Below, piece after piece: positions 1 through 64,000 of a stretch of DNA of 64,000 nt. Source of the stretch: Eledone cirrhosa (taxonomy: Eukaryota); contig OZ024740.1 in assembly GCA_964016885.1 (NCBI GenBank), positions 363,010,001 to 363,074,000 on the forward strand. The letters run 5' to 3'. Made by a program: the position numbers and the translations under genes. The notes below the pieces were generated by a model, which saw nothing but the letters and a program-made list of their open reading frames with translations, did not search any database and was not told where the DNA came from. Within the stretch, counting starts at the first letter, position 1; each line of letters opens with the position of its first letter.

Positions 1-591
1 GCTGCTGCTATTGCAGCTGGTTTGGTCCTCTTATCTGGTGACGGTGACGGCTAGGCCACCAACATATGCTGCAGAAGATTTTGGCACATTTCCTGCTACT
101 GATGTTGCAGCTAGTGTCGTAGTCACATGTGTCGCTGATTACCCAGGTAGCTGGGGGTTAAGGCGCTAGAAATAGTTATTTTTCTCCTTGCAGCTAGTCT
201 TGCGTAGACGATCTTTAAGTGAGTGACGGCGCCAAAAATGTGAACCGCCGCCTTCTCTCGTCCGCTACTACTGCCAGATGGGTGCCGCTTGAGCGGTCAA
301 TCACCTCGATAATGGAGTCGAGGCATTGATGGTCGGTTTGAATGAAAAGCGCCATTCCCATTCCAAACAAGTTCTCCTTTCTCGTCCTCTAGTTTTCGAG
401 GATAGTAGTGTGATCCTCGATGTCAGCAATGACGGTCACCATTAGCAAAGCGAAATCTATTTTGAATGGCACTGGGGTCACTCTGACTTTGGCCTATCTT
501 TGGGTGCAGTACGAGGACATGAGGATCAGCTCTTCGATCCTCAAAGTTGTGAGGGAGTTGGAATTAGTCTCTTCTGCAGTGGCAAGACCCA

Positions 592-667
<76 letters not shown>

Positions 668-944
668 ATACACAGACACACACACACACACACAAACACG
701 CTGTTTCAGACATTTTGCTTCAGGTGGTGTGGGTTTCACGCTCTTAGACGTACCATGGGCATTTTGAATGGTTGCTTCCATGACACATTCGATTCAAACT
801 TTCATCACTATTTGCAGAAACCTTTTTCGATAATTTTTCGTTTATAGGACCCAATACTAATTACAAAGCTCCTATCCCTCTCACTCCAAATATAGACTTC
901 CCTCTTATTATTGAACAAGAGCTACTAGCAGTTAAGGATGAGTT

Positions 945-1485
945 AAAAGAGGAAACGGCCGCAGGTCCAGATAGAATATCTAATTTAATTGTAAATGTAA
1001 TATGGAATGTAACACAAGTAATAATGCTAAACTTATTTGATAGTATAATTAAATTTCAACATTATCCAGATATAGGGAAATTTACCCATACGTTAGTAAA
1101 ACTTAAACCACATAAGGGCAACTATATCATCCAATAGCTCTACTAAGTAATCTAGAAAAATGCTAGAAAAATTGGGGGTAATAGATTAGCTTATTTAGGA
1201 GAAACATTGAACATTTTCCTCAAATCTCAGTTCGGATTTTGAAAATATAGAAACACTGAAAATTGTGTACATAAACTAACCACATTCATCAGAAACTCAA
1301 AACTCTTTAAAATATCAACCAATTTGATCTCATTAGACATAAAGGGAGCTTATGTTAACGTAGATCATGACACTCTTAGTAAAATAAAATATATATGAAT
1401 TTGAAATACCCATCATTGCAACTGGGTTGAATCCTAAAGAGTCTCCCAAAGAGTTCTCCCCTCGTACCCATTTTCTTTCTATATT
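945..1485 (+). pseudogene. Degraded non-LTR (LINE) reverse transcriptase fragment
   Basis: Broken frames give TAAGPDRISN, YHPIALLSNLEK, QFGF and LISLDIKGAY..VDH, which are the LINE RT motifs (GPD, RPISL, QxGF, DxxxAFDxV). Several stops and frameshifts. Confidence 0.7.
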
Positions 1486-1616
1486 ACACAACGGCCTTGT
1501 TTACATCTCTAAATAAAATTGTTGAAGTATCAGGTTTTGCAGAACTTATATACTTCCTTGAGTATCATCAACAACAAAACCAAAACATCTACAGACCTAT
1601 CAACTGCAACTGTATA

Positions 1617-2100
<484 letters not shown>

Positions 2101-2785
2101 TATGTTAGTATCTTGTCCTTATTTGGAGGTAGTTGAAGAACAAACCAATCAAATTGATTTTTCATATAATGTTAAGATGAAAAGTAATTCACTTTAGTTG
2201 AGGTCATGACCCTTTGAAAGGAATGGTTGAATGGTGTTAATAATAGAATTGCCATAAAAAATCTATTAGGAGCAAAGGGGTTGTCAAACTGATAGTTGAA
2301 TGTATCTGGTATAGTGAAGTTTAAAAAGAATGTAAAAATAAATGATGATTAGTGTTGTATGGAGTTTTTCGGTTAATATAAATTAAGGTCATGGCTAGGA
2401 AAGATAGTATATTAAAAGATGAAAATTATAATAAGATAATGAAATACAGTAATGCAATAATATAATATAACTAACACAATATAGTATGGTGTAGTAAATT
2501 GCATTTAGAATAATACAGCGTATGATACGCTCTAAAATACTATCAAGTATGTTTATGTATAAATAATCAAACTCAGATAAATACATGTTGACATAGTCAA
2601 AACGCATACATTTCATAGATCACAAAGTGCATATATCCACACTATATATAGAGAGGTATAGTTACATTGATACCCAACTAAAAATATGCATACGCATAAA
2701 TAGATGCAAACATAAATACACATTGCACATATATTTATATGTATCTATATTTACATACACACCTTTACCCCCCCCCCCCCCCCCC

Positions 2786-2827
<42 letters not shown>

Positions 2828-3439
2828 AAAGAATAGAGGTGTAACACACAAGTTATTATATATTGGTAAACGGAATAGAAAATGCTGACAAATTGTTCAC
2901 AGTTGAAAAATAGTTTAATTAGGAATAAAAGAGTGTTAGTAATTGTATGGGTTAGTATTCAGTTGTGATTTTAAGTTTTTAAGTTTTTACCGGTTGCGCA
3001 TTTCTAAATGCTTTTCAAAAATAATTTTGAGATAGAGTATCCGTGTTGTTTGCTCTGATCTGATTAGTTTTGGGAATTCTACCTCTTTTTATGTTAAAAA
3101 AGTGGCTCCAGCGCTAGTTTGGTGTTGCAAAAATTCTTGTGGTCAAAACAATTTTGATTGGTCGGTAGAGGTCATGTGAATGTAAAAAATTGATTTTGCG
3201 CCAAGACTGTTTTTATGTTAAAAAAGTGGCTCCAGCGCTACTTGGTGTTTGCAAAAATTCTTGTGGTCAAAACAATTTTGATTGGTCGGTAGAGCTCATG
3301 TGAATAAAAAATTGATTTTGCGCCAAGACTGAGAAATGACTCTTTCACAACAAATATGTGTGTGTGTGTGTAGTAGTAGTAAGGTGTTCGATGTTGTGAT
3401 AATGGTTAGCAGGGACGTGTGTCAAATGGCTATTAAGAT

Positions 3440-3508
<69 letters not shown>

Positions 3509-3874
3509 GCAGAGTAATTCGTGGTAGCAGGGATGGTCAGTAGGAATGTGTCTGTAAGCAGTGGGGGGTATTTTAGCAGGTCAAAAGATATTTTTCAGCT
3601 TTTGTCTTATACGGAGAAGTGTGTGTGTGTGTGTGTGTATAAGTCTCTTTGTATGTTAATGTACGCGTGTGTATGTGTGTATATATGTGTGTGTGTGTGT
3701 GTGTGTGAGAATGTGTGTGTGTGTGGGGGGGGGGGCAGTATTTTTTTCCAAATGGTAAAATGGTGTACATTATTCGATTTTTTCAGTAAAATCGGTTCTC
3801 TTAATAGAACATCAAAAATCTTAACAATAAAAGGTGTGAAATGATATTCACTATATATATATATATACATATAT

Positions 3875-3968
<94 letters not shown>

Positions 3969-4086
3969 TTTTTTTGTGTTGCACCATAGAGCATGTGTGT
4001 TTACGTATGTCATTGTGATTATATGTGGGTAGAGATGTGTGCTGATGTAGGTATGTATGTTGACGTGTGTATGTTGTGGGTTCGTC

Positions 4087-6400
4087 TTAGGGAGAAGTGT
4101 TTAGACGGGGTCCGTATTTGTTAATGAAGTAAGATTCCTTGCTGATGCGTTGGGTGTGGGTGGCATTATCTTTAAATTTGTAGAGGGGAAAGATTCTGAA
4201 GTTGGGATGATTTTGGGCGGCACAGGTATCAATGTGTTCACTCTGTGGTATTTTCCTGTATTCCCGTATTTTAATTTGGGATCTATGGACAGTCATGCGT
4301 TGGCGGAGGCTGTTTTTGGTCTGGCCTATGTATTGTTCTCGACAACCTGAGCAAGTTAATACATATATTAGATTTTCCGATGCACATGTGAAATTGTGTT
4401 TTACTATAAAACGTTGTCCTTCTTTGAAATAGAATTCCGAACCCTCTATTAGGTTGATGCAACTGCCACAGTTGGGTCTATCGCATTTTTTTACTGTGGG
4501 TTTCGTTGTTGTGGTTGGCAGTACTTTGGCATGTATTAGGATGTTTTTCATTGACTTGGATTGTCTTCTGCTCTTTATGATATCGTGTGTTCGTAGGATT
4601 TGGTTCATTCTATGGTCCTTTTTCAACACAGGGATGTTCTGGAGGATGGTGTCAAAGGCCTCATCGTTGAGGGGGTTGTGTGTGGAGATGTATGGAAGAG
4701 CTTTTAGTTTCGGTTGATTTACTTTAGGGTGTCTAAGGTCCTGTGTACTGAGTTTTAGGGCACGTTGGATTCCATTGTCAATTAGTGATGCAGGGTAGTC
4801 CCTGCCTATGAGTGTGTCCTTTAGTTCTTGTAGCCGTAAGTAGCAGGTATTTTTATTGGAGACTATAGTACAGATTCTCTTGGCTAAGTTGTAGGGAATA
4901 TTAATTTTAACGTGTCTAGGGTGGCAAGAGTTGAAAGGGAGATAGTGCTTGGAGTCTGTGGGCTTGTAGTATATGTCTGTTTCTATTTTTTTGTTATGGA
5001 TCTTAATGAGGATGTCGAGGAAGGAGAGTTGTTGATGGCTGTATTCCATCGTGAAGTTAATATTCGTGTTGAGCCCATTTATAAGGGTGTGAAATTCTTT
5101 AAGTTTTTCGATATTTTCGTGCCAAAGGATGAAGCAGTCATCTAGATATCGCTTCCAGTTCCTTTCAATGTGTAAGTGGAGAGTGTTTCCAAATTTGTTT
5201 AGGACTTTAGTGTAGAGGGTGATTTCCAGGTATCCCATGACTAGGTTGGCATAAGTGGGGGCTGTTTTCGTTCCCATAGCGGTCCCAGATTTCTGCCTGT
5301 AGGGTTTGTTATTGAAAACGAAGTAATTGTTCTCCAAGATAAATTTGAGTCCCTCTATCATGAATTCTTTTTTGATGCGTTGTGGGAGTTCATTGTGGAA
5401 ATTATCCAACCAGAATTGGATAGCTTCTATTCCTAGGTTGTGGGGGATGTTGGAGTATAGGTTGACTACATCGAACGTCACTAGTAGGGTTTGTTCAGAA
5501 AGTGGCATATTAGGAAGGTGATTGAGCATATCTAGGTCGTCCCTTATATAGCTTTTGATGTGTTTGAGAAAGGGTTTGAGAAGGGTATCAATGAAGTTGC
5601 TAAGGCGGTGGGTTTCGCAAGCGGGGCCTGCTATTATAGGTCTTAATTTGAGATCATTGGGTGAGGGGACATTGATGACTATGTCTGTGGCTTCCTTGCA
5701 TGCCTTACTTATTAATTCGCTTTTATGTACTTTAGGGATACCGTAGAAAAGGCTGGATTTACTTGTGAAGTCTGTGATGAAGCTGAATTCCTTGTTAGTG
5801 AGTCCTTCTTTGTATTGGTTGATTAGAGTTTTTAGGTTTCTCATAATTTTCTGTTGATTGTAGTGTTCAGCCTTTTCGTAGTATGTTTCGTTTTCCAAAG
5901 TGGAGAGCGCTAAGTTGATATAGAATTCTCCATTAGGACTACTGTACTCCCTTTATCAGCCTCTTTAATTGTAATGGTTCTGTCGGTTTTTAATCTATTT
6001 AATTCTTCCCATTCTTTCTTGTTGAGGTTTGGCTTGTGTTTTTGTCTGTGCAAGTGTTGGTAAGGGAAGTTTGTGATGTGTTCACAGAATTCGTCCAGGA
6101 TTTTATTTCTACCTTTTGAAGGGGTGTAATTGCTTCTATTTCTGGCTAATGATTCATCCTCATTGTACTGGTCGAATAGTTGTTCACTAAGTCGTAACTT
6201 TCTACAGAAGTCTGTGATGTCTTCCTTCATTTCATAGTAGTTAGGACGTAGTGGGTCGGTGTGAATTTAAGACCTTTGGAGAGTAAGTTGATAAGGTTGG
6301 GTGTTGGTTCTGCACTAGTAAGATTGATAATTGTTATTACTATCGGTTTCTCCTCCCTGTCTTGTGTTATTTTGTTTGCCTGTATATGTGTGCTGTGTCT
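4087..6400 (-). pseudogene. PLE pol (RT + Zn-linker + GIY-YIG endonuclease), family A; indels near 6250 and 5930
   Basis: LLSKGLKFTPT, ADKG, FYGIPKVHK, LRPIIAG, TFDVVNLY, GTAMGT, WKRYLDD, CxxxxCxxC..C linker, LIYVLTC..C..QYIGQT..LRQRMTVH, KESYFI..PRLN. The 4087-5898 part is uninterrupted. Confidence 0.95.
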
Positions 6401-7669
6401 AAAAAATGGTTGGGGTAGAGGGGTTGTCTGCTGATGTTAAGTGGTCTCCTGTGTTTGTTATATTCCTTGTTGTTGTAAAATCTGGTTCGGGTTGGTGGTT
6501 GTAGATTGAATGGGGTGTTCCTGTACTGCGAGTATGGGTGTGTGTTTCTATGTGCCATGTTGTATTGTGGTGTTATAAGTGGCCTACGTTGTTGGTTGTA
6601 TCGTGTGGTGTGGGTTTGTTGTGTATTGTGGAAGCGAGAGTTGAGAAAATGGTATTTACCCTGCTGTCCCCTTGAAGCGGGGAAGTTGTTACATCTATCA
6701 TGGTGGTGGTATCTTTTCCCTATGTTTGACGATGAGGCATCCGCGTAGTAGTTGAGTGATTTGGTATAGTGTCTCCTTGAAGGGGGAAAGTTGTAAATGT
6801 CATTCTGGGGGAGATGATTTTTTGGGTTTCTGTTCCTTCTTATGGTAGCGAGGTTGGGAAGTTCATCTTCGGTGTGGTGCTTCCTTCTTCGTTTGTTAGT
6901 GGCTTGGGGGTTTGAGAAGTTGTTGTGCGGTTCAGTTATGGGTTTTCCTATTTTTATGAACGGGTTATTGGAGGTGTAATCCGTTTGAAAAGTCGATTCA
7001 TAGTGTAGGAAACAAGCGGCACTTTTTTCCCAGCGTTGAAGGGATTTCAGTTCTTCTCTGTTGCAGTCCCCTTTCCATAATTTGGAGATCTTCTCTACCT
7101 TGGGGCTTTCAGTTTTGTTGTTGATTTCCAGGAGGATCTCTTCATCGATGGTTTTGATTTTTTCCTCATTTGTCTGGGCTCTGAGTTTAAGAAGTTCAAT
7201 TTCTGTCTTCATTTTTTCCAATGCCATTCTTTCCCTAAGGTCTCTTTGAGGTTCGGGTTCATTTGGAATGGACTTTATTTGTAGTTTACGGGGGAGAGTT
7301 AGAGTTAAGCCATTTTTCATATATCTCTGCTTTGTTGTGATTTTGTATCATCTTCCAGAATGAGAACTTTCTGTCTCTGAGGGAATGGTTCCATTTTGGA
7401 ATTGTTCGAATTTTCATTTTGTATGAATCAATCTCACATGGTTCTTCGTTGGTTTTTCCTGGGTTGGTAGTAGTGAACATAGTTTGGATAGTATCGCAAA
7501 GGTTTTGGAGTTTGTCGCCGATTTCGGAGGGTTTGTATCCGGTGGTGGTTTCCTTATTTGTGGAGTTAAGTTTGTCGACCAGCAAAGATAGGTTGGTGTT
7601 GAGTTTCTTGAGTTCCTGTAGGATCTCTTCATTTGTGTTGATGAGGGTTGTATCCGTTTTTGTTGGCAT
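6367..7669 (-). pseudogene. PLE ORF1: coiled-coil N-half and basic low-complexity C-half (family A; broken near 7290)
   Basis: ORFs 7286-7723 (ATG at 7669, MPTKTD) and 6367-7320 align by eye with the 51739-52983 ORF: WNHSLRDRKFSFWK vs WKKFLNIRKQNFWK, and LPRKLQIKSIPNEPE vs LPRKYLITEIAGEPE. Confidence 0.8.
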
Positions 7670-7867
7670 TTTCTGTATCTCGTGTGAGGATATGATAGTT
7701 AAAAGAATAGAGGTGTAACACACAAGTTATTATATATTGGTAAACGGAATAGAAAATGCTGACAAATTGTTCACAGTTGAAAGATGGTTTAATTGACCTG
7801 CTAAAATACCCCCCACTGCTTACAGACACATTCCTACTGACCATCCCTGCTACCACGAATTACTCTG

Positions 7868-7915
<48 letters not shown>

Positions 7916-8325
7916 ATCTTAATAGCCATTTGACACACATCCTGCTAACCATTATCACAACATCGAACACACTACTACTACTACACACACACATATTTGT
8001 TGTGAAAGAGTCATTTCTCAGTCTTGGCGCAAAATCAATTTTTTATTCACATGAGATCTACCGACCAATCAAAATTGTTTTGACCACAAGAATTTTTGCA
8101 AACACCAAGTAGCGCTGGAGCCACTTTTTTAACATAAAAACAGTCTTGGCGCAAAATCAATGTTTTACATTCACATGACCTCTACCGACCAATCAAAATT
8201 GTTTTGACCACAAGAATTTTTGCAACACCAAACTAGCGCTGGAGCCTCTTTTTTAACATAAAAAGAGGTAGAATTCCCCAAACTAATCAGATCAGAGCAA
8301 ACAACACGGACACTCTATCTTAAAA

Positions 8326-8367
8326 TTATTTTTGAAAAGCATTTAGAAATGCGCAACCGGTAAAAAC
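8326..8367 (+). ncRNA. Variant minimal hammerhead-like motif in family A pLTR (also 2984-3024 -, 20198-20238 +, 45130-45169 -, 45243-45282 +)
   Basis: UUGAAAA-GCAUUU-AG-AAAUGC-GCAA-CCGG-UA^. U3/A8 core, GCAA in place of GAAA, palindromic loop III, weak A-U stem I. Confidence 0.5.
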
Positions 8368-8495
8368 TTAAAAACTTAAAACCACAACTGAATACTAACC
8401 CATACAATTACTAATACTCTTTTATTCCTAATTAAACCATTTTTCTACTGTGAACAATTTGTCAGCATTTTCTATTCCGTTTACCAATATATATG

Positions 8496-8591
<96 letters not shown>

Positions 8592-9012
8592 GAATAGAAT
8601 GAAACGAAATTTCATTTCTCACTCTTAGTACGGCACTTACTTAAATACGTATGTATGTATGTATACGTACATACATATATGTATACAGACGTACAGTAGT
8701 ATGTATATATATACATACAAGCACACATATATATATGCACGTATCGGTTTACCGAACATTTATTATAATGCTCGGTTTGTTTGTTTGTAAACAAACAAAC
8801 AGCCCGAATTACGCCGTACAGTGTTTAGGGAACCACGTCACCTTTTTGTTCAACACTGACACAGGAACCATGTACTAGTTTCCAGCTTATTAGCTATCGT
8901 CAGCATCGTATACCTTCCTGCCAGATGGTTGAACGTCTCAAAGTATATACTTTCCTTATGCATATTAACGGCTGAGCAGCCTAATTTGCATATCGAGTGA
9001 TTTCAGTTCTGG

Positions 9013-10127
9013 CAATACTTAGGGTAGTAGAGTGGGTAATAGGAGAAAGTATGACCCCCAACGACAGAGCTCGAGCCGTTTCGACGTCTATTTCTGGACT
9101 AAAGTGAGAGTTGTTTTAGTCTGGTAAATAAATAGCCGAACTTTTCACTGGTACTTCCTTATATGGGAAGATTTTAGTTGTCAAGGGGATTGGTCAAAAT
9201 ATGTAGCCGACACAGAAAAGTCTATCATGGAAGTGGGTGTGGAGTGGGGATGGCTGAACTTGCCTGTAGAACGATAGGGGAGTGGGTAGAGCCGGTCAAG
9301 CGTAGAAGGTGAAATTTACACGACAAATTCTAAGGAATGTGTATGAATGTAGGCCAGAGGAGGTTGGCGAAAAAAGTTTTCTTTAGAAAGTGGAGGAGGG
9401 ACGTTATAGAAATAGTAAAACAAATGCGATTAGGGGACAAAGAAAAAATATAATAAAAAAGAATATAATAAAAAATGAGAGAAAGATGTATCAGAATGTA
9501 AGATTGGAAAGTGAGAAGTGAAATAAGGAGTCTAACACAGCTGCTATATTTAGTTGGTGCTGCTATTTCGGCCAAAGCCACAGAATGAGTTGCTAGATGA
9601 GAATAATTGAAAAATTTAGAATTAAAAATGAATACCACATCTCTGGGGTCTAACATAGCTGCTATGAATAGTTAGTATAGCGTAATCGGCGAATGCTATC
9701 TGTAAGTTACTGTGGTGGGGGTACCGAGGCTAAAGAGGCTCGATAGGCTGCCTCGGGGTGGGAGAAAGGGGAAAAAACAAGAAACGAACGAGGAAGAAGT
9801 GCGGTGGTGGAAGAAGTGATAGGAGGAGACAAAGGAAGAAGAAAACAGAGGAAAAGAAAAGAGGTACATCTACCTATAAGAGTAGCGGTTTTTCCTATCT
9901 TAATCGGCAAGTGGGGAGTTTCAGCCCTAGTCTACCCACCCGGATCATTAGGGGTTTTGAGGGCGAGATAAGTCTTCCAATCCCCTTGACAACTATAATC
10001 TTCCCATATAAAGAAGTACTCTTGAAAAGTTCGGCCATTTATTTACCAGACTAAAAGACTTTTACTTTAGTCCAGAAATAGCCGTCGAAACGGCTCGAGC
10101 TCTGCCGTCGGGTCATACTTTCTCCTT
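9013..10127 (-). mobile_element. 5'-truncated and inverted Naiad-like PLE end, family C (sister of family B)
   Basis: 9013-9977 (-) carries the last codons KTYLALKTPNDPGG* plus the 3' UTR. 9977-10127 is an inverted copy of ~9043-9193 ending at TA/CA repeats. Confidence 0.85.
10017..10113 (+). ncRNA. Type I hammerhead ribozyme, family C (degenerate inverted copy at ~9053-9153 -)
   Basis: ACUC-UUGAAAA-G..CGGC(C)AUUU~AAAUAGCCGUC-GAAA-CGGC-UCGAGCUCU-GCCG-UC^GGGU. Confidence 0.8.
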
Positions 10128-10132
10128 TATAT

Positions 10133-10165
<33 letters not shown>

Positions 10166-10214
10166 CAGAGAGAGAGAGAGATGATAGGTAGATAGATAGA
10201 TAGATACCTGTAAT

Positions 10215-10665
10215 TTAAAGAATCAATCTTGTCACACTCTATAACGTTGAATCTCCTTGGCAATTTGTTATCGATACACGTGTCTGTGGAATACTGAGCG
10301 ATGTACACGTTAATTCCATGGCTAGAGCAGTCACAGTTGAAACCGACAGAGGCATATCGATAATATTTGATAGAGTCGAACTCGTTATCTTAGCGAAGGT
10401 GTGTGGCTTAGTGTTTAGGATAGTCGGCTCACATAAGTATTGAGTTAAGGGTACACGTTTTTATGGAATGTTCAACCACTTGCGCATTAACTGAAACACT
10501 CGTCATCAGAACCCGCGAAAAGCCAACAGTATAGCAATCACGGAGCATCTGCGAGAATGCTTGACATGCAAGAAAGAGGTACCAAATTCCTTTCAAATCA
10601 CAGTGCACCGTCTGAAAAGAGGAAGGAGCTCTTGGACAATTCCGTTATATATATACAAATAGATG
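10215..10665 (+). pseudogene. Possible very degraded GIY-YIG (PLE) remnant interrupted by a SINE piece
   Basis: ICYRYTC near 10262 and AITEHLRECLTCKK..FQI near 10535 resemble PLE endonuclease motifs. A tRNA-SINE head lies at ~10395-10490. Confidence 0.3.
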
Positions 10666-11499
10666 AGACGGTCATAGCTGGAATGTCTTTGATCATAGAT
10701 CTGCATCATCAGGACTGTTCTAGCTCTAAGTAGCAACAATTATACGACAGAGATTTGACCGGCTAGAAATAGTAGCCAAATTTCTCTCATAACAAATCTT
10801 GTGCGGAGAATGACACGTTCTACAATGAGAGCCTGGATGCACACTGCTCGGGGAAACGACATGATGGTTATAGCTGGAGTGCCTTTTGTCATAGATCTGT
10901 TCAATCATGGTTGATCAGGAACTAAACAAAATCAAGCAGCACCAACAACGACTGAAAAAACAACGTTAGCAGCACCACCACCAACAACAAAACGGTGGCA
11001 ACTAATTTCCTATTTTATTTCCAAATTATTTTCGAATTATTATTCTAATAGAAATTTTGAATGTGACATTGTGCCGATGCACGCCATAAATTTAACAAAA
11101 AATGAAGGGTGCTACTATATTTGAAGACATGCTATCTTATTTCTACATTTTAATACAATTCCCGTGACTTGCTCCTTGAAGTTTATTGAGTGATGACATA
11201 TAATATACAATGAAATTATAGAATTGTATTCCTTTACCTTCTTCTTTTATTTCTCCCTCTTTTGCGATAACAATGGTCCATTCGAAACTCTCTATTACGG
11301 GGAAACCATTATATTTGATGAAACATTAACTTTATTGTTGGAAATTTTCTAATTGACGAGGTATCAGTTTAAACGCGTTAAACAATAGCGTTAGTTATCT
11401 TAATTCAATAATATTGCTCTGATGCAAAGACATGGACATATGCACTTTTCTTTTACACACCGTCAAGCACACACACACACACAGACACACACACACACA

Positions 11500-11540
<41 letters not shown>

Positions 11541-11585
11541 ACACATACACATATATATATATATATATATATAGGAACCAGTAAG

Positions 11586-11679
11586 ACCCCGACAGCTGAG
11601 CTCAAGCCGTTTCGACGGCTAATTCTGGACTAAATGAACATTTATCCTGGTATTTAAATAGCCGATCTTCTCAAGGGGT
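11586..11679 (-). ncRNA. Type I hammerhead ribozyme, family B
   Basis: Reverse complement of the 42893-42986 motif. Cleavage predicted between 11591 and 11590. Confidence 0.88.
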
Positions 11680-12777
11680 AATTCCATATATGGTCAAAGT
11701 GATTGTCAAAAATCAGTAGTAATTCTGTGGTTGCAAATTAGTAGGGGAGATGGTGGCTAAACCTGCCAGTAGGAGAAAGAGGGGAGGGGGTGGAGTAGAC
11801 CCAATCAAGCGTTGGTAGTGCCAGCTACAGCTGGGCATGAGGTCAAAGAAGATACAGGGGAGGGGGAGGGGGAGGAAGTCGGAACGGTAGGTAGAACAAT
11901 GGGGGGTAAAAATAGGAAAGAAAAAATACTGAGAGTGAAGAAAAGCAAAAAAGTGTAAAGAAAAAATTAAATTCTACGACCTAGGTGTCAGGCTATTGTT
12001 AGGCGAGAATAAAATAAAGAAAGAAAGAAAGAAGTAAATAAATAAATAAATAAATAAATAAGGAAATAAGTAAAAGAACTAGGTGGGACGAATTAAGCAA
12101 GGACCCTTTTAAGAGGTATAAGTACGTAAATGATACGGTGACTGGTCAACAAAAGGGGCCAAAATACTAAAGAGACTACCACGAAATAAACAATAAAGGT
12201 TTCCATCCCGGGCCAGCAACGACCCAGTGCAGCAAAGTGAACTTGTACGACATAATAATTCTGAGTCCCGGGAAAAATATATACTAATGCTAACTCTAAA
12301 AGATCTAAAACAAGCTACATGAAAGTTCGTACGAAATAAAGGTAGAATACGGAGAAATAAGTTCAGAATCCACCCCGCCCAGAAGAAAAGCGAAGCAAGA
12401 AATACTGAAACGAAAAAATAAGGCATAAGTGCCACTAAGAAATAAAGAGGGCACAGAGAATAGTGGGAGCGGTCGGAAAAGGGGGGCAAGTATCCGGGGT
12501 CTAAGCCAACTGCTATAAAGGGCGGAGTCCGCCAAATCTATCAAAGACTAGGGGAGGGGGGAGTGGGGGTACTAAGGCTACATGGGGCCAAAGGGCAGCC
12601 TCGGGTGGGCGAGAAAAGACGCCGACAAAGGAGAAGAGCTGGGGTAGAAGGACAAAGGAGAGAGGGGGGAAGGAAATAAAGGATGCGATAAAAGAATACA
12701 AAGAAGATCTTACGTCTTCCTTGGCAAGCAGGGGTTACCCATTGCAAAATCGGCAACTGGGGTGTTAAAGCCCTAGT

Positions 12778-14931
12778 CTACCCCCCCGGGTCATTATGGG
12801 GTTTGAGGGCGAGGTAAGTCCTACGCAATCTATGTTTACATGCAGTAACCAGTTCATCTTTCTTGTTTAGGAGTTGGTCCGTCGAAAACAGCATTTGTAA
12901 AGTTTCCTCCGAGCATAAATTGCACGGACGGCGTCCTCCCGTGTAAGAATTGGCTCTGGACAGTAATCTCCAAGTGAGATCATAGGTGATGTTGTTGTCC
13001 TTGAGGTCCCATATGTGGCCCGAAAGTGTAGTGGCGTGACGCCGGGCCGGGTTTCGGAAGGTATGTCTATGTTGGTATAGCCGGGTCTTGAAGTCACATG
13101 CGGTAAGTCCTATATAGGCTTTGTTGGAGGTATCCGTCCTCACGTTGCACTGGTAGATCACATTACGGTCTCTGCATCTATTGTCGAGTGGGCAAATAGA
13201 TCTATCCGGGCAGTTACACCTCCTGGTCGGTTCTCCACTGCTATTTAGGTTATTTCTGCCATCGGGGTTGAGTTTTTTGTTGTTAGAGGAGACGATGTTT
13301 TGTGCGAAGTTTGGTGTAGTGCTGTAAGAGAGTTTGATGGTATTTTTGTTAATTATGTTGTGGTAGCGGTGTTGTAATGGGAAGTGTTTTTCAATGAGCC
13401 TAAAGAATAGTTTCCCGATGGGAGTAGTCACCTCTGCGTTGTGGGGAGGATTGAACCATGTTACATTGCGTGAGCGGCGGTGTCTCCTGCTGGTTCCGCT
13501 AATGGGATCTGGACAGTAGGATATTTCCTCCCGGAAACCACTCCGCTTGAGGGCCTGGTTGTAATAAGGCGCATGTTCATCGAATATCCGCTCATTAGCT
13601 GACAAACGGGATATGCGGAGGGAGATGTTTTTGACCAGGTTGTTTGTGATGTTCCTAGGATGGTTTGATCGGCGGTGGATGTAGTGCAGATTGTCATTAG
13701 GTTTCCTGTATGGGTAGTACAGGTCGTTTTCGAGGTCGAGGGTTACGTCCAGGAAGTTTACTCGGGTCAGGGACGTTTGTAGGGTTATTTTAAATCCCCA
13801 GTCGCGGAAGAATCTGATTAATTGTTTCCGGACCCGATCTGTACTACTGGGGTTGTACCCTTTAAGGGTAAGGAGCCCATCATCACGGTACAATCCACCA
13901 CCGAATGCAGGAAACATATCAGTGAGTTTGGCTATTAGGAATAATCCTATAAGATCAGTGACCTCCGCCGAATCCGTGGCGCCCATGCTGACGTCGAAGG
14001 GTGAGTCGGGAGCTCTTTTTATCCATTTAGAGTCGTCAAAGAGTAAGACTGTCTTCCTGGCGTGGAGGATGATTTTTCTTTCCTGGTCGGTGATGGGCAC
14101 GAGTGTTTCGGCGAAGTCCAAGGCGGCAGTAAGTAGCGGTAAGGTGATTGAAGCATAGTAGCTCTCTATGTCGAACTGTATGAATTTAGTTTCTCGTTTA
14201 TCCTCCATATTGCTGAACCAGGAGATTACTTCCTGGGTGTTGATCCATAGGCTAAGTCGGGTGTGTTGCTTGACTTTTGGTATCACGCGGTCTAGGATTT
14301 TTTTGCTGATTCTCCCTATGTCGGACTTCGTTGGGTTAATAAGCCTGATGGAGGGTTTACGGTCAAAATCGGATTTATGGTCCTTCAGTGTGAAGTATGG
14401 TGTCCGTGGGTCTAGAGGTTCCGTGCGGTCGGCGACCCCGAGGCTGGAGGTGATGTGTTGTCCATCTCGATTTATGTCCTCGATGCAAGAGTGGTTGGCC
14501 TTTTTATAGGTGGAGTTTAGGCTGCTCCTGATCAGTGTGTGGTATCTGTCAGGGTTGACAAAGTATAGGTTCCCAGTTTTATCCGAATGCACCATGATGT
14601 CATTTGTGTTATCATACTCTGTTAAGTTGCTACGGAGTTTTTGTAGGAATCGGTTGTGTCTGGGTTTAAATTTAATGTTCTTGACCAGTTGGAAGAGGTC
14701 ATTCTCGAAGGGTGCGAGCAAGGGGTTCAGGGGCGGAGATTTGTAGGTAATAAATCCGAATCTCTCCTTGGTGCCGAAGTCTTGGTTGTCGCAATATCTG
14801 TCATAGAAAAAAGTTCTCCATCTAAGTCTTTTCGCAAATAGATCAATTTTTTGCGTGAGCATCCGAAGGTAAAGTTTTTTCGGTGGGATTGGGATGTTCT
14901 TGGTAGAGAAGTCAATGTTGTGTTTTCGCAT
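12778..14931 (-). CDS. PLE polyprotein (RT + Zn-finger + GIY-YIG endonuclease), Naiad-like; ~717 aa from ATG 14931
   Basis: Uninterrupted ORF with FSTKNIP, SDKTGNLY, TLKDHK..F..KPSIRLINP, QFDIESYYASI, MGATDSAEV, YRDDGL, CNC....CPL...C, VIYQC..YIGLT..FKTRLYQH and CNLCSEE. The ORF track extends it to a non-ATG start at 15078. Confidence 0.95.
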   Translation of the reverse strand: MRKHNIDFSTKNIPIPPKKLYLRMLTQKIDLFAKRLRWRTFFYDRYCDNQDFGTKERFGFITYKSPPLNPLLAPFENDLFQLVKNIKFKPRHNRFLQKLRSNLTEYDNTNDIMVHSDKTGNLYFVNPDRYHTLIRSSLNSTYKKANHSCIEDINRDGQHITSSLGVADRTEPLDPRTPYFTLKDHKSDFDRKPSIRLINPTKSDIGRISKKILDRVIPKVKQHTRLSLWINTQEVISWFSNMEDKRETKFIQFDIESYYASITLPLLTAALDFAETLVPITDQERKIILHARKTVLLFDDSKWIKRAPDSPFDVSMGATDSAEVTDLIGLFLIAKLTDMFPAFGGGLYRDDGLLTLKGYNPSSTDRVRKQLIRFFRDWGFKITLQTSLTRVNFLDVTLDLENDLYYPYRKPNDNLHYIHRRSNHPRNITNNLVKNISLRISRLSANERIFDEHAPYYNQALKRSGFREEISYCPDPISGTSRRHRRSRNVTWFNPPHNAEVTTPIGKLFFRLIEKHFPLQHRYHNIINKNTIKLSYSTTPNFAQNIVSSNNKKLNPDGRNNLNSSGEPTRRCNCPDRSICPLDNRCRDRNVIYQCNVRTDTSNKAYIGLTACDFKTRLYQHRHTFRNPARRHATTLSGHIWDLKDNNITYDLTWRLLSRANSYTGGRRPCNLCSEETLQMLFSTDQLLNKKDELVTACKHRLRRTYLALKPHNDPGG

Positions 14932-15116
14932 GGTGCGGGTGAAATGAATTGAGCTTAGCGGAAAAGTCTGGATACGGCGTGGTAGGGTCGGAAAGTGCTC
15001 TACTACGGGAGTAGGAGCTAGATAACGAAGGAAATGTGGTAAGGAACCAGGTGGACCATAACGCACCAAAGTACTCAATACTTGAGGTAGTAGAGTGGGT
15101 AATAGGAACCAGTAAG

Positions 15117-15210
15117 ACCCCGACAGCAGAGCTCAAGCCGTTTCGACGGCTAATTCTGGACTAAATGAACATTTATCCTGGTATTTAAATAGCCGATCTT
15201 CTCAAGGGGT
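15117..15210 (-). ncRNA. Type I hammerhead ribozyme, family B (upstream copy)
   Basis: Same fold as the other B copies, with one loop III substitution at 15128 (UUGAGCUCU). Cleavage would create a 5' end 190 nt upstream of the ATG. Confidence 0.88.
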
Positions 15211-16682
15211 AATTCCATATATGGTCAAAGTGATTGTCAAAAATCAGTAGTAATACTGTGGTTGCAAATTAGTAGGGGAGATGGTGGCTAAACCTGCCAG
15301 TAGGAGAAAGAGGGGAGGGGGTGGAGTAGACCCAATCAAGCGTTGGTAGTGCCAGCTACAGCTGGGCATGAGGTCAAAGAAGATACAGGGGAGGGGGAGG
15401 GGGAGGAAGTCGGAACGGTAGGTAGAACAATGGGGGGTAAAAATAGGAAAGAAAAAATACTGAGAGTGAAGAAAAGCAAAAAAGTGTAAAGAAAAAATTA
15501 AATTCTACGACCTAGGTGTCAGGCTATTGTTAGGCGAGAATAAAATAAAGAAAGAAAGAAAGAAGTAAATAAATAAATAAATAAATAAATAAGGAAATAA
15601 GTAAAAGAACTAGGTGGGACGAATTAAGCAAGGACCCTTTTAAGAGGTATAAGTACGTAAATGATACGGTGACTGGTCAACAAAAGGGGCCAAAATACTA
15701 AAGAGACTACCACGAAATAAACAATAAAGGTTTCCATCCCGGGCCAGCAACGACCCAGTGCAGCAAAGTGAACTTGTACGACATAATAATTCTGAGTCCC
15801 GGGAAAAATATATACTAATGCTAACTCTAAAAGATCTAAAACAAGCTACATGAAAGTTCGTACGAAATAAAGGTAGAATACGGAGAAATAAGTTCAGAAT
15901 CCACCCCGCCCAGAAGAAAAGCGAAGCAAGAAATACTGAAACGAAAAAATAAGGCATAAGTGCCACTAAGAAATAAAGAGGGCACAGAGAATAGTGGGAG
16001 CGGTCGGAAAAGGGGGGCAAGTATCCGGGGTCTAAGCCAACTGCTATAAAGGGCGGAGTCCGCCAAATCTATCAAAGACTAGGGGAGGGGGGAGTGGGGG
16101 TACTAAGGCTACATGGGGCCAAAGGGCAGCCTCGGGTGGGCGAGAAAAGACGCCGACAAAGGAGAAGAGCTGGGGTAGAAGGACAAAGGAGAGAGGGGGG
16201 AAGGAAATAAAGGATGCGATAAAAGAATACAAAGAAGATCTTACGTCTTCCTTGGCAAGCAGGGGTTACCCATTGCAAAATCGGCAACTGGGGTGTTAAA
16301 GCCCTAGTCTACCCCCCCCGGGTCATTATGGGGTTTGAGGGCGAGGTAAGTCCTACGCAATCTATGTTTACATGCAGTAACCAGTTCATCTTTCTTGTTT
16401 AGGAGTTGGTCCGTCGAAAACAGCATTTGTAAAGTTTCCTCCGAGCATAAATTGCACGGACGGCGTCCTCCCGTGTATATATTTATATTTACACATATAT
16501 ATACATGTGTATACATATAAATATATATATGTGTATACATATATGTGTATACATATAAATATATATATATATATATATAAATATATATATGTATATAAAT
16601 ATATACATATTCATATACATATATGTATGTATATATGTGTGCGTGTGAGTATATATATATATATGTGTGTGTGTGTGTATAT

Positions 16683-17210
16683 TTATGATGGCTGCCCCCT
16701 CGTTATCGAGTATGGCCTTGCATGATAAAAACAACAACATATATTAATAATTAACGGTGCTACGATCGAATGTGGCATTTTAGCCCAGTCACTGATCTAA
16801 AACGTCTTACACAGAGTTGGTGGCAACCATGATTAAAACATTCACTGACAATAGCCGGCTGTGGCTGGTCTGCATGTAGATTTGGATGTCGTTTGAGTAC
16901 TCCTGCTGATCTACACTTTGTTCGACATGCTTGACAGGTATGATGAGTTGCATCTCCGACAGCAGCCAGGTAGTCAACCACTGGTCTTCCTTTATGACTG
17001 CGAAGTTGACTATTGAGTCCAGCTTTGCTGAGGCAGAGTCTTCCCCAGACACTGCATGTCAGCGCCATAGGAGGACCTTTGCTCTCTGGAAATGTAACAG
17101 CAATACCTTTCTTGAAATCTCTTTGCGATTCGAGATGCTTCAAAAGCAACTTTCCCCTCATGTACAGACTTTTTCCATTTATTACGATCAGCAGCTACGC
17201 TTTCCCATAC
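16683..17210 (-). mobile_element. RTE-clade LINE 3' fragment with C2H2 zinc-finger-like tail (related piece at ~47360-47600)
   Basis: WESVAADRNKWKKSVHEG followed by three CxxC..H..H-like repeats. Its terminal motif (GATGGCTGCCCCCTCGTTATCGAG on +) recurs near 46457, 47065 and 47610. Confidence 0.7.
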
Positions 17211-17226
17211 ATATATATGTGTGTGT

Positions 17227-17910
17227 AAGACTGACATTCTGGCTGTTAGTCTTTCATCAGAAGAAAGAATTAGAGATAAAAGAATAAACAGATAGATAGA
17301 CGAGAGTAAGAAGAGAAGAATATAGTGAAATGGAAAGTGGTAGAGTCGTGGGATATTTTTGTAAAGCAAAACGCAAAGAGAAAAGTCCTGTAATCCGAAG
17401 AGAGAGCTAGGTAAAAGTTCAAGTATAGTTCAGGTTTAATCCAATTCCAGAGTGATGCTCTAATGTAGGAATCCAACGAACGTAAGGTGTCCACGTAAAC
17501 CTGTATATAAAAAGTAAAGGAAAAAAGACAATACAATGAATATATATATTAGTTTAACTTTTGATATAGTAGGAAAAGAGTCTTAACATTTTGGACGTAA
17601 TTCCTTCATGTGAATAGAGAATGAAAGATAAAAGAAGAAATAGTAAGATAGACTAGAGTAAGTAGAGAAAGAAACGAAAAATAATTTGTTTGCAAAGGGA
17701 AAGCACATTTGAGTTTGAGTTTAGCAAAATACACAAGAGTGACGGCTGAAGAAATGTGAGGTAAGGACAGGTGACTAGATCGGAATGTAACGGATTGAGG
17801 AGTGAAGAATATCGTGAGATGGAAAGTGGTTGTGTGTTGCGGGATATTGGTGTAATGCAACAAGGAGTGAGAAAAATCCAGTAATCCGAATAGATATCTA
17901 GGTAGAAGAT

Positions 17911-17912
<2 letters not shown>
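17227..17912 (-). mobile_element. Probable PLE 3' UTR remnant, family I (related remnant at 44606-45005)
   Basis: Both remnants end in a half hammerhead, CTGATGA-AAGACTAAC, next to a microsatellite. Internal diverged direct repeat at ~17313-17420 and ~17803-17910. Confidence 0.45.
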
Positions 17913-17956
<44 letters not shown>

Positions 17957-17958
<2 letters not shown>

Positions 17959-18605
17959 TAGCAGAGGTACCCGGCGTTGCTTGGGTATTAAATAGCAGTT
18001 GTGTATACCATTTATGTCAATACTTCAGTGCTGCTTCGAAAAGTATACTTTTACAAAATCAGCGGCTTTTTCCAAAAGGGGGTTCCTGCCCCCAGGGGTC
18101 CCCTACTCAATATGTGCAAATTCTGAGAGTTGACATTCATCTGTAGGACAAACGTAGCCGATGTGTCAAGTTTTGTGAAAATCGGTTGCGAACTCCAGAA
18201 GTTATGACGTTTTGTTGCATTGCACTGCAGTTCTTCAGTCGACTCTAAGAAAGTGGTTAAAGGGCGTTATCTGCCGGGAGGCCCTATAATCAATATCTGT
18301 AAAAATGAAAGTGCCCATGACCATCCGGAGTACATAAGTAACCTATGTCTTAAGTTTGGTGAAAATACTGTAGAGATGCATGAGGTTTATACACGCGCGC
18401 GCTTCTGTATGTTGTGGGGGGGGGGGGGGTATGTATATGTGTGTGCGTATGTATGTGTATGTCCGTCGGGGCATACGTATGTACTGGCCTAAATCTTCAC
18501 TATTTACTTTTACTATTTTAATAACCTCTGTCATTTTCGTTTTCAATTTTATTTACATCATTCTTAAACTCCGGGGCTGGAAATCATTCTGTTATGTTTA
18601 ATAGA
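17957..18605. mobile_element. Helentron/HINE-like non-autonomous element
   Basis: Starts TACTAGCAGAGGTACCCGGCGTTGCTTGGG (subterminal hairpin type end). The same end motif occurs inverted at 54099-54128. Confidence 0.55.
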
Positions 18606-19132
18606 ATATTAGTCTAACGACTCCATTTATACCATAAACTTGGTCTTGTCTTTGCATGAAATTGTTCTTTCCGCTCCACATAACGACGTATTATCCTCGC
18701 TTTTTTTCCCGTTCATTACCAGAGAACGTCTTCACGAACCAAAATATCGTCTTCCTGATTTCGTTCGGTTGGAACGTTTCTCGAAATATTGACTTCTGCG
18801 TTCACAGATTACTCTCAGTTCAATTTGAATGGGAAATTCCTGTTTCATCGATTTTCTCCGTAACCATGGAAGCTTGTATCTTAAATGTCGACCCAACGCC
18901 TCTTCGGGTCATTCTGCATAACTGTGTAAATTTTCGCTGCATTCCACCAAGCCGTTTCGACGTTTATCCGACTACACCTACTTACTTAAATATACAACAT
19001 CCGACCACTTCCAATTTATATAGTAGATATGTAGGAGGTGAGTTTTATTGTAGCACAAAAAAGCAATGCAATTTTGTTGATTTAAAACTTCACTGCTCAC
19101 AAGTGTTTTTTAAGCTTCATATCATGTCTACC

Positions 19133-19203
19133 TATTTTATCTGATGAGAACGCAGATATCATCCCATGATGTTATTTGATTTTGAAATGCGCATAATAAA
19201 ATA
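19133..19203 (+). ncRNA. Type I hammerhead ribozyme, family J (within PLE end ~19050-19238)
   Basis: UAUUUUAU-CUGAUGA-[stem II]-GAAA-UGCGCA-UA^AUAAAAUA. Perfect 8-bp stem I and palindromic loop III. Confidence 0.88.
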
Positions 19204-19236
19204 CTTGGAACTCTTTTAACCATCTTTTCATCTTAT

Positions 19237-19288
<52 letters not shown>

Positions 19289-19293
<5 letters not shown>

Positions 19294-19802
19294 ATACTTT
19301 GGGAGGGTCATGTTGCCAATAAGAAACACACGCACCAGTTGCTTTCACTTCAATTTATTATAATAAATTTATAAATTTAGTAATTTATAAATTTCCGGTT
19401 GGTTGGTTCCACAACCAGATGATTGTTTATATATTGTCAAAGTTCTTTCGTCACACATTCTGTGACCTCTTCTGTGACTGGGGATTCTTTTCTTTGCTTT
19501 TGTGTCTCTCCTTTGTTCTGTCCTACGCCATCTTGTTTTTGTGTGTGTGTTGAACACACACAAAAACAAGTCACTGAAGAGATCACAGAATGTGTGACGA
19601 AAGAACTTTGACAATATATAAACAATCATCTGGTTGTGGAACCAACCAACCGGAAATTTATAAATTTATTATAATATATTGAAGTGAAAGTAACTGGTGC
19701 GTGTGTTTCTTATTGGCAACATGACCCTCCCAAAGTATAACAATATCGGTTTCAACACACGTTTTCAGATAAAGAATGTTGCTAAACAAATTCAGAAACG
19801 AA
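19289..19802 (+). mobile_element. Asymmetric hairpin PLE end, family E
   Basis: Inverted arms at 19289-19478 and 19570-19745, unpaired tail at 19746-19802, (TA)n on both sides. Confidence 0.8.
19570..19612 (+). ncRNA. Minimal type I hammerhead, family E (inverted copy at 19436-19478 has CAGAAGA)
   Basis: GUCA-CUGAAGA-GAUCACA-GAAUG-UGUGAC-GAAA-GAAC-UU^UGAC. Confidence 0.78.
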
Positions 19803-19827
19803 ATATATATATATATATATATATATA

Positions 19828-20386
19828 TTAGTAAAAGGGAGAAGAAAATGCTGACAAATTTGTTTTAATAGACACCTGAACTGTTGACCTCTCAACATGA
19901 CTGCAACTCAATCAAGCGGAAAAGAACACACTTCGACAAACCTATATTTGGCGCGAAACCAGTTCGCGCTGAAATCAATTTAAACATTCACGTGACTTCT
20001 ACCGACCAATCAAAATTGTTTTGACTACAAGAATTTTTGCAACACCAATTGGCGCGAAATTTATAGTGCTTATTCACGTGACATTCAACAACCAACCAAA
20101 TCTTAATACCTCCCAAGCCACTTTTTTCACATAAAACAAGAATAATTTCCAAAACTGATCAGATTAGAGCAAAAATCACGAGCACTCTATCTCAAAATTA
20201 TTTTTGAAAAGCATAAGAAATGCGCAACCGGTAAAAACTTAAAACTAAAACTGAATACTAACTAATACTTATTACTAATTTATACTTATTCCTAATTAAA
20301 CTATTTTTCACTAGGAAAAATTTGTCAGCATTTTATTTTCCTTTTTACTAATATATCACAACTCGTGTGTGACACCTCTATTTTTG
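19828..20386 (+). mobile_element. Solo pLTR of family A (diverged) with short inverted head
   Basis: Similar to 8020-8490 plus the tail. 19828-19862 is an inverted copy of ~20318-20352. Confidence 0.85.
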
Positions 20387-20389
20387 TAA

Positions 20390-20511
<122 letters not shown>

Positions 20512-20784
20512 GAATGTATGTATAGTATATTTGGCAATATACCGTATGTTTAATTTAAAACATTTTGAAGTAGTGACTATGTCACTTACTTCTTTTTTCG
20601 GCAAAGGAAGGGAGAGAAGCTGACAGATTTGGTTTCACACTGTTGGTGTTCCTCTGAGCAACGTACTCCCTGCCTCTGCCGAACATTATAGAGGCTGGAT
20701 TCTTATAGAATTCCAGTAATAATCAGGAACTGATTATACAGAGCGATGCCTGTCCAGCAAAAATTGAAAATATATATATATGCT

Positions 20785-22162
20785 CTGTTCTTAGCCCTCT
20801 CTTGTTTATTATAGTATTACAGGCAATAACAGAGGAGTTTAAGACTGGATGCTCATGGGAACTCCTGTATGCGGATGCTTATAGCTGAATCTATGGTGGA
20901 ACTAGAGAAGAAATTCCAAACATAGAAGCAGAGACTAGAAAGAAAAGGTTTCAAAGTCAACCTGACAAAGACTAAGGTCCTCGTAAGTAGACGAGAAAAC
21001 AGAACCCAGATTCCCTCAGGGAAATGGTTTTGCTCAATGGTAGGGAAATGGTAGGGACTCCATTCTCTGCCCCAAATGCAAACAATGGGTACACAAGAGA
21101 TGTAGTGGGATCTTAGGAAGCTTAATTAAGAATGTAGGTTTTACATGTAGCAGCTACACCGTGACAGCAAGCAGCAAACGGCCACAGAAAGCAAGCACTA
21201 CCAAACTCAGGGAGGGCTCTGTAAAAACAGTTTACGGCTTCTGCTACCTAGGTGACCGAATTAGCAGCGGAGGTGGGTGTTTGGAAAGTACGGTAACTAA
21301 GGTAAGAACGGGATGGAAGAAGTTCAGGGAGCCACTGCTAGCTGCAAAAGGCTTTTCCTTCAAAATGAAAGGCAGACTGTACGATGCGTGCAGACGAACA
21401 GCAATGTTACATGGTAGTGAGACCTGGGCGCTGTGTGAAGAAGACTTGCATAGATTAGAAAGAAACGAAACCTGCATGCTCCGAAAGCTTGCATAGATTA
21501 GAAAGAAACGAAACTTGCATGCTCCGATGCATGTGTAATAGTAATATACGCGAACTGCAAACCATAAACGAATTGAGAGAGAGAGTCTGAGCATAAGAGA
21601 ATCAAATGCTGTATGCAGAAGAGGAGGTTGCGTTGGTATGGACATGTGATGCGTACGAAGGATGACAGCTGCCTAAAAAGGTGCAGAGCACTAGAAGTCG
21701 ATGGAAGCCGTGGTGTGGGGAGACCCAAGAAGACCTGGGATGAGGTAATAAAAGCCTATCTTACCCAATTGCACCTCTCAAAGGCGATGATACAGGACCT
21801 TGGCCTCTGGCGTCACGGAGTTATACAGAAGACCCGACTTCCCACGGGTACAAGCTGAAGCTGAAGCATATAGACAATATGCCTCCACCCCCTCCCACTG
21901 CAACGTGGTCATGGAGGTTCCACGTCAAAAAAGCACCTAGCCCATACTGTAAAGTGGTCGTGTAGGCGCCACGGAAAAAATGCACCCAGCACTCACTGTA
22001 AATGAGGTTGGTGTTAGGAAGGGCATCCAGCTGTAGAAATCAAGCCAAAATCAGTTCCCGTATGAGCCAGACAAGGTCAGCCGACCGGGCACTTCCCACA
22101 ACAGGACAACTAGTCTAACCCATGCTAGCGTGGAAGAATGGACGTAACACGATGATGATGAT
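20785..22162 (+). mobile_element. RTE-clade LINE 3' portion (degraded RT, C-terminal domain and 3' UTR)
   Basis: LSPLLFIIVLQAI, WELLYAD, FCYLGD, WKKFRE, MLHGSETW and RRLRWYGHVMR. 3' end has a (GAT)n tail. Confidence 0.85.
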
Positions 22163-22328
22163 ATAAATTTAAAAGTTATTTGTAAAATTAAGACACTCAA
22201 TGAATGTATAAAATATACAGATACATTATCAAACTCCGAGAAGTAGTTTAACATATTAAACTTATGTCAAAATCTCAATTGGGTTTGGGGGATATAAGTC
22301 AGACTGACTGAAATAAGTTTGGCATAAG

Positions 22329-22402
<74 letters not shown>

Positions 22403-22403
<1 letters not shown>

Positions 22404-23132
22404 TATCTTGGTTGTCCATCGTAAACGATGATGACATCCTCTTTATTGTTGTTCCCGTCTGCCGTGGGCACGAAGGTGGCTGTGGAGGCCGATCCTTGGC
22501 TTGCAGGTCCGGGGACAGTGGGGGTAGGGGAAGAGACCGGAGTCAGACTGGCAACTCCCAGAGGTTACATCCACCTGTTACCTTCACCTCTCGCCCATCG
22601 CTGCAGGGCTTGGGAGTGCAGGCTAAAGAAGAAACATGTGCGGGAAAGGTTTATAGTGGGAGGGTCAGTGCACAGTGACGGTCCCACTCACTCGGCCGCA
22701 GAAACCAGAATCCGGTGGTACGGAGGACTGTCACGACCAGGTACTTCCATGGCTGCAGTGGATGGACACGACATCTGTAGTGCCTTGCCGTGCCTAGCGC
22801 TCGACACCGCTTGCTGTCGCCGCCTTTGTGACCGTTGGGAGGATGTTGTCCTCCTCCACTCACTCCGCCGGGTCCAGTCTTCGCATGCAGGGGCAGGCAT
22901 CCCCTATCTAACTCACTGGGGGGTTTCAGACTCCTCTGGCTACCCTCAACCTGGTTCGGCCCGCCAGCTAAGGCGGTTTACCGGTGTGTGGTCGCTGTCA
23001 CATGCTACAGCTTCTTGGGGCCACAGGTGAGAGCTGAGTGTCAGGTGGGACCCAATGCAGGACGAGCTGTCCTGAAAAGGGCATGGCTAGCCCTCCCTAC
23101 AGAGGTGCATATCCCTCCCTGACACCCCAGGC
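22403..23132 (-). mobile_element. Internally deleted non-autonomous RTE-like element
   Basis: GC-rich 5' UTR-like part joined to an RTE-type 3' terminus (GTCATCATCGTTTACGATGGACAACC). Bounded by microsatellites. Confidence 0.5.
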
Positions 23133-24362
23133 ATATATACACACGCATATGCATACACATACATCATATACATACACATACATATATACATGTGTATATA
23201 CATACATTCACATTTTTGGATGACCGTTGACTCTTATGAGTTCTTCCACCCTTACATATATATATTTAATATATACACCCACCCACAGCCACTTACACCA
23301 CCCACTCTACACACCCTACCACCACTGACCCCCACTACACACCCGCATCCACTACACACCCGCATTCAACCCTTTCCCCACCACCAGTATACTAAGACCC
23401 ACTAACACCCCCTTTACCACATACACACTCATCCAAACACGCACACACACACCAGTACACTACACTCCCTCCAACGTCCCCCACACCTTACTCTCCCCCT
23501 CCTTCTCCCCGCTCCACCCACACCCCTTCTAACACACACGCACACACACATCCCACTAACACCTCTACTAATACACCCCTCCCCTTTCACACCTACACAT
23601 CCTCTTCCCTGTCCACCGCACATACTGACACACCGACTTTCTCCACCTGCCATCTCCCCTACTGCTGCTATGCCCTGACCCTCTGACCACCTCACCGCAC
23701 ATACAGACACACAACTCTCCTCCTGCCTTGACCCTCTGACCACTTCCTGTTGCGTGCGCACCCTACATCTCCCCTCTTCCGACCAACCCAACCACGGATT
23801 ACACACATTAGACATCGATCCCACGAATCAACTCCATCACAAGGAAATAATCCGGCCACCCACACGCCACCTACATCCACAATACGTATAAACACCAAAC
23901 ACACGTGCGTACCACCACATATTTACACACTCAGCCTCCGGAATCCTCTCCCCCTCCCCCACCCCTCTGATCCCTCCCCATCCACATACGCACACACACA
24001 CCGACCTACACCCCACCCCGCACACACCTTTTCCTGAACATGGAACACCGTTCTTCCCCCAACTCTCATATTCACATACACACACACACGTACACCTACA
24101 CACACACACCACCTTCAGCCCTCCCCGCTCAGACACACCGCCTCCCTCTCCCCACTCCACCCGCCACCACCCCTACCCGCCCCACACCCCTACACGCCCC
24201 ACACACCTTCCACCACTTGTTTATCTTCATGTTTATTTTTATTTTTATTATGTTTTTATATTTATTTTCATTTGTACCGTTTCCTCTCACCCCCTTTTTT
24301 CTAAATGTCTCTCTCCCACTCCCCTACACACCCTTGGAACTCTCTTCCCACACACTTTTCGC

Positions 24363-24390
24363 CTGAAGAAGGGCTTATGCCCGAAACGTC
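24363..24390 (+). ncRNA. Minimal hammerhead core, family K (second copy at 28069-28096 with a stem II mismatch)
   Basis: CUGAAGA-A-GGGC-UUAU-GCCC-GAAA-CGUC. The stem I partner is uncertain. Confidence 0.7.
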
Positions 24391-24836
24391 GTTCCCCGCC
24401 ACCAACCCACTCTCAAGAGCGTGAAACTAATAAACCTTTGTTCGTACTGCCTCTCTGTTTTGTTCCCGTTCCATTTTTCACTATACAATACACGCTCCCA
24501 CGGCTTCCATGCCACCTTGGAATATTACCTTGACTACCGGCTCAACCCCGATCTAATTCGCCGTGACCACTCTCTCAACTTTCCCCACACCTTCCCACAA
24601 CTTGTTTTTTCCTTTCTTTGCATTACTTTTTGATTTATTTATTTACTGTACTTGTTTATTTCTGTCTATGATTTTTTGTCCATGATTGCCTGTGTATACT
24701 CTCCTGTCCTTACGTTATTTCTGTTAGATTTTTCCTCCCCCGCCTCTGCCTATCTTTGGCACTCACCCCTTCGTTCCACCCCACAGCCACCCGCTTCACA
24801 CACCTCCCTTCTCATTCCTTCCCCTGCTTTCACACC

Positions 24837-26940
24837 ATGCCGAGCCTGAGATCCTTTCTCCACCAACCCCCTCCCCTCCTCCCACCCCCTCCCTCTACCC
24901 TGCTATCTCCCCGCGGCCCTTCAACTCTCCTACCTTCTCTTCGCCAAAACCCGGCACTCCAGCCACATCCATTTCCTCAGCCGCTGCCTCCACCTCCACC
25001 TTATCCCCCTCGGCTTCCGTCTACACTTCCACACTAATCGGCTTCCCCCTCCACCCAACGTATCCTCACCCGATCCTCGTGCCTCCTAATGCGCAACTCC
25101 CTCCTCTCCTCCCGCTCCACCATCCGCAAACTTGACTACCAACAGACCCCCCACCCTGCTCCGCCTTAACTCCGCCTGCCACCCCCTCCTCGCCCACGCC
25201 ATCCTCCTCTTCATCCAAAACCTCAACCACGACCTCTTCTAACTCACCTCCACCAAAGCCCTTAAGCTACACTCACTCCTCCCGACCACCCCCATCCCCC
25301 ATCCCTGTGACCCCCACACCCATCCCACCCATCTCTACCACTTCCACCCCCTCACCCCACACTCCGACCCAATCTCCACCCTCCACCTCGCCCCTCACCA
25401 CACCCTCCCCTCCTCCCTCACACACCCAAACCCCACCACTTGTTATCACCATACCCCCTGACCTCACCCTCTCCACCCCTGAGCGCTCACTCCTCAGTAG
25501 AGGCCTTCGCTTCATACCCCACACTCCGCACAGCGACGAGTTCCGCACCCGAACAGAAGTCGAGCGATTCGTGCGACGCACGAAGCTACAGGCACATTTT
25601 CATCAAACCCCACCGGCTCCGAACGCCCCAGACCCGTTTCTCGCCCTGGGCCGACGACCATCGTTTTGGACGCCGGCACCATGGCAATTTAGCACCCTGG
25701 ACGCGTTCGTCGATGCCTGCCGTAGCGCAGTAAATCGCTTCGACTTCCGCCACCGGTCCCAACGGAATAACATCTCTCTTGGCGAACTCCTCGCTCTCCG
25801 CTCCCTCCGTAGCCGAGATGACATCGTCATCAAACCGGCGGACAAGGGAGGCGCCGTGGTGGTGTGGCGCGCGGACCTCTACACGGCTGAAGCTCTCAGG
25901 CAGCTCCGTAACCCCCTCTTCTACCGCCCTCTACCCTTCGACCCCACACCCCTCTACCGACAACAACTTTCCTCCACCATCCAACACCTTGTCTCCTCCT
26001 CCCTCCTTCCCCCCACCGCTTCCCACCTCATCGTCCGCACCCCCGCACCCCTACTATCTACTTCCTCCCCAAACTCCAAAAACCCGACAACCCCGGCCGC
26101 CCCATCGTCTCCGCTTGCAACTGCCCCATCGAACTCGTCCACCTTTCTTGACTCCATCCTCGCCCCCTTCGTCACCCCCCTCCGACATATCCGACACTAA
26201 CCACGCCCTTCGCCTATTCGACTCCTTCACCTTCCCACCCGGCCCACAGCACTTCCTATTTACTCTAGATATCAAGTCGCTCTATACAGCCTACGTGCCC
26301 TCAAGCACTACCTCGACCTTCGCCCCTCCCCCATCCCCTCCCCCATCCCCTCCCCCTCCACCCTCCTTCGCCTCGCCGAGCTGGTCCTCACCCTCAACTG
26401 TTTCTCCTTCTCGGCTGAGTTTTATCAACAGGTCACGGGGGTAGCCATGGGCACAAGAATGGGCCCAAACTATGCCAACCTTTTCGTTGGCCATGTTGAA
26501 TCCCAAATCTTTGCCCAGTACACCGGCCCCACGTCCGAACTGTACGGTCGTTACATCGACAACTGTATCGGAGCCACGACCCTCACCCGAGAACAGCTCG
26601 ACTCCTTTCTCTCCTTCTTCAGCTCCTTCCACCCAACCCTCCACTTCACCACCTCTATCTCCACCACCCACGTCCACTTCTTAGACATCTCCGTCGCCTT
26701 CGACCCCTCCCACCACTCCTTCGTCACCTCCGCCTTCATCAAACTCACCAACTCCCACTCCTACCTTGACTTCACCTCCTCCCACCCTACACATACAAAA
26801 CACTCTATTCCCTACTCCCAACTCCTCAGGATCCACCGCCTCTGTGGCCGAGATGCTGACTTTGAGTCCCAGGCTCTTTCCCTAGTCAGCCATTTCATCC
26901 GCAGAGGTTACCCCCTCTCTCTCGTCCACACCGTTCTCAC
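24837..26940 (+). pseudogene. PLE ORF, family K (N-domain + RT); frameshifted, endonuclease absent
   Basis: HIHFLSRCL..IPLGF, LLSRGLRFIP, KPADKGGAVVVW, RPIVSACNCP, FTLDIKSLYT, MGTRMGPNYANLF, RYIDN, SIPYSQLLRI, RRGYP. Confidence 0.9.
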
Positions 26941-28183
26941 CCCCCCCCCCCCACGCACACCAACACACCCACCCACACCCACTTACACCACCCACTCTAC
27001 ACACATCCTACCACCACTGACCCCCACTAACACACCGGCATTCAACCCTTTCCCCACCACCAGTATACTAACGCCCACTAACACCTCCTTCACCACACAC
27101 TCACTCATACAAACACGCACACTACACTCCCACCATCGGCCCCACACCTTTCTCTCCCCCTCCCTCTCCCCGATCCACCCACGCCCCTTCTCACACACAC
27201 ACACATCCCACTAACACCTCTACTAATACACCCCCCTCCCCACTCCACCGTTCACCCCCCCCTCTCCCCTGTCCACCGCACCTCCGCACACACTGACACA
27301 CCGACTTTCACCATCTGCCATTCTCCCCTACTGCTGCTATGCCCTGACCCTCTGACCACCTCACCGCACATACAGACACACAATCCTCCTCCTGCCTTGA
27401 CCCTCTGACCACTTCTGTTGCGCGCACACCCCACATCTCCCCTCTTCCGACCAACCCAACCACGGATTACACACATTGGACATCGCTCCCATGAATAAAC
27501 TCCATCACAAGGAAATTATCCGGCCACCCACCACACCCTCTACGGAACTACCTTAGGAACTTACCCACGGACATACACTCACAAACATTTTTTTCCCCAC
27601 ACGCCACCTACATCCACAATACGTATAAACACTACACATACGTGCGTACCACCACATATTTACACACTCAGCCTCCGGAATCCCCCCCTCCCCTCTGACC
27701 CCTCCCCATCCACACATGCACACACACACACACCGACCTACACTCCACTCCACACACACCTTTTCCTGAACATGGAACCCCGTCTTCCCCCAACTCTCAC
27801 ATTCACATACACACACATACACCTACACACACACACCACCTTCAGCCCTCCCCGCTCAGACACTCCGCCTCCCTCTCCCCACTCCACCTGCCACCACCCC
27901 TACACGCCCCACACCCTTCCACCAGTGTTTATCTTCATGTTTATTTTTATTTTTATTATGTTTTTATATTTATTTTCATTTGTACCGTTTCCTCTCACCC
28001 CCTTTTTTCTAAATGTCTCTCCCACTCCCCTACACACCCTTAGAACTCTCTTCCCACACACTTTTCGCCTGAAGAAGCGCTTATGCCCGAAACGTCGTTC
28101 CCCACCACCACCCCACTCTCAAGAGCGTGAAACTAATAAACCTTTGTTCGTACTGCCTCTCTGTTTTGTTCCCGTTCCATTTT

Positions 28184-28234
<51 letters not shown>

Positions 28235-28238
<4 letters not shown>

Positions 28239-28350
28239 TCAGCGAGAATCACATTTCGGCGTGTAGAAAAAGCGAAACGAAACGCAAAAATTAGAATTAT
28301 GGTGGCAAGCGCTCCATAGTTAAACAACCCAGAGCTAAACAATATGTTAA
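28235..28350. repeat. Unclassified (TA)n-adjacent repeat, family N (also 36254-36470, 43575-43690, 44060-44275)
   Basis: Shared terminus AAATT(T)CA(G/C)CGAGA..ATTTCGGC..AAAAA, with further similarity inside. Confidence 0.6.
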
Positions 28351-29397
28351 AATGTATAATTGGAAGTGAAGGTAAATATATCGTTGACGTATAGGAAGAA
28401 GAGTGTGTGGAACAAAACTGAACTTTGGAGCACACCACAATTTATAGAGTCTGAGTGAAAGAATATTCCACCAGAACACGCCACTACTGATTAGATGCTA
28501 TTGCTCGAAAAGACAAAACACAGACGGAACTCAGAGCACAAAGGCGGGCAGTTTATTTTAGAAGTTTTACAAGCCAAACACATTAAAATGCTTTGCTGAT
28601 GTCAGGTGCAACAATACATGTTCATCTTATTTCTCGATGTCAGTAACCTAGTGGAGAAAGAAATAGAGCAGGTCTCTAGTAGATCTGGTATTACGAAAGC
28701 CGCTTTAGTAGTGATTGAAGTGTTGGAGAAGACTGTTGGTAATGAATATCATCATTGTTTTTGAGATGTTGAAATTTAGTACAACAGGATGATAAGCATT
28801 GTAAGAAAGATTGTCGTTCTTGGGAATTAGCTAAGGTGCGCCACCTCGTTCATATATATTTACAAACATTCTGGTTAGAATGGTAATGTCTCGTTGCCGC
28901 TAGACATTTTGTCAGTCTGGGAGACATTCTCACACCACTCTTTAAAAGGACGAAAGTCAATTTATCTTGTCAATATTTTTACTAAATACCATGTCAGACG
29001 TTGGTTCTATACCTTTCAGAACTAACACCAGTCTAACAACTATGAGCGATTTAAGCTAGCATGGCAGAGGAGGGCACCTGATTACAAAATTTCATCGGGG
29101 CCCTTGTGTCAAAGTGAATATAATATTTATAGAAGCCAAAAATGTTATTTGGGGTTCTTTGAATATTGAAAGGCCTCTCTTAACTTGCTACTGCAAATAA
29201 CCAGTTATCGCCTATGAGTATATAAACACACTTTCGATTGCCATTACAAGAATCAACTAAACTGAACTTCATTTCTCCCCGTTTTGGGACACTTTTTTTC
29301 ATGGTACTCCCCGTTGGGGCTTTTAGAGGTTGGCAGGTCTGCTACGAAGTTCAGTTTAGTTGATTCTTGTAATGGCAATCGAATGGGGAGATTTTAC

Positions 29398-29586
29398 ATA
29401 ATTGTTTCTACTTTTGGCACAAGGTCAGCAATTACCCAGTGCATTACTGGTACTTTATTTCATCGACCCGTGAGGATGAAAGGCAAAGTTAACTTCGCCG
29501 TGATCTGAACTCAGAATGGCAAGGGCCGTAACTCTATGCATCAAAGCATGGCGGCCGACCCTCTACCGATACTGCCAATCCACCAT
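29398..29586 (-). mobile_element. tRNA-derived SINE, family 1
   Basis: Reverse complement of GGTGGATTGGCAGTATCGGTAGAG..GAGTTC..GCCTTTCATCC..GTCGAT..GTACCAGT..CTTGTGCCAAAAGTAGAAAC. Other copies at 33548-33712 +, 47134-47324 -, 56777-56998 +, 58185-58445 -, 58460-58605 + and 59935-60098 +. Confidence 0.85.
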
Positions 29587-30098
29587 GAAAGCTATACCCA
29601 TTTTCACAAGAGAAGACATCTCTCACCCACCCAAAGTGGGTGGGAGATCTCCCCGTTGGACGGGGAGGGTTGACAGGTCTGCCGTAGCAGCTTAGTAACA
29701 CCGACACCATTGTAAAACAACCGTTTCATTTCATATCATTACAACATCCAAACTGTTTGCCAATGAGGTAATTCTGGCCTTTCAATTAAAGACATTTCAA
29801 TTACGTTGTTCTAGAATTTTCAACACATTAATTGGGACTCTGGCGCTATTCAGATTTTCATTGTTTTGCTGTTAATATCTCGTGTAGTTATGATAATAGC
29901 TTTTGTGTCATTTGACATGGATATAGTGTGATTGTTTACATTGTTGTATTAATTGCTAAATTTAAGACAAAGTTAGCGCTCATCGATGAATAACTGTCGT
30001 CTCCTTGTGTTGCTATACATTTCACAATCAGTCTCTTGTATGTATGTTAAATATTCCTTACATGCGCGCGCACACATTTACACACACACATACACATG

Positions 30099-30400
30099 AG
30101 AAGGCAGGTGACTTAGCGGTTAGGGTGTTCTGCTGACGATCATAAAGTAGTAAGTTCCATTTCTGGTGGCTCGCTGTAACCTTCAACAAAACAATCCAAT
30201 CTGCTGGCAAAAAAGAGTTTTACCTGATATTCAAAGCGTCAGACTTGTCATGCACTGTCTCACGCTGAATATCCCTGAGAACTCATTTAAGAGAGCATGT
30301 ATTTGTGAAAAGCTTAGTCACGTATGCGTTAATTTCAGGAGCACGCTGTTCTGTTATTCGAACTGGAAAACTCATCGTCAGAACTGACGGCGGTTCAAAA
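30099..30400 (+). mobile_element. tRNA-derived SINE, family 2 (diverged)
   Basis: Head with A/B-box-like GTGACTTAGCGGTTAG..GTTCCATT. Related pieces at ~54318-54590, 60130-60310 (-) and 63090-63292 (-). Confidence 0.6.
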
Positions 30401-30535
30401 CATACAAACAAACACACATTTTTGATCAATAACCACAGGCTTGTGTTATAATGTATCTTATAATTTTATACATAGTAATGTAATATTTACATTTTCAACC
30501 ATAACATGTTCTACAGATGAAAGAATGGTATTTAA

Positions 30536-31238
30536 CTAATGTATTGGTATGCGATGGGGCCCACCCACAGCCCCGGCGGACAGAATGGAAAAGGCGTTTC
30601 CCCGGAGGACGGCAAGGGAGACGCGCTGGAAAAGCCACTCCAACTCGCGGGGCTCACACCTGCGGCTGGCCAGCTCAGCGCCTATGGTGGTGAGTAAGGA
30701 GGTAGCCCTGGGACCGTGGAAACCAGAAGTTTCCACTGCCAGGGGAACGACCGCAAACCTGTCAGAGAGTGACCGGTATTTGAGGAGTTTGGCCCCCTCA
30801 GCCCGACGTGCAGCAGAACCTGGGTCAGTCGCAGACTGCACCAGGTATCGGTGAAAGTGTCGGTGCAAGTGGCATCCCAGACGAGGGGTTTGCCACCGCG
30901 GAATGGGAATATGGTCATGCCATCTGGCCTTTTGCTGTCCCCTCGATCCAGCACCACCGGCTCGAGCTGGGAAGGGAAGCCTGCAGCGTCCAAGCCATGC
31001 TTAATGACCTCGTTGAGGGCAGCATGGCGTGGAATGCGGCCGGCACTGTGGCGACAGGAAAGCGGGTGGAGGCCGAAAGAGTCCACGGTGGAACCGCAGC
31101 GACATTGGCGTGGCTGGCAGATCCGGAGGCCGAGCCTCAGGGAAACGCCGATTCGCAGACTATGGTTGTCTAGCTGCGTGCCAGTGGAGAAGGAGGGCAG
31201 AGCATGGAGCCAGGCACCACTGTGGGTTTGGAGGCCAA
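30536..31238 (-). pseudogene. CRE-clade non-LTR retrotransposon C-terminus (Zn-knuckle + restriction-like endonuclease)
   Basis: [26 protein letters not shown]...WDATCTDT, then after a frameshift K..KY..VPLAVET.G..QRVSLAVLRGNA. Confidence 0.88.
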
Positions 31239-32019
31239 ACATTTTAATAGTATTTCAAATGATTTACTTCTAGTCTGAAGCCAATTTATTCGAAAATGTC
31301 TTCAGTTCAATTTAACTTGATTTCGAGGCAATTTTAAAACATTGTTATAATACATTTAGGAACCAAACAATGCGTTATATTGAAGTTAATGTAACAATAT
31401 GTAAAGTTTTATTCAAAATCTTTGACCCCGAGAAGATATTGGTCAGGGAACAGTAACCTTTCGATTGTATACTTCAGTGAATTAGCGCAATTTCAATATA
31501 TCAGTAAAGAATTATGCACCAAAGAATTGGTATGTGTTCAGCCAGCCAAACGACCGGGGCGAAATATTAGTTGTATAACTCACATAAGTCGTCGCAGTAG
31601 CTAAATAATATGGCCATTTCCAATGATGATCATTTAGAACGGCTGTATATTTTTCTTTTCTATTCAGATGTATTCATTTCTCCACTAATAAAATAAAATA
31701 GACGGTATTTTATTCCTTTATTTACTTCTGTAAACACACGTGTGAAACTTGTAGGCTACCATAGAAGGAGAAAGCTATCTAATACCTCTTATATATGGAA
31801 ACAAAAACAAGTTTACTATATATATAGTTGCAGAAAAATGTTGCTTATAAGTAGTTGTTACGTTGTAACATTTTGAGGATAAGCCGGTCCGAGCGATCTA
31901 AAAGCACTTCACGTCAGTAGTTTATCCCAGATAAGAGTAGTTAAGACCGCATTAATTCACCACAATTGTTTATTGTATGATATGTATTTCTGTTATATAG
32001 TTATATACATATAATTAAA

Positions 32020-32400
32020 TTAAACGTCTGTGTAAAACTGGTAAGCCATGACAGACTGAGAAAGGTATTTAATAACCCCGATGTATGCGAAAAATAAGAT
32101 GGAAAGACAAAAGAGTGGGGGTGGGGTGCAAAGAAACAAATATAAGGAAAAAAGTGAAAAGAGGCAGCTATAAAGCAGTTAAATGTTTTTGTTGTTGAAT
32201 CTTTTCGCAGTCTATATGTATTGGAAGATCTTATTCATGGCTGATAGATCCTTGACAAACCTCCAGCCTTGTTTGTTTTTAAAGGCCAGTTTTAAATATT
32301 TCCTTTCTCTCAGAATAGTAATTCTTACATGGAACAAACAGTGCCATAAAGTTTCTTAATAGTCTCCACAAAAGCATAGATGTGGCTGTATATGACCGGT
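32020..32400. repeat. Unclassified old repeat (related copies at 62877-62930 and 63300-63650)
   Basis: Shared blocks AAACGTCTGTGTAAA..CCATG(A/G)CAGACTGAGAAA and GTTGTTGAATCTTTTCG..TTGGAAGATCTTATT. Confidence 0.55.
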
Positions 32401-32595
32401 TGTTAATAAAATATAGTTTAAAGGTATACAACTCATCCAAATCAACAAAGATATATATATACAAAGAAATTTGATCGAACTTATCTGAGGTAATCCCTTA
32501 CCAAGTCAATGATCAAAGAAACGAATTCTTTGTTTCAGTGGTCTCATTAGATTTAGAAGAGAATTACTGCGAATAATATATATACATATATATAT

Positions 32596-32754
32596 GAAAA
32601 GAGTCAGGATCCCGACGGCTGAGTTTCGACAGCTAGTTCTGAACGCTCAACCGTCGGGGTCCTGACTCTTTTCCTATTACCCAAAGTATCGAGTACTCTG
32701 GTCCACCTGGTTCCTTACTCATGGTCCACCAGGTTCCTTACCACACTTCCTTCG

Positions 32755-32756
<2 letters not shown>
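32596..32756 (+). mobile_element. Miniature hairpin of a B/C-related PLE end
   Basis: Arms at 32596-32622 and 32646-32673 cover the ribozyme cleavage region. The tail ends ..CTTCCTTCGTTA(TA)n as in family B. Confidence 0.8.
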
Positions 32757-32853
<97 letters not shown>

Positions 32854-33392
32854 GAGTGATGGAGTAAGAGAAACGCATTGATAAGTTTCGTAAGGAGTTA
32901 GGTTTGTAGTATGTTTATACGCGTATGTGCGTTTGTCTGTATATGTATATGCCTGTATGTATCTGCATGTGATATTTTCCAAAACTGTTTGTTTATTTTA
33001 TATTAATATATACAAAGAAACTTTTCGATAACTCTAGATGAATTATGTATTAATATCAAGGATCAAACTCTACGATAGAACAAATTGTATCCGGCAGCAC
33101 TATATCAACAGTATTACAATCACGACATTCAGATCGGCAAATGTTTGTATTTGAGTTATTTATATAAATACATTTCATCTTACGTTTTAAATAAATCAAT
33201 AAAATAATAGTTAACACATTAAGAACCTCCAGGGATATATATAGATGTGTGTCTAGAGAAAGATTATAGAGAGATAAAAGGGATATATGTATATATATAT
33301 ATATGTGACTGTGTGTGTGTATGCATATTTATATATATATATGTATATGTGTGTGATATGTATGTGTGTGTAGAGAGAGGGAGAATAAGATA

Positions 33393-33434
<42 letters not shown>

Positions 33435-33765
33435 AGAACATTTCTTCATTATTATATTTCATATATATCGAATTTCTGTTCAGAGTTAAGAAAGCTAATT
33501 TAAAGTAAGAATTAATTTGATTACGTTATATTACATATAATATGTAGTGGGTCCGACGCCTTGCTTTGACGCATAGAGTTACGGCCCTTTATGGTCTGAG
33601 TTCAAATCCCGCCAAGGTTAACTTTGCCTTTCATCCTTACGGGATCGATAAAATAAAGTACCAGTAATGTACTGGGTTATTGCTGGCCTTATGCCAAAAG
33701 TAGAAACAATTATATATATATTATGTTTCTTACATATGTTACTTATATTACGTATATTAAAGTAT

Positions 33766-33890
33766 TACGTTCGAGGGTCAGCTGGAAAGTTCATAGGCTG
33801 AAAATATTATAGGCTGAAAAGTTCATAGACTGACCAAGATACTCTCATGGAATGACCAAATGAGGTTTATTTTTCAACATAGTCCCTGGA
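33766..33890. mobile_element. Mariner-like terminal remnant
   Basis: CGAGGGTCAGCTGGAAAGTTCATAGGCTG resembles a mariner TIR start. No partner end found. Confidence 0.35.
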
Positions 33891-34209
33891 AAGAAATAAT
33901 GAAATTACTAATAAAGAAAGTTGAAATTAACGCATGCAAGATTTCACAGCTCCAGCATTACTTCTTCATATTCAGCCTATGGACTTTGTAGCCTACTCTT
34001 CTATATTATGTATTACATACATTGCGTATATTACGTATGTTATATATATTCTGTGTATTACGTATGGGTCCAGACAGGTCACTGTCGTCGAATGTTTCAT
34101 TTGCAGCATCGTGAATACCAGGTTCGATCCCATTGCGTGGAACTTTCGGCAAATGTTTCCTTCGTTGCAAGTGGAATTATTTAGTAGAAATATTATCAAG
34201 TCTACCGTG

Positions 34210-34301
<92 letters not shown>

Positions 34302-34584
34302 TGCGCATATATATATATATAAAAATATATATAATATATATAAATATATATATATAGATAGATTTCTTTATTAGCCACAAGGGCGCAACAAGAAAGGGGA
34401 CAATACAAAGACATGCCGGGGATTTTACATACAGTCGTGTAAAAAATATAAAAACAAACAATTTCAACAATCGAAATCCCCAATAGGGGGGAGGCGCCAC
34501 AAATGGGTTGTTTAATACCCCGTCGATAGAACAACCCTCAACTCAAGGAGCGTGTTGTGCAAGTGCTCCTTTCTTCCTTTTGCT

Positions 34585-35730
34585 CTCTTCCTCAACCTAC
34601 AGGCTTATAAACAGAGAAGGCCCAATCACTCGGGCCATTTTCACTTCATTCACCCACCTTTCAGTAAATTTACTTGTTTACTCATTACCCTCTTTCTATC
34701 TTCACCTTGTAAAATCCTTCATAACATATATATTTATTTTTTTGACGTTAGAATATTCATCCGCAATTATTATTATTTTTTCTCTCTATCATAAAACTTT
34801 TTAATCTCAATTTCATCCTTAATTTATTATTTTTTCTCCCCATCAACGAACTCATTCTTAATACATATTAACTCTTTCTTCGCACATATTATCAATTCAT
34901 TCAATATACAAACTTTAACCTCACATTATTTTTCTCAAATCCTTCTACACACAAACCTTAATAATTTTTTTTCTCTTCGTTAATTTTGAAATTGCCACAA
35001 TACTTATCAACATACACCTTTTTGACGTTAGAATATTCATCCACAATTATTATTTTTTCTCTCTATCTTCATACATAAACTCCCTCTCTTTCCTCGTAAA
35101 TATTTTTCCCTTCGTTAATTTTCAAATTCTTTTAATTTATACGTTATCTTCCAACGGTTCTCAACCTCTCTATGTAAAACAATATATCTTTTCTCAGTTA
35201 TAAAAACTATCTCTTTCTCTCTATCACCCATCTCTCCCTCTCCACCTTCACTCTCATCTCCTCCCCCTTTTTTCATCCTTTCCACCCCCACCCCCTACCT
35301 AAATAAAATATTTTTTCCTCGTACATATCTTTCCCTTCGTTAATTTTCAAATTGTTTTAATTTATACATTATCTTCCAACGGTTTTCAACCTCTCTATGT
35401 AAAACAATATATCTTCTCTCAGTTATAAAAACTATCTCTTTCTCTCTATCACCCATCTCTCCCTCTCATCTCCTCCCCTTTTTCATCCTTTCCACCCCAC
35501 CCCCTCTCTAAATAACATATTTTTCCCAATATCACACATCAATCTAAAACCACTTTTCATATGTTGATTTAAAACTGCACTATCCACAAGTGTTTTTTAG
35601 CCTTCATATCATGTTCTCCTGTTTTATCTGATGAAAACACAAATATTATTGCATGATGATGTTTGTTTTTGAAATGCGCATAATAAAATATATGGAACTC
35701 CTTTAACCATCTTTTGATCTTATATTATGT
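34585..35730 (+). mobile_element. PLE 3' UTR/pLTR, family J, with a ~225-bp tandem duplication (35090-35526)
   Basis: 35560-35730 matches 19070-19238. Pyrimidine-rich UTR with a possible ORF end (QPTG.NRE) near 34590. Confidence 0.6.
35620..35690 (+). ncRNA. Type I hammerhead ribozyme, family J
   Basis: UGUUUUAU-CUGAUGA-AAACACAAAUA~UGUUUGUUUUU-GAAA-UGCGCA-UA^AUAAAAUA. Confidence 0.88.
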
Positions 35731-35789
35731 ATACTCCAGTCCTACAAACTGTAGAGTGCTTCTTATCCGATATCTGCATTGCTTTATTG

Positions 35790-36214
35790 TACAACTTTGT
35801 CTGATTTACTCGTTTTATTTACAATCCTTTAAAATTTATAATGGTATTATAATGAAATAGTATGATAGAATATTAAATGTTAAGTGTTAATTGAACAAGT
35901 ACTTTCATGCTTTCGCAATCTTCAGGTTCATAATGTGTGGTGACAGTCAAGTTTGCAATTTTCAACTGTTGAAAATTGCAAACTTGACTGTCACCACACA
36001 TTATGAACCTGAAGATTGCGAAAGCATGAAAGTACTTGTTCAATTAACACTTAACATTTAATATTCTATCATACTATTTCATTATAATACCATTATAAAT
36101 TTTAAAGGATTGTAAATAAAACGAGTAAATCAGACAAAGTTGTAATTTCTTTTATTAATATAATCTTCTATACACAATCATACACACCCGTGTATATTTA
36201 TCTATCTTTATCTA

Positions 36215-36215
<1 letters not shown>
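35790..36215 (+). mobile_element. 355-bp palindrome plus tail derived from the family D pLTR; hammerheads at 35892-35930 (-) and 36004-36042 (+)
   Basis: Arms at 35790-35966 and 35968-36144 with a 1-nt centre and no mismatch seen. The sequence matches 51461-51710. Confidence 0.92.
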
Positions 36216-36257
<42 letters not shown>

Positions 36258-36632
36258 TCACCGAGAATAGCATTTCGGCAGGTAGAAAAAGCGAAAGGTA
36301 ACGCAAATTCCGAGTCATGCTGGCAAGCGCTTCATAGTCTAAAAGACTAGAGCAATAAACATAGGTTATAAAGGACATACAAACTGAGAAGGCCGTCAAG
36401 AAGCTATAGACCACCTAAGCCAAAAAACAAGTCAAGCTAAATAGGTCAGACAAAATAAATGACATAATCATATATATATACATATACATATACATATATA
36501 TATAACAAACCTGGATCCTTGAAATTGATGGTAAAATCCAGTACAGGGTTTCTGCGACACCTAAATCAATATTACTTTCTGCTTAAAACAATAAGCTTTT
36601 GGTATAATGATCGAATATACGTAGATATATAT

Positions 36633-36720
<88 letters not shown>

Positions 36721-36728
<8 letters not shown>

Positions 36729-37504
36729 GAAAAGACAGGTAAGCATTAAGAGAAGGATTTTATCCAGTTATTTACGACCGTTTCATTGGTAAGTGCAACC
36801 TTATATTGCTATACTGCAAATAGCAGCCACTCAATTATAATTGTTATTCACGTCCAAATTTTCAAAATAGTGAGTAAGTTACTCTTGAAATAGTTCTTAA
36901 TATATAGAGAAAAACATTTTTTTGCAATTGTATTTACTAGAATAGAGAGAGAGAGAGAGAAAGAGGAATTAGAAAGTGAGGGGACAAACGGAATAGTATA
37001 GATAGAGAGGAATGGGGAGAAGAGTTAGGAAGTAGAGTGACAAACTGAGATGGAGGGAGGGGTAGAGGTGGAAGGATTCCTTGATCAGTTTTGATACGTA
37101 GACTTCATGCCGTCCATTGTAGTGAGTTAAAGAGAATTAAATTGATCATAGTGGGAGGGATGGAGAGAGAGAGATAAATATATAAAAAATAAAGATAAAA
37201 ATAATAATGATAAAAATAAAAGTAAAGATGGGGGAGAAAGAAGAAAAGAAAAGATAGGCAAAAAGGGGATTTGCAGTATAGCAATATAAGGTTGCACTTA
37301 CCAATGAAACGGTCATAAATACCTGGATAAAATCCTTCTCTTAATACTTACCTATGTTTTCTCTTTTATACTTTATACTTCAAGATTGAACGGAATACTT
37401 ACAAACTTGTGGAGTTACCCCTAACCGTACGTTGAAACCGTCCATGAAACTGGCTTTCTTAACCACGAACTGGATCACAATAAGCAATTTTCTGCTTACC
37501 TAAC
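36721..37504 (+). mobile_element. Asymmetric hairpin PLE end, family H
   Basis: Inverted arms at 36721-36821 and 37269-37370, tail to 37504, (TA)n on both sides. Confidence 0.75.
36768..36870 (-). ncRNA. Type I hammerhead, U3-A8 core, long stem II (family H)
   Basis: - strand reads UAUU-UUGAAAA-U-UUGG~CCAA-U-GAAA-CGGUCG-UA^AAUA. Confidence 0.65.
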
Positions 37505-38824
37505 TATATAAATAAATATATATATATATATATATATATAACGAAGGAAATGTGGTAAGGAACCAGGTGGACCATAACGCACCAAAGTACTCAATACTTG
37601 AGGTAGTAGAGTGGGTAATAGGAACCAGTAAGACCCCGACAGCTGAGCTCAAGCCGTTTCGACGGCTAATTCTGGACTAAATGAACATTTATCCTGGTAT
37701 TTAAATAGCCGATCTTCTCAAGGGGTAATTCCATATATGGTCAAAGTGATTGTCAAAAATCAGTAGTAATTCTGTGGTTGCAAATTAGTAGGGGAGATGG
37801 TGGCTAAACCTGCCAGTAGGAGAAAGAGGGGAGGGGGTGGAGTAGACCCAATCAAGCGTTGGTAGTGCCAGCTACAGCTGGGCATGAGGTCAAAGAAGAT
37901 ACAGGGGAGGGGGAGGGGGAGGAAGTCGGAACGGTAGGTAGAACAATGGGGGGTAAAAATAGGAAAGAAAAAATACTGAGAGTGAAGAAAAGCAAAAAAG
38001 TGTAAAGAAAAAATTAAATTCTACGACCTAGGTGTCAGGCTATTGTTAGGCGAGAATAAAATAAAGAAAGAAAGAAAGAAGTAAATAAATAAATAAATAA
38101 ATAAATAAGGAAATAAGTAAAAGAACTAGGTGGGACGAATTAAGCAAGGACCCTTTTAAGAGGTATAAGTACGTAAATGATACGGTGACTGGTCAACAAA
38201 AGGGGCCAAAATACTAAAGAGACTACCACGAAATAAACAATAAAGGTTTCCATCCCGGGCCAGCAACGACCCAGTGCAGCAAAGTGAACTTGTACGACAT
38301 AATAATTCTGAGTCCCGGGAAAAATATATACTAATGCTAACTCTAAAAGATCTAAAACAAGCTACATGAAAGTTCGTACGAAATAAAGGTAGAATACGGA
38401 GAAATAAGTTCAGAATCCACCCCGCCCAGAAGAAAAGCGAAGCAAGAAATACTGAAACGAAAAAATAAGGCATAAGTGCCACTAAGAAATAAAGAGGGCA
38501 CAGAGAATAGTGGGAGCGGTCGGAAAAGGGGGGCAAGTATCCGGGGTCTAAGCCAACTGCTATAAAGGGCGGAGTCCGCCAAATCTATCAAAGACTAGGG
38601 GAGGGGGGAGTGGGGGTACTAAGGCTACATGGGGCCAAAGGGCAGCCTCGGGTGGGCGAGAAAAGACGCCGACAAAGGAGAAGAGCTGGGGTAGAAGGAC
38701 AAAGGAGAGAGGGGGGAAGGAAATAAAGGATGCGATAAAAGAATACAAAGAAGATCTTACGTCTTCCTTGGCAAGCAGGGGTTACCCATTGCAAAATCGG
38801 CAACTGGGGTGTTAAAGCCCTAGT

Positions 38825-40350
38825 CTACCCCCCCGGGTCATTATGGGGTTTGAGGGCGAGGTAAGTCCTACGCAATCTATGTTTACATGCAGTAACCAGT
38901 TCATCTTTCTTGTTTAGGAGTTGGTCCGTCGAAAACAGCATTTGTAAAGTTTCCTCCGAGCATAAATTGCACGGACGGCGTCCTCCCGTGTAAGAATTGG
39001 CTCTGGACAGTAATCTCCAAGTGAGATCATAGGTGATGTTGTTGTCCTTGAGGTCCCATATGTGGCCCGAAAGTGTAGTGGCGTGACGCCGGGCCGGGTT
39101 TCGGAAGGTATGTCTATGTTGGTATAGCCGGGTCTTGAAGTCACATGCGGTAAGTCCTATATAGGCTTTGTTGGAGGTATCCGTCCTCACGTTGCACTGG
39201 TAGATCACATTACGGTCTCTGCATCTATTGTCGAGTGGGCAAATAGATCTATCCGGGCAGTTACACCTCCTGGTCGGTTCTCCACTGCTATTTAGGTTAT
39301 TTCTGCCATCGGGGTTGAGTTTTTTGTTGTTAGAGGAGACGATGTTTTGTGCGAAGTTTGGTGTAGTGCTGTAAGAGAGTTTGATGGTATTTTTGTTAAT
39401 TATGTTGTGGTAGCGGTGTTGTAATGGGAAGTGTTTTTCAATGAGCCTAAAGAATAGTTTCCCGATGGGAGTAGTCACCTCTGCGTTGTGGGGAGGATTG
39501 AACCATGTTACATTGCGTGAGCGGCGGTGTCTCCTGCTGGTTCCGCTAATGGGATCTGGACAGTAGGATATTTCCTCCCGGAAACCACTCCGCTTGAGGG
39601 CCTGGTTGTAATAAGGCGCATGTTCATCGAATATCCGCTCATTAGCTGACAAACGGGATATGCGGAGGGAGATGTTTTTGACCAGGTTGTTTGTGATGTT
39701 CCTAGGATGGTTTGATCGGCGGTGGATGTAGTGCAGATTGTCATTAGGTTTCCTGTATGGGTAGTACAGGTCGTTTTCGAGGTCGAGGGTTACGTCCAGG
39801 AAGTTTACTCGGGTCAGGGACGTTTGTAGGGTTATTTTAAATCCCCAGTCGCGGAAGAATCTGATTAATTGTTTCCGGACCCGATCTGTACTACTGGGGT
39901 TGTACCCTTTAAGGGTAAGGAGCCCATCATCACGGTACAATCCACCACCGAATGCAGGAAACATATCAGTGAGTTTGGCTATTAGGAATAATCCTATAAG
40001 ATCAGTGACCTCCGCCGAATCCGTGGCGCCCATGCTGACGTCGAAGGGTGAGTCGGGAGCTCTTTTTATCCATTTAGAGTCGTCAAAGAGTAAGACTGTC
40101 TTCCTGGCGTGGAGGATGATTTTTCTTTCCTGGTCGGTGATGGGCACGAGTGTTTCGGCGAAGTCCAAGGCGGCAGTAAGTAGCGGTAAGGTGATTGAAG
40201 CATAGTAGCTCTCTATGTCGAACTGTATGAATTTAGTTTCTCGTTTATCCTCCATATTGCTGAACCAGGAGATTACTTCCTGGGTGTTGATCCATAGGCT
40301 AAGTCGGGTGTGTTGCTTGACTTTTGGTATCACGCGGTCTAGGATTTTTT
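38825..40350 (-). pseudogene. 5'-truncated family B RT/GIY-YIG ORF
   Basis: Same translation as the C-terminal ~500 aa of 12778-14931. Confidence 0.93.
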
Positions 40351-41799
40351 TGGTTCAGCAATATGGAGGATAAACGAGAAACTAAATTCATACAGTTCGA
40401 CATAGAGAGCTACTATGCTTCAATCACCTTACCGCTACTTACTGCCGCCTTGGACTTCGCCGAAACACTCGTGCCCATCACCGACCAGGAAAGAAAAATC
40501 ATCCTCCACGCCAGGAAGACAGTCTTACTCTTTGACGACTCTAAATGGATAAAAAGAGCTCCCGACTCACCCTTCGACGTCAGCATGGGCGCCACGGATT
40601 CGGCGGAGGTCACTGATCTTATAGGATTATTCCTAATAGCCAAACTCACTGATATGTTTCCTGCATTCGGTGGTGGATTGTACCGTGATGATGGGCTCCT
40701 TACCCTTAAAGGGTACAACCCCAGTAGTACAGATCGGGTCCGGAAACAATTAATCAGATTCTTCCGCGACTGGGGATTTAAAATAACCCTACAAACGTCC
40801 CTGACCCGAGTAAACTTCCTGGACGTAACCCTCGACCTCGAAAACGACCTGTACTACCCATACAGGAAACCTAATGACAATCTGCACTACATCCACCGCC
40901 GATCAAACCATCCTAGGAACATCACAAACAACCTGGTCAAAAACATCTCCCTCCGCATATCCCGTTTGTCAGCTAATGAGCGGATATTCGATGAACATGC
41001 GCCTTATTACAACCAGGCCCTCAAGCGGAGTGGTTTCCGGGAGGAAATATCCTACTGTCCAGATCCCATTAGCGGAACCAGCAGGAGACACCGCCGCTCA
41101 CGCAATGTAACATGGTTCAATCCTCCCCACAACGCAGAGGTGACTACTCCCATCGGGAAACTATTCTTTAGGCTCATTGAAAAACACTTCCCATTACAAC
41201 ACCGCTACCACAACATAATTAACAAAAATACCATCAAACTCTCTTACAGCACTACACCAAACTTCGCACAAAACATCGTCTCCTCTAACAACAAAAAACT
41301 CAACCCCGATGGCAGAAATAACCTAAATAGCAGTGGAGAACCGACCAGGAGGTGTAACTGCCCGGATAGATCTATTTGCCCACTCGACAATAGATGCAGA
41401 GACCGTAATGTGATCTACCAGTGCAACGTGAGGACGGATACCTCCAACAAAGCCTATATAGGACTTACCGCATGTGACTTCAAGACCCGGCTATACCAAC
41501 ATAGACATACCTTCCGAAACCCGGCCCGGCGTCACGCCACTACACTTTCGGGCCACATATGGGACCTCAAGGACAACAACATCACCTATGATCTCACTTG
41601 GAGATTACTGTCCAGAGCCAATTCTTACACGGGAGGACGCCGTCCGTGCAATTTATGCTCGGAGGAAACTTTACAAATGCTGTTTTCGACGGACCAACTC
41701 CTAAACAAGAAAGATGAACTGGTTACTGCATGTAAACATAGATTGCGTAGGACTTACCTCGCCCTCAAACCCCATAATGACCCGGGGGGGGTAGACTAG
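40351..41799 (+). pseudogene. 5'-truncated family B RT/GIY-YIG ORF (inverted arm)
   Basis: Same protein from WFSNMEDK onward. An extra G in the terminal G-run extends the end to PGGVD*. Confidence 0.93.
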
Positions 41800-42892
41800 G
41801 GCTTTAACACCCCAGTTGCCGATTTTGCAATGGGTAACCCCTGCTTGCCAAGGAAGACGTAAGATCTTCTTTGTATTCTTTTATCGCATCCTTTATTTCC
41901 TTCCCCCCTCTCTCCTTTGTCCTTCTACCCCAGCTCTTCTCCTTTGTCGGCGTCTTTTCTCGCCCACCCGAGGCTGCCCTTTGGCCCCATGTAGCCTTAG
42001 TACCCCCACTCCCCCCTCCCCTAGTCTTTGATAGATTTGGCGGACTCCGCCCTTTATAGCAGTTGGCTTAGACCCCGGATACTTGCCCCCCTTTTCCGAC
42101 CGCTCCCACTATTCTCTGTGCCCTCTTTATTTCTTAGTGGCACTTATGCCTTATTTTTTCGTTTCAGTATTTCTTGCTTCGCTTTTCTTCTGGGCGGGGT
42201 GGATTCTGAACTTATTTCTCCGTATTCTACCTTTATTTCGTACGAACTTTCATGTAGCTTGTTTTAGATCTTTTAGAGTCAGCATTAGTATATATTTTTC
42301 CCGGGACTCAGAATTATTATGTCGTACAAGTTCACTTTGCTGCACTGGGTCGTTGCTGGCCCGGGATGGAAACCTTTATTGTTTATTTCGTGGTAGTCTC
42401 TTTAGTATTTTGGCCCCTTTTGTTGACCAGTCACCGTATCATTTACGTACTTATACCTCTTAAAAGGGTCCTTGCTTAATTCGTCCCACCTAGTTCTTTT
42501 ACTTATTTCCTTATTTATTTATTTATTTATTTATTTACTTCTTTCTTTCTTTCTTTATTTTATTCTCGCCTAACAATAGCCTGACACCTAGGTCGTAGAA
42601 TTTAATTTTTTCTTTACACTTTTTTGCTTTTCTTCACTCTCAGTATTTTTTCTTTCCTATTTTTACCCCCCATTGTTCTACCTACCGTTCCGACTTCCTC
42701 CCCCTCCCCCTCCCCTGTATCTTCTTTGACCTCATGCCCAGCTGTAGCTGGCACTACCAACGCTTGATTGGGTCTACTCCACCCCCTCCCCTCTTTCTCC
42801 TACTGGCAGGTTTAGCCACCATCTCCCCTACTAATTTGCAACCACAGAATTACTACTGATTTTTGACAATCACTTTGACCATATATGGAATT

Positions 42893-42986
42893 ACCCCTTG
42901 AGAAGATCGGCTATTTAAATACCAGGATAAATGTTCATTTAGTCCAGAATTAGCCGTCGAAACGGCTTGAGCTCAGCTGTCGGGGT
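42893..42986 (+). ncRNA. Type I hammerhead ribozyme, family B (U3-A8 core)
   Basis: ACCCC-UUGAGAA-GA(U)CGGCUA~UAGCCGUC-GAAA-CGGC-UUGAGCUCA-GCUG-UC^GGGGU. Cleavage predicted after 42981. Confidence 0.9.
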
Positions 42987-42996
42987 CTTACTGGTT

Positions 42997-43086
<90 letters not shown>

Positions 43087-43089
<3 letters not shown>

Positions 43090-43235
43090 CGAAGGAAATG
43101 TGGTAAGGAACCAGGTGGACCATAACGCACCAAAGTACTCAATACTTGAGGTAGTAGAGTGGGTAATAGGAACCAGTAAGACCCCGACAGCTGAGCTCAA
43201 GCCGTTTCGACGGCTAATTCTGGACGGCTAATTCT
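43087..43235 (-). mobile_element. Severely truncated family B 3' end (tail + half ribozyme)
   Basis: Matches 37539-37677, then repeats GACGGCTAATTCT once more. Confidence 0.9.
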
Positions 43236-43280
43236 ATACGAGTTGAAGATCCGCTAAGGTGAAACAATTGTTCTCGGTAT
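43236..43280 (+). ncRNA. Minimal type I hammerhead, family M
   Basis: AUACGAG-UUGAAGA-UCC-GCUAA-GGU-GAAA-CAAUUG-UU^CUCGGUAU. U3-G8 wobble and palindromic loop III. Confidence 0.7.
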
Positions 43281-43305
43281 GGTGAACTAACTGTTTTGTT
43301 ACTAC

Positions 43306-43389
<84 letters not shown>

Positions 43390-44269
43390 TATAAATGTAC
43401 TAAATATTTTAACAAAAAACGAGAATATAGTAAATCTATTTTCACACTGCTTTATGTTTTAAATACGTGCAAAAATATTACAACTAGAATTACGATGTAG
43501 TATAATTATTTAAAAAAATGATGTACAAACTTAATATCCTTCATTTGGCATTCGTAATTTAAACCCATTTATTTTTTAATTGCTCTGGTCTTCTTTTAGT
43601 CCATTGCGCGCTTGCCGCATATCTCGAAAATTGCGTTTCGCTTTGTTTTTGACCACAGCCGAAATACGATCTCGCTGAAATTATATTTGTATTAATCTCC
43701 CGGCCTAGCAATTAATTAGTTAATTCTATTAGACAATTCTATTAACTAATTAATTGCTTAAGTTTATTTAAAAACAACTCGGTCGAGAGCTTAATTCGAT
43801 TTGTGCATTTTTTTTGCATTTCCTGCAATACTTTTGCACATTCTGAATCCATCCGCCAAAAACCGGGGTTACCTCCCTCGCAGGGTAAACACGTGGGGTA
43901 ATCACTTCAACACTACTACTGCATTGGAACCTGCTCGCCGGCTGAGAACAAAATACCTGTTGACTAAATGACAGCCTTGTTCGATCGTTATACCAAAACC
44001 TTACAATGAAAGCAAGCAGTATAATTGATTTAGATGTCACAGAAACCTCACACTGGATTATACCATTAGTTTCCAGGAGGTCCAGGTAAATTCCTTTGTT
44101 AATCTGTTTAGCTTGCTTGGTTTTTTGGGGCTCCGGTGGCTGATAGCTTCATGACCGCCGTTTTCAGTTTGTCTGGCCTCTATAACGTATGTTAATTGCT
44201 CTGGTCTTCTTTTAGTCCATTGAGCGGTTTGTTTTTGACCACTGCCGAAATACGATCTCGCTGAAATTA

Positions 44270-44361
<92 letters not shown>

Positions 44362-45013
44362 TATACGTCACAACTCGGACACCGAATCGCGCAGGCACCA
44401 ATGTCCAATTTGTCCCCCTTCTGCGATACTTTAACCTGATTTTCTAAACTATTATATATCAATAAACGTAATGAAGGCTTAACAATTCGTCCTTGTATTA
44501 CATTCTGTTTAGCTCTACTCCTCCTCGCCAGGGACGTGTGACTAAACATCGAATGCTCACCTACAGTAACTTCACGTTACACTCCCTGGATATATATATA
44601 TATATGAATAAAGTTAGTCTTTCATCAGTGATCTTCCAACCATCATTGGTATTTCATCGCTTTAAAGACCATATACCTCCGGTTGGTGCGAGCAACGGCT
44701 AAAAAAATTCGTTGGGACACGTAAATAAAGGGGACACGAGAGTGTAAACAAACAAAGATGGTGAAGCAACGAAAAGTGAGGAAGAACGAGTCAAGTCCCA
44801 AATTTCCATGAATATAAGTTCGGTGAAATCGTGAACGAGAGAGAATAAAGACCATCAAACCTGGTTGGAATGTGAGCAAGGAAGGAATTCCGTACAGGTC
44901 TAACGGGAGGAAGAAGGAATCTAGTCTGTGAATTCGGTGAACATAAGTTCTGTGAAATCGTAGACGAGAGAGAGAAAAAAAGCGAACCTGCCTGACCAAG
45001 GGTGCATATATAT

Positions 45014-45423
45014 ATATATTGGTAAAAGGAAATGAAAATGCTGACAAATTGATCCCAGTGAAAAATAGTTTAATTAGGAATAAGTAAAAATTAGTAATAG
45101 TATTGGTTAGTATTCAGTTTTGGTTTTAAGTTTTACCGGTTGCGCATTTCTAATACTTTTCAAAAATAATTTTGAGATAGAGCGCCCGTGATGTTTGCTC
45201 TAATCAGATTAGAGCAAACATCACGGGCGCTCTATCTCAAAATTATTTTTGAAAAGTATTAGAAATGCGCAACCGGTAAAACTTAAAACCAAAACTGAAT
45301 ACTAACCAATACTATTACTAATTTTTACTTATTCCTAATTAAACTATTTTTCACTGGGAACAATTTGTCAGCATTTTCTTTTCCTTTTACCAATATATCA
45401 TAACTCGTGTGTTACACCTCTAT

Positions 45424-45430
<7 letters not shown>
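45014..45430 (+). mobile_element. ~385-bp near-perfect palindrome plus tail from a family A-like pLTR
   Basis: Centre at 45206, arms 45014-45205 and 45207-45398, tail to 45430, (TA)n on both sides. Confidence 0.9.
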
Positions 45431-45458
<28 letters not shown>

Positions 45459-45839
45459 ATATATATATGCAAAAAGTAAAAGGAAACAAGAAGGCAAGCA
45501 GCACAGCACAATGAAGAAGTATATAAGATTAACACTTGATATAGTAGAAAAAGTGTATTTACGTTTCGGACATTAGACATGTATAAGAAGATAGAATGAG
45601 AAATAAAAGAAGAAATAGAACGATAGAAGCAGAAGGAGCGGAAAAAATATTTTGAGAGAAAGTCAGCCAATTTTATGTGTGTGTGAGGTTGTGAGCACGT
45701 GTGTGTGTCTGTGTATGTGTGTGAAAATTAAAATTTCACTATTTATGTATATATATATATACATATACATACATTTGAAATATATATATATATATTTTTT
45801 CAAATATACCTAACTGTACCAAGGATACACACATTTTCC

Positions 45840-45904
<65 letters not shown>

Positions 45905-46164
45905 CTTCACCAATTTATTTACAAATGTACCCATCAGTTGGTAACTTTGCTAGCGACAACCTTTATATGTTGAATCTGTGGTTGGTCGGTTGTTCATTTG
46001 ATTTTTTTATCTCAGTCTAAGATATCACAACCAAACCGTATAGTCTAGTCTCTTCTCAAGCGTAAGTTCTGGCGAATGTGCGTGTGTTTATGCTACTTAT
46101 GTGTATATATATATATATGTGTGTGCGTGTGTGTGTGTACACACATATATATATATATATATAT

Positions 46165-46216
<52 letters not shown>

Positions 46217-47689
46217 ATGTGCGTGTTTGTCTGTGTCAGTGAATGAGTATGCGTGTATGGGAGTTTGTGTGTATGTCTGGGTTTTAAGTTTCTACATGAA
46301 TACACACCATCACGTATGTCGGCATATAAATGTATCTACAGCTTGGGTCAGGTCTTAGTATACCATTTTCAAGCATCCTAACACACACATACACACACAC
46401 ACGCACACACACACACACACGCACACACACATACACACACACACACATACATACATGATGGCTGCAACTCTATCTCGAGTAATGCCGTCGATTGCTACCT
46501 AAGTATAAGCATCATGGACGTGGCTTTTTAGTCCTGCTAGGAACTTGCCTATGGCCAGCAATGCCATGCATTGCAAAAAATGTCATATATCAAGTGATGC
46601 CTCGGCTTAAAGCTTTTTTAAGTGAGGAAAGGCTTTGCACGGAGCCAATCCCACTCTCTGAACATCGAATACATTTGCCCAAAAAGTAGAACTGGTCTTC
46701 ATTATTGGATGCAAACAAAGTTGCAGGTTTTATATGAGAGTGACTTTCTCTTAGAGAGATGTCTTAAGGAACACGAGTAGTCTCTCGCTCCACAAAACAA
46801 AGTACTTTATTTCACGGCTGTTGACTCTCCTGAGTTTCTCCGCCCTTTGACGGGTCTTGTTTTTCATCCGGGGGGGGGGGGGTCCATTCACATATACATA
46901 CATAAATCCATACATACATACACATATACATGCGCATATACATGCACATAGTTATATACATATATGTAGACATGCATATAGATGTACACACATGTATTTA
47001 CATATATATAGATATCACATGTTGCACACATACACATACATCCATCCATACATACATACATACATGATTGCTGTCCCCTCGTTATCGAGTACGGCCATTG
47101 CAGGAAAAAAAAAGAACACACATATCTATTAATAATTATTTCTACTTTTGGCACAAGGCCAGCAATTTTCCCAGTGTATTACTGGTACTTTATTTTATCG
47201 ACCCCGTAAGGATGAAAGGCAAAGTTAACCTCGGCGGGATTTGAACTCAGACCATAAAGGGCCGTAACTCTTTGCTGCAAAGCATGGCGTCCGACCCTCT
47301 ACCGATACTGCCAATCCACCGCCCTTATCTATTATCCACCAATCCACATATCTATTAATAATAAACGGTACTGCAATCGAATATGGATTTTTAGCCCAGC
47401 CAATGATCTAAAATGTCTTGTACAGAGTTGGCAACCAAAACATTCACTGGCAATAGCCGGCTGTAGTTGAACTTCATGTACTTTTGCATGTCGTTTGAGC
47501 CCTCCTGCTGATCTACAGGTATGATGAGTAGTATCTCCGACAGCAGCCTGGTATTCAACCACTGGTCTCACTTTATGACTGCGAAGATGTCTTTCGAATT
47601 CATACATACATGGTGGCTGCCAACTCGTTTTCGACTACGGCCACTACTTTATATCCATGTAGGAGAACCCCTACCGATGCGCTGAACGA

Positions 47690-48185
47690 GTGTGGCTTTT
47701 TAGTCCAGCCAGCGACTTGAAACCTCTGGTACAGACACTACACTTGTGATAATTATTGACACATAGTGCTGGGCCCATGGTACCATGTAACGACAAGTGC
47801 AGAGAGATCTCCAAATATAAAGCAATGCCTGTGTCGTGAAGCTTTTATAGTGAGCAAAGGCACTGAACAAAGCCAGTCCCACTCTTTTAACCAAGATGAT
47901 ATTTACCAAAAAGAAGAAGAAGGCAACATCATTGGATTCCATCAGAGTTGCAGGTATTATATCAGAGTTTTCCTTCTCCTAGAATTCTGCCTTGACAAAG
48001 GCTAAGGGGTCATCTCTCCCGGTGATTTTGGATGGCCATTGACTCTTAAGAGCTCCTTTGCACTTTGACAGGTTTTGTTTTTAGTCCTGCAGGATGTTCA
48101 AAGTCACCCTCCTCACCAAGAAACCTTGGTGGGGTTGCCAATTTAGTCGCCAACGACCCGACCATGGGACAGGTTGTACTGGAAT
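47690..48185 (-). mobile_element. Probable RTE-like LINE 5' fragment (related piece at ~46520-46868)
   Basis: Shared blocks GTGGCTTTTAGTCC, AAGCTTTT..AGTGAG.AAAGGC..CCACTCT and CTTTGAC.GG..TTGTTTT. Confidence 0.45.
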
Positions 48186-48767
48186 ACATACATACATAGC
48201 TACATATATATATTTGAGCGACTTCGGTCCGCCACACAATGTGTGTGTGTGTGTTCGTGTGAATGTATGTGTGTGAAAAAGGAAGGCAGGGGATGGTGAA
48301 AAGAAACTATAGCAAAACAGCAGATGGCGTTCCATTTGCTGCGCTGTGTGAGTGTATATGTGTGTTTGTGTAAATGCATGTGTGTGTGTGTGTCTGTGTT
48401 TGTGAGAATGTATGCGCGTGTTTGTATGAATTTATGTGTATTTGTGTCTTTTTGTAAGTGTCTCTGTGTTTGCGCGTTTATGTTTATATACTCATACATA
48501 TAAATGTTCGCATATGCACACATACACACACGCACATACACATACACGTTAGCGTGTTGAAAAATATTCTAGTACATACAAATCGCAATTTATATATATA
48601 TATATTTGTTGGTGGAACTGGAATTAAATATATTGGTCTTTTCACACACAAAATAATATAATTTAAACATTTGTTGCTGAAATTCTGTTGTAATCGTTTT
48701 TCTTTGATTTCAGAAGAATTAATAATAATGTTTACATTGAACATTTATGTGGTATTCATCAATAAAC

Positions 48768-49112
48768 AAAACTCATTATTTCTGAAGACGGCGGTAGATT
48801 GGCAGTATCGGTAGAGGGTCGGACGCCATGCTTTGACGCATAGAGTTACGACCCTTGCCATTCTGAGTTCAAATCCCGACGAGGTTAACTTTGCCTTTCA
48901 TCCTTACGGGGTCGATAAAATAAAGTACCAGTAATGCACTGGGTTATTGCTGGCCTTGTGCCAATAGGAGAAACAATTATTTCTGAAGACGGCGAGTAGG
49001 GAAGACGTATGTATATTTTCTTGATAATTTGTAATATATTTTACATAGATCATTAATAGAATGAACATACGGAGAACTACCCCCTAGAAACGATCGTAAA
49101 ATAATGAGTTTT
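48768..49112 (+). ncRNA. Type I hammerhead, family G2 (14-bp stem I in the pre-insertion state)
   Basis: AAAACUCAUUAUUU-CUGAAGA-[long stem II incl. CGUAUGU/ACAUACG]-GAAA-CGAUCG-UA^AAAUAAUGAGUUUU. Confidence 0.8.
48790..48980 (+). mobile_element. Full-length tRNA-SINE, family 1, with target-site duplication
   Basis: ATTATTTCTGAAGACGGCG occurs at 48775-48793 and again at 48976-48994. Confidence 0.92.
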
Positions 49113-49312
49113 ATTATGAATTAACCGTATTTTGTTTAACTATATTGTTTTCACTGTTTGTATTATTTTAACTTTACTTCCAATGAATTATATCGTTGAA
49201 ATTTTGTATTTTAAACTTTGCTTCACGACATCTACGACATGCTTCACATGTTCATACGGATTACATTGACTTCTTCATACGGCTTGGAACCTACCATTAA
49301 TTGGTGGATTTA

Positions 49313-49393
<81 letters not shown>

Positions 49394-49462
49394 ATGTGTG
49401 TATGTATATGTGTGTATATATGTGTGTATGTATATGTGTGTAAGTATATATATATATGTATA

Positions 49463-49496
<34 letters not shown>

Positions 49497-49507
49497 AATA
49501 TATATAA

Positions 49508-49551
<44 letters not shown>

Positions 49552-49632
49552 GTATATATATATATATATGTATAAAACAATGTATTTCTAAGCACTCTTT
49601 GGTTATTCCTATAACTATATATATATATATAT

Positions 49633-49816
49633 AGGTAAGTTATTCCGGGTTGAATCGGAGGTAACCACAGTAAGTAAGGTACTTAATACATAGCAGAGTA
49701 TAACAGTTTTAATATAGATGAGATTCTACAGGACTAGAAGTGTTTGATTCTTTAGAAATCATCAGATTCCTGATGATTTCTAAAGAATGAAGCAGTTCTA
49801 GTCCTGTAGAATCTCA

Positions 49817-49823
<7 letters not shown>
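49633..49823 (-). mobile_element. Asymmetric hairpin PLE end, family F, with two degenerate hammerhead cores
   Basis: Arms at 49712-49765 and 49770-49823 each begin CTGATGA-TTTCTAAAGAAT-(G/C)AA. Tail at 49633-49711, (TA)n on both sides. Confidence 0.65.
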
Positions 49824-49864
<41 letters not shown>

Positions 49865-49872
49865 GTTAATGC

Positions 49873-49912
<40 letters not shown>

Positions 49913-49920
49913 TACATAAG

Positions 49921-51123
49921 AATTACATCCAAATTAGAGGCACAGCGATGGGAACGAAGTTTGCTCCCGTTTACGCGAACTCTGTAATGGGATACTTAGA
50001 ACAACAACTCTACCAAGAAATAGAGGAAAAATATAGTACTGACTTTAGAAAGTACATTGAAATATCTTGGAAGAGATACCTTGACGACTGTTTCATCATC
50101 TGGACAGAATCTCTAGATACTCTGGATGAGTTCAATATCCTCCTGAATAACCTACACCCATCTCTCCAATTCACAAAAGAGATGAGTAGGACCAAATTAC
50201 CATTCCTAGATATAATGATAATCAAAAACGACACCACCATTACCACGGATATATATTATAAACACACAGACACCCATCAATATCTGAATTTTAAGTCGTG
50301 CCATCCACCTCATACAAAACGCAACATCCCATACTGCCTAGCCAGAAGAATTTGTACCATTGTAGAAGATACGAATACCAGGTACAAACGCCTAACAGAA
50401 CTAAGAGAATTTTTGCTCAAACAAAAATACCCATCTCTACTTATATAAAATGGCATACAGCGGTCTATAAAAATACCTATACAACAACTTAGAACAACCC
50501 AAGGAAGAAGAAACCAAGAACTGGTCATACCATTTATAATGACACACAACCCATGTCACCAGAATATCTTCAACACTGCCAAAGCAAACCTACCGATCAT
50601 TGCTCAAAGTAATGAATTAAAAGGCTTAATCACAGATCGATCTTTGACTCTTAGTAAAAGACAGCCAAAAAATTTGAAGCAATTACTAACAAAAGCAAAG
50701 TTTGACCTTAACAACAAAGACCAATCATTCACTGTATCTAAATGCAATGATAGTCGATGCGGCACATGTCAATCCATACACGCCGGTCAATATATGAAAA
50801 CAAAAACTGGAAAAATATTCCCAAATGCAAATATGAACTGCAAAAGCAGAAATCTAATTTACTGCATTAAATGCCCGAATTGTGAAGAACTATATGCCGG
50901 TCAAACTGGAAATGCACTATCGGAACGTGCACGGGTACACCATCAACAAATCAGAGACCCAAATGTCCGTCAGATACCCCTAAGCAACCACCTAGCAACA
51001 TGTGGTCAGGGAATATTTATCATATTCCTATTCTACAAATTACACAGCCCAAGTGAAATCAAGAGAAAAATCAAAGAAAAGAATTTTATTGATAAATTCA
51101 AACCCAAGCTAAATGAACAATAA
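49921..51123 (+). pseudogene. Family D RT C-half + GIY-YIG endonuclease, one in-frame TAA at 50446-50448
   Basis: GTAMGTKFAP, WKRYLDD, HTKRNIPY, CNDSRCGTC, LIYCIKCPNCEELYAGQT and FKPKLN. The two ORF-track pieces share one frame. Confidence 0.93.
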
Positions 51124-51497
51124 TAACGCTTAGGGGTATTACTTCTACTACCACTATGACCACGACCACTAACAACAACAACAACAATAATAATAACAAT
51201 AAAAGTGATGTTGATGGTGATGATTAATAGAAAATGCTATTTTCATCATTTCTAAAAATAGCAAAACAATTGATGCTTTGGATATGATTATTGGTCGTTA
51301 GCATGCTCAACCAGCCGTGACGCTTAAACCAATCAGCTTTAGTAATTCAGTGAAACTATACACTGATTGGTCGAAATACAGTTTACAGGGCTTAGCATTC
51401 TGGAGCCACTTTTCTCTGTATAAAATGTATAAAAGGTAGGAAATTTACCCATCTCATTACAGTTGAAAATTGCAAACTCGACTGTCACCACATATTA

Positions 51498-51536
51498 TGA
51501 ACCTGAAGATTGCGAAAGCATGAAAGTACTTGTTCA
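51498..51536 (+). ncRNA. Minimal type I hammerhead, family D
   Basis: UGAAC-CUGAAGA-UUGC-GAAA-GCAU-GAAA-GUAC-UU^GUUCA. Confidence 0.88.
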
Positions 51537-51738
51537 ATTAACACTTAGAATTTAATATTCTATCATACTATTTCATTATAATACCATTATATATTTTAAA
51601 GGATTGTAAATAAAACGAGTAAATCAGACAAAGTTGGAATTCCTCTTATTAATATAATCTTCTATACACAATCATACACACCCGTGTATATTTACCTATC
51701 TATATCTATATATATATTCCTATTGTGTATATGCCAAC

Positions 51739-52983
51739 ATGTCTGGAAAGCAACAAATGAAACCAACAGAATCAGAAAGAATTCTAAAGGAGATATCATC
51801 GAAATTATCAACACTTATCACGATGATGGACACACAATCCTCTATTTTAAAGGAAATAGAAAAACAATCTACAGACGGAAAACTTATAACTGAACATATA
51901 AACTCTGAAATTAAGAATTTAGCTGAAATTATACCAACAGTTATCAAAGATACAAGAGAAAACCTACCACAACCCCCTTGGATGTCAGAAATAAACGAAA
52001 GAAATTTGGAAAACAAAACACATCGAATAAGAAAAGAAATGTGGAAGACATGGAAAAAATTCCTTAACATAAGAAAACAAAATTTCTGGAAAGCATACAG
52101 ATGCGAAAAATATGTCGAAACACATTCGAAATGGCTCTCTCTAACGGCACCCATACTCCCTCGTAAATACCTAATTACAGAAATTGCAGGAGAACCAGAA
52201 GAAGAAACAAAACTCCGATGGGAACTTACATTGACAAAATTCAGGACCGACATCTCCATTTCTGAATGTAAACAATCCCGCTACAAAGCCAAATATGAAG
52301 CTATTGATGACCAAATTGAAGTTGAAATTTCAAAGCTAACGACTGGTATTATAGCTGAAAAACTACGAGAACTATGGATCGGAGATATCTCAAAAGAAGA
52401 AAACAAATCAAGAATGGTATGGCAGCAGAAACAATTATTTCTCGATGAATATGCTGCAAATTACGGTAAAGACTCTGGAACCCTGAGAAAAAGCATTAAA
52501 AGTGGACAATCTCATCAACACAACATACGCCAGAACACGTGCCAACACAAACACTCACCTTACCTTGAATCAAAGAAGAACTACGGCAATAACTCTTCGC
52601 TTTTTCTACAAAAACACCCTATCGCACACAACATGAACAAAAAGCACAAACACGATAGATATTCCTTTGACCAGACCATGAGAAGTAGTAAAACCAGGAG
52701 ATCATTCTCAAGATCTCAACAGAGACTACCAACAAGGAATGTGGAAACAAAACGTAGAATAACCAGATCACTCTCAAGATCTCAACAGAGATTGCCCACA
52801 AGAAACTGGACGAAAAAACGATCTAAACCTGAAAGCAAACCTAGGTCATTTTCCCAGATTGTTAAAAATAATGCTAACAGGAAGAAAAATAATATACAGA
52901 ATACCAAAAATAGGACAAAATACATAACGAAACCAAATATAATATCACGACTAAGCGAATACCAACAGGAATATAAATCCTGA
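51739..52983 (+). CDS. PLE ORF1, family D (coiled-coil + basic RS-rich tail), 414 aa
   Basis: ATG lies just after the pLTR tail. Similar to family A ORF1, with a duplicated SRSQQRLPTRN repeat. Confidence 0.75.
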   Translation: MSGKQQMKPTESERILKEISSKLSTLITMMDTQSSILKEIEKQSTDGKLITEHINSEIKNLAEIIPTVIKDTRENLPQPPWMSEINERNLENKTHRIRKEMWKTWKKFLNIRKQNFWKAYRCEKYVETHSKWLSLTAPILPRKYLITEIAGEPEEETKLRWELTLTKFRTDISISECKQSRYKAKYEAIDDQIEVEISKLTTGIIAEKLRELWIGDISKEENKSRMVWQQKQLFLDEYAANYGKDSGTLRKSIKSGQSHQHNIRQNTCQHKHSPYLESKKNYGNNSSLFLQKHPIAHNMNKKHKHDRYSFDQTMRSSKTRRSFSRSQQRLPTRNVETKRRITRSLSRSQQRLPTRNWTKKRSKPESKPRSFSQIVKNNANRKKNNIQNTKNRTKYITKPNIISRLSEYQQEYKS

Positions 52984-52998
52984 ACAGAGAAAAATCCA

Positions 52999-53556
52999 TT
53001 TTTTAACGTCAGGACAACAAAAACCGGAAAAAGAAAAACTCCAGGAGGAAACATACCCAAAACAGCTGTACACGTAAATCCTAAAATAATTAATTTATCT
53101 AAAAGAGATCTTGACAATGATGAAATGCAAATTCTGTCAAAAGGACTGAAATTCACACCGACTCCAACAGTCAACCACCAAGAACTGAAGGAGGATACCC
53201 AAGAATTCTGTCGAAAATTACGTCTTGTAGAATTCTTCGCTGATAAAAATAATGAGAGTGATGAATCACTAGTAAAGAATAAATCAAATTTCACTCCGCC
53301 AAAAGGAAGAAATATCTATCTCGACCAATATATTGACATCCTGTCTAAATTTCCTCTTAGACATAATACTAATGTTAGGCCAAACATTAACAAATCGGAA
53401 ATGTCTGCACTTAAACGTATACAAAATGATAAAACAATAATAATTAAACAAGCAGATAAAGGGGGTGCAGTTGTTATAATGGATACTGAATACTACAAGG
53501 ATTTGGTTGAGGAACAACTGAAAGACACAACATTCTATCATGAAATACCGTCAAAT
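52999..53556 (+). pseudogene. N-terminal part of family D pol
   Basis: IINLS..ILSKGLKFTPTP, FCRKLRL and IIKQADKGGAVVIM. Truncated at the adjacent element. Confidence 0.88.
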
Positions 53557-54128
53557 ATATTTTATTCAAACTTTACATGTGTATTACATCTGTGTTTCAA
53601 GAAGTGTTATGCACATAAAAAATTCAACTTTATTATCTCCTATGGCCCGCATTAGGTGAAAAACTGCGTTTTTAAAGAGTTTTAGGGGGGGAGGGGGGTT
53701 TAGGCGTTACATCAGACCGATTTCCTTGAAATTGTAACTATGTATTAGTCAGTCTCTTCTTCATACCGTAAGGAAAGAAAATCCAACTTTCTTATGGCCT
53801 AGGGCCCGCATTAGGTGAAAAACTTCATTTTTCAGCTTTTTAGGGTTTTTTTGAGGTGTTAAATCTAGCCGATTTTCCCGAAATTTCAAGGCATATTATG
53901 CACATAAAAAAATTCATTTTCTTGATCCCCCAGAGCCCGCATTAGGTGAAAACCTGCATTTTTCCTGCTTCATCGAAGAAAATCTTAAAGATTATCCAGC
54001 CATCAGAGTATTCGGTTTATTTTCTTTACATATTGTCCAGGCATGCAGTTTTTCCACGATTAGGTCTGTTGGCGGCCCGCGTTCCAAAATACCTTCTCCC
54101 GTGCAACGCCGGGTACCACTGCTAGTAT
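53557..54128. mobile_element. Helentron/HINE-like non-autonomous element
   Basis: Ends CCGTGCAACGCCGGGTACCACTGCTAGTA and contains three internal GCCCGCATTAGGTGAAAA repeats. Confidence 0.55.
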
Positions 54129-54611
54129 GAAATAGTTTCAAGTCTGTAACAACTAAATTACTATCAAATACTGTACTTATAAACACTAAGTATTCTCCTT
54201 TTATATTGTGACTCAGTCCTGCCTATTAGCTCTACATTGCAAACCTTATCTTTCTCAAACAAAAACAAAAATGACATCACGGGTCTATGATAGAAATTTA
54301 CATGGTCGTATGTGTTGGCATGTGGCTTTGTGGTGAAGGTTTTAGGCTTACGACAGATAGGTCGGGCGTTCGATTCCTACGACGCAAGATAATTAATTTC
54401 TTGTTGCTTTAGTCCATTAAGCCGGCAAAAAATGTAGTGCAGCTGTAATCAAGGCCAGTGTTGTAGCACAAAATGTAGAATTTACCTGAGATGTGTGGTC
54501 TGCGGAAAGCTCAACCACTCGCACGTTGATTTCATGAGCAGGCAGTTCCATTTATTTCATTAACTGAAACACTGACGGAGGTTCGACAGCACTACGTACC
54601 GGCAACCACAC

Positions 54612-54746
<135 letters not shown>

Positions 54747-54916
54747 CTGATTAAAGCCGAAACCGCTTGGCGCCGCGGTCTGGATGTTACATATCTCTAT
54801 ACTCACTCTACATCTCCCCATGTATCGAGTACTCACATGATTAGTGGTCTCCTCGGTCTTAGCACCGCAGATTCTCTCTCTCCTCTCTCTCTCTGTTTCT
54901 CTCTCTTTTTCTCTCA

Positions 54917-55015
<99 letters not shown>

Positions 55016-55664
55016 ATATAAACTATGTAATTGTTAGTTGATAAAGAGCTCTCTACAGACTGTGGAATGGAATATATAATAGTTTAACGTAGATCAGTTG
55101 TACTGCTAACCTTTTACGTTCTAATGATACCAACATTTTATTCATATAAGATTATCACACGACATTTGTTCCCATTTACCGTTTATTATACTGACACTTA
55201 ACAGTATTTACTTGTTAGATATCAATTACATGATGACATTAATGCAACAACCGATGAACATCTATATAGCTGGTTACGTTAGTTGATTGGGGATTCAATG
55301 ATGGACAACTATCGGTTTCGACGATGAGTGTTGCAGTTGTTCGATCAACGGCACACACAGCCTGTTTATGAAATTAACGTGTCCGGGGATGAGTAGTCCA
55401 TGAATACGTGTACAGTGTACCCATAACGTGTACTGATATAGACAGACCTGTCAACTCTCCCCGTCCGATGGGGGGGGGGGGATCTTCCACCCACTTTGGG
55501 AGGAGTGAGAGATGTCTTCTCTTGTGAATATGAGTATAGCTTTCATTTTGCCTCATTTCTCCCCGTTTTGGGGCAATTCTTTTTATGGTACTCCCGTTTG
55601 GGATTTTAGAGGTTGGCAGCTCTGTATAGATTCAGGTGTCACAGTGTATGACAGAGTTACTCAT

Positions 55665-55845
55665 TTGAATTACATGAACAGTCAATCCGATTGCTTCCAA
55701 ACAGTTTCCGTCTACACAATTTATCTCACAAGGTATCGGTCTTCGCGAGGCTTTGGTAAATGACACTTGCTCAAGAAGCTTCGTTGTGGAATCGAACCCA
55801 GGACCTAATGATTGTGAAACGAACCTCTTTACCATTTGGCTTATC
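55665..55845 (-). mobile_element. tRNA-derived SINE (CORE-like, diverged)
   Basis: - strand has GGTAAAGAGGTTCGTTTCAC..CTGGGTTCGATTCCAC..CTTGAGCAAGTGTC. Confidence 0.55.
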
Positions 55846-56035
55846 TGGGTCCACTTGGATGCAATAAAAATGAAATGAAATAATATTTTAGGATCTTTCA
55901 CTGTTAATTTGCTAGAAGGAATCTCTTGAAATGCAATGGAATGACGCGTGCAGCAGATGTCGCTGGCTGTTACTCGTGGAAATGCTTTCGCCATCTTGTC
56001 TGTGAGGCACAACTCAGATGTACTGTCCCGTTTAA

Positions 56036-56223
56036 CCCTTCAGCATTTGCATTACTCTATATTTTCTATTGTATTTTCATAGTAAACACTTTACCTCACA
56101 TAATTACCTCACATAATATCGAATCTACGAGATTTTGATATTATTTATTTTGAGAACAATACCTTAACATCAGTTTGAACAGAAAGAGGTGAGAGATTTG
56201 TGGCCGGTTTAAATGCTAAAGGG
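56036..56223. mobile_element. piggyBac-like MITE
   Basis: TTAA|CCCTTCAGCATTT ... AAATGCTAAAGGG|TTAA. Confidence 0.8.
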
Positions 56224-56237
56224 TTAAGTTTCTAAAG

Positions 56238-56401
56238 CAGTCATGGGCAAATTGCAACCCATGTGCCGCATGCCGCCCATTTGGCTTTATGAATAGCACG
56301 CCTAATTTCAAAATTGCCTTGAATTTTTTAGTAGTGCGTCCCGCCTTATGATGAGCCATATCCTATGCGGTCGACTGCTCGAAAAAGGTTGCCCATGCCT
56401 G
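56238..56401. mobile_element. hAT-like MITE
   Basis: TIRs CAGTCATGGGCAA and TTGCCCATGCCTG, with degenerate 8-bp flanks TTCTAAAG and GTTTAAAG. Confidence 0.75.
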
Positions 56402-58719
56402 GTTTAAAGTTTGCCCCCTTTTCCTTTCCTTCTTTTCTTTCTTTACTTTTTCATCTTCTTTATCTCCATGCTTTTTCTCTTTTACTCTCTTCATGTTTGT
56501 AAATATATGCAAATAATACGCAATATAATCATTTTAGCCATACAACAAACACACAAAAACTATTAACTTAACTTTATATTTATCATTAGGAAATAAATTA
56601 TATATATGTATTAAAGATACTAGTTGTTGTATGTTTTTAAATAGCTAAAGTGATTTTTCCATATTGTAATTGCTTTAGATTCACTCAAGGTCTCATATGA
56701 AATCATTTAACAGACAAGTACAACTCCAAAATATAAATAACGATTTTTTATAAGTAAAATAACTTTTTCATCAGAATGCGGTGGAATTGCAGTACCGGTA
56801 GAACGCCAGACAGGATACTTTGCGGTATATAGTCACGGCCCTTTACGTTCTGAGTTCAAAACGCGCCGAGGTTAGCTTTGCTTTTCATCCTTACGGGGTT
56901 GATAAAGTAACGTACCAGTAATGCAATGGGGTCGATTTAATCGACATTCCCTTTCCCTTAAAATTGCAGGCCTTGTGCCAAATGTAGAAACAATCATTAA
57001 GTCGGTATATATTTGCTAGATATTTGATTGGAATTCACATTATCGTTTATCGATGTTTTATCATATGATACGATGTACTTTGTTATTGTTATTGATGTTG
57101 TCTACTCTAGTTCAGTCATAACTGAACAGACAGATCTATGATCATATTGATTACGTGCCGATATCATCCCGCATCCCGTTATTTTAAATATATATTGGCA
57201 TGTATTGTTCCAAGTAACCCCTTTAATTCAGACTAAGATTTGAGGGGCATTTTGCTGATATTCCTATCTCTTTATGCGACCACTTTGTTTAACATCAGTC
57301 ATTTCCGCCGTAAAGTGATCCAGTTATTCAAACAAACAAACAAACAAAAAAAAGCCTACTCGTGAAACGAACATTCAAGTGGCTGGGTTCAAGAATGTGC
57401 ATCCCATTCTTTCGAAAAAGATACAGTTTGGCAAGCTGATAAAACTAGCATTGACACCTCTTGCTCTGACAATACTGAGAAAATTACGAAGCTTACATTT
57501 TCCACTACACAGTCCACATTCACTCACAGCAGATCATGTGATGGGCCATAACACCATACGATGTTATCTTCTCTTTGGATATTTTTAAAACAGTGCTACA
57601 CGGTAAAGATGTTTAGCGTTTTATTTATTGATCGTAGAAATTATTATTTATTTTATTTAATTATACATATTTAATTATAAATATTTGTATTTAATGGTCA
57701 ATGCACCTATCTGAGGTGTGGAACCTAGGCGGCTGACTAATTAGCTTTAATATTTGTGTCAACTCTGATTGTACGGTTTCATATATTTTCTTTATTTTGA
57801 TATTTCTGAAATGTGTTCATTTCTTATCTAAATGGAAATGTTATTTCTAGTTTTGTTAGCTATATCTAAAGTTACTTATTTAAATAGAAGTCGACTCTTG
57901 TCACTCTTAATTATTCGTGTGTTAGAGGTGGACGTTTGTGTAATTATAGCGAGATTCTGTTCTCATTATGGTTATTATTGAAAACACCTACAGTTGGTAT
58001 CAACAAATATGTTGTTCCTTGTGATGGCGCGTGGCTGAGCGGTTAATGTGATCAGCGCACCATCAAACGCAATCTTAAATATGTTAATTTCAAGGAAATT
58101 TGGCTGTTATTTTTAGCAGATCCAGTGGCTATATAGACTCTCCATAAGTAATTCATGAAATGGAAATATATTACTATTAATAAATGCTTCTACTTTTGGC
58201 ACAAGGCCAGCAATTTGAAGGGTAGGGGGAAAGTCGACTAAATCTATTCCAGTGTGTTACGAGTACTTTATTTTATCAACCCTGCAAGAATGAAAGCCAA
58301 ACTAACCTCGACATTATTGAACTCAGAAAGTAAAGGGTTGTAAAGCTAACCTCGCTGGGATTTGAACTCAGAACGTAAAGGACAGTAACTAAATGCCGCA
58401 AAGCATTTTGCCTCACTCGCTACCGATACTGCCTATTCACCGAACTTGCTTTATTATTTGTTCAAATCCCACCAAGGTTAGCTTTGCCTTCATCCTTACG
58501 GGGTCGATAAAATAAAGCACCAGTAACGTACTGAGGTAGATTTATCGACTTTCCCCTCCCCAAATTACTATCCTTGTGCCTATACTATAAATCATTATTA
58601 TTATGACTAGCAGAAAAACCGCCCAACGGCGGTTTTTCTGCTAGCATATGTAGAGTGCATATTGGTAGTATACGCAAATATATAGATATATGTAAATTAA
58701 AAAGTAAATTGACAATAAC

Positions 58720-59345
58720 TTCTTCTTCACCCACTTATTTCTGAGACGGTCGTGGGGGCAGAGTCCTTCTCAAACACTTCTTCCAGCGAGTCTGTCAGTA
58801 GCAAACATCTTTAACTGATCCAGCTGGATCCCAAAGCGTGACCAGCCAAGCTCATGGATGTTATCCAACTATCTTGCTCAGGGTCTACCTCTGGGTCTCT
58901 TGCTGGTTGGTTTTGCCTGCAAAATGTGTCCAGCAATTCTTTACTGAGACATTCTTACCACATGCTTATAATATCGGAGTTGTGATCCGTCAATTCGGAG
59001 AAGTAGCGGCTCTACAAGGAGTGACTCTGAGTTATGCACTTTATCGAGTAACGTTACTCCAAAGACCCTTCGGAGGAATCCCATTTCTGCCACTTTTATT
59101 TGCAATTGTATTCTTTTGGTCATTACTCGGTAAGAGTTAGCAGGAATACCAGGAAGATAGCGAGTTTGGCTTTTACACCTACATCTGAATGCTGAGGCTG
59201 GCGCATTACTGCATCAGCTTTTGCAATTCTTGCTCTTAATTCAGCCTCCTACATTCCATCACTCATGAACACGGTTCCAAGATACTTGAACTTCTCTAAC
59301 TGCTTCAGTAGAACTCCATTCAAATGTATATAAATTTGAGGGTTT
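58720..59345 (-). mobile_element. Degraded RTE-clade LINE 3' fragment
   Basis: FKYLG..FMSDG, AEMGFLRRVFGVTLLDKV and SQLRYYKHVVRM. Confidence 0.75.
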
Positions 59346-60511
59346 CTGTCCACCCGTAAATCACACAATGTGTATGTATGTTTATGTGAATGCATGTGTG
59401 TGTAAAGGGAACCAAAGGGATACACACATATATGTCTCTAACTTAAAAATGGTGACACACACACACGTCTCTAATTTAAGAACGCCGATAAACTCACGCG
59501 CACGCTCATACACACACTGTCCTATTACCACTTAAGAGCTTTGGCCCGGGAAAACAACCCCTCAATTTTTTTGTTTGCGCGATTATAGTTATATACTCAT
59601 ACATATTAATGTATGTATGTGCACACTCATACACGTCAGCGTGTAGAAAATCATAATCACTCTATCTCTCTCATCACAAACTCACTCTTTCTATATATAT
59701 GGTAGTTGAAGTGGTGGTGGTGGCGACGATATACCGGAAGTGTAAAAATTTTAAACTTTGAAAAGAAGTCAATTTTTAATTATTTATATTTACGAAATTT
59801 AGTAGATAAATTATGTAATATTCATTCATTATTTATTCAAGGTAATCCAACTTATTTTACTAACTGGATTAAAAGAAATAAACCGTACGCAGTCCCGCAC
59901 TCCTTACTTTATTATAGTTTAGATTATACATCATGAGTTCACATCCCACTGAGGTTAGCTTTGCCTTTCAACCTTACGGGGTTGATGAACTAAAATACCA
60001 GTAACTCATAGGGGGGTGGGGTGATGTACTCGATTTAATCGACTTTCCCCTTCCCTTCAAATTGCTGGCCTTGTCCCCAAATTAGAAGCAATTATTAACA
60101 ATAAAGCAAGTAATATTTTCTTCCTTAATGTTATAGTAAAGACTGGGTTCGCACAGTAAGGAATTCTTATGTACATAAGTCATTTATTTCAGCTGAGTGG
60201 ATTGGAACAAAATGAAATAAAATGTCTTGCCCAAGGACACACCAAGCCACCAATAATCGAACTGGCGATTGAGAGCCGAACACTCTAACCACTAAACCAC
60301 GTGCCTCTACCACGTGTACACACACATTGTCCATCATTGCTTATCTTTAAAAAGAAAAGCAAAACACACACATACACAACATACACATACATAAAGAAAC
60401 ACAGTTGCTTACGTGCATCACCGGCAGCACTTACAACAACTACCACATAATCACTTGTAAGTTAAGTAGCAACATCAGCAGTAGCAAGAACAACAGCAGA
60501 ATTACCTCTAC

Positions 60512-60589
60512 CGATACTAATACTAATACTGCTACCACCACCACCACCACCACTACTACTACTACTAGTAGTAGTAGCAGTAGTACTAG

Positions 60590-60646
<57 letters not shown>

Positions 60647-60650
60647 CACA
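60512..60650. repeat. (ACT/ACC/AGT)n trinucleotide repeat
   Basis: Seen directly in the sequence. Confidence 0.95.
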
Positions 60651-60964
60651 AACGCCAACGTTTTACACAAAAACAAATTAAAAAGGAGAATAAAAAATAA
60701 TAAGGAACTCAAAATAGGCTAAAAAGAAAAAGGCTCAGTGAGAATGAGTCAAATGCCTACCAGAGCAATAGACGACAAGAAATATAGACGGATAGAGATA
60801 TAGGCTCATAGAACAGGACTTTACATACATTCCTGCCTCTGCATAAACTGGACTAAAATCTCAAAGGTTTGATCTCGCTAATTCGATTTTTCAATACCAT
60901 CTTTCAGTCGTTGTTGATTATGTCTTAAAGTTAATTCATACATATATGTATGTATGTATGTATG

Positions 60965-60998
<34 letters not shown>

Positions 60999-61909
60999 TG
61001 TGTGTGTGTGATTGTGTGATTGTGTGATTGTGTAAGTGTGTGTGTGTGAGGGAGTGTGTGGGAGGGGGGGGGGCGTGAGTGTGTGTATGTGTGTGAGTGT
61101 ATATGTGTGTATGAGCGCGCACGTTTGTGTGTGTGTATGCTTGAGTGTGCGTATATATATATTTTTTTTTTTCAGCTAATGCGAGATTCGATTCCCGTCA
61201 CTTTCCTTTATCATATTTCACGTGAAATAAACAAAAAATGCATGATTTAAGTTTACGTTTATTATAGATATTTTAACTGATACACTTGCGTGTGTGTATG
61301 TGTGTGTGTGTGTGGGGGGGGGTATGTGTCTGTATCTGTGTGTGTGAGAGAGTATATGTGTGTGTGTATATGTGAATGTGTATATGTGGGTGTGAGTGTG
61401 TGTATGAGAGTGTATGTGTGTGTGTGTGTGAGAGAGTATATATGTGTGTGTGTATGTGTGAGTGAGAGAGAGCGAGTGTATGTGTGTGTGTGTATGAGAC
61501 AGAGTGTGTGCGTGTGTGTGAGAGAGAGTATATGTGTGTGCTCAAGTGCATTATCTTATCTGATCTGATTCTTATACAAATATAATAAACATAATGCATG
61601 ATACAAAAATCCAGATACGCGCGCGCACACATTCATACCTACGCATATACATATATATATGCGCATATTGTATATATGCATACATTATATATATAAGAGG
61701 GGGGGGGGGGGGGTGAAAAAATTGTCACACGCACACACACATTTTTATACATAAAGCAATAAAACTAAATCTTCGAAGTGACAGCCTCTTTCTTTACACC
61801 GCTTATGTGTACTGTATGCTCATACAGTTAATGTTTGGATGTTTTAAGTACAATACTATTTTAAACACACACACATTTATACATATAGATATAGCTATAA
61901 ACACGTTTC

Positions 61910-61950
<41 letters not shown>

Positions 61951-62070
61951 CGTGTGTGTGTCTATATAATTTATACATACACATATATATATTATACATA
62001 TATGTATAATATATATATATATATATTATTCAAAATATAAACAAATGAAGAATATTCACACAATCAAAAT

Positions 62071-62143
62071 ATATGCTTTATTATATATATATTTCAAAGA
62101 TACTGTGTTGTTTTTTCAGTACGTCTTCATCAGATAAAGTATA

Positions 62144-62144
<1 letters not shown>
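62071..62144 (-). ncRNA. Type I hammerhead, J-like
   Basis: - strand reads AUAUACUUUAU-CUGAUGA-AGACGUACUG~CAGUAUCUUU-GAAA-UAUAUAUA-UA^AUAAAGCAUAU. Confidence 0.68.
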
Positions 62145-62205
<61 letters not shown>

Positions 62206-62496
62206 TCACGTTGCCTGAAGATTACGATAATGTTACAAGTATGTGTGGCATATACGGGCACCTGCACTGTTAATACAATGGGTAGGTAGTTTGGAGATCG
62301 AACAAGTGGGACACTATTATGGAAACTGAAGCGTGATCCATTGTCATGTTATAAACAGACATACATGCCTGTTTGTATACATCCATACAGCCATACATAT
62401 TTACATACATAGATACATAGTTAGACACATACAAGCATACATACACTCAAACATTCATATATTCTTATATATAGAGAAACAAGCACACATACACAC

Positions 62497-62536
<40 letters not shown>

Positions 62537-62555
62537 ATCTATATATATTTATATA

Positions 62556-62614
<59 letters not shown>

Positions 62615-62938
62615 GGACAGTTTTGCGTACACAGAGACAGACTTACTAATATTTACTCATAATATCGTCTGTTTAATGAGTTGTCATCTGAAGTACTTGA
62701 GATAAAAACGAAACAAACAAAAACATATATAAGCATACATTGATAAGAAGATAGGAGAAGATTTTAAAGAACCCTTGATCATACTCTCATTGAAGCTCAG
62801 AGAATGTTAGAGTTACACAGTATCTATTTACTTATTATTTGGGTAATCAATTTCATGTCCGTGCAGAGCTGGTGCGCCATGACAGACTGAGAAAGGTATC
62901 TAATACCCTTTAAATATAAGAAACAAAAGCATGTATAC

Positions 62939-63036
<98 letters not shown>

Positions 63037-63942
63037 ATATATATATACATATATATACATATACATATATATACATATACATATATATACAAATTCGCTT
63101 AAAGAGTAGGGACCGAGGAAACAATATTTCCATTGATCTTTCCAATTGCTAATACTATCTGTCAGTCGCAACTCGAGGTAGAAGGTGCAGCATAAAATAA
63201 AGGGTCTTACTCAAGGACAACGCATCGCCCGGTCCGGGAATTGAAATCACAACCTCACGATTGCGAATTCAATTCTCTAACCATTGAGCCACTATAAAAG
63301 AAAACGTCTGTGTAAACCTTGTAAACCATGGCAGACTGAGAAATATCTATAATACCCCTTATATATCAGAAACAAGTGGTGGGGGTAGAATAGAGAGAGA
63401 CAGAGAAGGCACCAGAAAGGAAAATAAGAAAATGAAAGTGAAACAAGTTAGGTAAAGAGCAATTAAATATTCTGTTGTTGAATCTTTTCGTAGAATCCAT
63501 TAATTGGAAGATCTTATTTATGTTTGTATTTATATTGTATCCTTGACAATATCTTGTACCTCCAAACATGACCGCTTGTTTTAAAGACCACCTTTTAAAT
63601 GGCGGCCTCTCTTGCTCTCAGACCAGTAGGTTTTACATAGGGAAAAATGATGATTATTTATTACCAACTCAATGTTTTGGGGCGAAGAATTTATTTGGAA
63701 ACAGAGGTATGCCCTTATATAAGCGTACGCTTAGCTGTGAGGTTAAGGACTTCGCTTCATAATCACGTCCTTTTGGGTTCACTCCGTGAGTTCACAAATG
63801 TTGTGAATGGAAATTAGTTGACGAAAACTGCAGAAGCCCACCATACACACACACACGCACACACTCACACACACACTCACACACACACACATATATATAT
63901 AAATATATATTATATATATATATATATATTATATATATATAT

Positions 63943-63985
<43 letters not shown>

Positions 63986-64000
63986 CTATTGACCAGTTAA

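What the first reader, a model, noticed from the sequence alone, without database searches (positions are those of the whole stretch)
42893..42986. Non-canonical full-size hammerhead (UUGAGAA core, ~54-nt stem II domain) in an apparently active Naiad-like element
Seen: four complete copies with all three stems. The usual C3-G8 pair is replaced by U3-A8, so a CUGANGA search would miss it. Sister family C keeps the fold with different sequence: UUGAAAA core, stem I ACUC/GGGU instead of ACCCC/GGGGU, and a stem III G-U replaced by G-C. Established: 3-8 covariation is tolerated by hammerheads. Inference: this is a functional ribozyme, larger than typical minimal PLE hammerheads, and its extended stem II may be a protein-binding or tertiary-contact module.
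Basis: partly seen in the sequence, partly recalled or inferred. Interest (0 to 1): 0.75.

Follow-up and report, generated by a model that had tools for sequence, protein, structure and literature searches.

The report
Hammerhead ribozyme hiding a transcription start
This is a real hammerhead-shaped RNA motif at the end of a young Penelope-type jumping gene (Hydra group, not Naiad); its odd core pair is already published, but most genomic copies begin inside its long arm, often with an extra G, which likely marks the element's transcription start, so that only the tail-end copy of the motif would be whole and able to cut.

Summary
The motif is there: UUGAGAA core, 54-nt stem II domain, GUC site at 42981/42982, four near-identical window copies. 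The framing is partly wrong. The host is a Hydra-clade Penelope-like element (C-terminal endonuclease; RWR, DKT, CxCx5C), not a Naiad, and U3-A8 is published for PLE hammerheads. The long arm is unusual: 54-59 nt in three families here, 12-30 nt in 21 other Hydra loci. Only its lower helix covaries; the inner helix does not. Its loop holds an invariant TTAGT where 44 of 69 sampled copies begin, and at (TA)n junctions an untemplated G precedes that A (about 173 G : 35 A; background 1 : 18). This is the likely signature of a capped RNA end at window 42941. The 5' copy of the ribozyme would then be born incomplete. A small excess of copies starting exactly at the cleavage site suggests some cleavage. 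Against a strict need for it, 26 of 100 B-type cores carry a C3-A8 mismatch. No RNA data were available. The scan noted the Hydra identity and the start-inside-hammerhead idea before on other DNA of this genome.

The parts
42893..42986 (+). Type I hammerhead motif, family B (motif positions 1-94), near the 3' end of a pseudo-LTR
   Evidence: sequence, fold, copies
42893..42897 (+). Stem I, 5' strand; pairs with 42982-42986; predicted to extend beyond a 6-nt bulge
   Evidence: no change on both sides in 5 pairs
42898..42904 (+). Core U3 U4 G5 A6 G7 A8 A9; N7 is G, A or U in families B, C, D
42905..42958 (+). Stem II domain, 54 nt: G10.1-C11.1 pair, lower helix with covariation, variable loop with weak inner helix
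42912..42919 (+). TATA-like tract 29 nt before the inferred start; present in B, similar in C, absent in D
   Evidence: sequence; TATA position rule recalled, function inferred
42939..42944 (+). Initiator-like TTAGT(C/T); A at 42941 (motif A49) is the inferred +1 of a capped RNA
   Evidence: invariant in family majorities; 5' ends pile up here; extra G; Inr consensus recalled
42959..42981 (+). Core G12 A13 A14, stem III (5 bp) with near-palindromic loop, U16.1 C17; predicted cut after 42981
   Evidence: small excess of copies starting at the next base
42987..43000 (+). Short tail: first fixed 3' end (motif ~108), joined to (TA)n
43087..43225 (-). Half-hammerhead insertion: begins at motif 50, ends at the second fixed 3' end (motif 188), in the same (TA)n array
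40351..42991 (+). Host arm: 5'-truncated ORF (residues 305-784 of P0001), 3' UTR, hammerhead
37538..40352 (-). Inverted partner arm with hammerhead at 37726-37633 and the long tail
11572..16472 (-). pLTR-ORF-pLTR copy, unit 3531 bp, pLTRs 99.8% identical, hammerheads at 15210-15117 and 11679-11586
12778..14931 (-). Intact 717-aa ORF of Hydra type: RWR 37, DKT 117, YRDD 348, CxCx5C 572, AYIG 605, CxxC 670, CxH 698
10018..10113 (+). Family C hammerhead (59-nt stem II domain in the family majority); a damaged partner lies at 9056-9152(-)
32596..32758 (.). Family D half-hammerhead inverted pair with deletions

Best explanation
The motif is a type I hammerhead homologue in the pseudo-LTR of a young Hydra-clade Penelope-like retrotransposon, and its long stem II loop likely holds the element's transcription start, so that the copy at the RNA's 5' end would lack half of the core while the copy at the 3' end would be whole and is predicted to cut after GUC. 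Shown: the fold elements, the clade, two fixed 3' ends (motif ~108 and ~188), a sharp pile-up of 5' ends at motif 45-57 in three families, and a non-templated G before A49. Inferred: (1) A49 is a capped Pol II start at an initiator; (2) the reverse transcriptase starts internally at the two tail sites, as shown in vitro for another PLE (PMC11167929); on the 5' part of the RNA it runs off the cap after 60 or 140 nt and leaves about 1e5 half-hammerhead insertions in (TA)n, often as inverted short-tail/long-tail pairs; (3) cleavage of the whole 3' hammerhead removes the 3' tail sites, which would favour such short products; (4) long copies with an upstream pLTR come from templates that run through position 49: a jump to the shared 49-89 stretch at the RNA's 3' end, a circle, or a tandem transcript. 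Cleavage looks helpful but not strictly needed.
For: 5' ends: 44 of 69 arms from 120 stretches of 10 kb begin at motif 45-57, 7 begin upstream, 18 downstream; B, C and D all do it. In DNA contigs of run X1 summed depth falls from 2.0-4.7 million to about 0.2 million across window 15162 = A49. The B-type 3' half has 30120 exact matches, the 5' core 4332. Extra G: after ATATAT and before A49 there are 190 G/C matches (91 G, 9 C among the 100 listed) and 35 A; background after ATATAT is A 89%, G 5%; enrichment about 88-fold. Control at motif 52: 11 A, 1 G, 2 C of 14. Family D: 57 G, 10 C of 67. Neutral decay favours T>C over T>G, 26 to 12, so mutation of T48 does not explain it. An untemplated 5' G is attributed to copying of the m7G cap in L1/SVA insertions (PMC3287187). 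PLE starts lie in the pLTR (PMC2377424, PMC8557442). Ribozyme constraint. Cleavage hint: among 68 distinct (TA)n junctions in the 100 rows listed, 27 start cleanly at G90, against 6 at 91, at most 12 at 88/89 and 4 at 87 (hand count; p 7e-6, or 1e-3 under conservative recounting); nearby positions give about 0-8 each, up to 15 for a pair helped by microhomology.
Against: Only 1 of 18 alignable ORF-bearing B copies starts at motif 50; 15 run upstream through the whole hammerhead and 2 start downstream (20 fetched, 2 not alignable), so one capped template with simple run-off cannot explain long copies. In the looser A/T context G and C are equal (49: 51 of 100 listed). For family D the G:C ratio alone does not beat background (p 0.08-0.16) and the A class was not counted. 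About 7 of 62 junctions reach motif 46-47, upstream of A49 (hand count). The extra G shows an RNA end, not strictly a cap: terminal addition by the RT would look alike. Family D has no TATA-like tract. 26 of 100 listed B-type cores have C3-A8 and none has G8, and both arms of six inverted pairs share it, so mismatched subfamilies were copied. In a second B copy the hammerhead helices II and III have only about 0.25 predicted probability in a 130-nt context and stems I and III vanish in a 450-nt context. The stem II covariation is in effect one split (B/C against D), not many events. In the 1.2-Mb sample only 2 of 69 arms start at 87-93, neither at 90.
Confidence: 0.68

Rival explanations
1. 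The stem II extension is a binding site for the element's own protein (or a tertiary module), and the pile-up at motif 45-57 is a roadblock or pause of the reverse transcriptase soon after initiation, not an RNA end.
For: Long copies pass position 49 (15 of 16 that reach it) while short ones stop (44 of 51), as a block tied to the initiation complex would give. The stops coincide with the 3' strand of the inner helix (motif 46-52). The Anolis PLE hammerhead cleaves only with its protein (PMC11167929). The domain length is held at 54-59 nt.
Against: A roadblock does not predict a non-templated G at one position. The inner helix shows no covariation and is largely absent in family D, which stops at the same place.
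Confidence: 0.12
2. The hammerhead is a catalytically weak or dead relic kept for other reasons: its 3' half as promoter and RT-recognition sequence, its 5' half as upstream promoter DNA.
For: C3-A8 subfamilies amplified (26 of 100; 25% of depth at that base in run X1). All long copies read across the cleavage site. Hammerhead mutants did not affect PLE insertion in vitro (PMC11167929). Low predicted fold probability in context.
Against: Only N7 varies in the core across three families and lower stem II changes are compensatory. The youngest subfamily has the 3-8 pair in 47 of 47 listed copies. Junctions peak at the cleavage site.
Confidence: 0.15
3. The short copies are self-propagating SINE-like offspring: a few masters that start at A49 were transcribed and multiplied, so the pile-up reflects descent rather than repeated run-off from full-length RNA.
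For: Some short copies share private variants across loci; they keep the initiator and downstream sequence.
Against: The boundary recurs with family-specific sequence in B, C and D, and junctions differ locus by locus. This reading still needs a start at A49, so it modifies rather than replaces the main one.
Confidence: 0.05

Closest known systems
Hydra clade of C-terminal EN+ Penelope-like elements (Craig et al. 2021, PMC8557442; section 11 and supplementary files S1, S2 read)
   Same: RT then GIY-YIG-like endonuclease; RW(K/R), DKT, CxCx5C, CxxC and CxH motifs; (TA)n targets; pLTR, inverted 5' copies; hammerhead near the 3' end. P0055, by eye nearly the listed Hydra-2_Amil protein, is 41.5% identical over 703 columns.
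   Different: Unit 3531 bp with a 1.1-kb 3' UTR (Hydra elements are given as generally under 3 kb). All Hydra hammerheads in file S2 have C3-G8 and loop 2 of 3-10 nt; 21 of 77 metagenome Hydra loci with a detected hammerhead all have C3-G8 and a stem II domain of 12-30 nt.
U3-A8 minimal hammerheads of Cercyon PLEs, Schistosoma mansoni (Cervera and de la Pena 2014, PMC4209133; parts 1-2 of 4 read)
   Same: U3-A8 core (about 1300 hits there), short stem I of 4-5 bp, long helix II with an unpaired base near its 5' end, G10.1-C11.1, palindromic loop III, position in the pLTR.
   Different: Here stem III has 5 bp, so a monomer fold is possible, and the stem II domain is 54-59 nt with an inferred start site inside.
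Poseidon PLE of Anolis carolinensis, PAc (Frangieh et al. 2024, PMC11167929; parts 1-2 of 4 read)
   Same: Two internal RT start sites that make the optional tail; both target strands extended; copies read through the uncut hammerhead.
   Different: Tail is about 80 nt here (30-40 bp is the figure given there for PLE tails); the ORF starts 190 nt after the cut site, not in stem II; no start site inside the hammerhead and no mass of cap-ended short copies is reported in the parts read.
Penelope of Drosophila virilis (Schostak et al. 2008, PMC2377424; passages)
   Same: Start site and promoter in the pLTR, initiator-type.
   Different: There the start is upstream of an intron whose 3' end meets helix I of the hammerhead (PMC4209133), so the ribozyme is transcribed whole.
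Naiad clade (PMC8557442)
   Same: (TA)n targets, pLTR and inverted structure.
   Different: Naiads have an N-terminal endonuclease, CxC before the RT and DKA; this protein has none of these.

Membership tests
Naiad PLE | GIY-YIG endonuclease N-terminal to RT | tested here: not met
   YRDD at 348, AYIG at 605
Naiad PLE | CxC motif between EN and RT; DKA motif | tested here: not met
   no cysteine pair of that kind before the RT in the translation; motif is DKT at 117
Hydra PLE | Single ORF, C-terminal EN | tested here: met
   Pfam gave no family for P0001, so domain calls rest on motifs and alignment A1
Hydra PLE | RWK and DKT motifs | tested here: met
   RWR at 37, DKT at 117; RW[KR] in relatives
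Hydra PLE | CxCx5C linker, CxxC and CxH near the C-terminus | tested here: met
   572, 670, 698; no CX2-5CxxC
Hydra PLE | Insertion in (TA)n | tested here: met
Hydra PLE | Generally under 3 kb, canonical hammerhead (typical traits, not strict) | tested here: not met
   unit 3531 bp; U3-A8 and long stem II
Hydra PLE | Groups with published Hydra proteins in an RT tree | not tested
   published sequences were read in the supplement only; a near-identical stand-in, P0055, aligns at 41.5%
Type I hammerhead ribozyme | Core N3 U4 G5 A6 N7 N8 A9, G12 A13 A14, A15.1-U16.1, H17 with a 3-8 Watson-Crick pair | tested here: met
   not met in the C3-A8 subfamilies
Type I hammerhead ribozyme | Three helices around the core, stem I open | tested here: met
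   MFE; 91.8% of 625 cells paired
Type I hammerhead ribozyme | Covariation in the helices | tested here: inconclusive
   3 of 11 stem II pairs change on both sides, 0 of 5 in stem I, 0 of 5 in stem III; few independent events
Type I hammerhead ribozyme | Stem I - stem II tertiary contact | tested here: inconclusive
   stem I bulge and stem II loop vary without a shared pairing; inner helix without covariation
Type I hammerhead ribozyme | Match to an Rfam hammerhead model | tested here: not met
   no hammerhead family among 121 matches at E<=1
Type I hammerhead ribozyme | Self-cleavage after H17 | not testable with these tools
   only indirect: junction excess at G90
Pol II start site (initiator) | Capped RNA 5' ends at the site | not testable with these tools
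   indirect genomic signature only

The most novel reading that the evidence does not exclude
These elements put their promoter inside their ribozyme as a built-in switch: the 5' copy of the hammerhead is cut in half by the start site, the 3' copy trims the RNA, and the 41 nt shared by both RNA ends act like a retroviral R region. Reverse transcription makes a strong-stop cDNA that either integrates (about 1e5 genomic fossils, cap G included) or jumps to the ribozyme-made 3' end, which builds the pseudo-LTR. This would give Penelope-like elements an LTR-like strand transfer and give their hammerheads a defined job.
Probability: 0.3. Interest if true: 0.8.

Novelty: new variant of a known kind. 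Interest (0 to 1): 0.5.

Why it matters
What PLE hammerheads do in vivo, and how pseudo-LTRs arise, are open questions in the papers read (PMC4209133, PMC8557442, PMC11167929). This genome holds a very large fossil record of one PLE lineage that marks, to the nucleotide, two RT start sites, a likely capped RNA end inside the ribozyme and a small peak at the cut site. It also offers natural U3-A8 and C3-A8 subfamilies and an intact young ORF, so the steps can be tested in vitro with the published PAc assay. As first framed (a hidden hammerhead in a clade said to lack one) the finding is not surprising.

Tried and rejected
Rfam scan: no hammerhead match. Pfam: no family for the ORF. RNA evidence: no RNA holder listed; the three runs laid are contigs of unrecorded kind and cannot show RNA ends. 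Inner helix of stem II as a conserved structure: rejected. A pairing between the stem II loop and the tail seen in family B by eye is not kept in C or D. Extra G judged by G:C ratio alone: weak, because background after ATATAT is already 77% G among G+C; the G:A test replaced it. A 3' splice site at TTTAG: not favoured, since many copies include the bases before the AG and no common upstream exon or leader appears at junctions. Fold-back of cDNA on stem II: not favoured, since junctions lack the 5' strand. A simple one-template run-off model: fails on long copies. Family C stem I 'covariation': single-copy mutation. Literature searches that found no report of a start site inside a PLE hammerhead or of cap-ended short PLE copies: (listings only, beyond the papers named); subscription papers are not covered. 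Lunse et al. 2017 on small PLE hammerhead variants was not held (recalled only) and may list long-arm variants. bioRxiv 10.64898/2026.07.22.740005: part 1 of 5 read, supplements not seen. No tree with published Hydra proteins was built.

Full report
1. The observation. Window 42893-42986(+) holds all parts of a type I hammerhead: a 5-bp stem I, the core UUGAGAA, a 54-nt stem II domain opened by G10.1-C11.1, GAAA, a 5-bp stem III with a near-palindromic loop, and GUC with the predicted cut at 42981/42982. RNAfold returns this junction as MFE, though no more stable than shuffles (z -0.75). Three identical copies and one with a single change lie in the window. They come from two insertions: a pLTR-ORF-pLTR copy at 16472-11572(-) and a 5.4-kb inverted pair at 37628-42991 whose plus arm carries the finding. 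Rfam finds no hammerhead here. Below, motif position 1 is window 42893.

2. The host is Hydra, not Naiad. The intact ORF (14931-12778, minus strand, 717 aa) has the RT first and the endonuclease last, with RWR, DKT, CxCx5C, CxxC and CxH. These are the marks given for the Hydra clade (PMC8557442 section 11); Naiads have an N-terminal endonuclease and DKA. A protein search gave 2052 relatives among 7997 scored. One of them, P0055, is by eye nearly the published Hydra-2_Amil and aligns at 41.5% over 703 columns. Hydra elements are reported to carry hammerheads, so the surprise of a ribozyme in a clade said to lack one falls away. The family is very young: the 40 best-scored genome hits to the motif are all 100% identical (414 candidates), and the 150 scored hits to the C-terminal 160 aa are all identical and without stops. 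Present activity is not shown.

3. What is known and what is unusual. U3-A8 is a published natural variant (PMC3088659, passages) and was found about 1300 times in Schistosoma PLEs, along with short stem I, long helix II and palindromic loop III (PMC4209133). The long arm is unusual for Hydra. The published Hydra table has C3-G8 throughout and loop 2 of 3-10 nt; two non-Hydra plant PLEs there have loops near 30-35 nt. In 77 metagenome Hydra loci my descriptor found hammerheads in 21, all C3-G8, with stem II domains of 12-30 nt (8 rows on the reverse strand). A second organism holds a long-arm variant (run X5, record 22).

4. Conservation. I found a third family, D, by predicting its 5' half from partial copies: 105 matches, 0 in the reversed control. 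Across the majorities of B, C and D the core is invariant except N7, which is G, A and U. On 30 of the 84 collected copies, 91.8% of 625 cells pair; three pairs of lower stem II change on both sides, none in stems I or III. These changes amount to one split, so they support but do not prove the fold. One D match has C3-G8. Against strict constraint, 26 of the first 100 of 4332 B-type cores have C3-A8 and none has G8; the mismatch goes with linked sites (9 of 9, 17 of 44 and 0 of 47 in three sequence classes; hand count). An earlier scan note prompted this check.

5. What the long loop seems to be for. In 120 stretches of 10 kb taken at round coordinates, mostly from the large contigs, there are 71 arms, about 1.8e5 if scaled to the genome. 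Their 3' ends fall at two sites, motif ~108 and ~188, the PLE tail pattern that PMC11167929 traced to two internal RT starts. Of 69 arms that reach past position 95, 44 begin at 45-57, 7 upstream and 18 downstream; BLAST ends are uncertain by a few bases at inverted junctions. B, C and D all show it. Exact counts agree: 30120 for the B-type 3' half, 4332 for the 5' core. Depth in DNA contigs steps down at least tenfold at the same place. The edge sits on TTAGT, invariant in all three families while the loop around it diverges. It resembles an initiator with A49 as +1, and family B has a TATA-like tract 29 nt upstream (both consensus rules recalled).

6. The extra G. Where an arm joins (TA)n directly, the base between ATATAT and A49 is G or C in 190 places (91 G among the 100 listed) and A in 35. 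Background after ATATAT is 89% A and 5% G, so G is enriched about 88-fold over A; at position 52 the control follows background (11 A, 1 G, 2 C). At position 50 there are 35 G/C places, 23 G. Family D gives 57 G and 10 C, not significant on G:C alone. In a looser context G and C are equal. A 5' untemplated G is read as a copied cap in L1 and SVA insertions (PMC3287187, passages). The simplest reading is a capped RNA end at A49; an uncapped end with terminal addition is not excluded. PLE starts are known to lie in the pLTR (PMC2377424; PMC8557442 section 10), but in those cases not inside the ribozyme as far as the passages read say.

7. Cleavage. In the 1.2-Mb sample no arm starts at 90. A genome-wide pattern for long-tail arms joined to (TA)n near the site gave 106 rows, 100 listed, 68 distinct places; 27 start cleanly at G90, the first base after the cut, against 6 at 91, at most 12 at 88/89 and 4 at 87 (hand count; p 7e-6, or 1e-3 on conservative recounting). 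Neighbouring positions give roughly 0-8 each, up to 15 for a pair aided by microhomology. This suggests that some templates were cut there; it is a small class beside the 3489 rows for the start-site region (rows count some places several times). The stem III loop can also form a homodimer (-26.3 kcal/mol predicted), as proposed for other PLE hammerheads.

8. The difficulty. Of 20 ORF-bearing copies fetched, 18 could be aligned at the 5' end: 15 run upstream through the whole hammerhead, 1 starts at 50, 2 start downstream. Long cDNAs thus pass the point where short ones stop. They need a template with upstream sequence: a jump to the 49-89 stretch repeated at the RNA's 3' end, a circle of unit length, or a tandem transcript (an array with 3531-bp spacing exists at C1:437.2 Mb). 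These calls cannot tell which. A protein roadblock also fits this contrast but not the extra G.

9. Verdict. A real, constrained hammerhead variant in a known clade. The claims that earned the first score (Naiad host, non-canonical core) are wrong or published. What remains of interest is the long arm as a likely promoter and the fossil record of RT run-off and cleavage. I reached the start-site reading before opening the scan's notes; two earlier notes on other DNA of this genome say much the same, which is not independent support. My paper searches found no report of it. No RNA run was available. Novelty: new variant of a known kind. Interest 0.5.

Noticed in passing
G000, e.g. L309, L310, L318, L319, L117: Subfamilies with a C3-A8 core mismatch, about a quarter of B-type cores; linked sites suggest the pair was lost and later restored in the youngest subfamily (inference, no tree built).
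   Followed up: partly
window 43000 and 43087; 11572 and 37538: Two fixed 3' ends 80 nt apart; inverted insertions usually carry one of each.
   Followed up: partly
G000:C1:437198129-437213199: Head-to-tail array of intact units at 3531-bp spacing with an inverted 5' arm.
   Followed up: no
window 3607-7347(-): Another PLE with Pfam RVT_1 and GIY-YIG hits and a CX2-5CxxC-type linker, Neptune-like by recall; N-terminal part in a separate frame.
   Followed up: no
window 49879-53655(+): Broken PLE related to the one above: RT end and GIY-YIG first, then the N-terminal part, as in a partial tandem.
   Followed up: no
window 25136-27214(+): Frameshifted PLE-like RT with flanking repeats (23275-24470 and 26965-28176, about 83% alike).
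   Followed up: no
window 21044-21496(+): Short PHD-finger match (E 3e-4, below the curated cut-off).
   Followed up: no
window 35790-36144 and 45020-45392: Near-perfect palindromes of 355 and 373 bp, each with relatives elsewhere in the window.
   Followed up: no
G000:C4:213654056-213654125: The one family D match with a canonical C3-G8 core among the 100 listed.
   Followed up: no
L151-L227: Canonical Hydra hammerheads in 21 of 77 marine metagenome contigs, many with GUA-type or CUA-type cut sites ending in A; some contigs have a copy at both ends of the ORF.
   Followed up: partly
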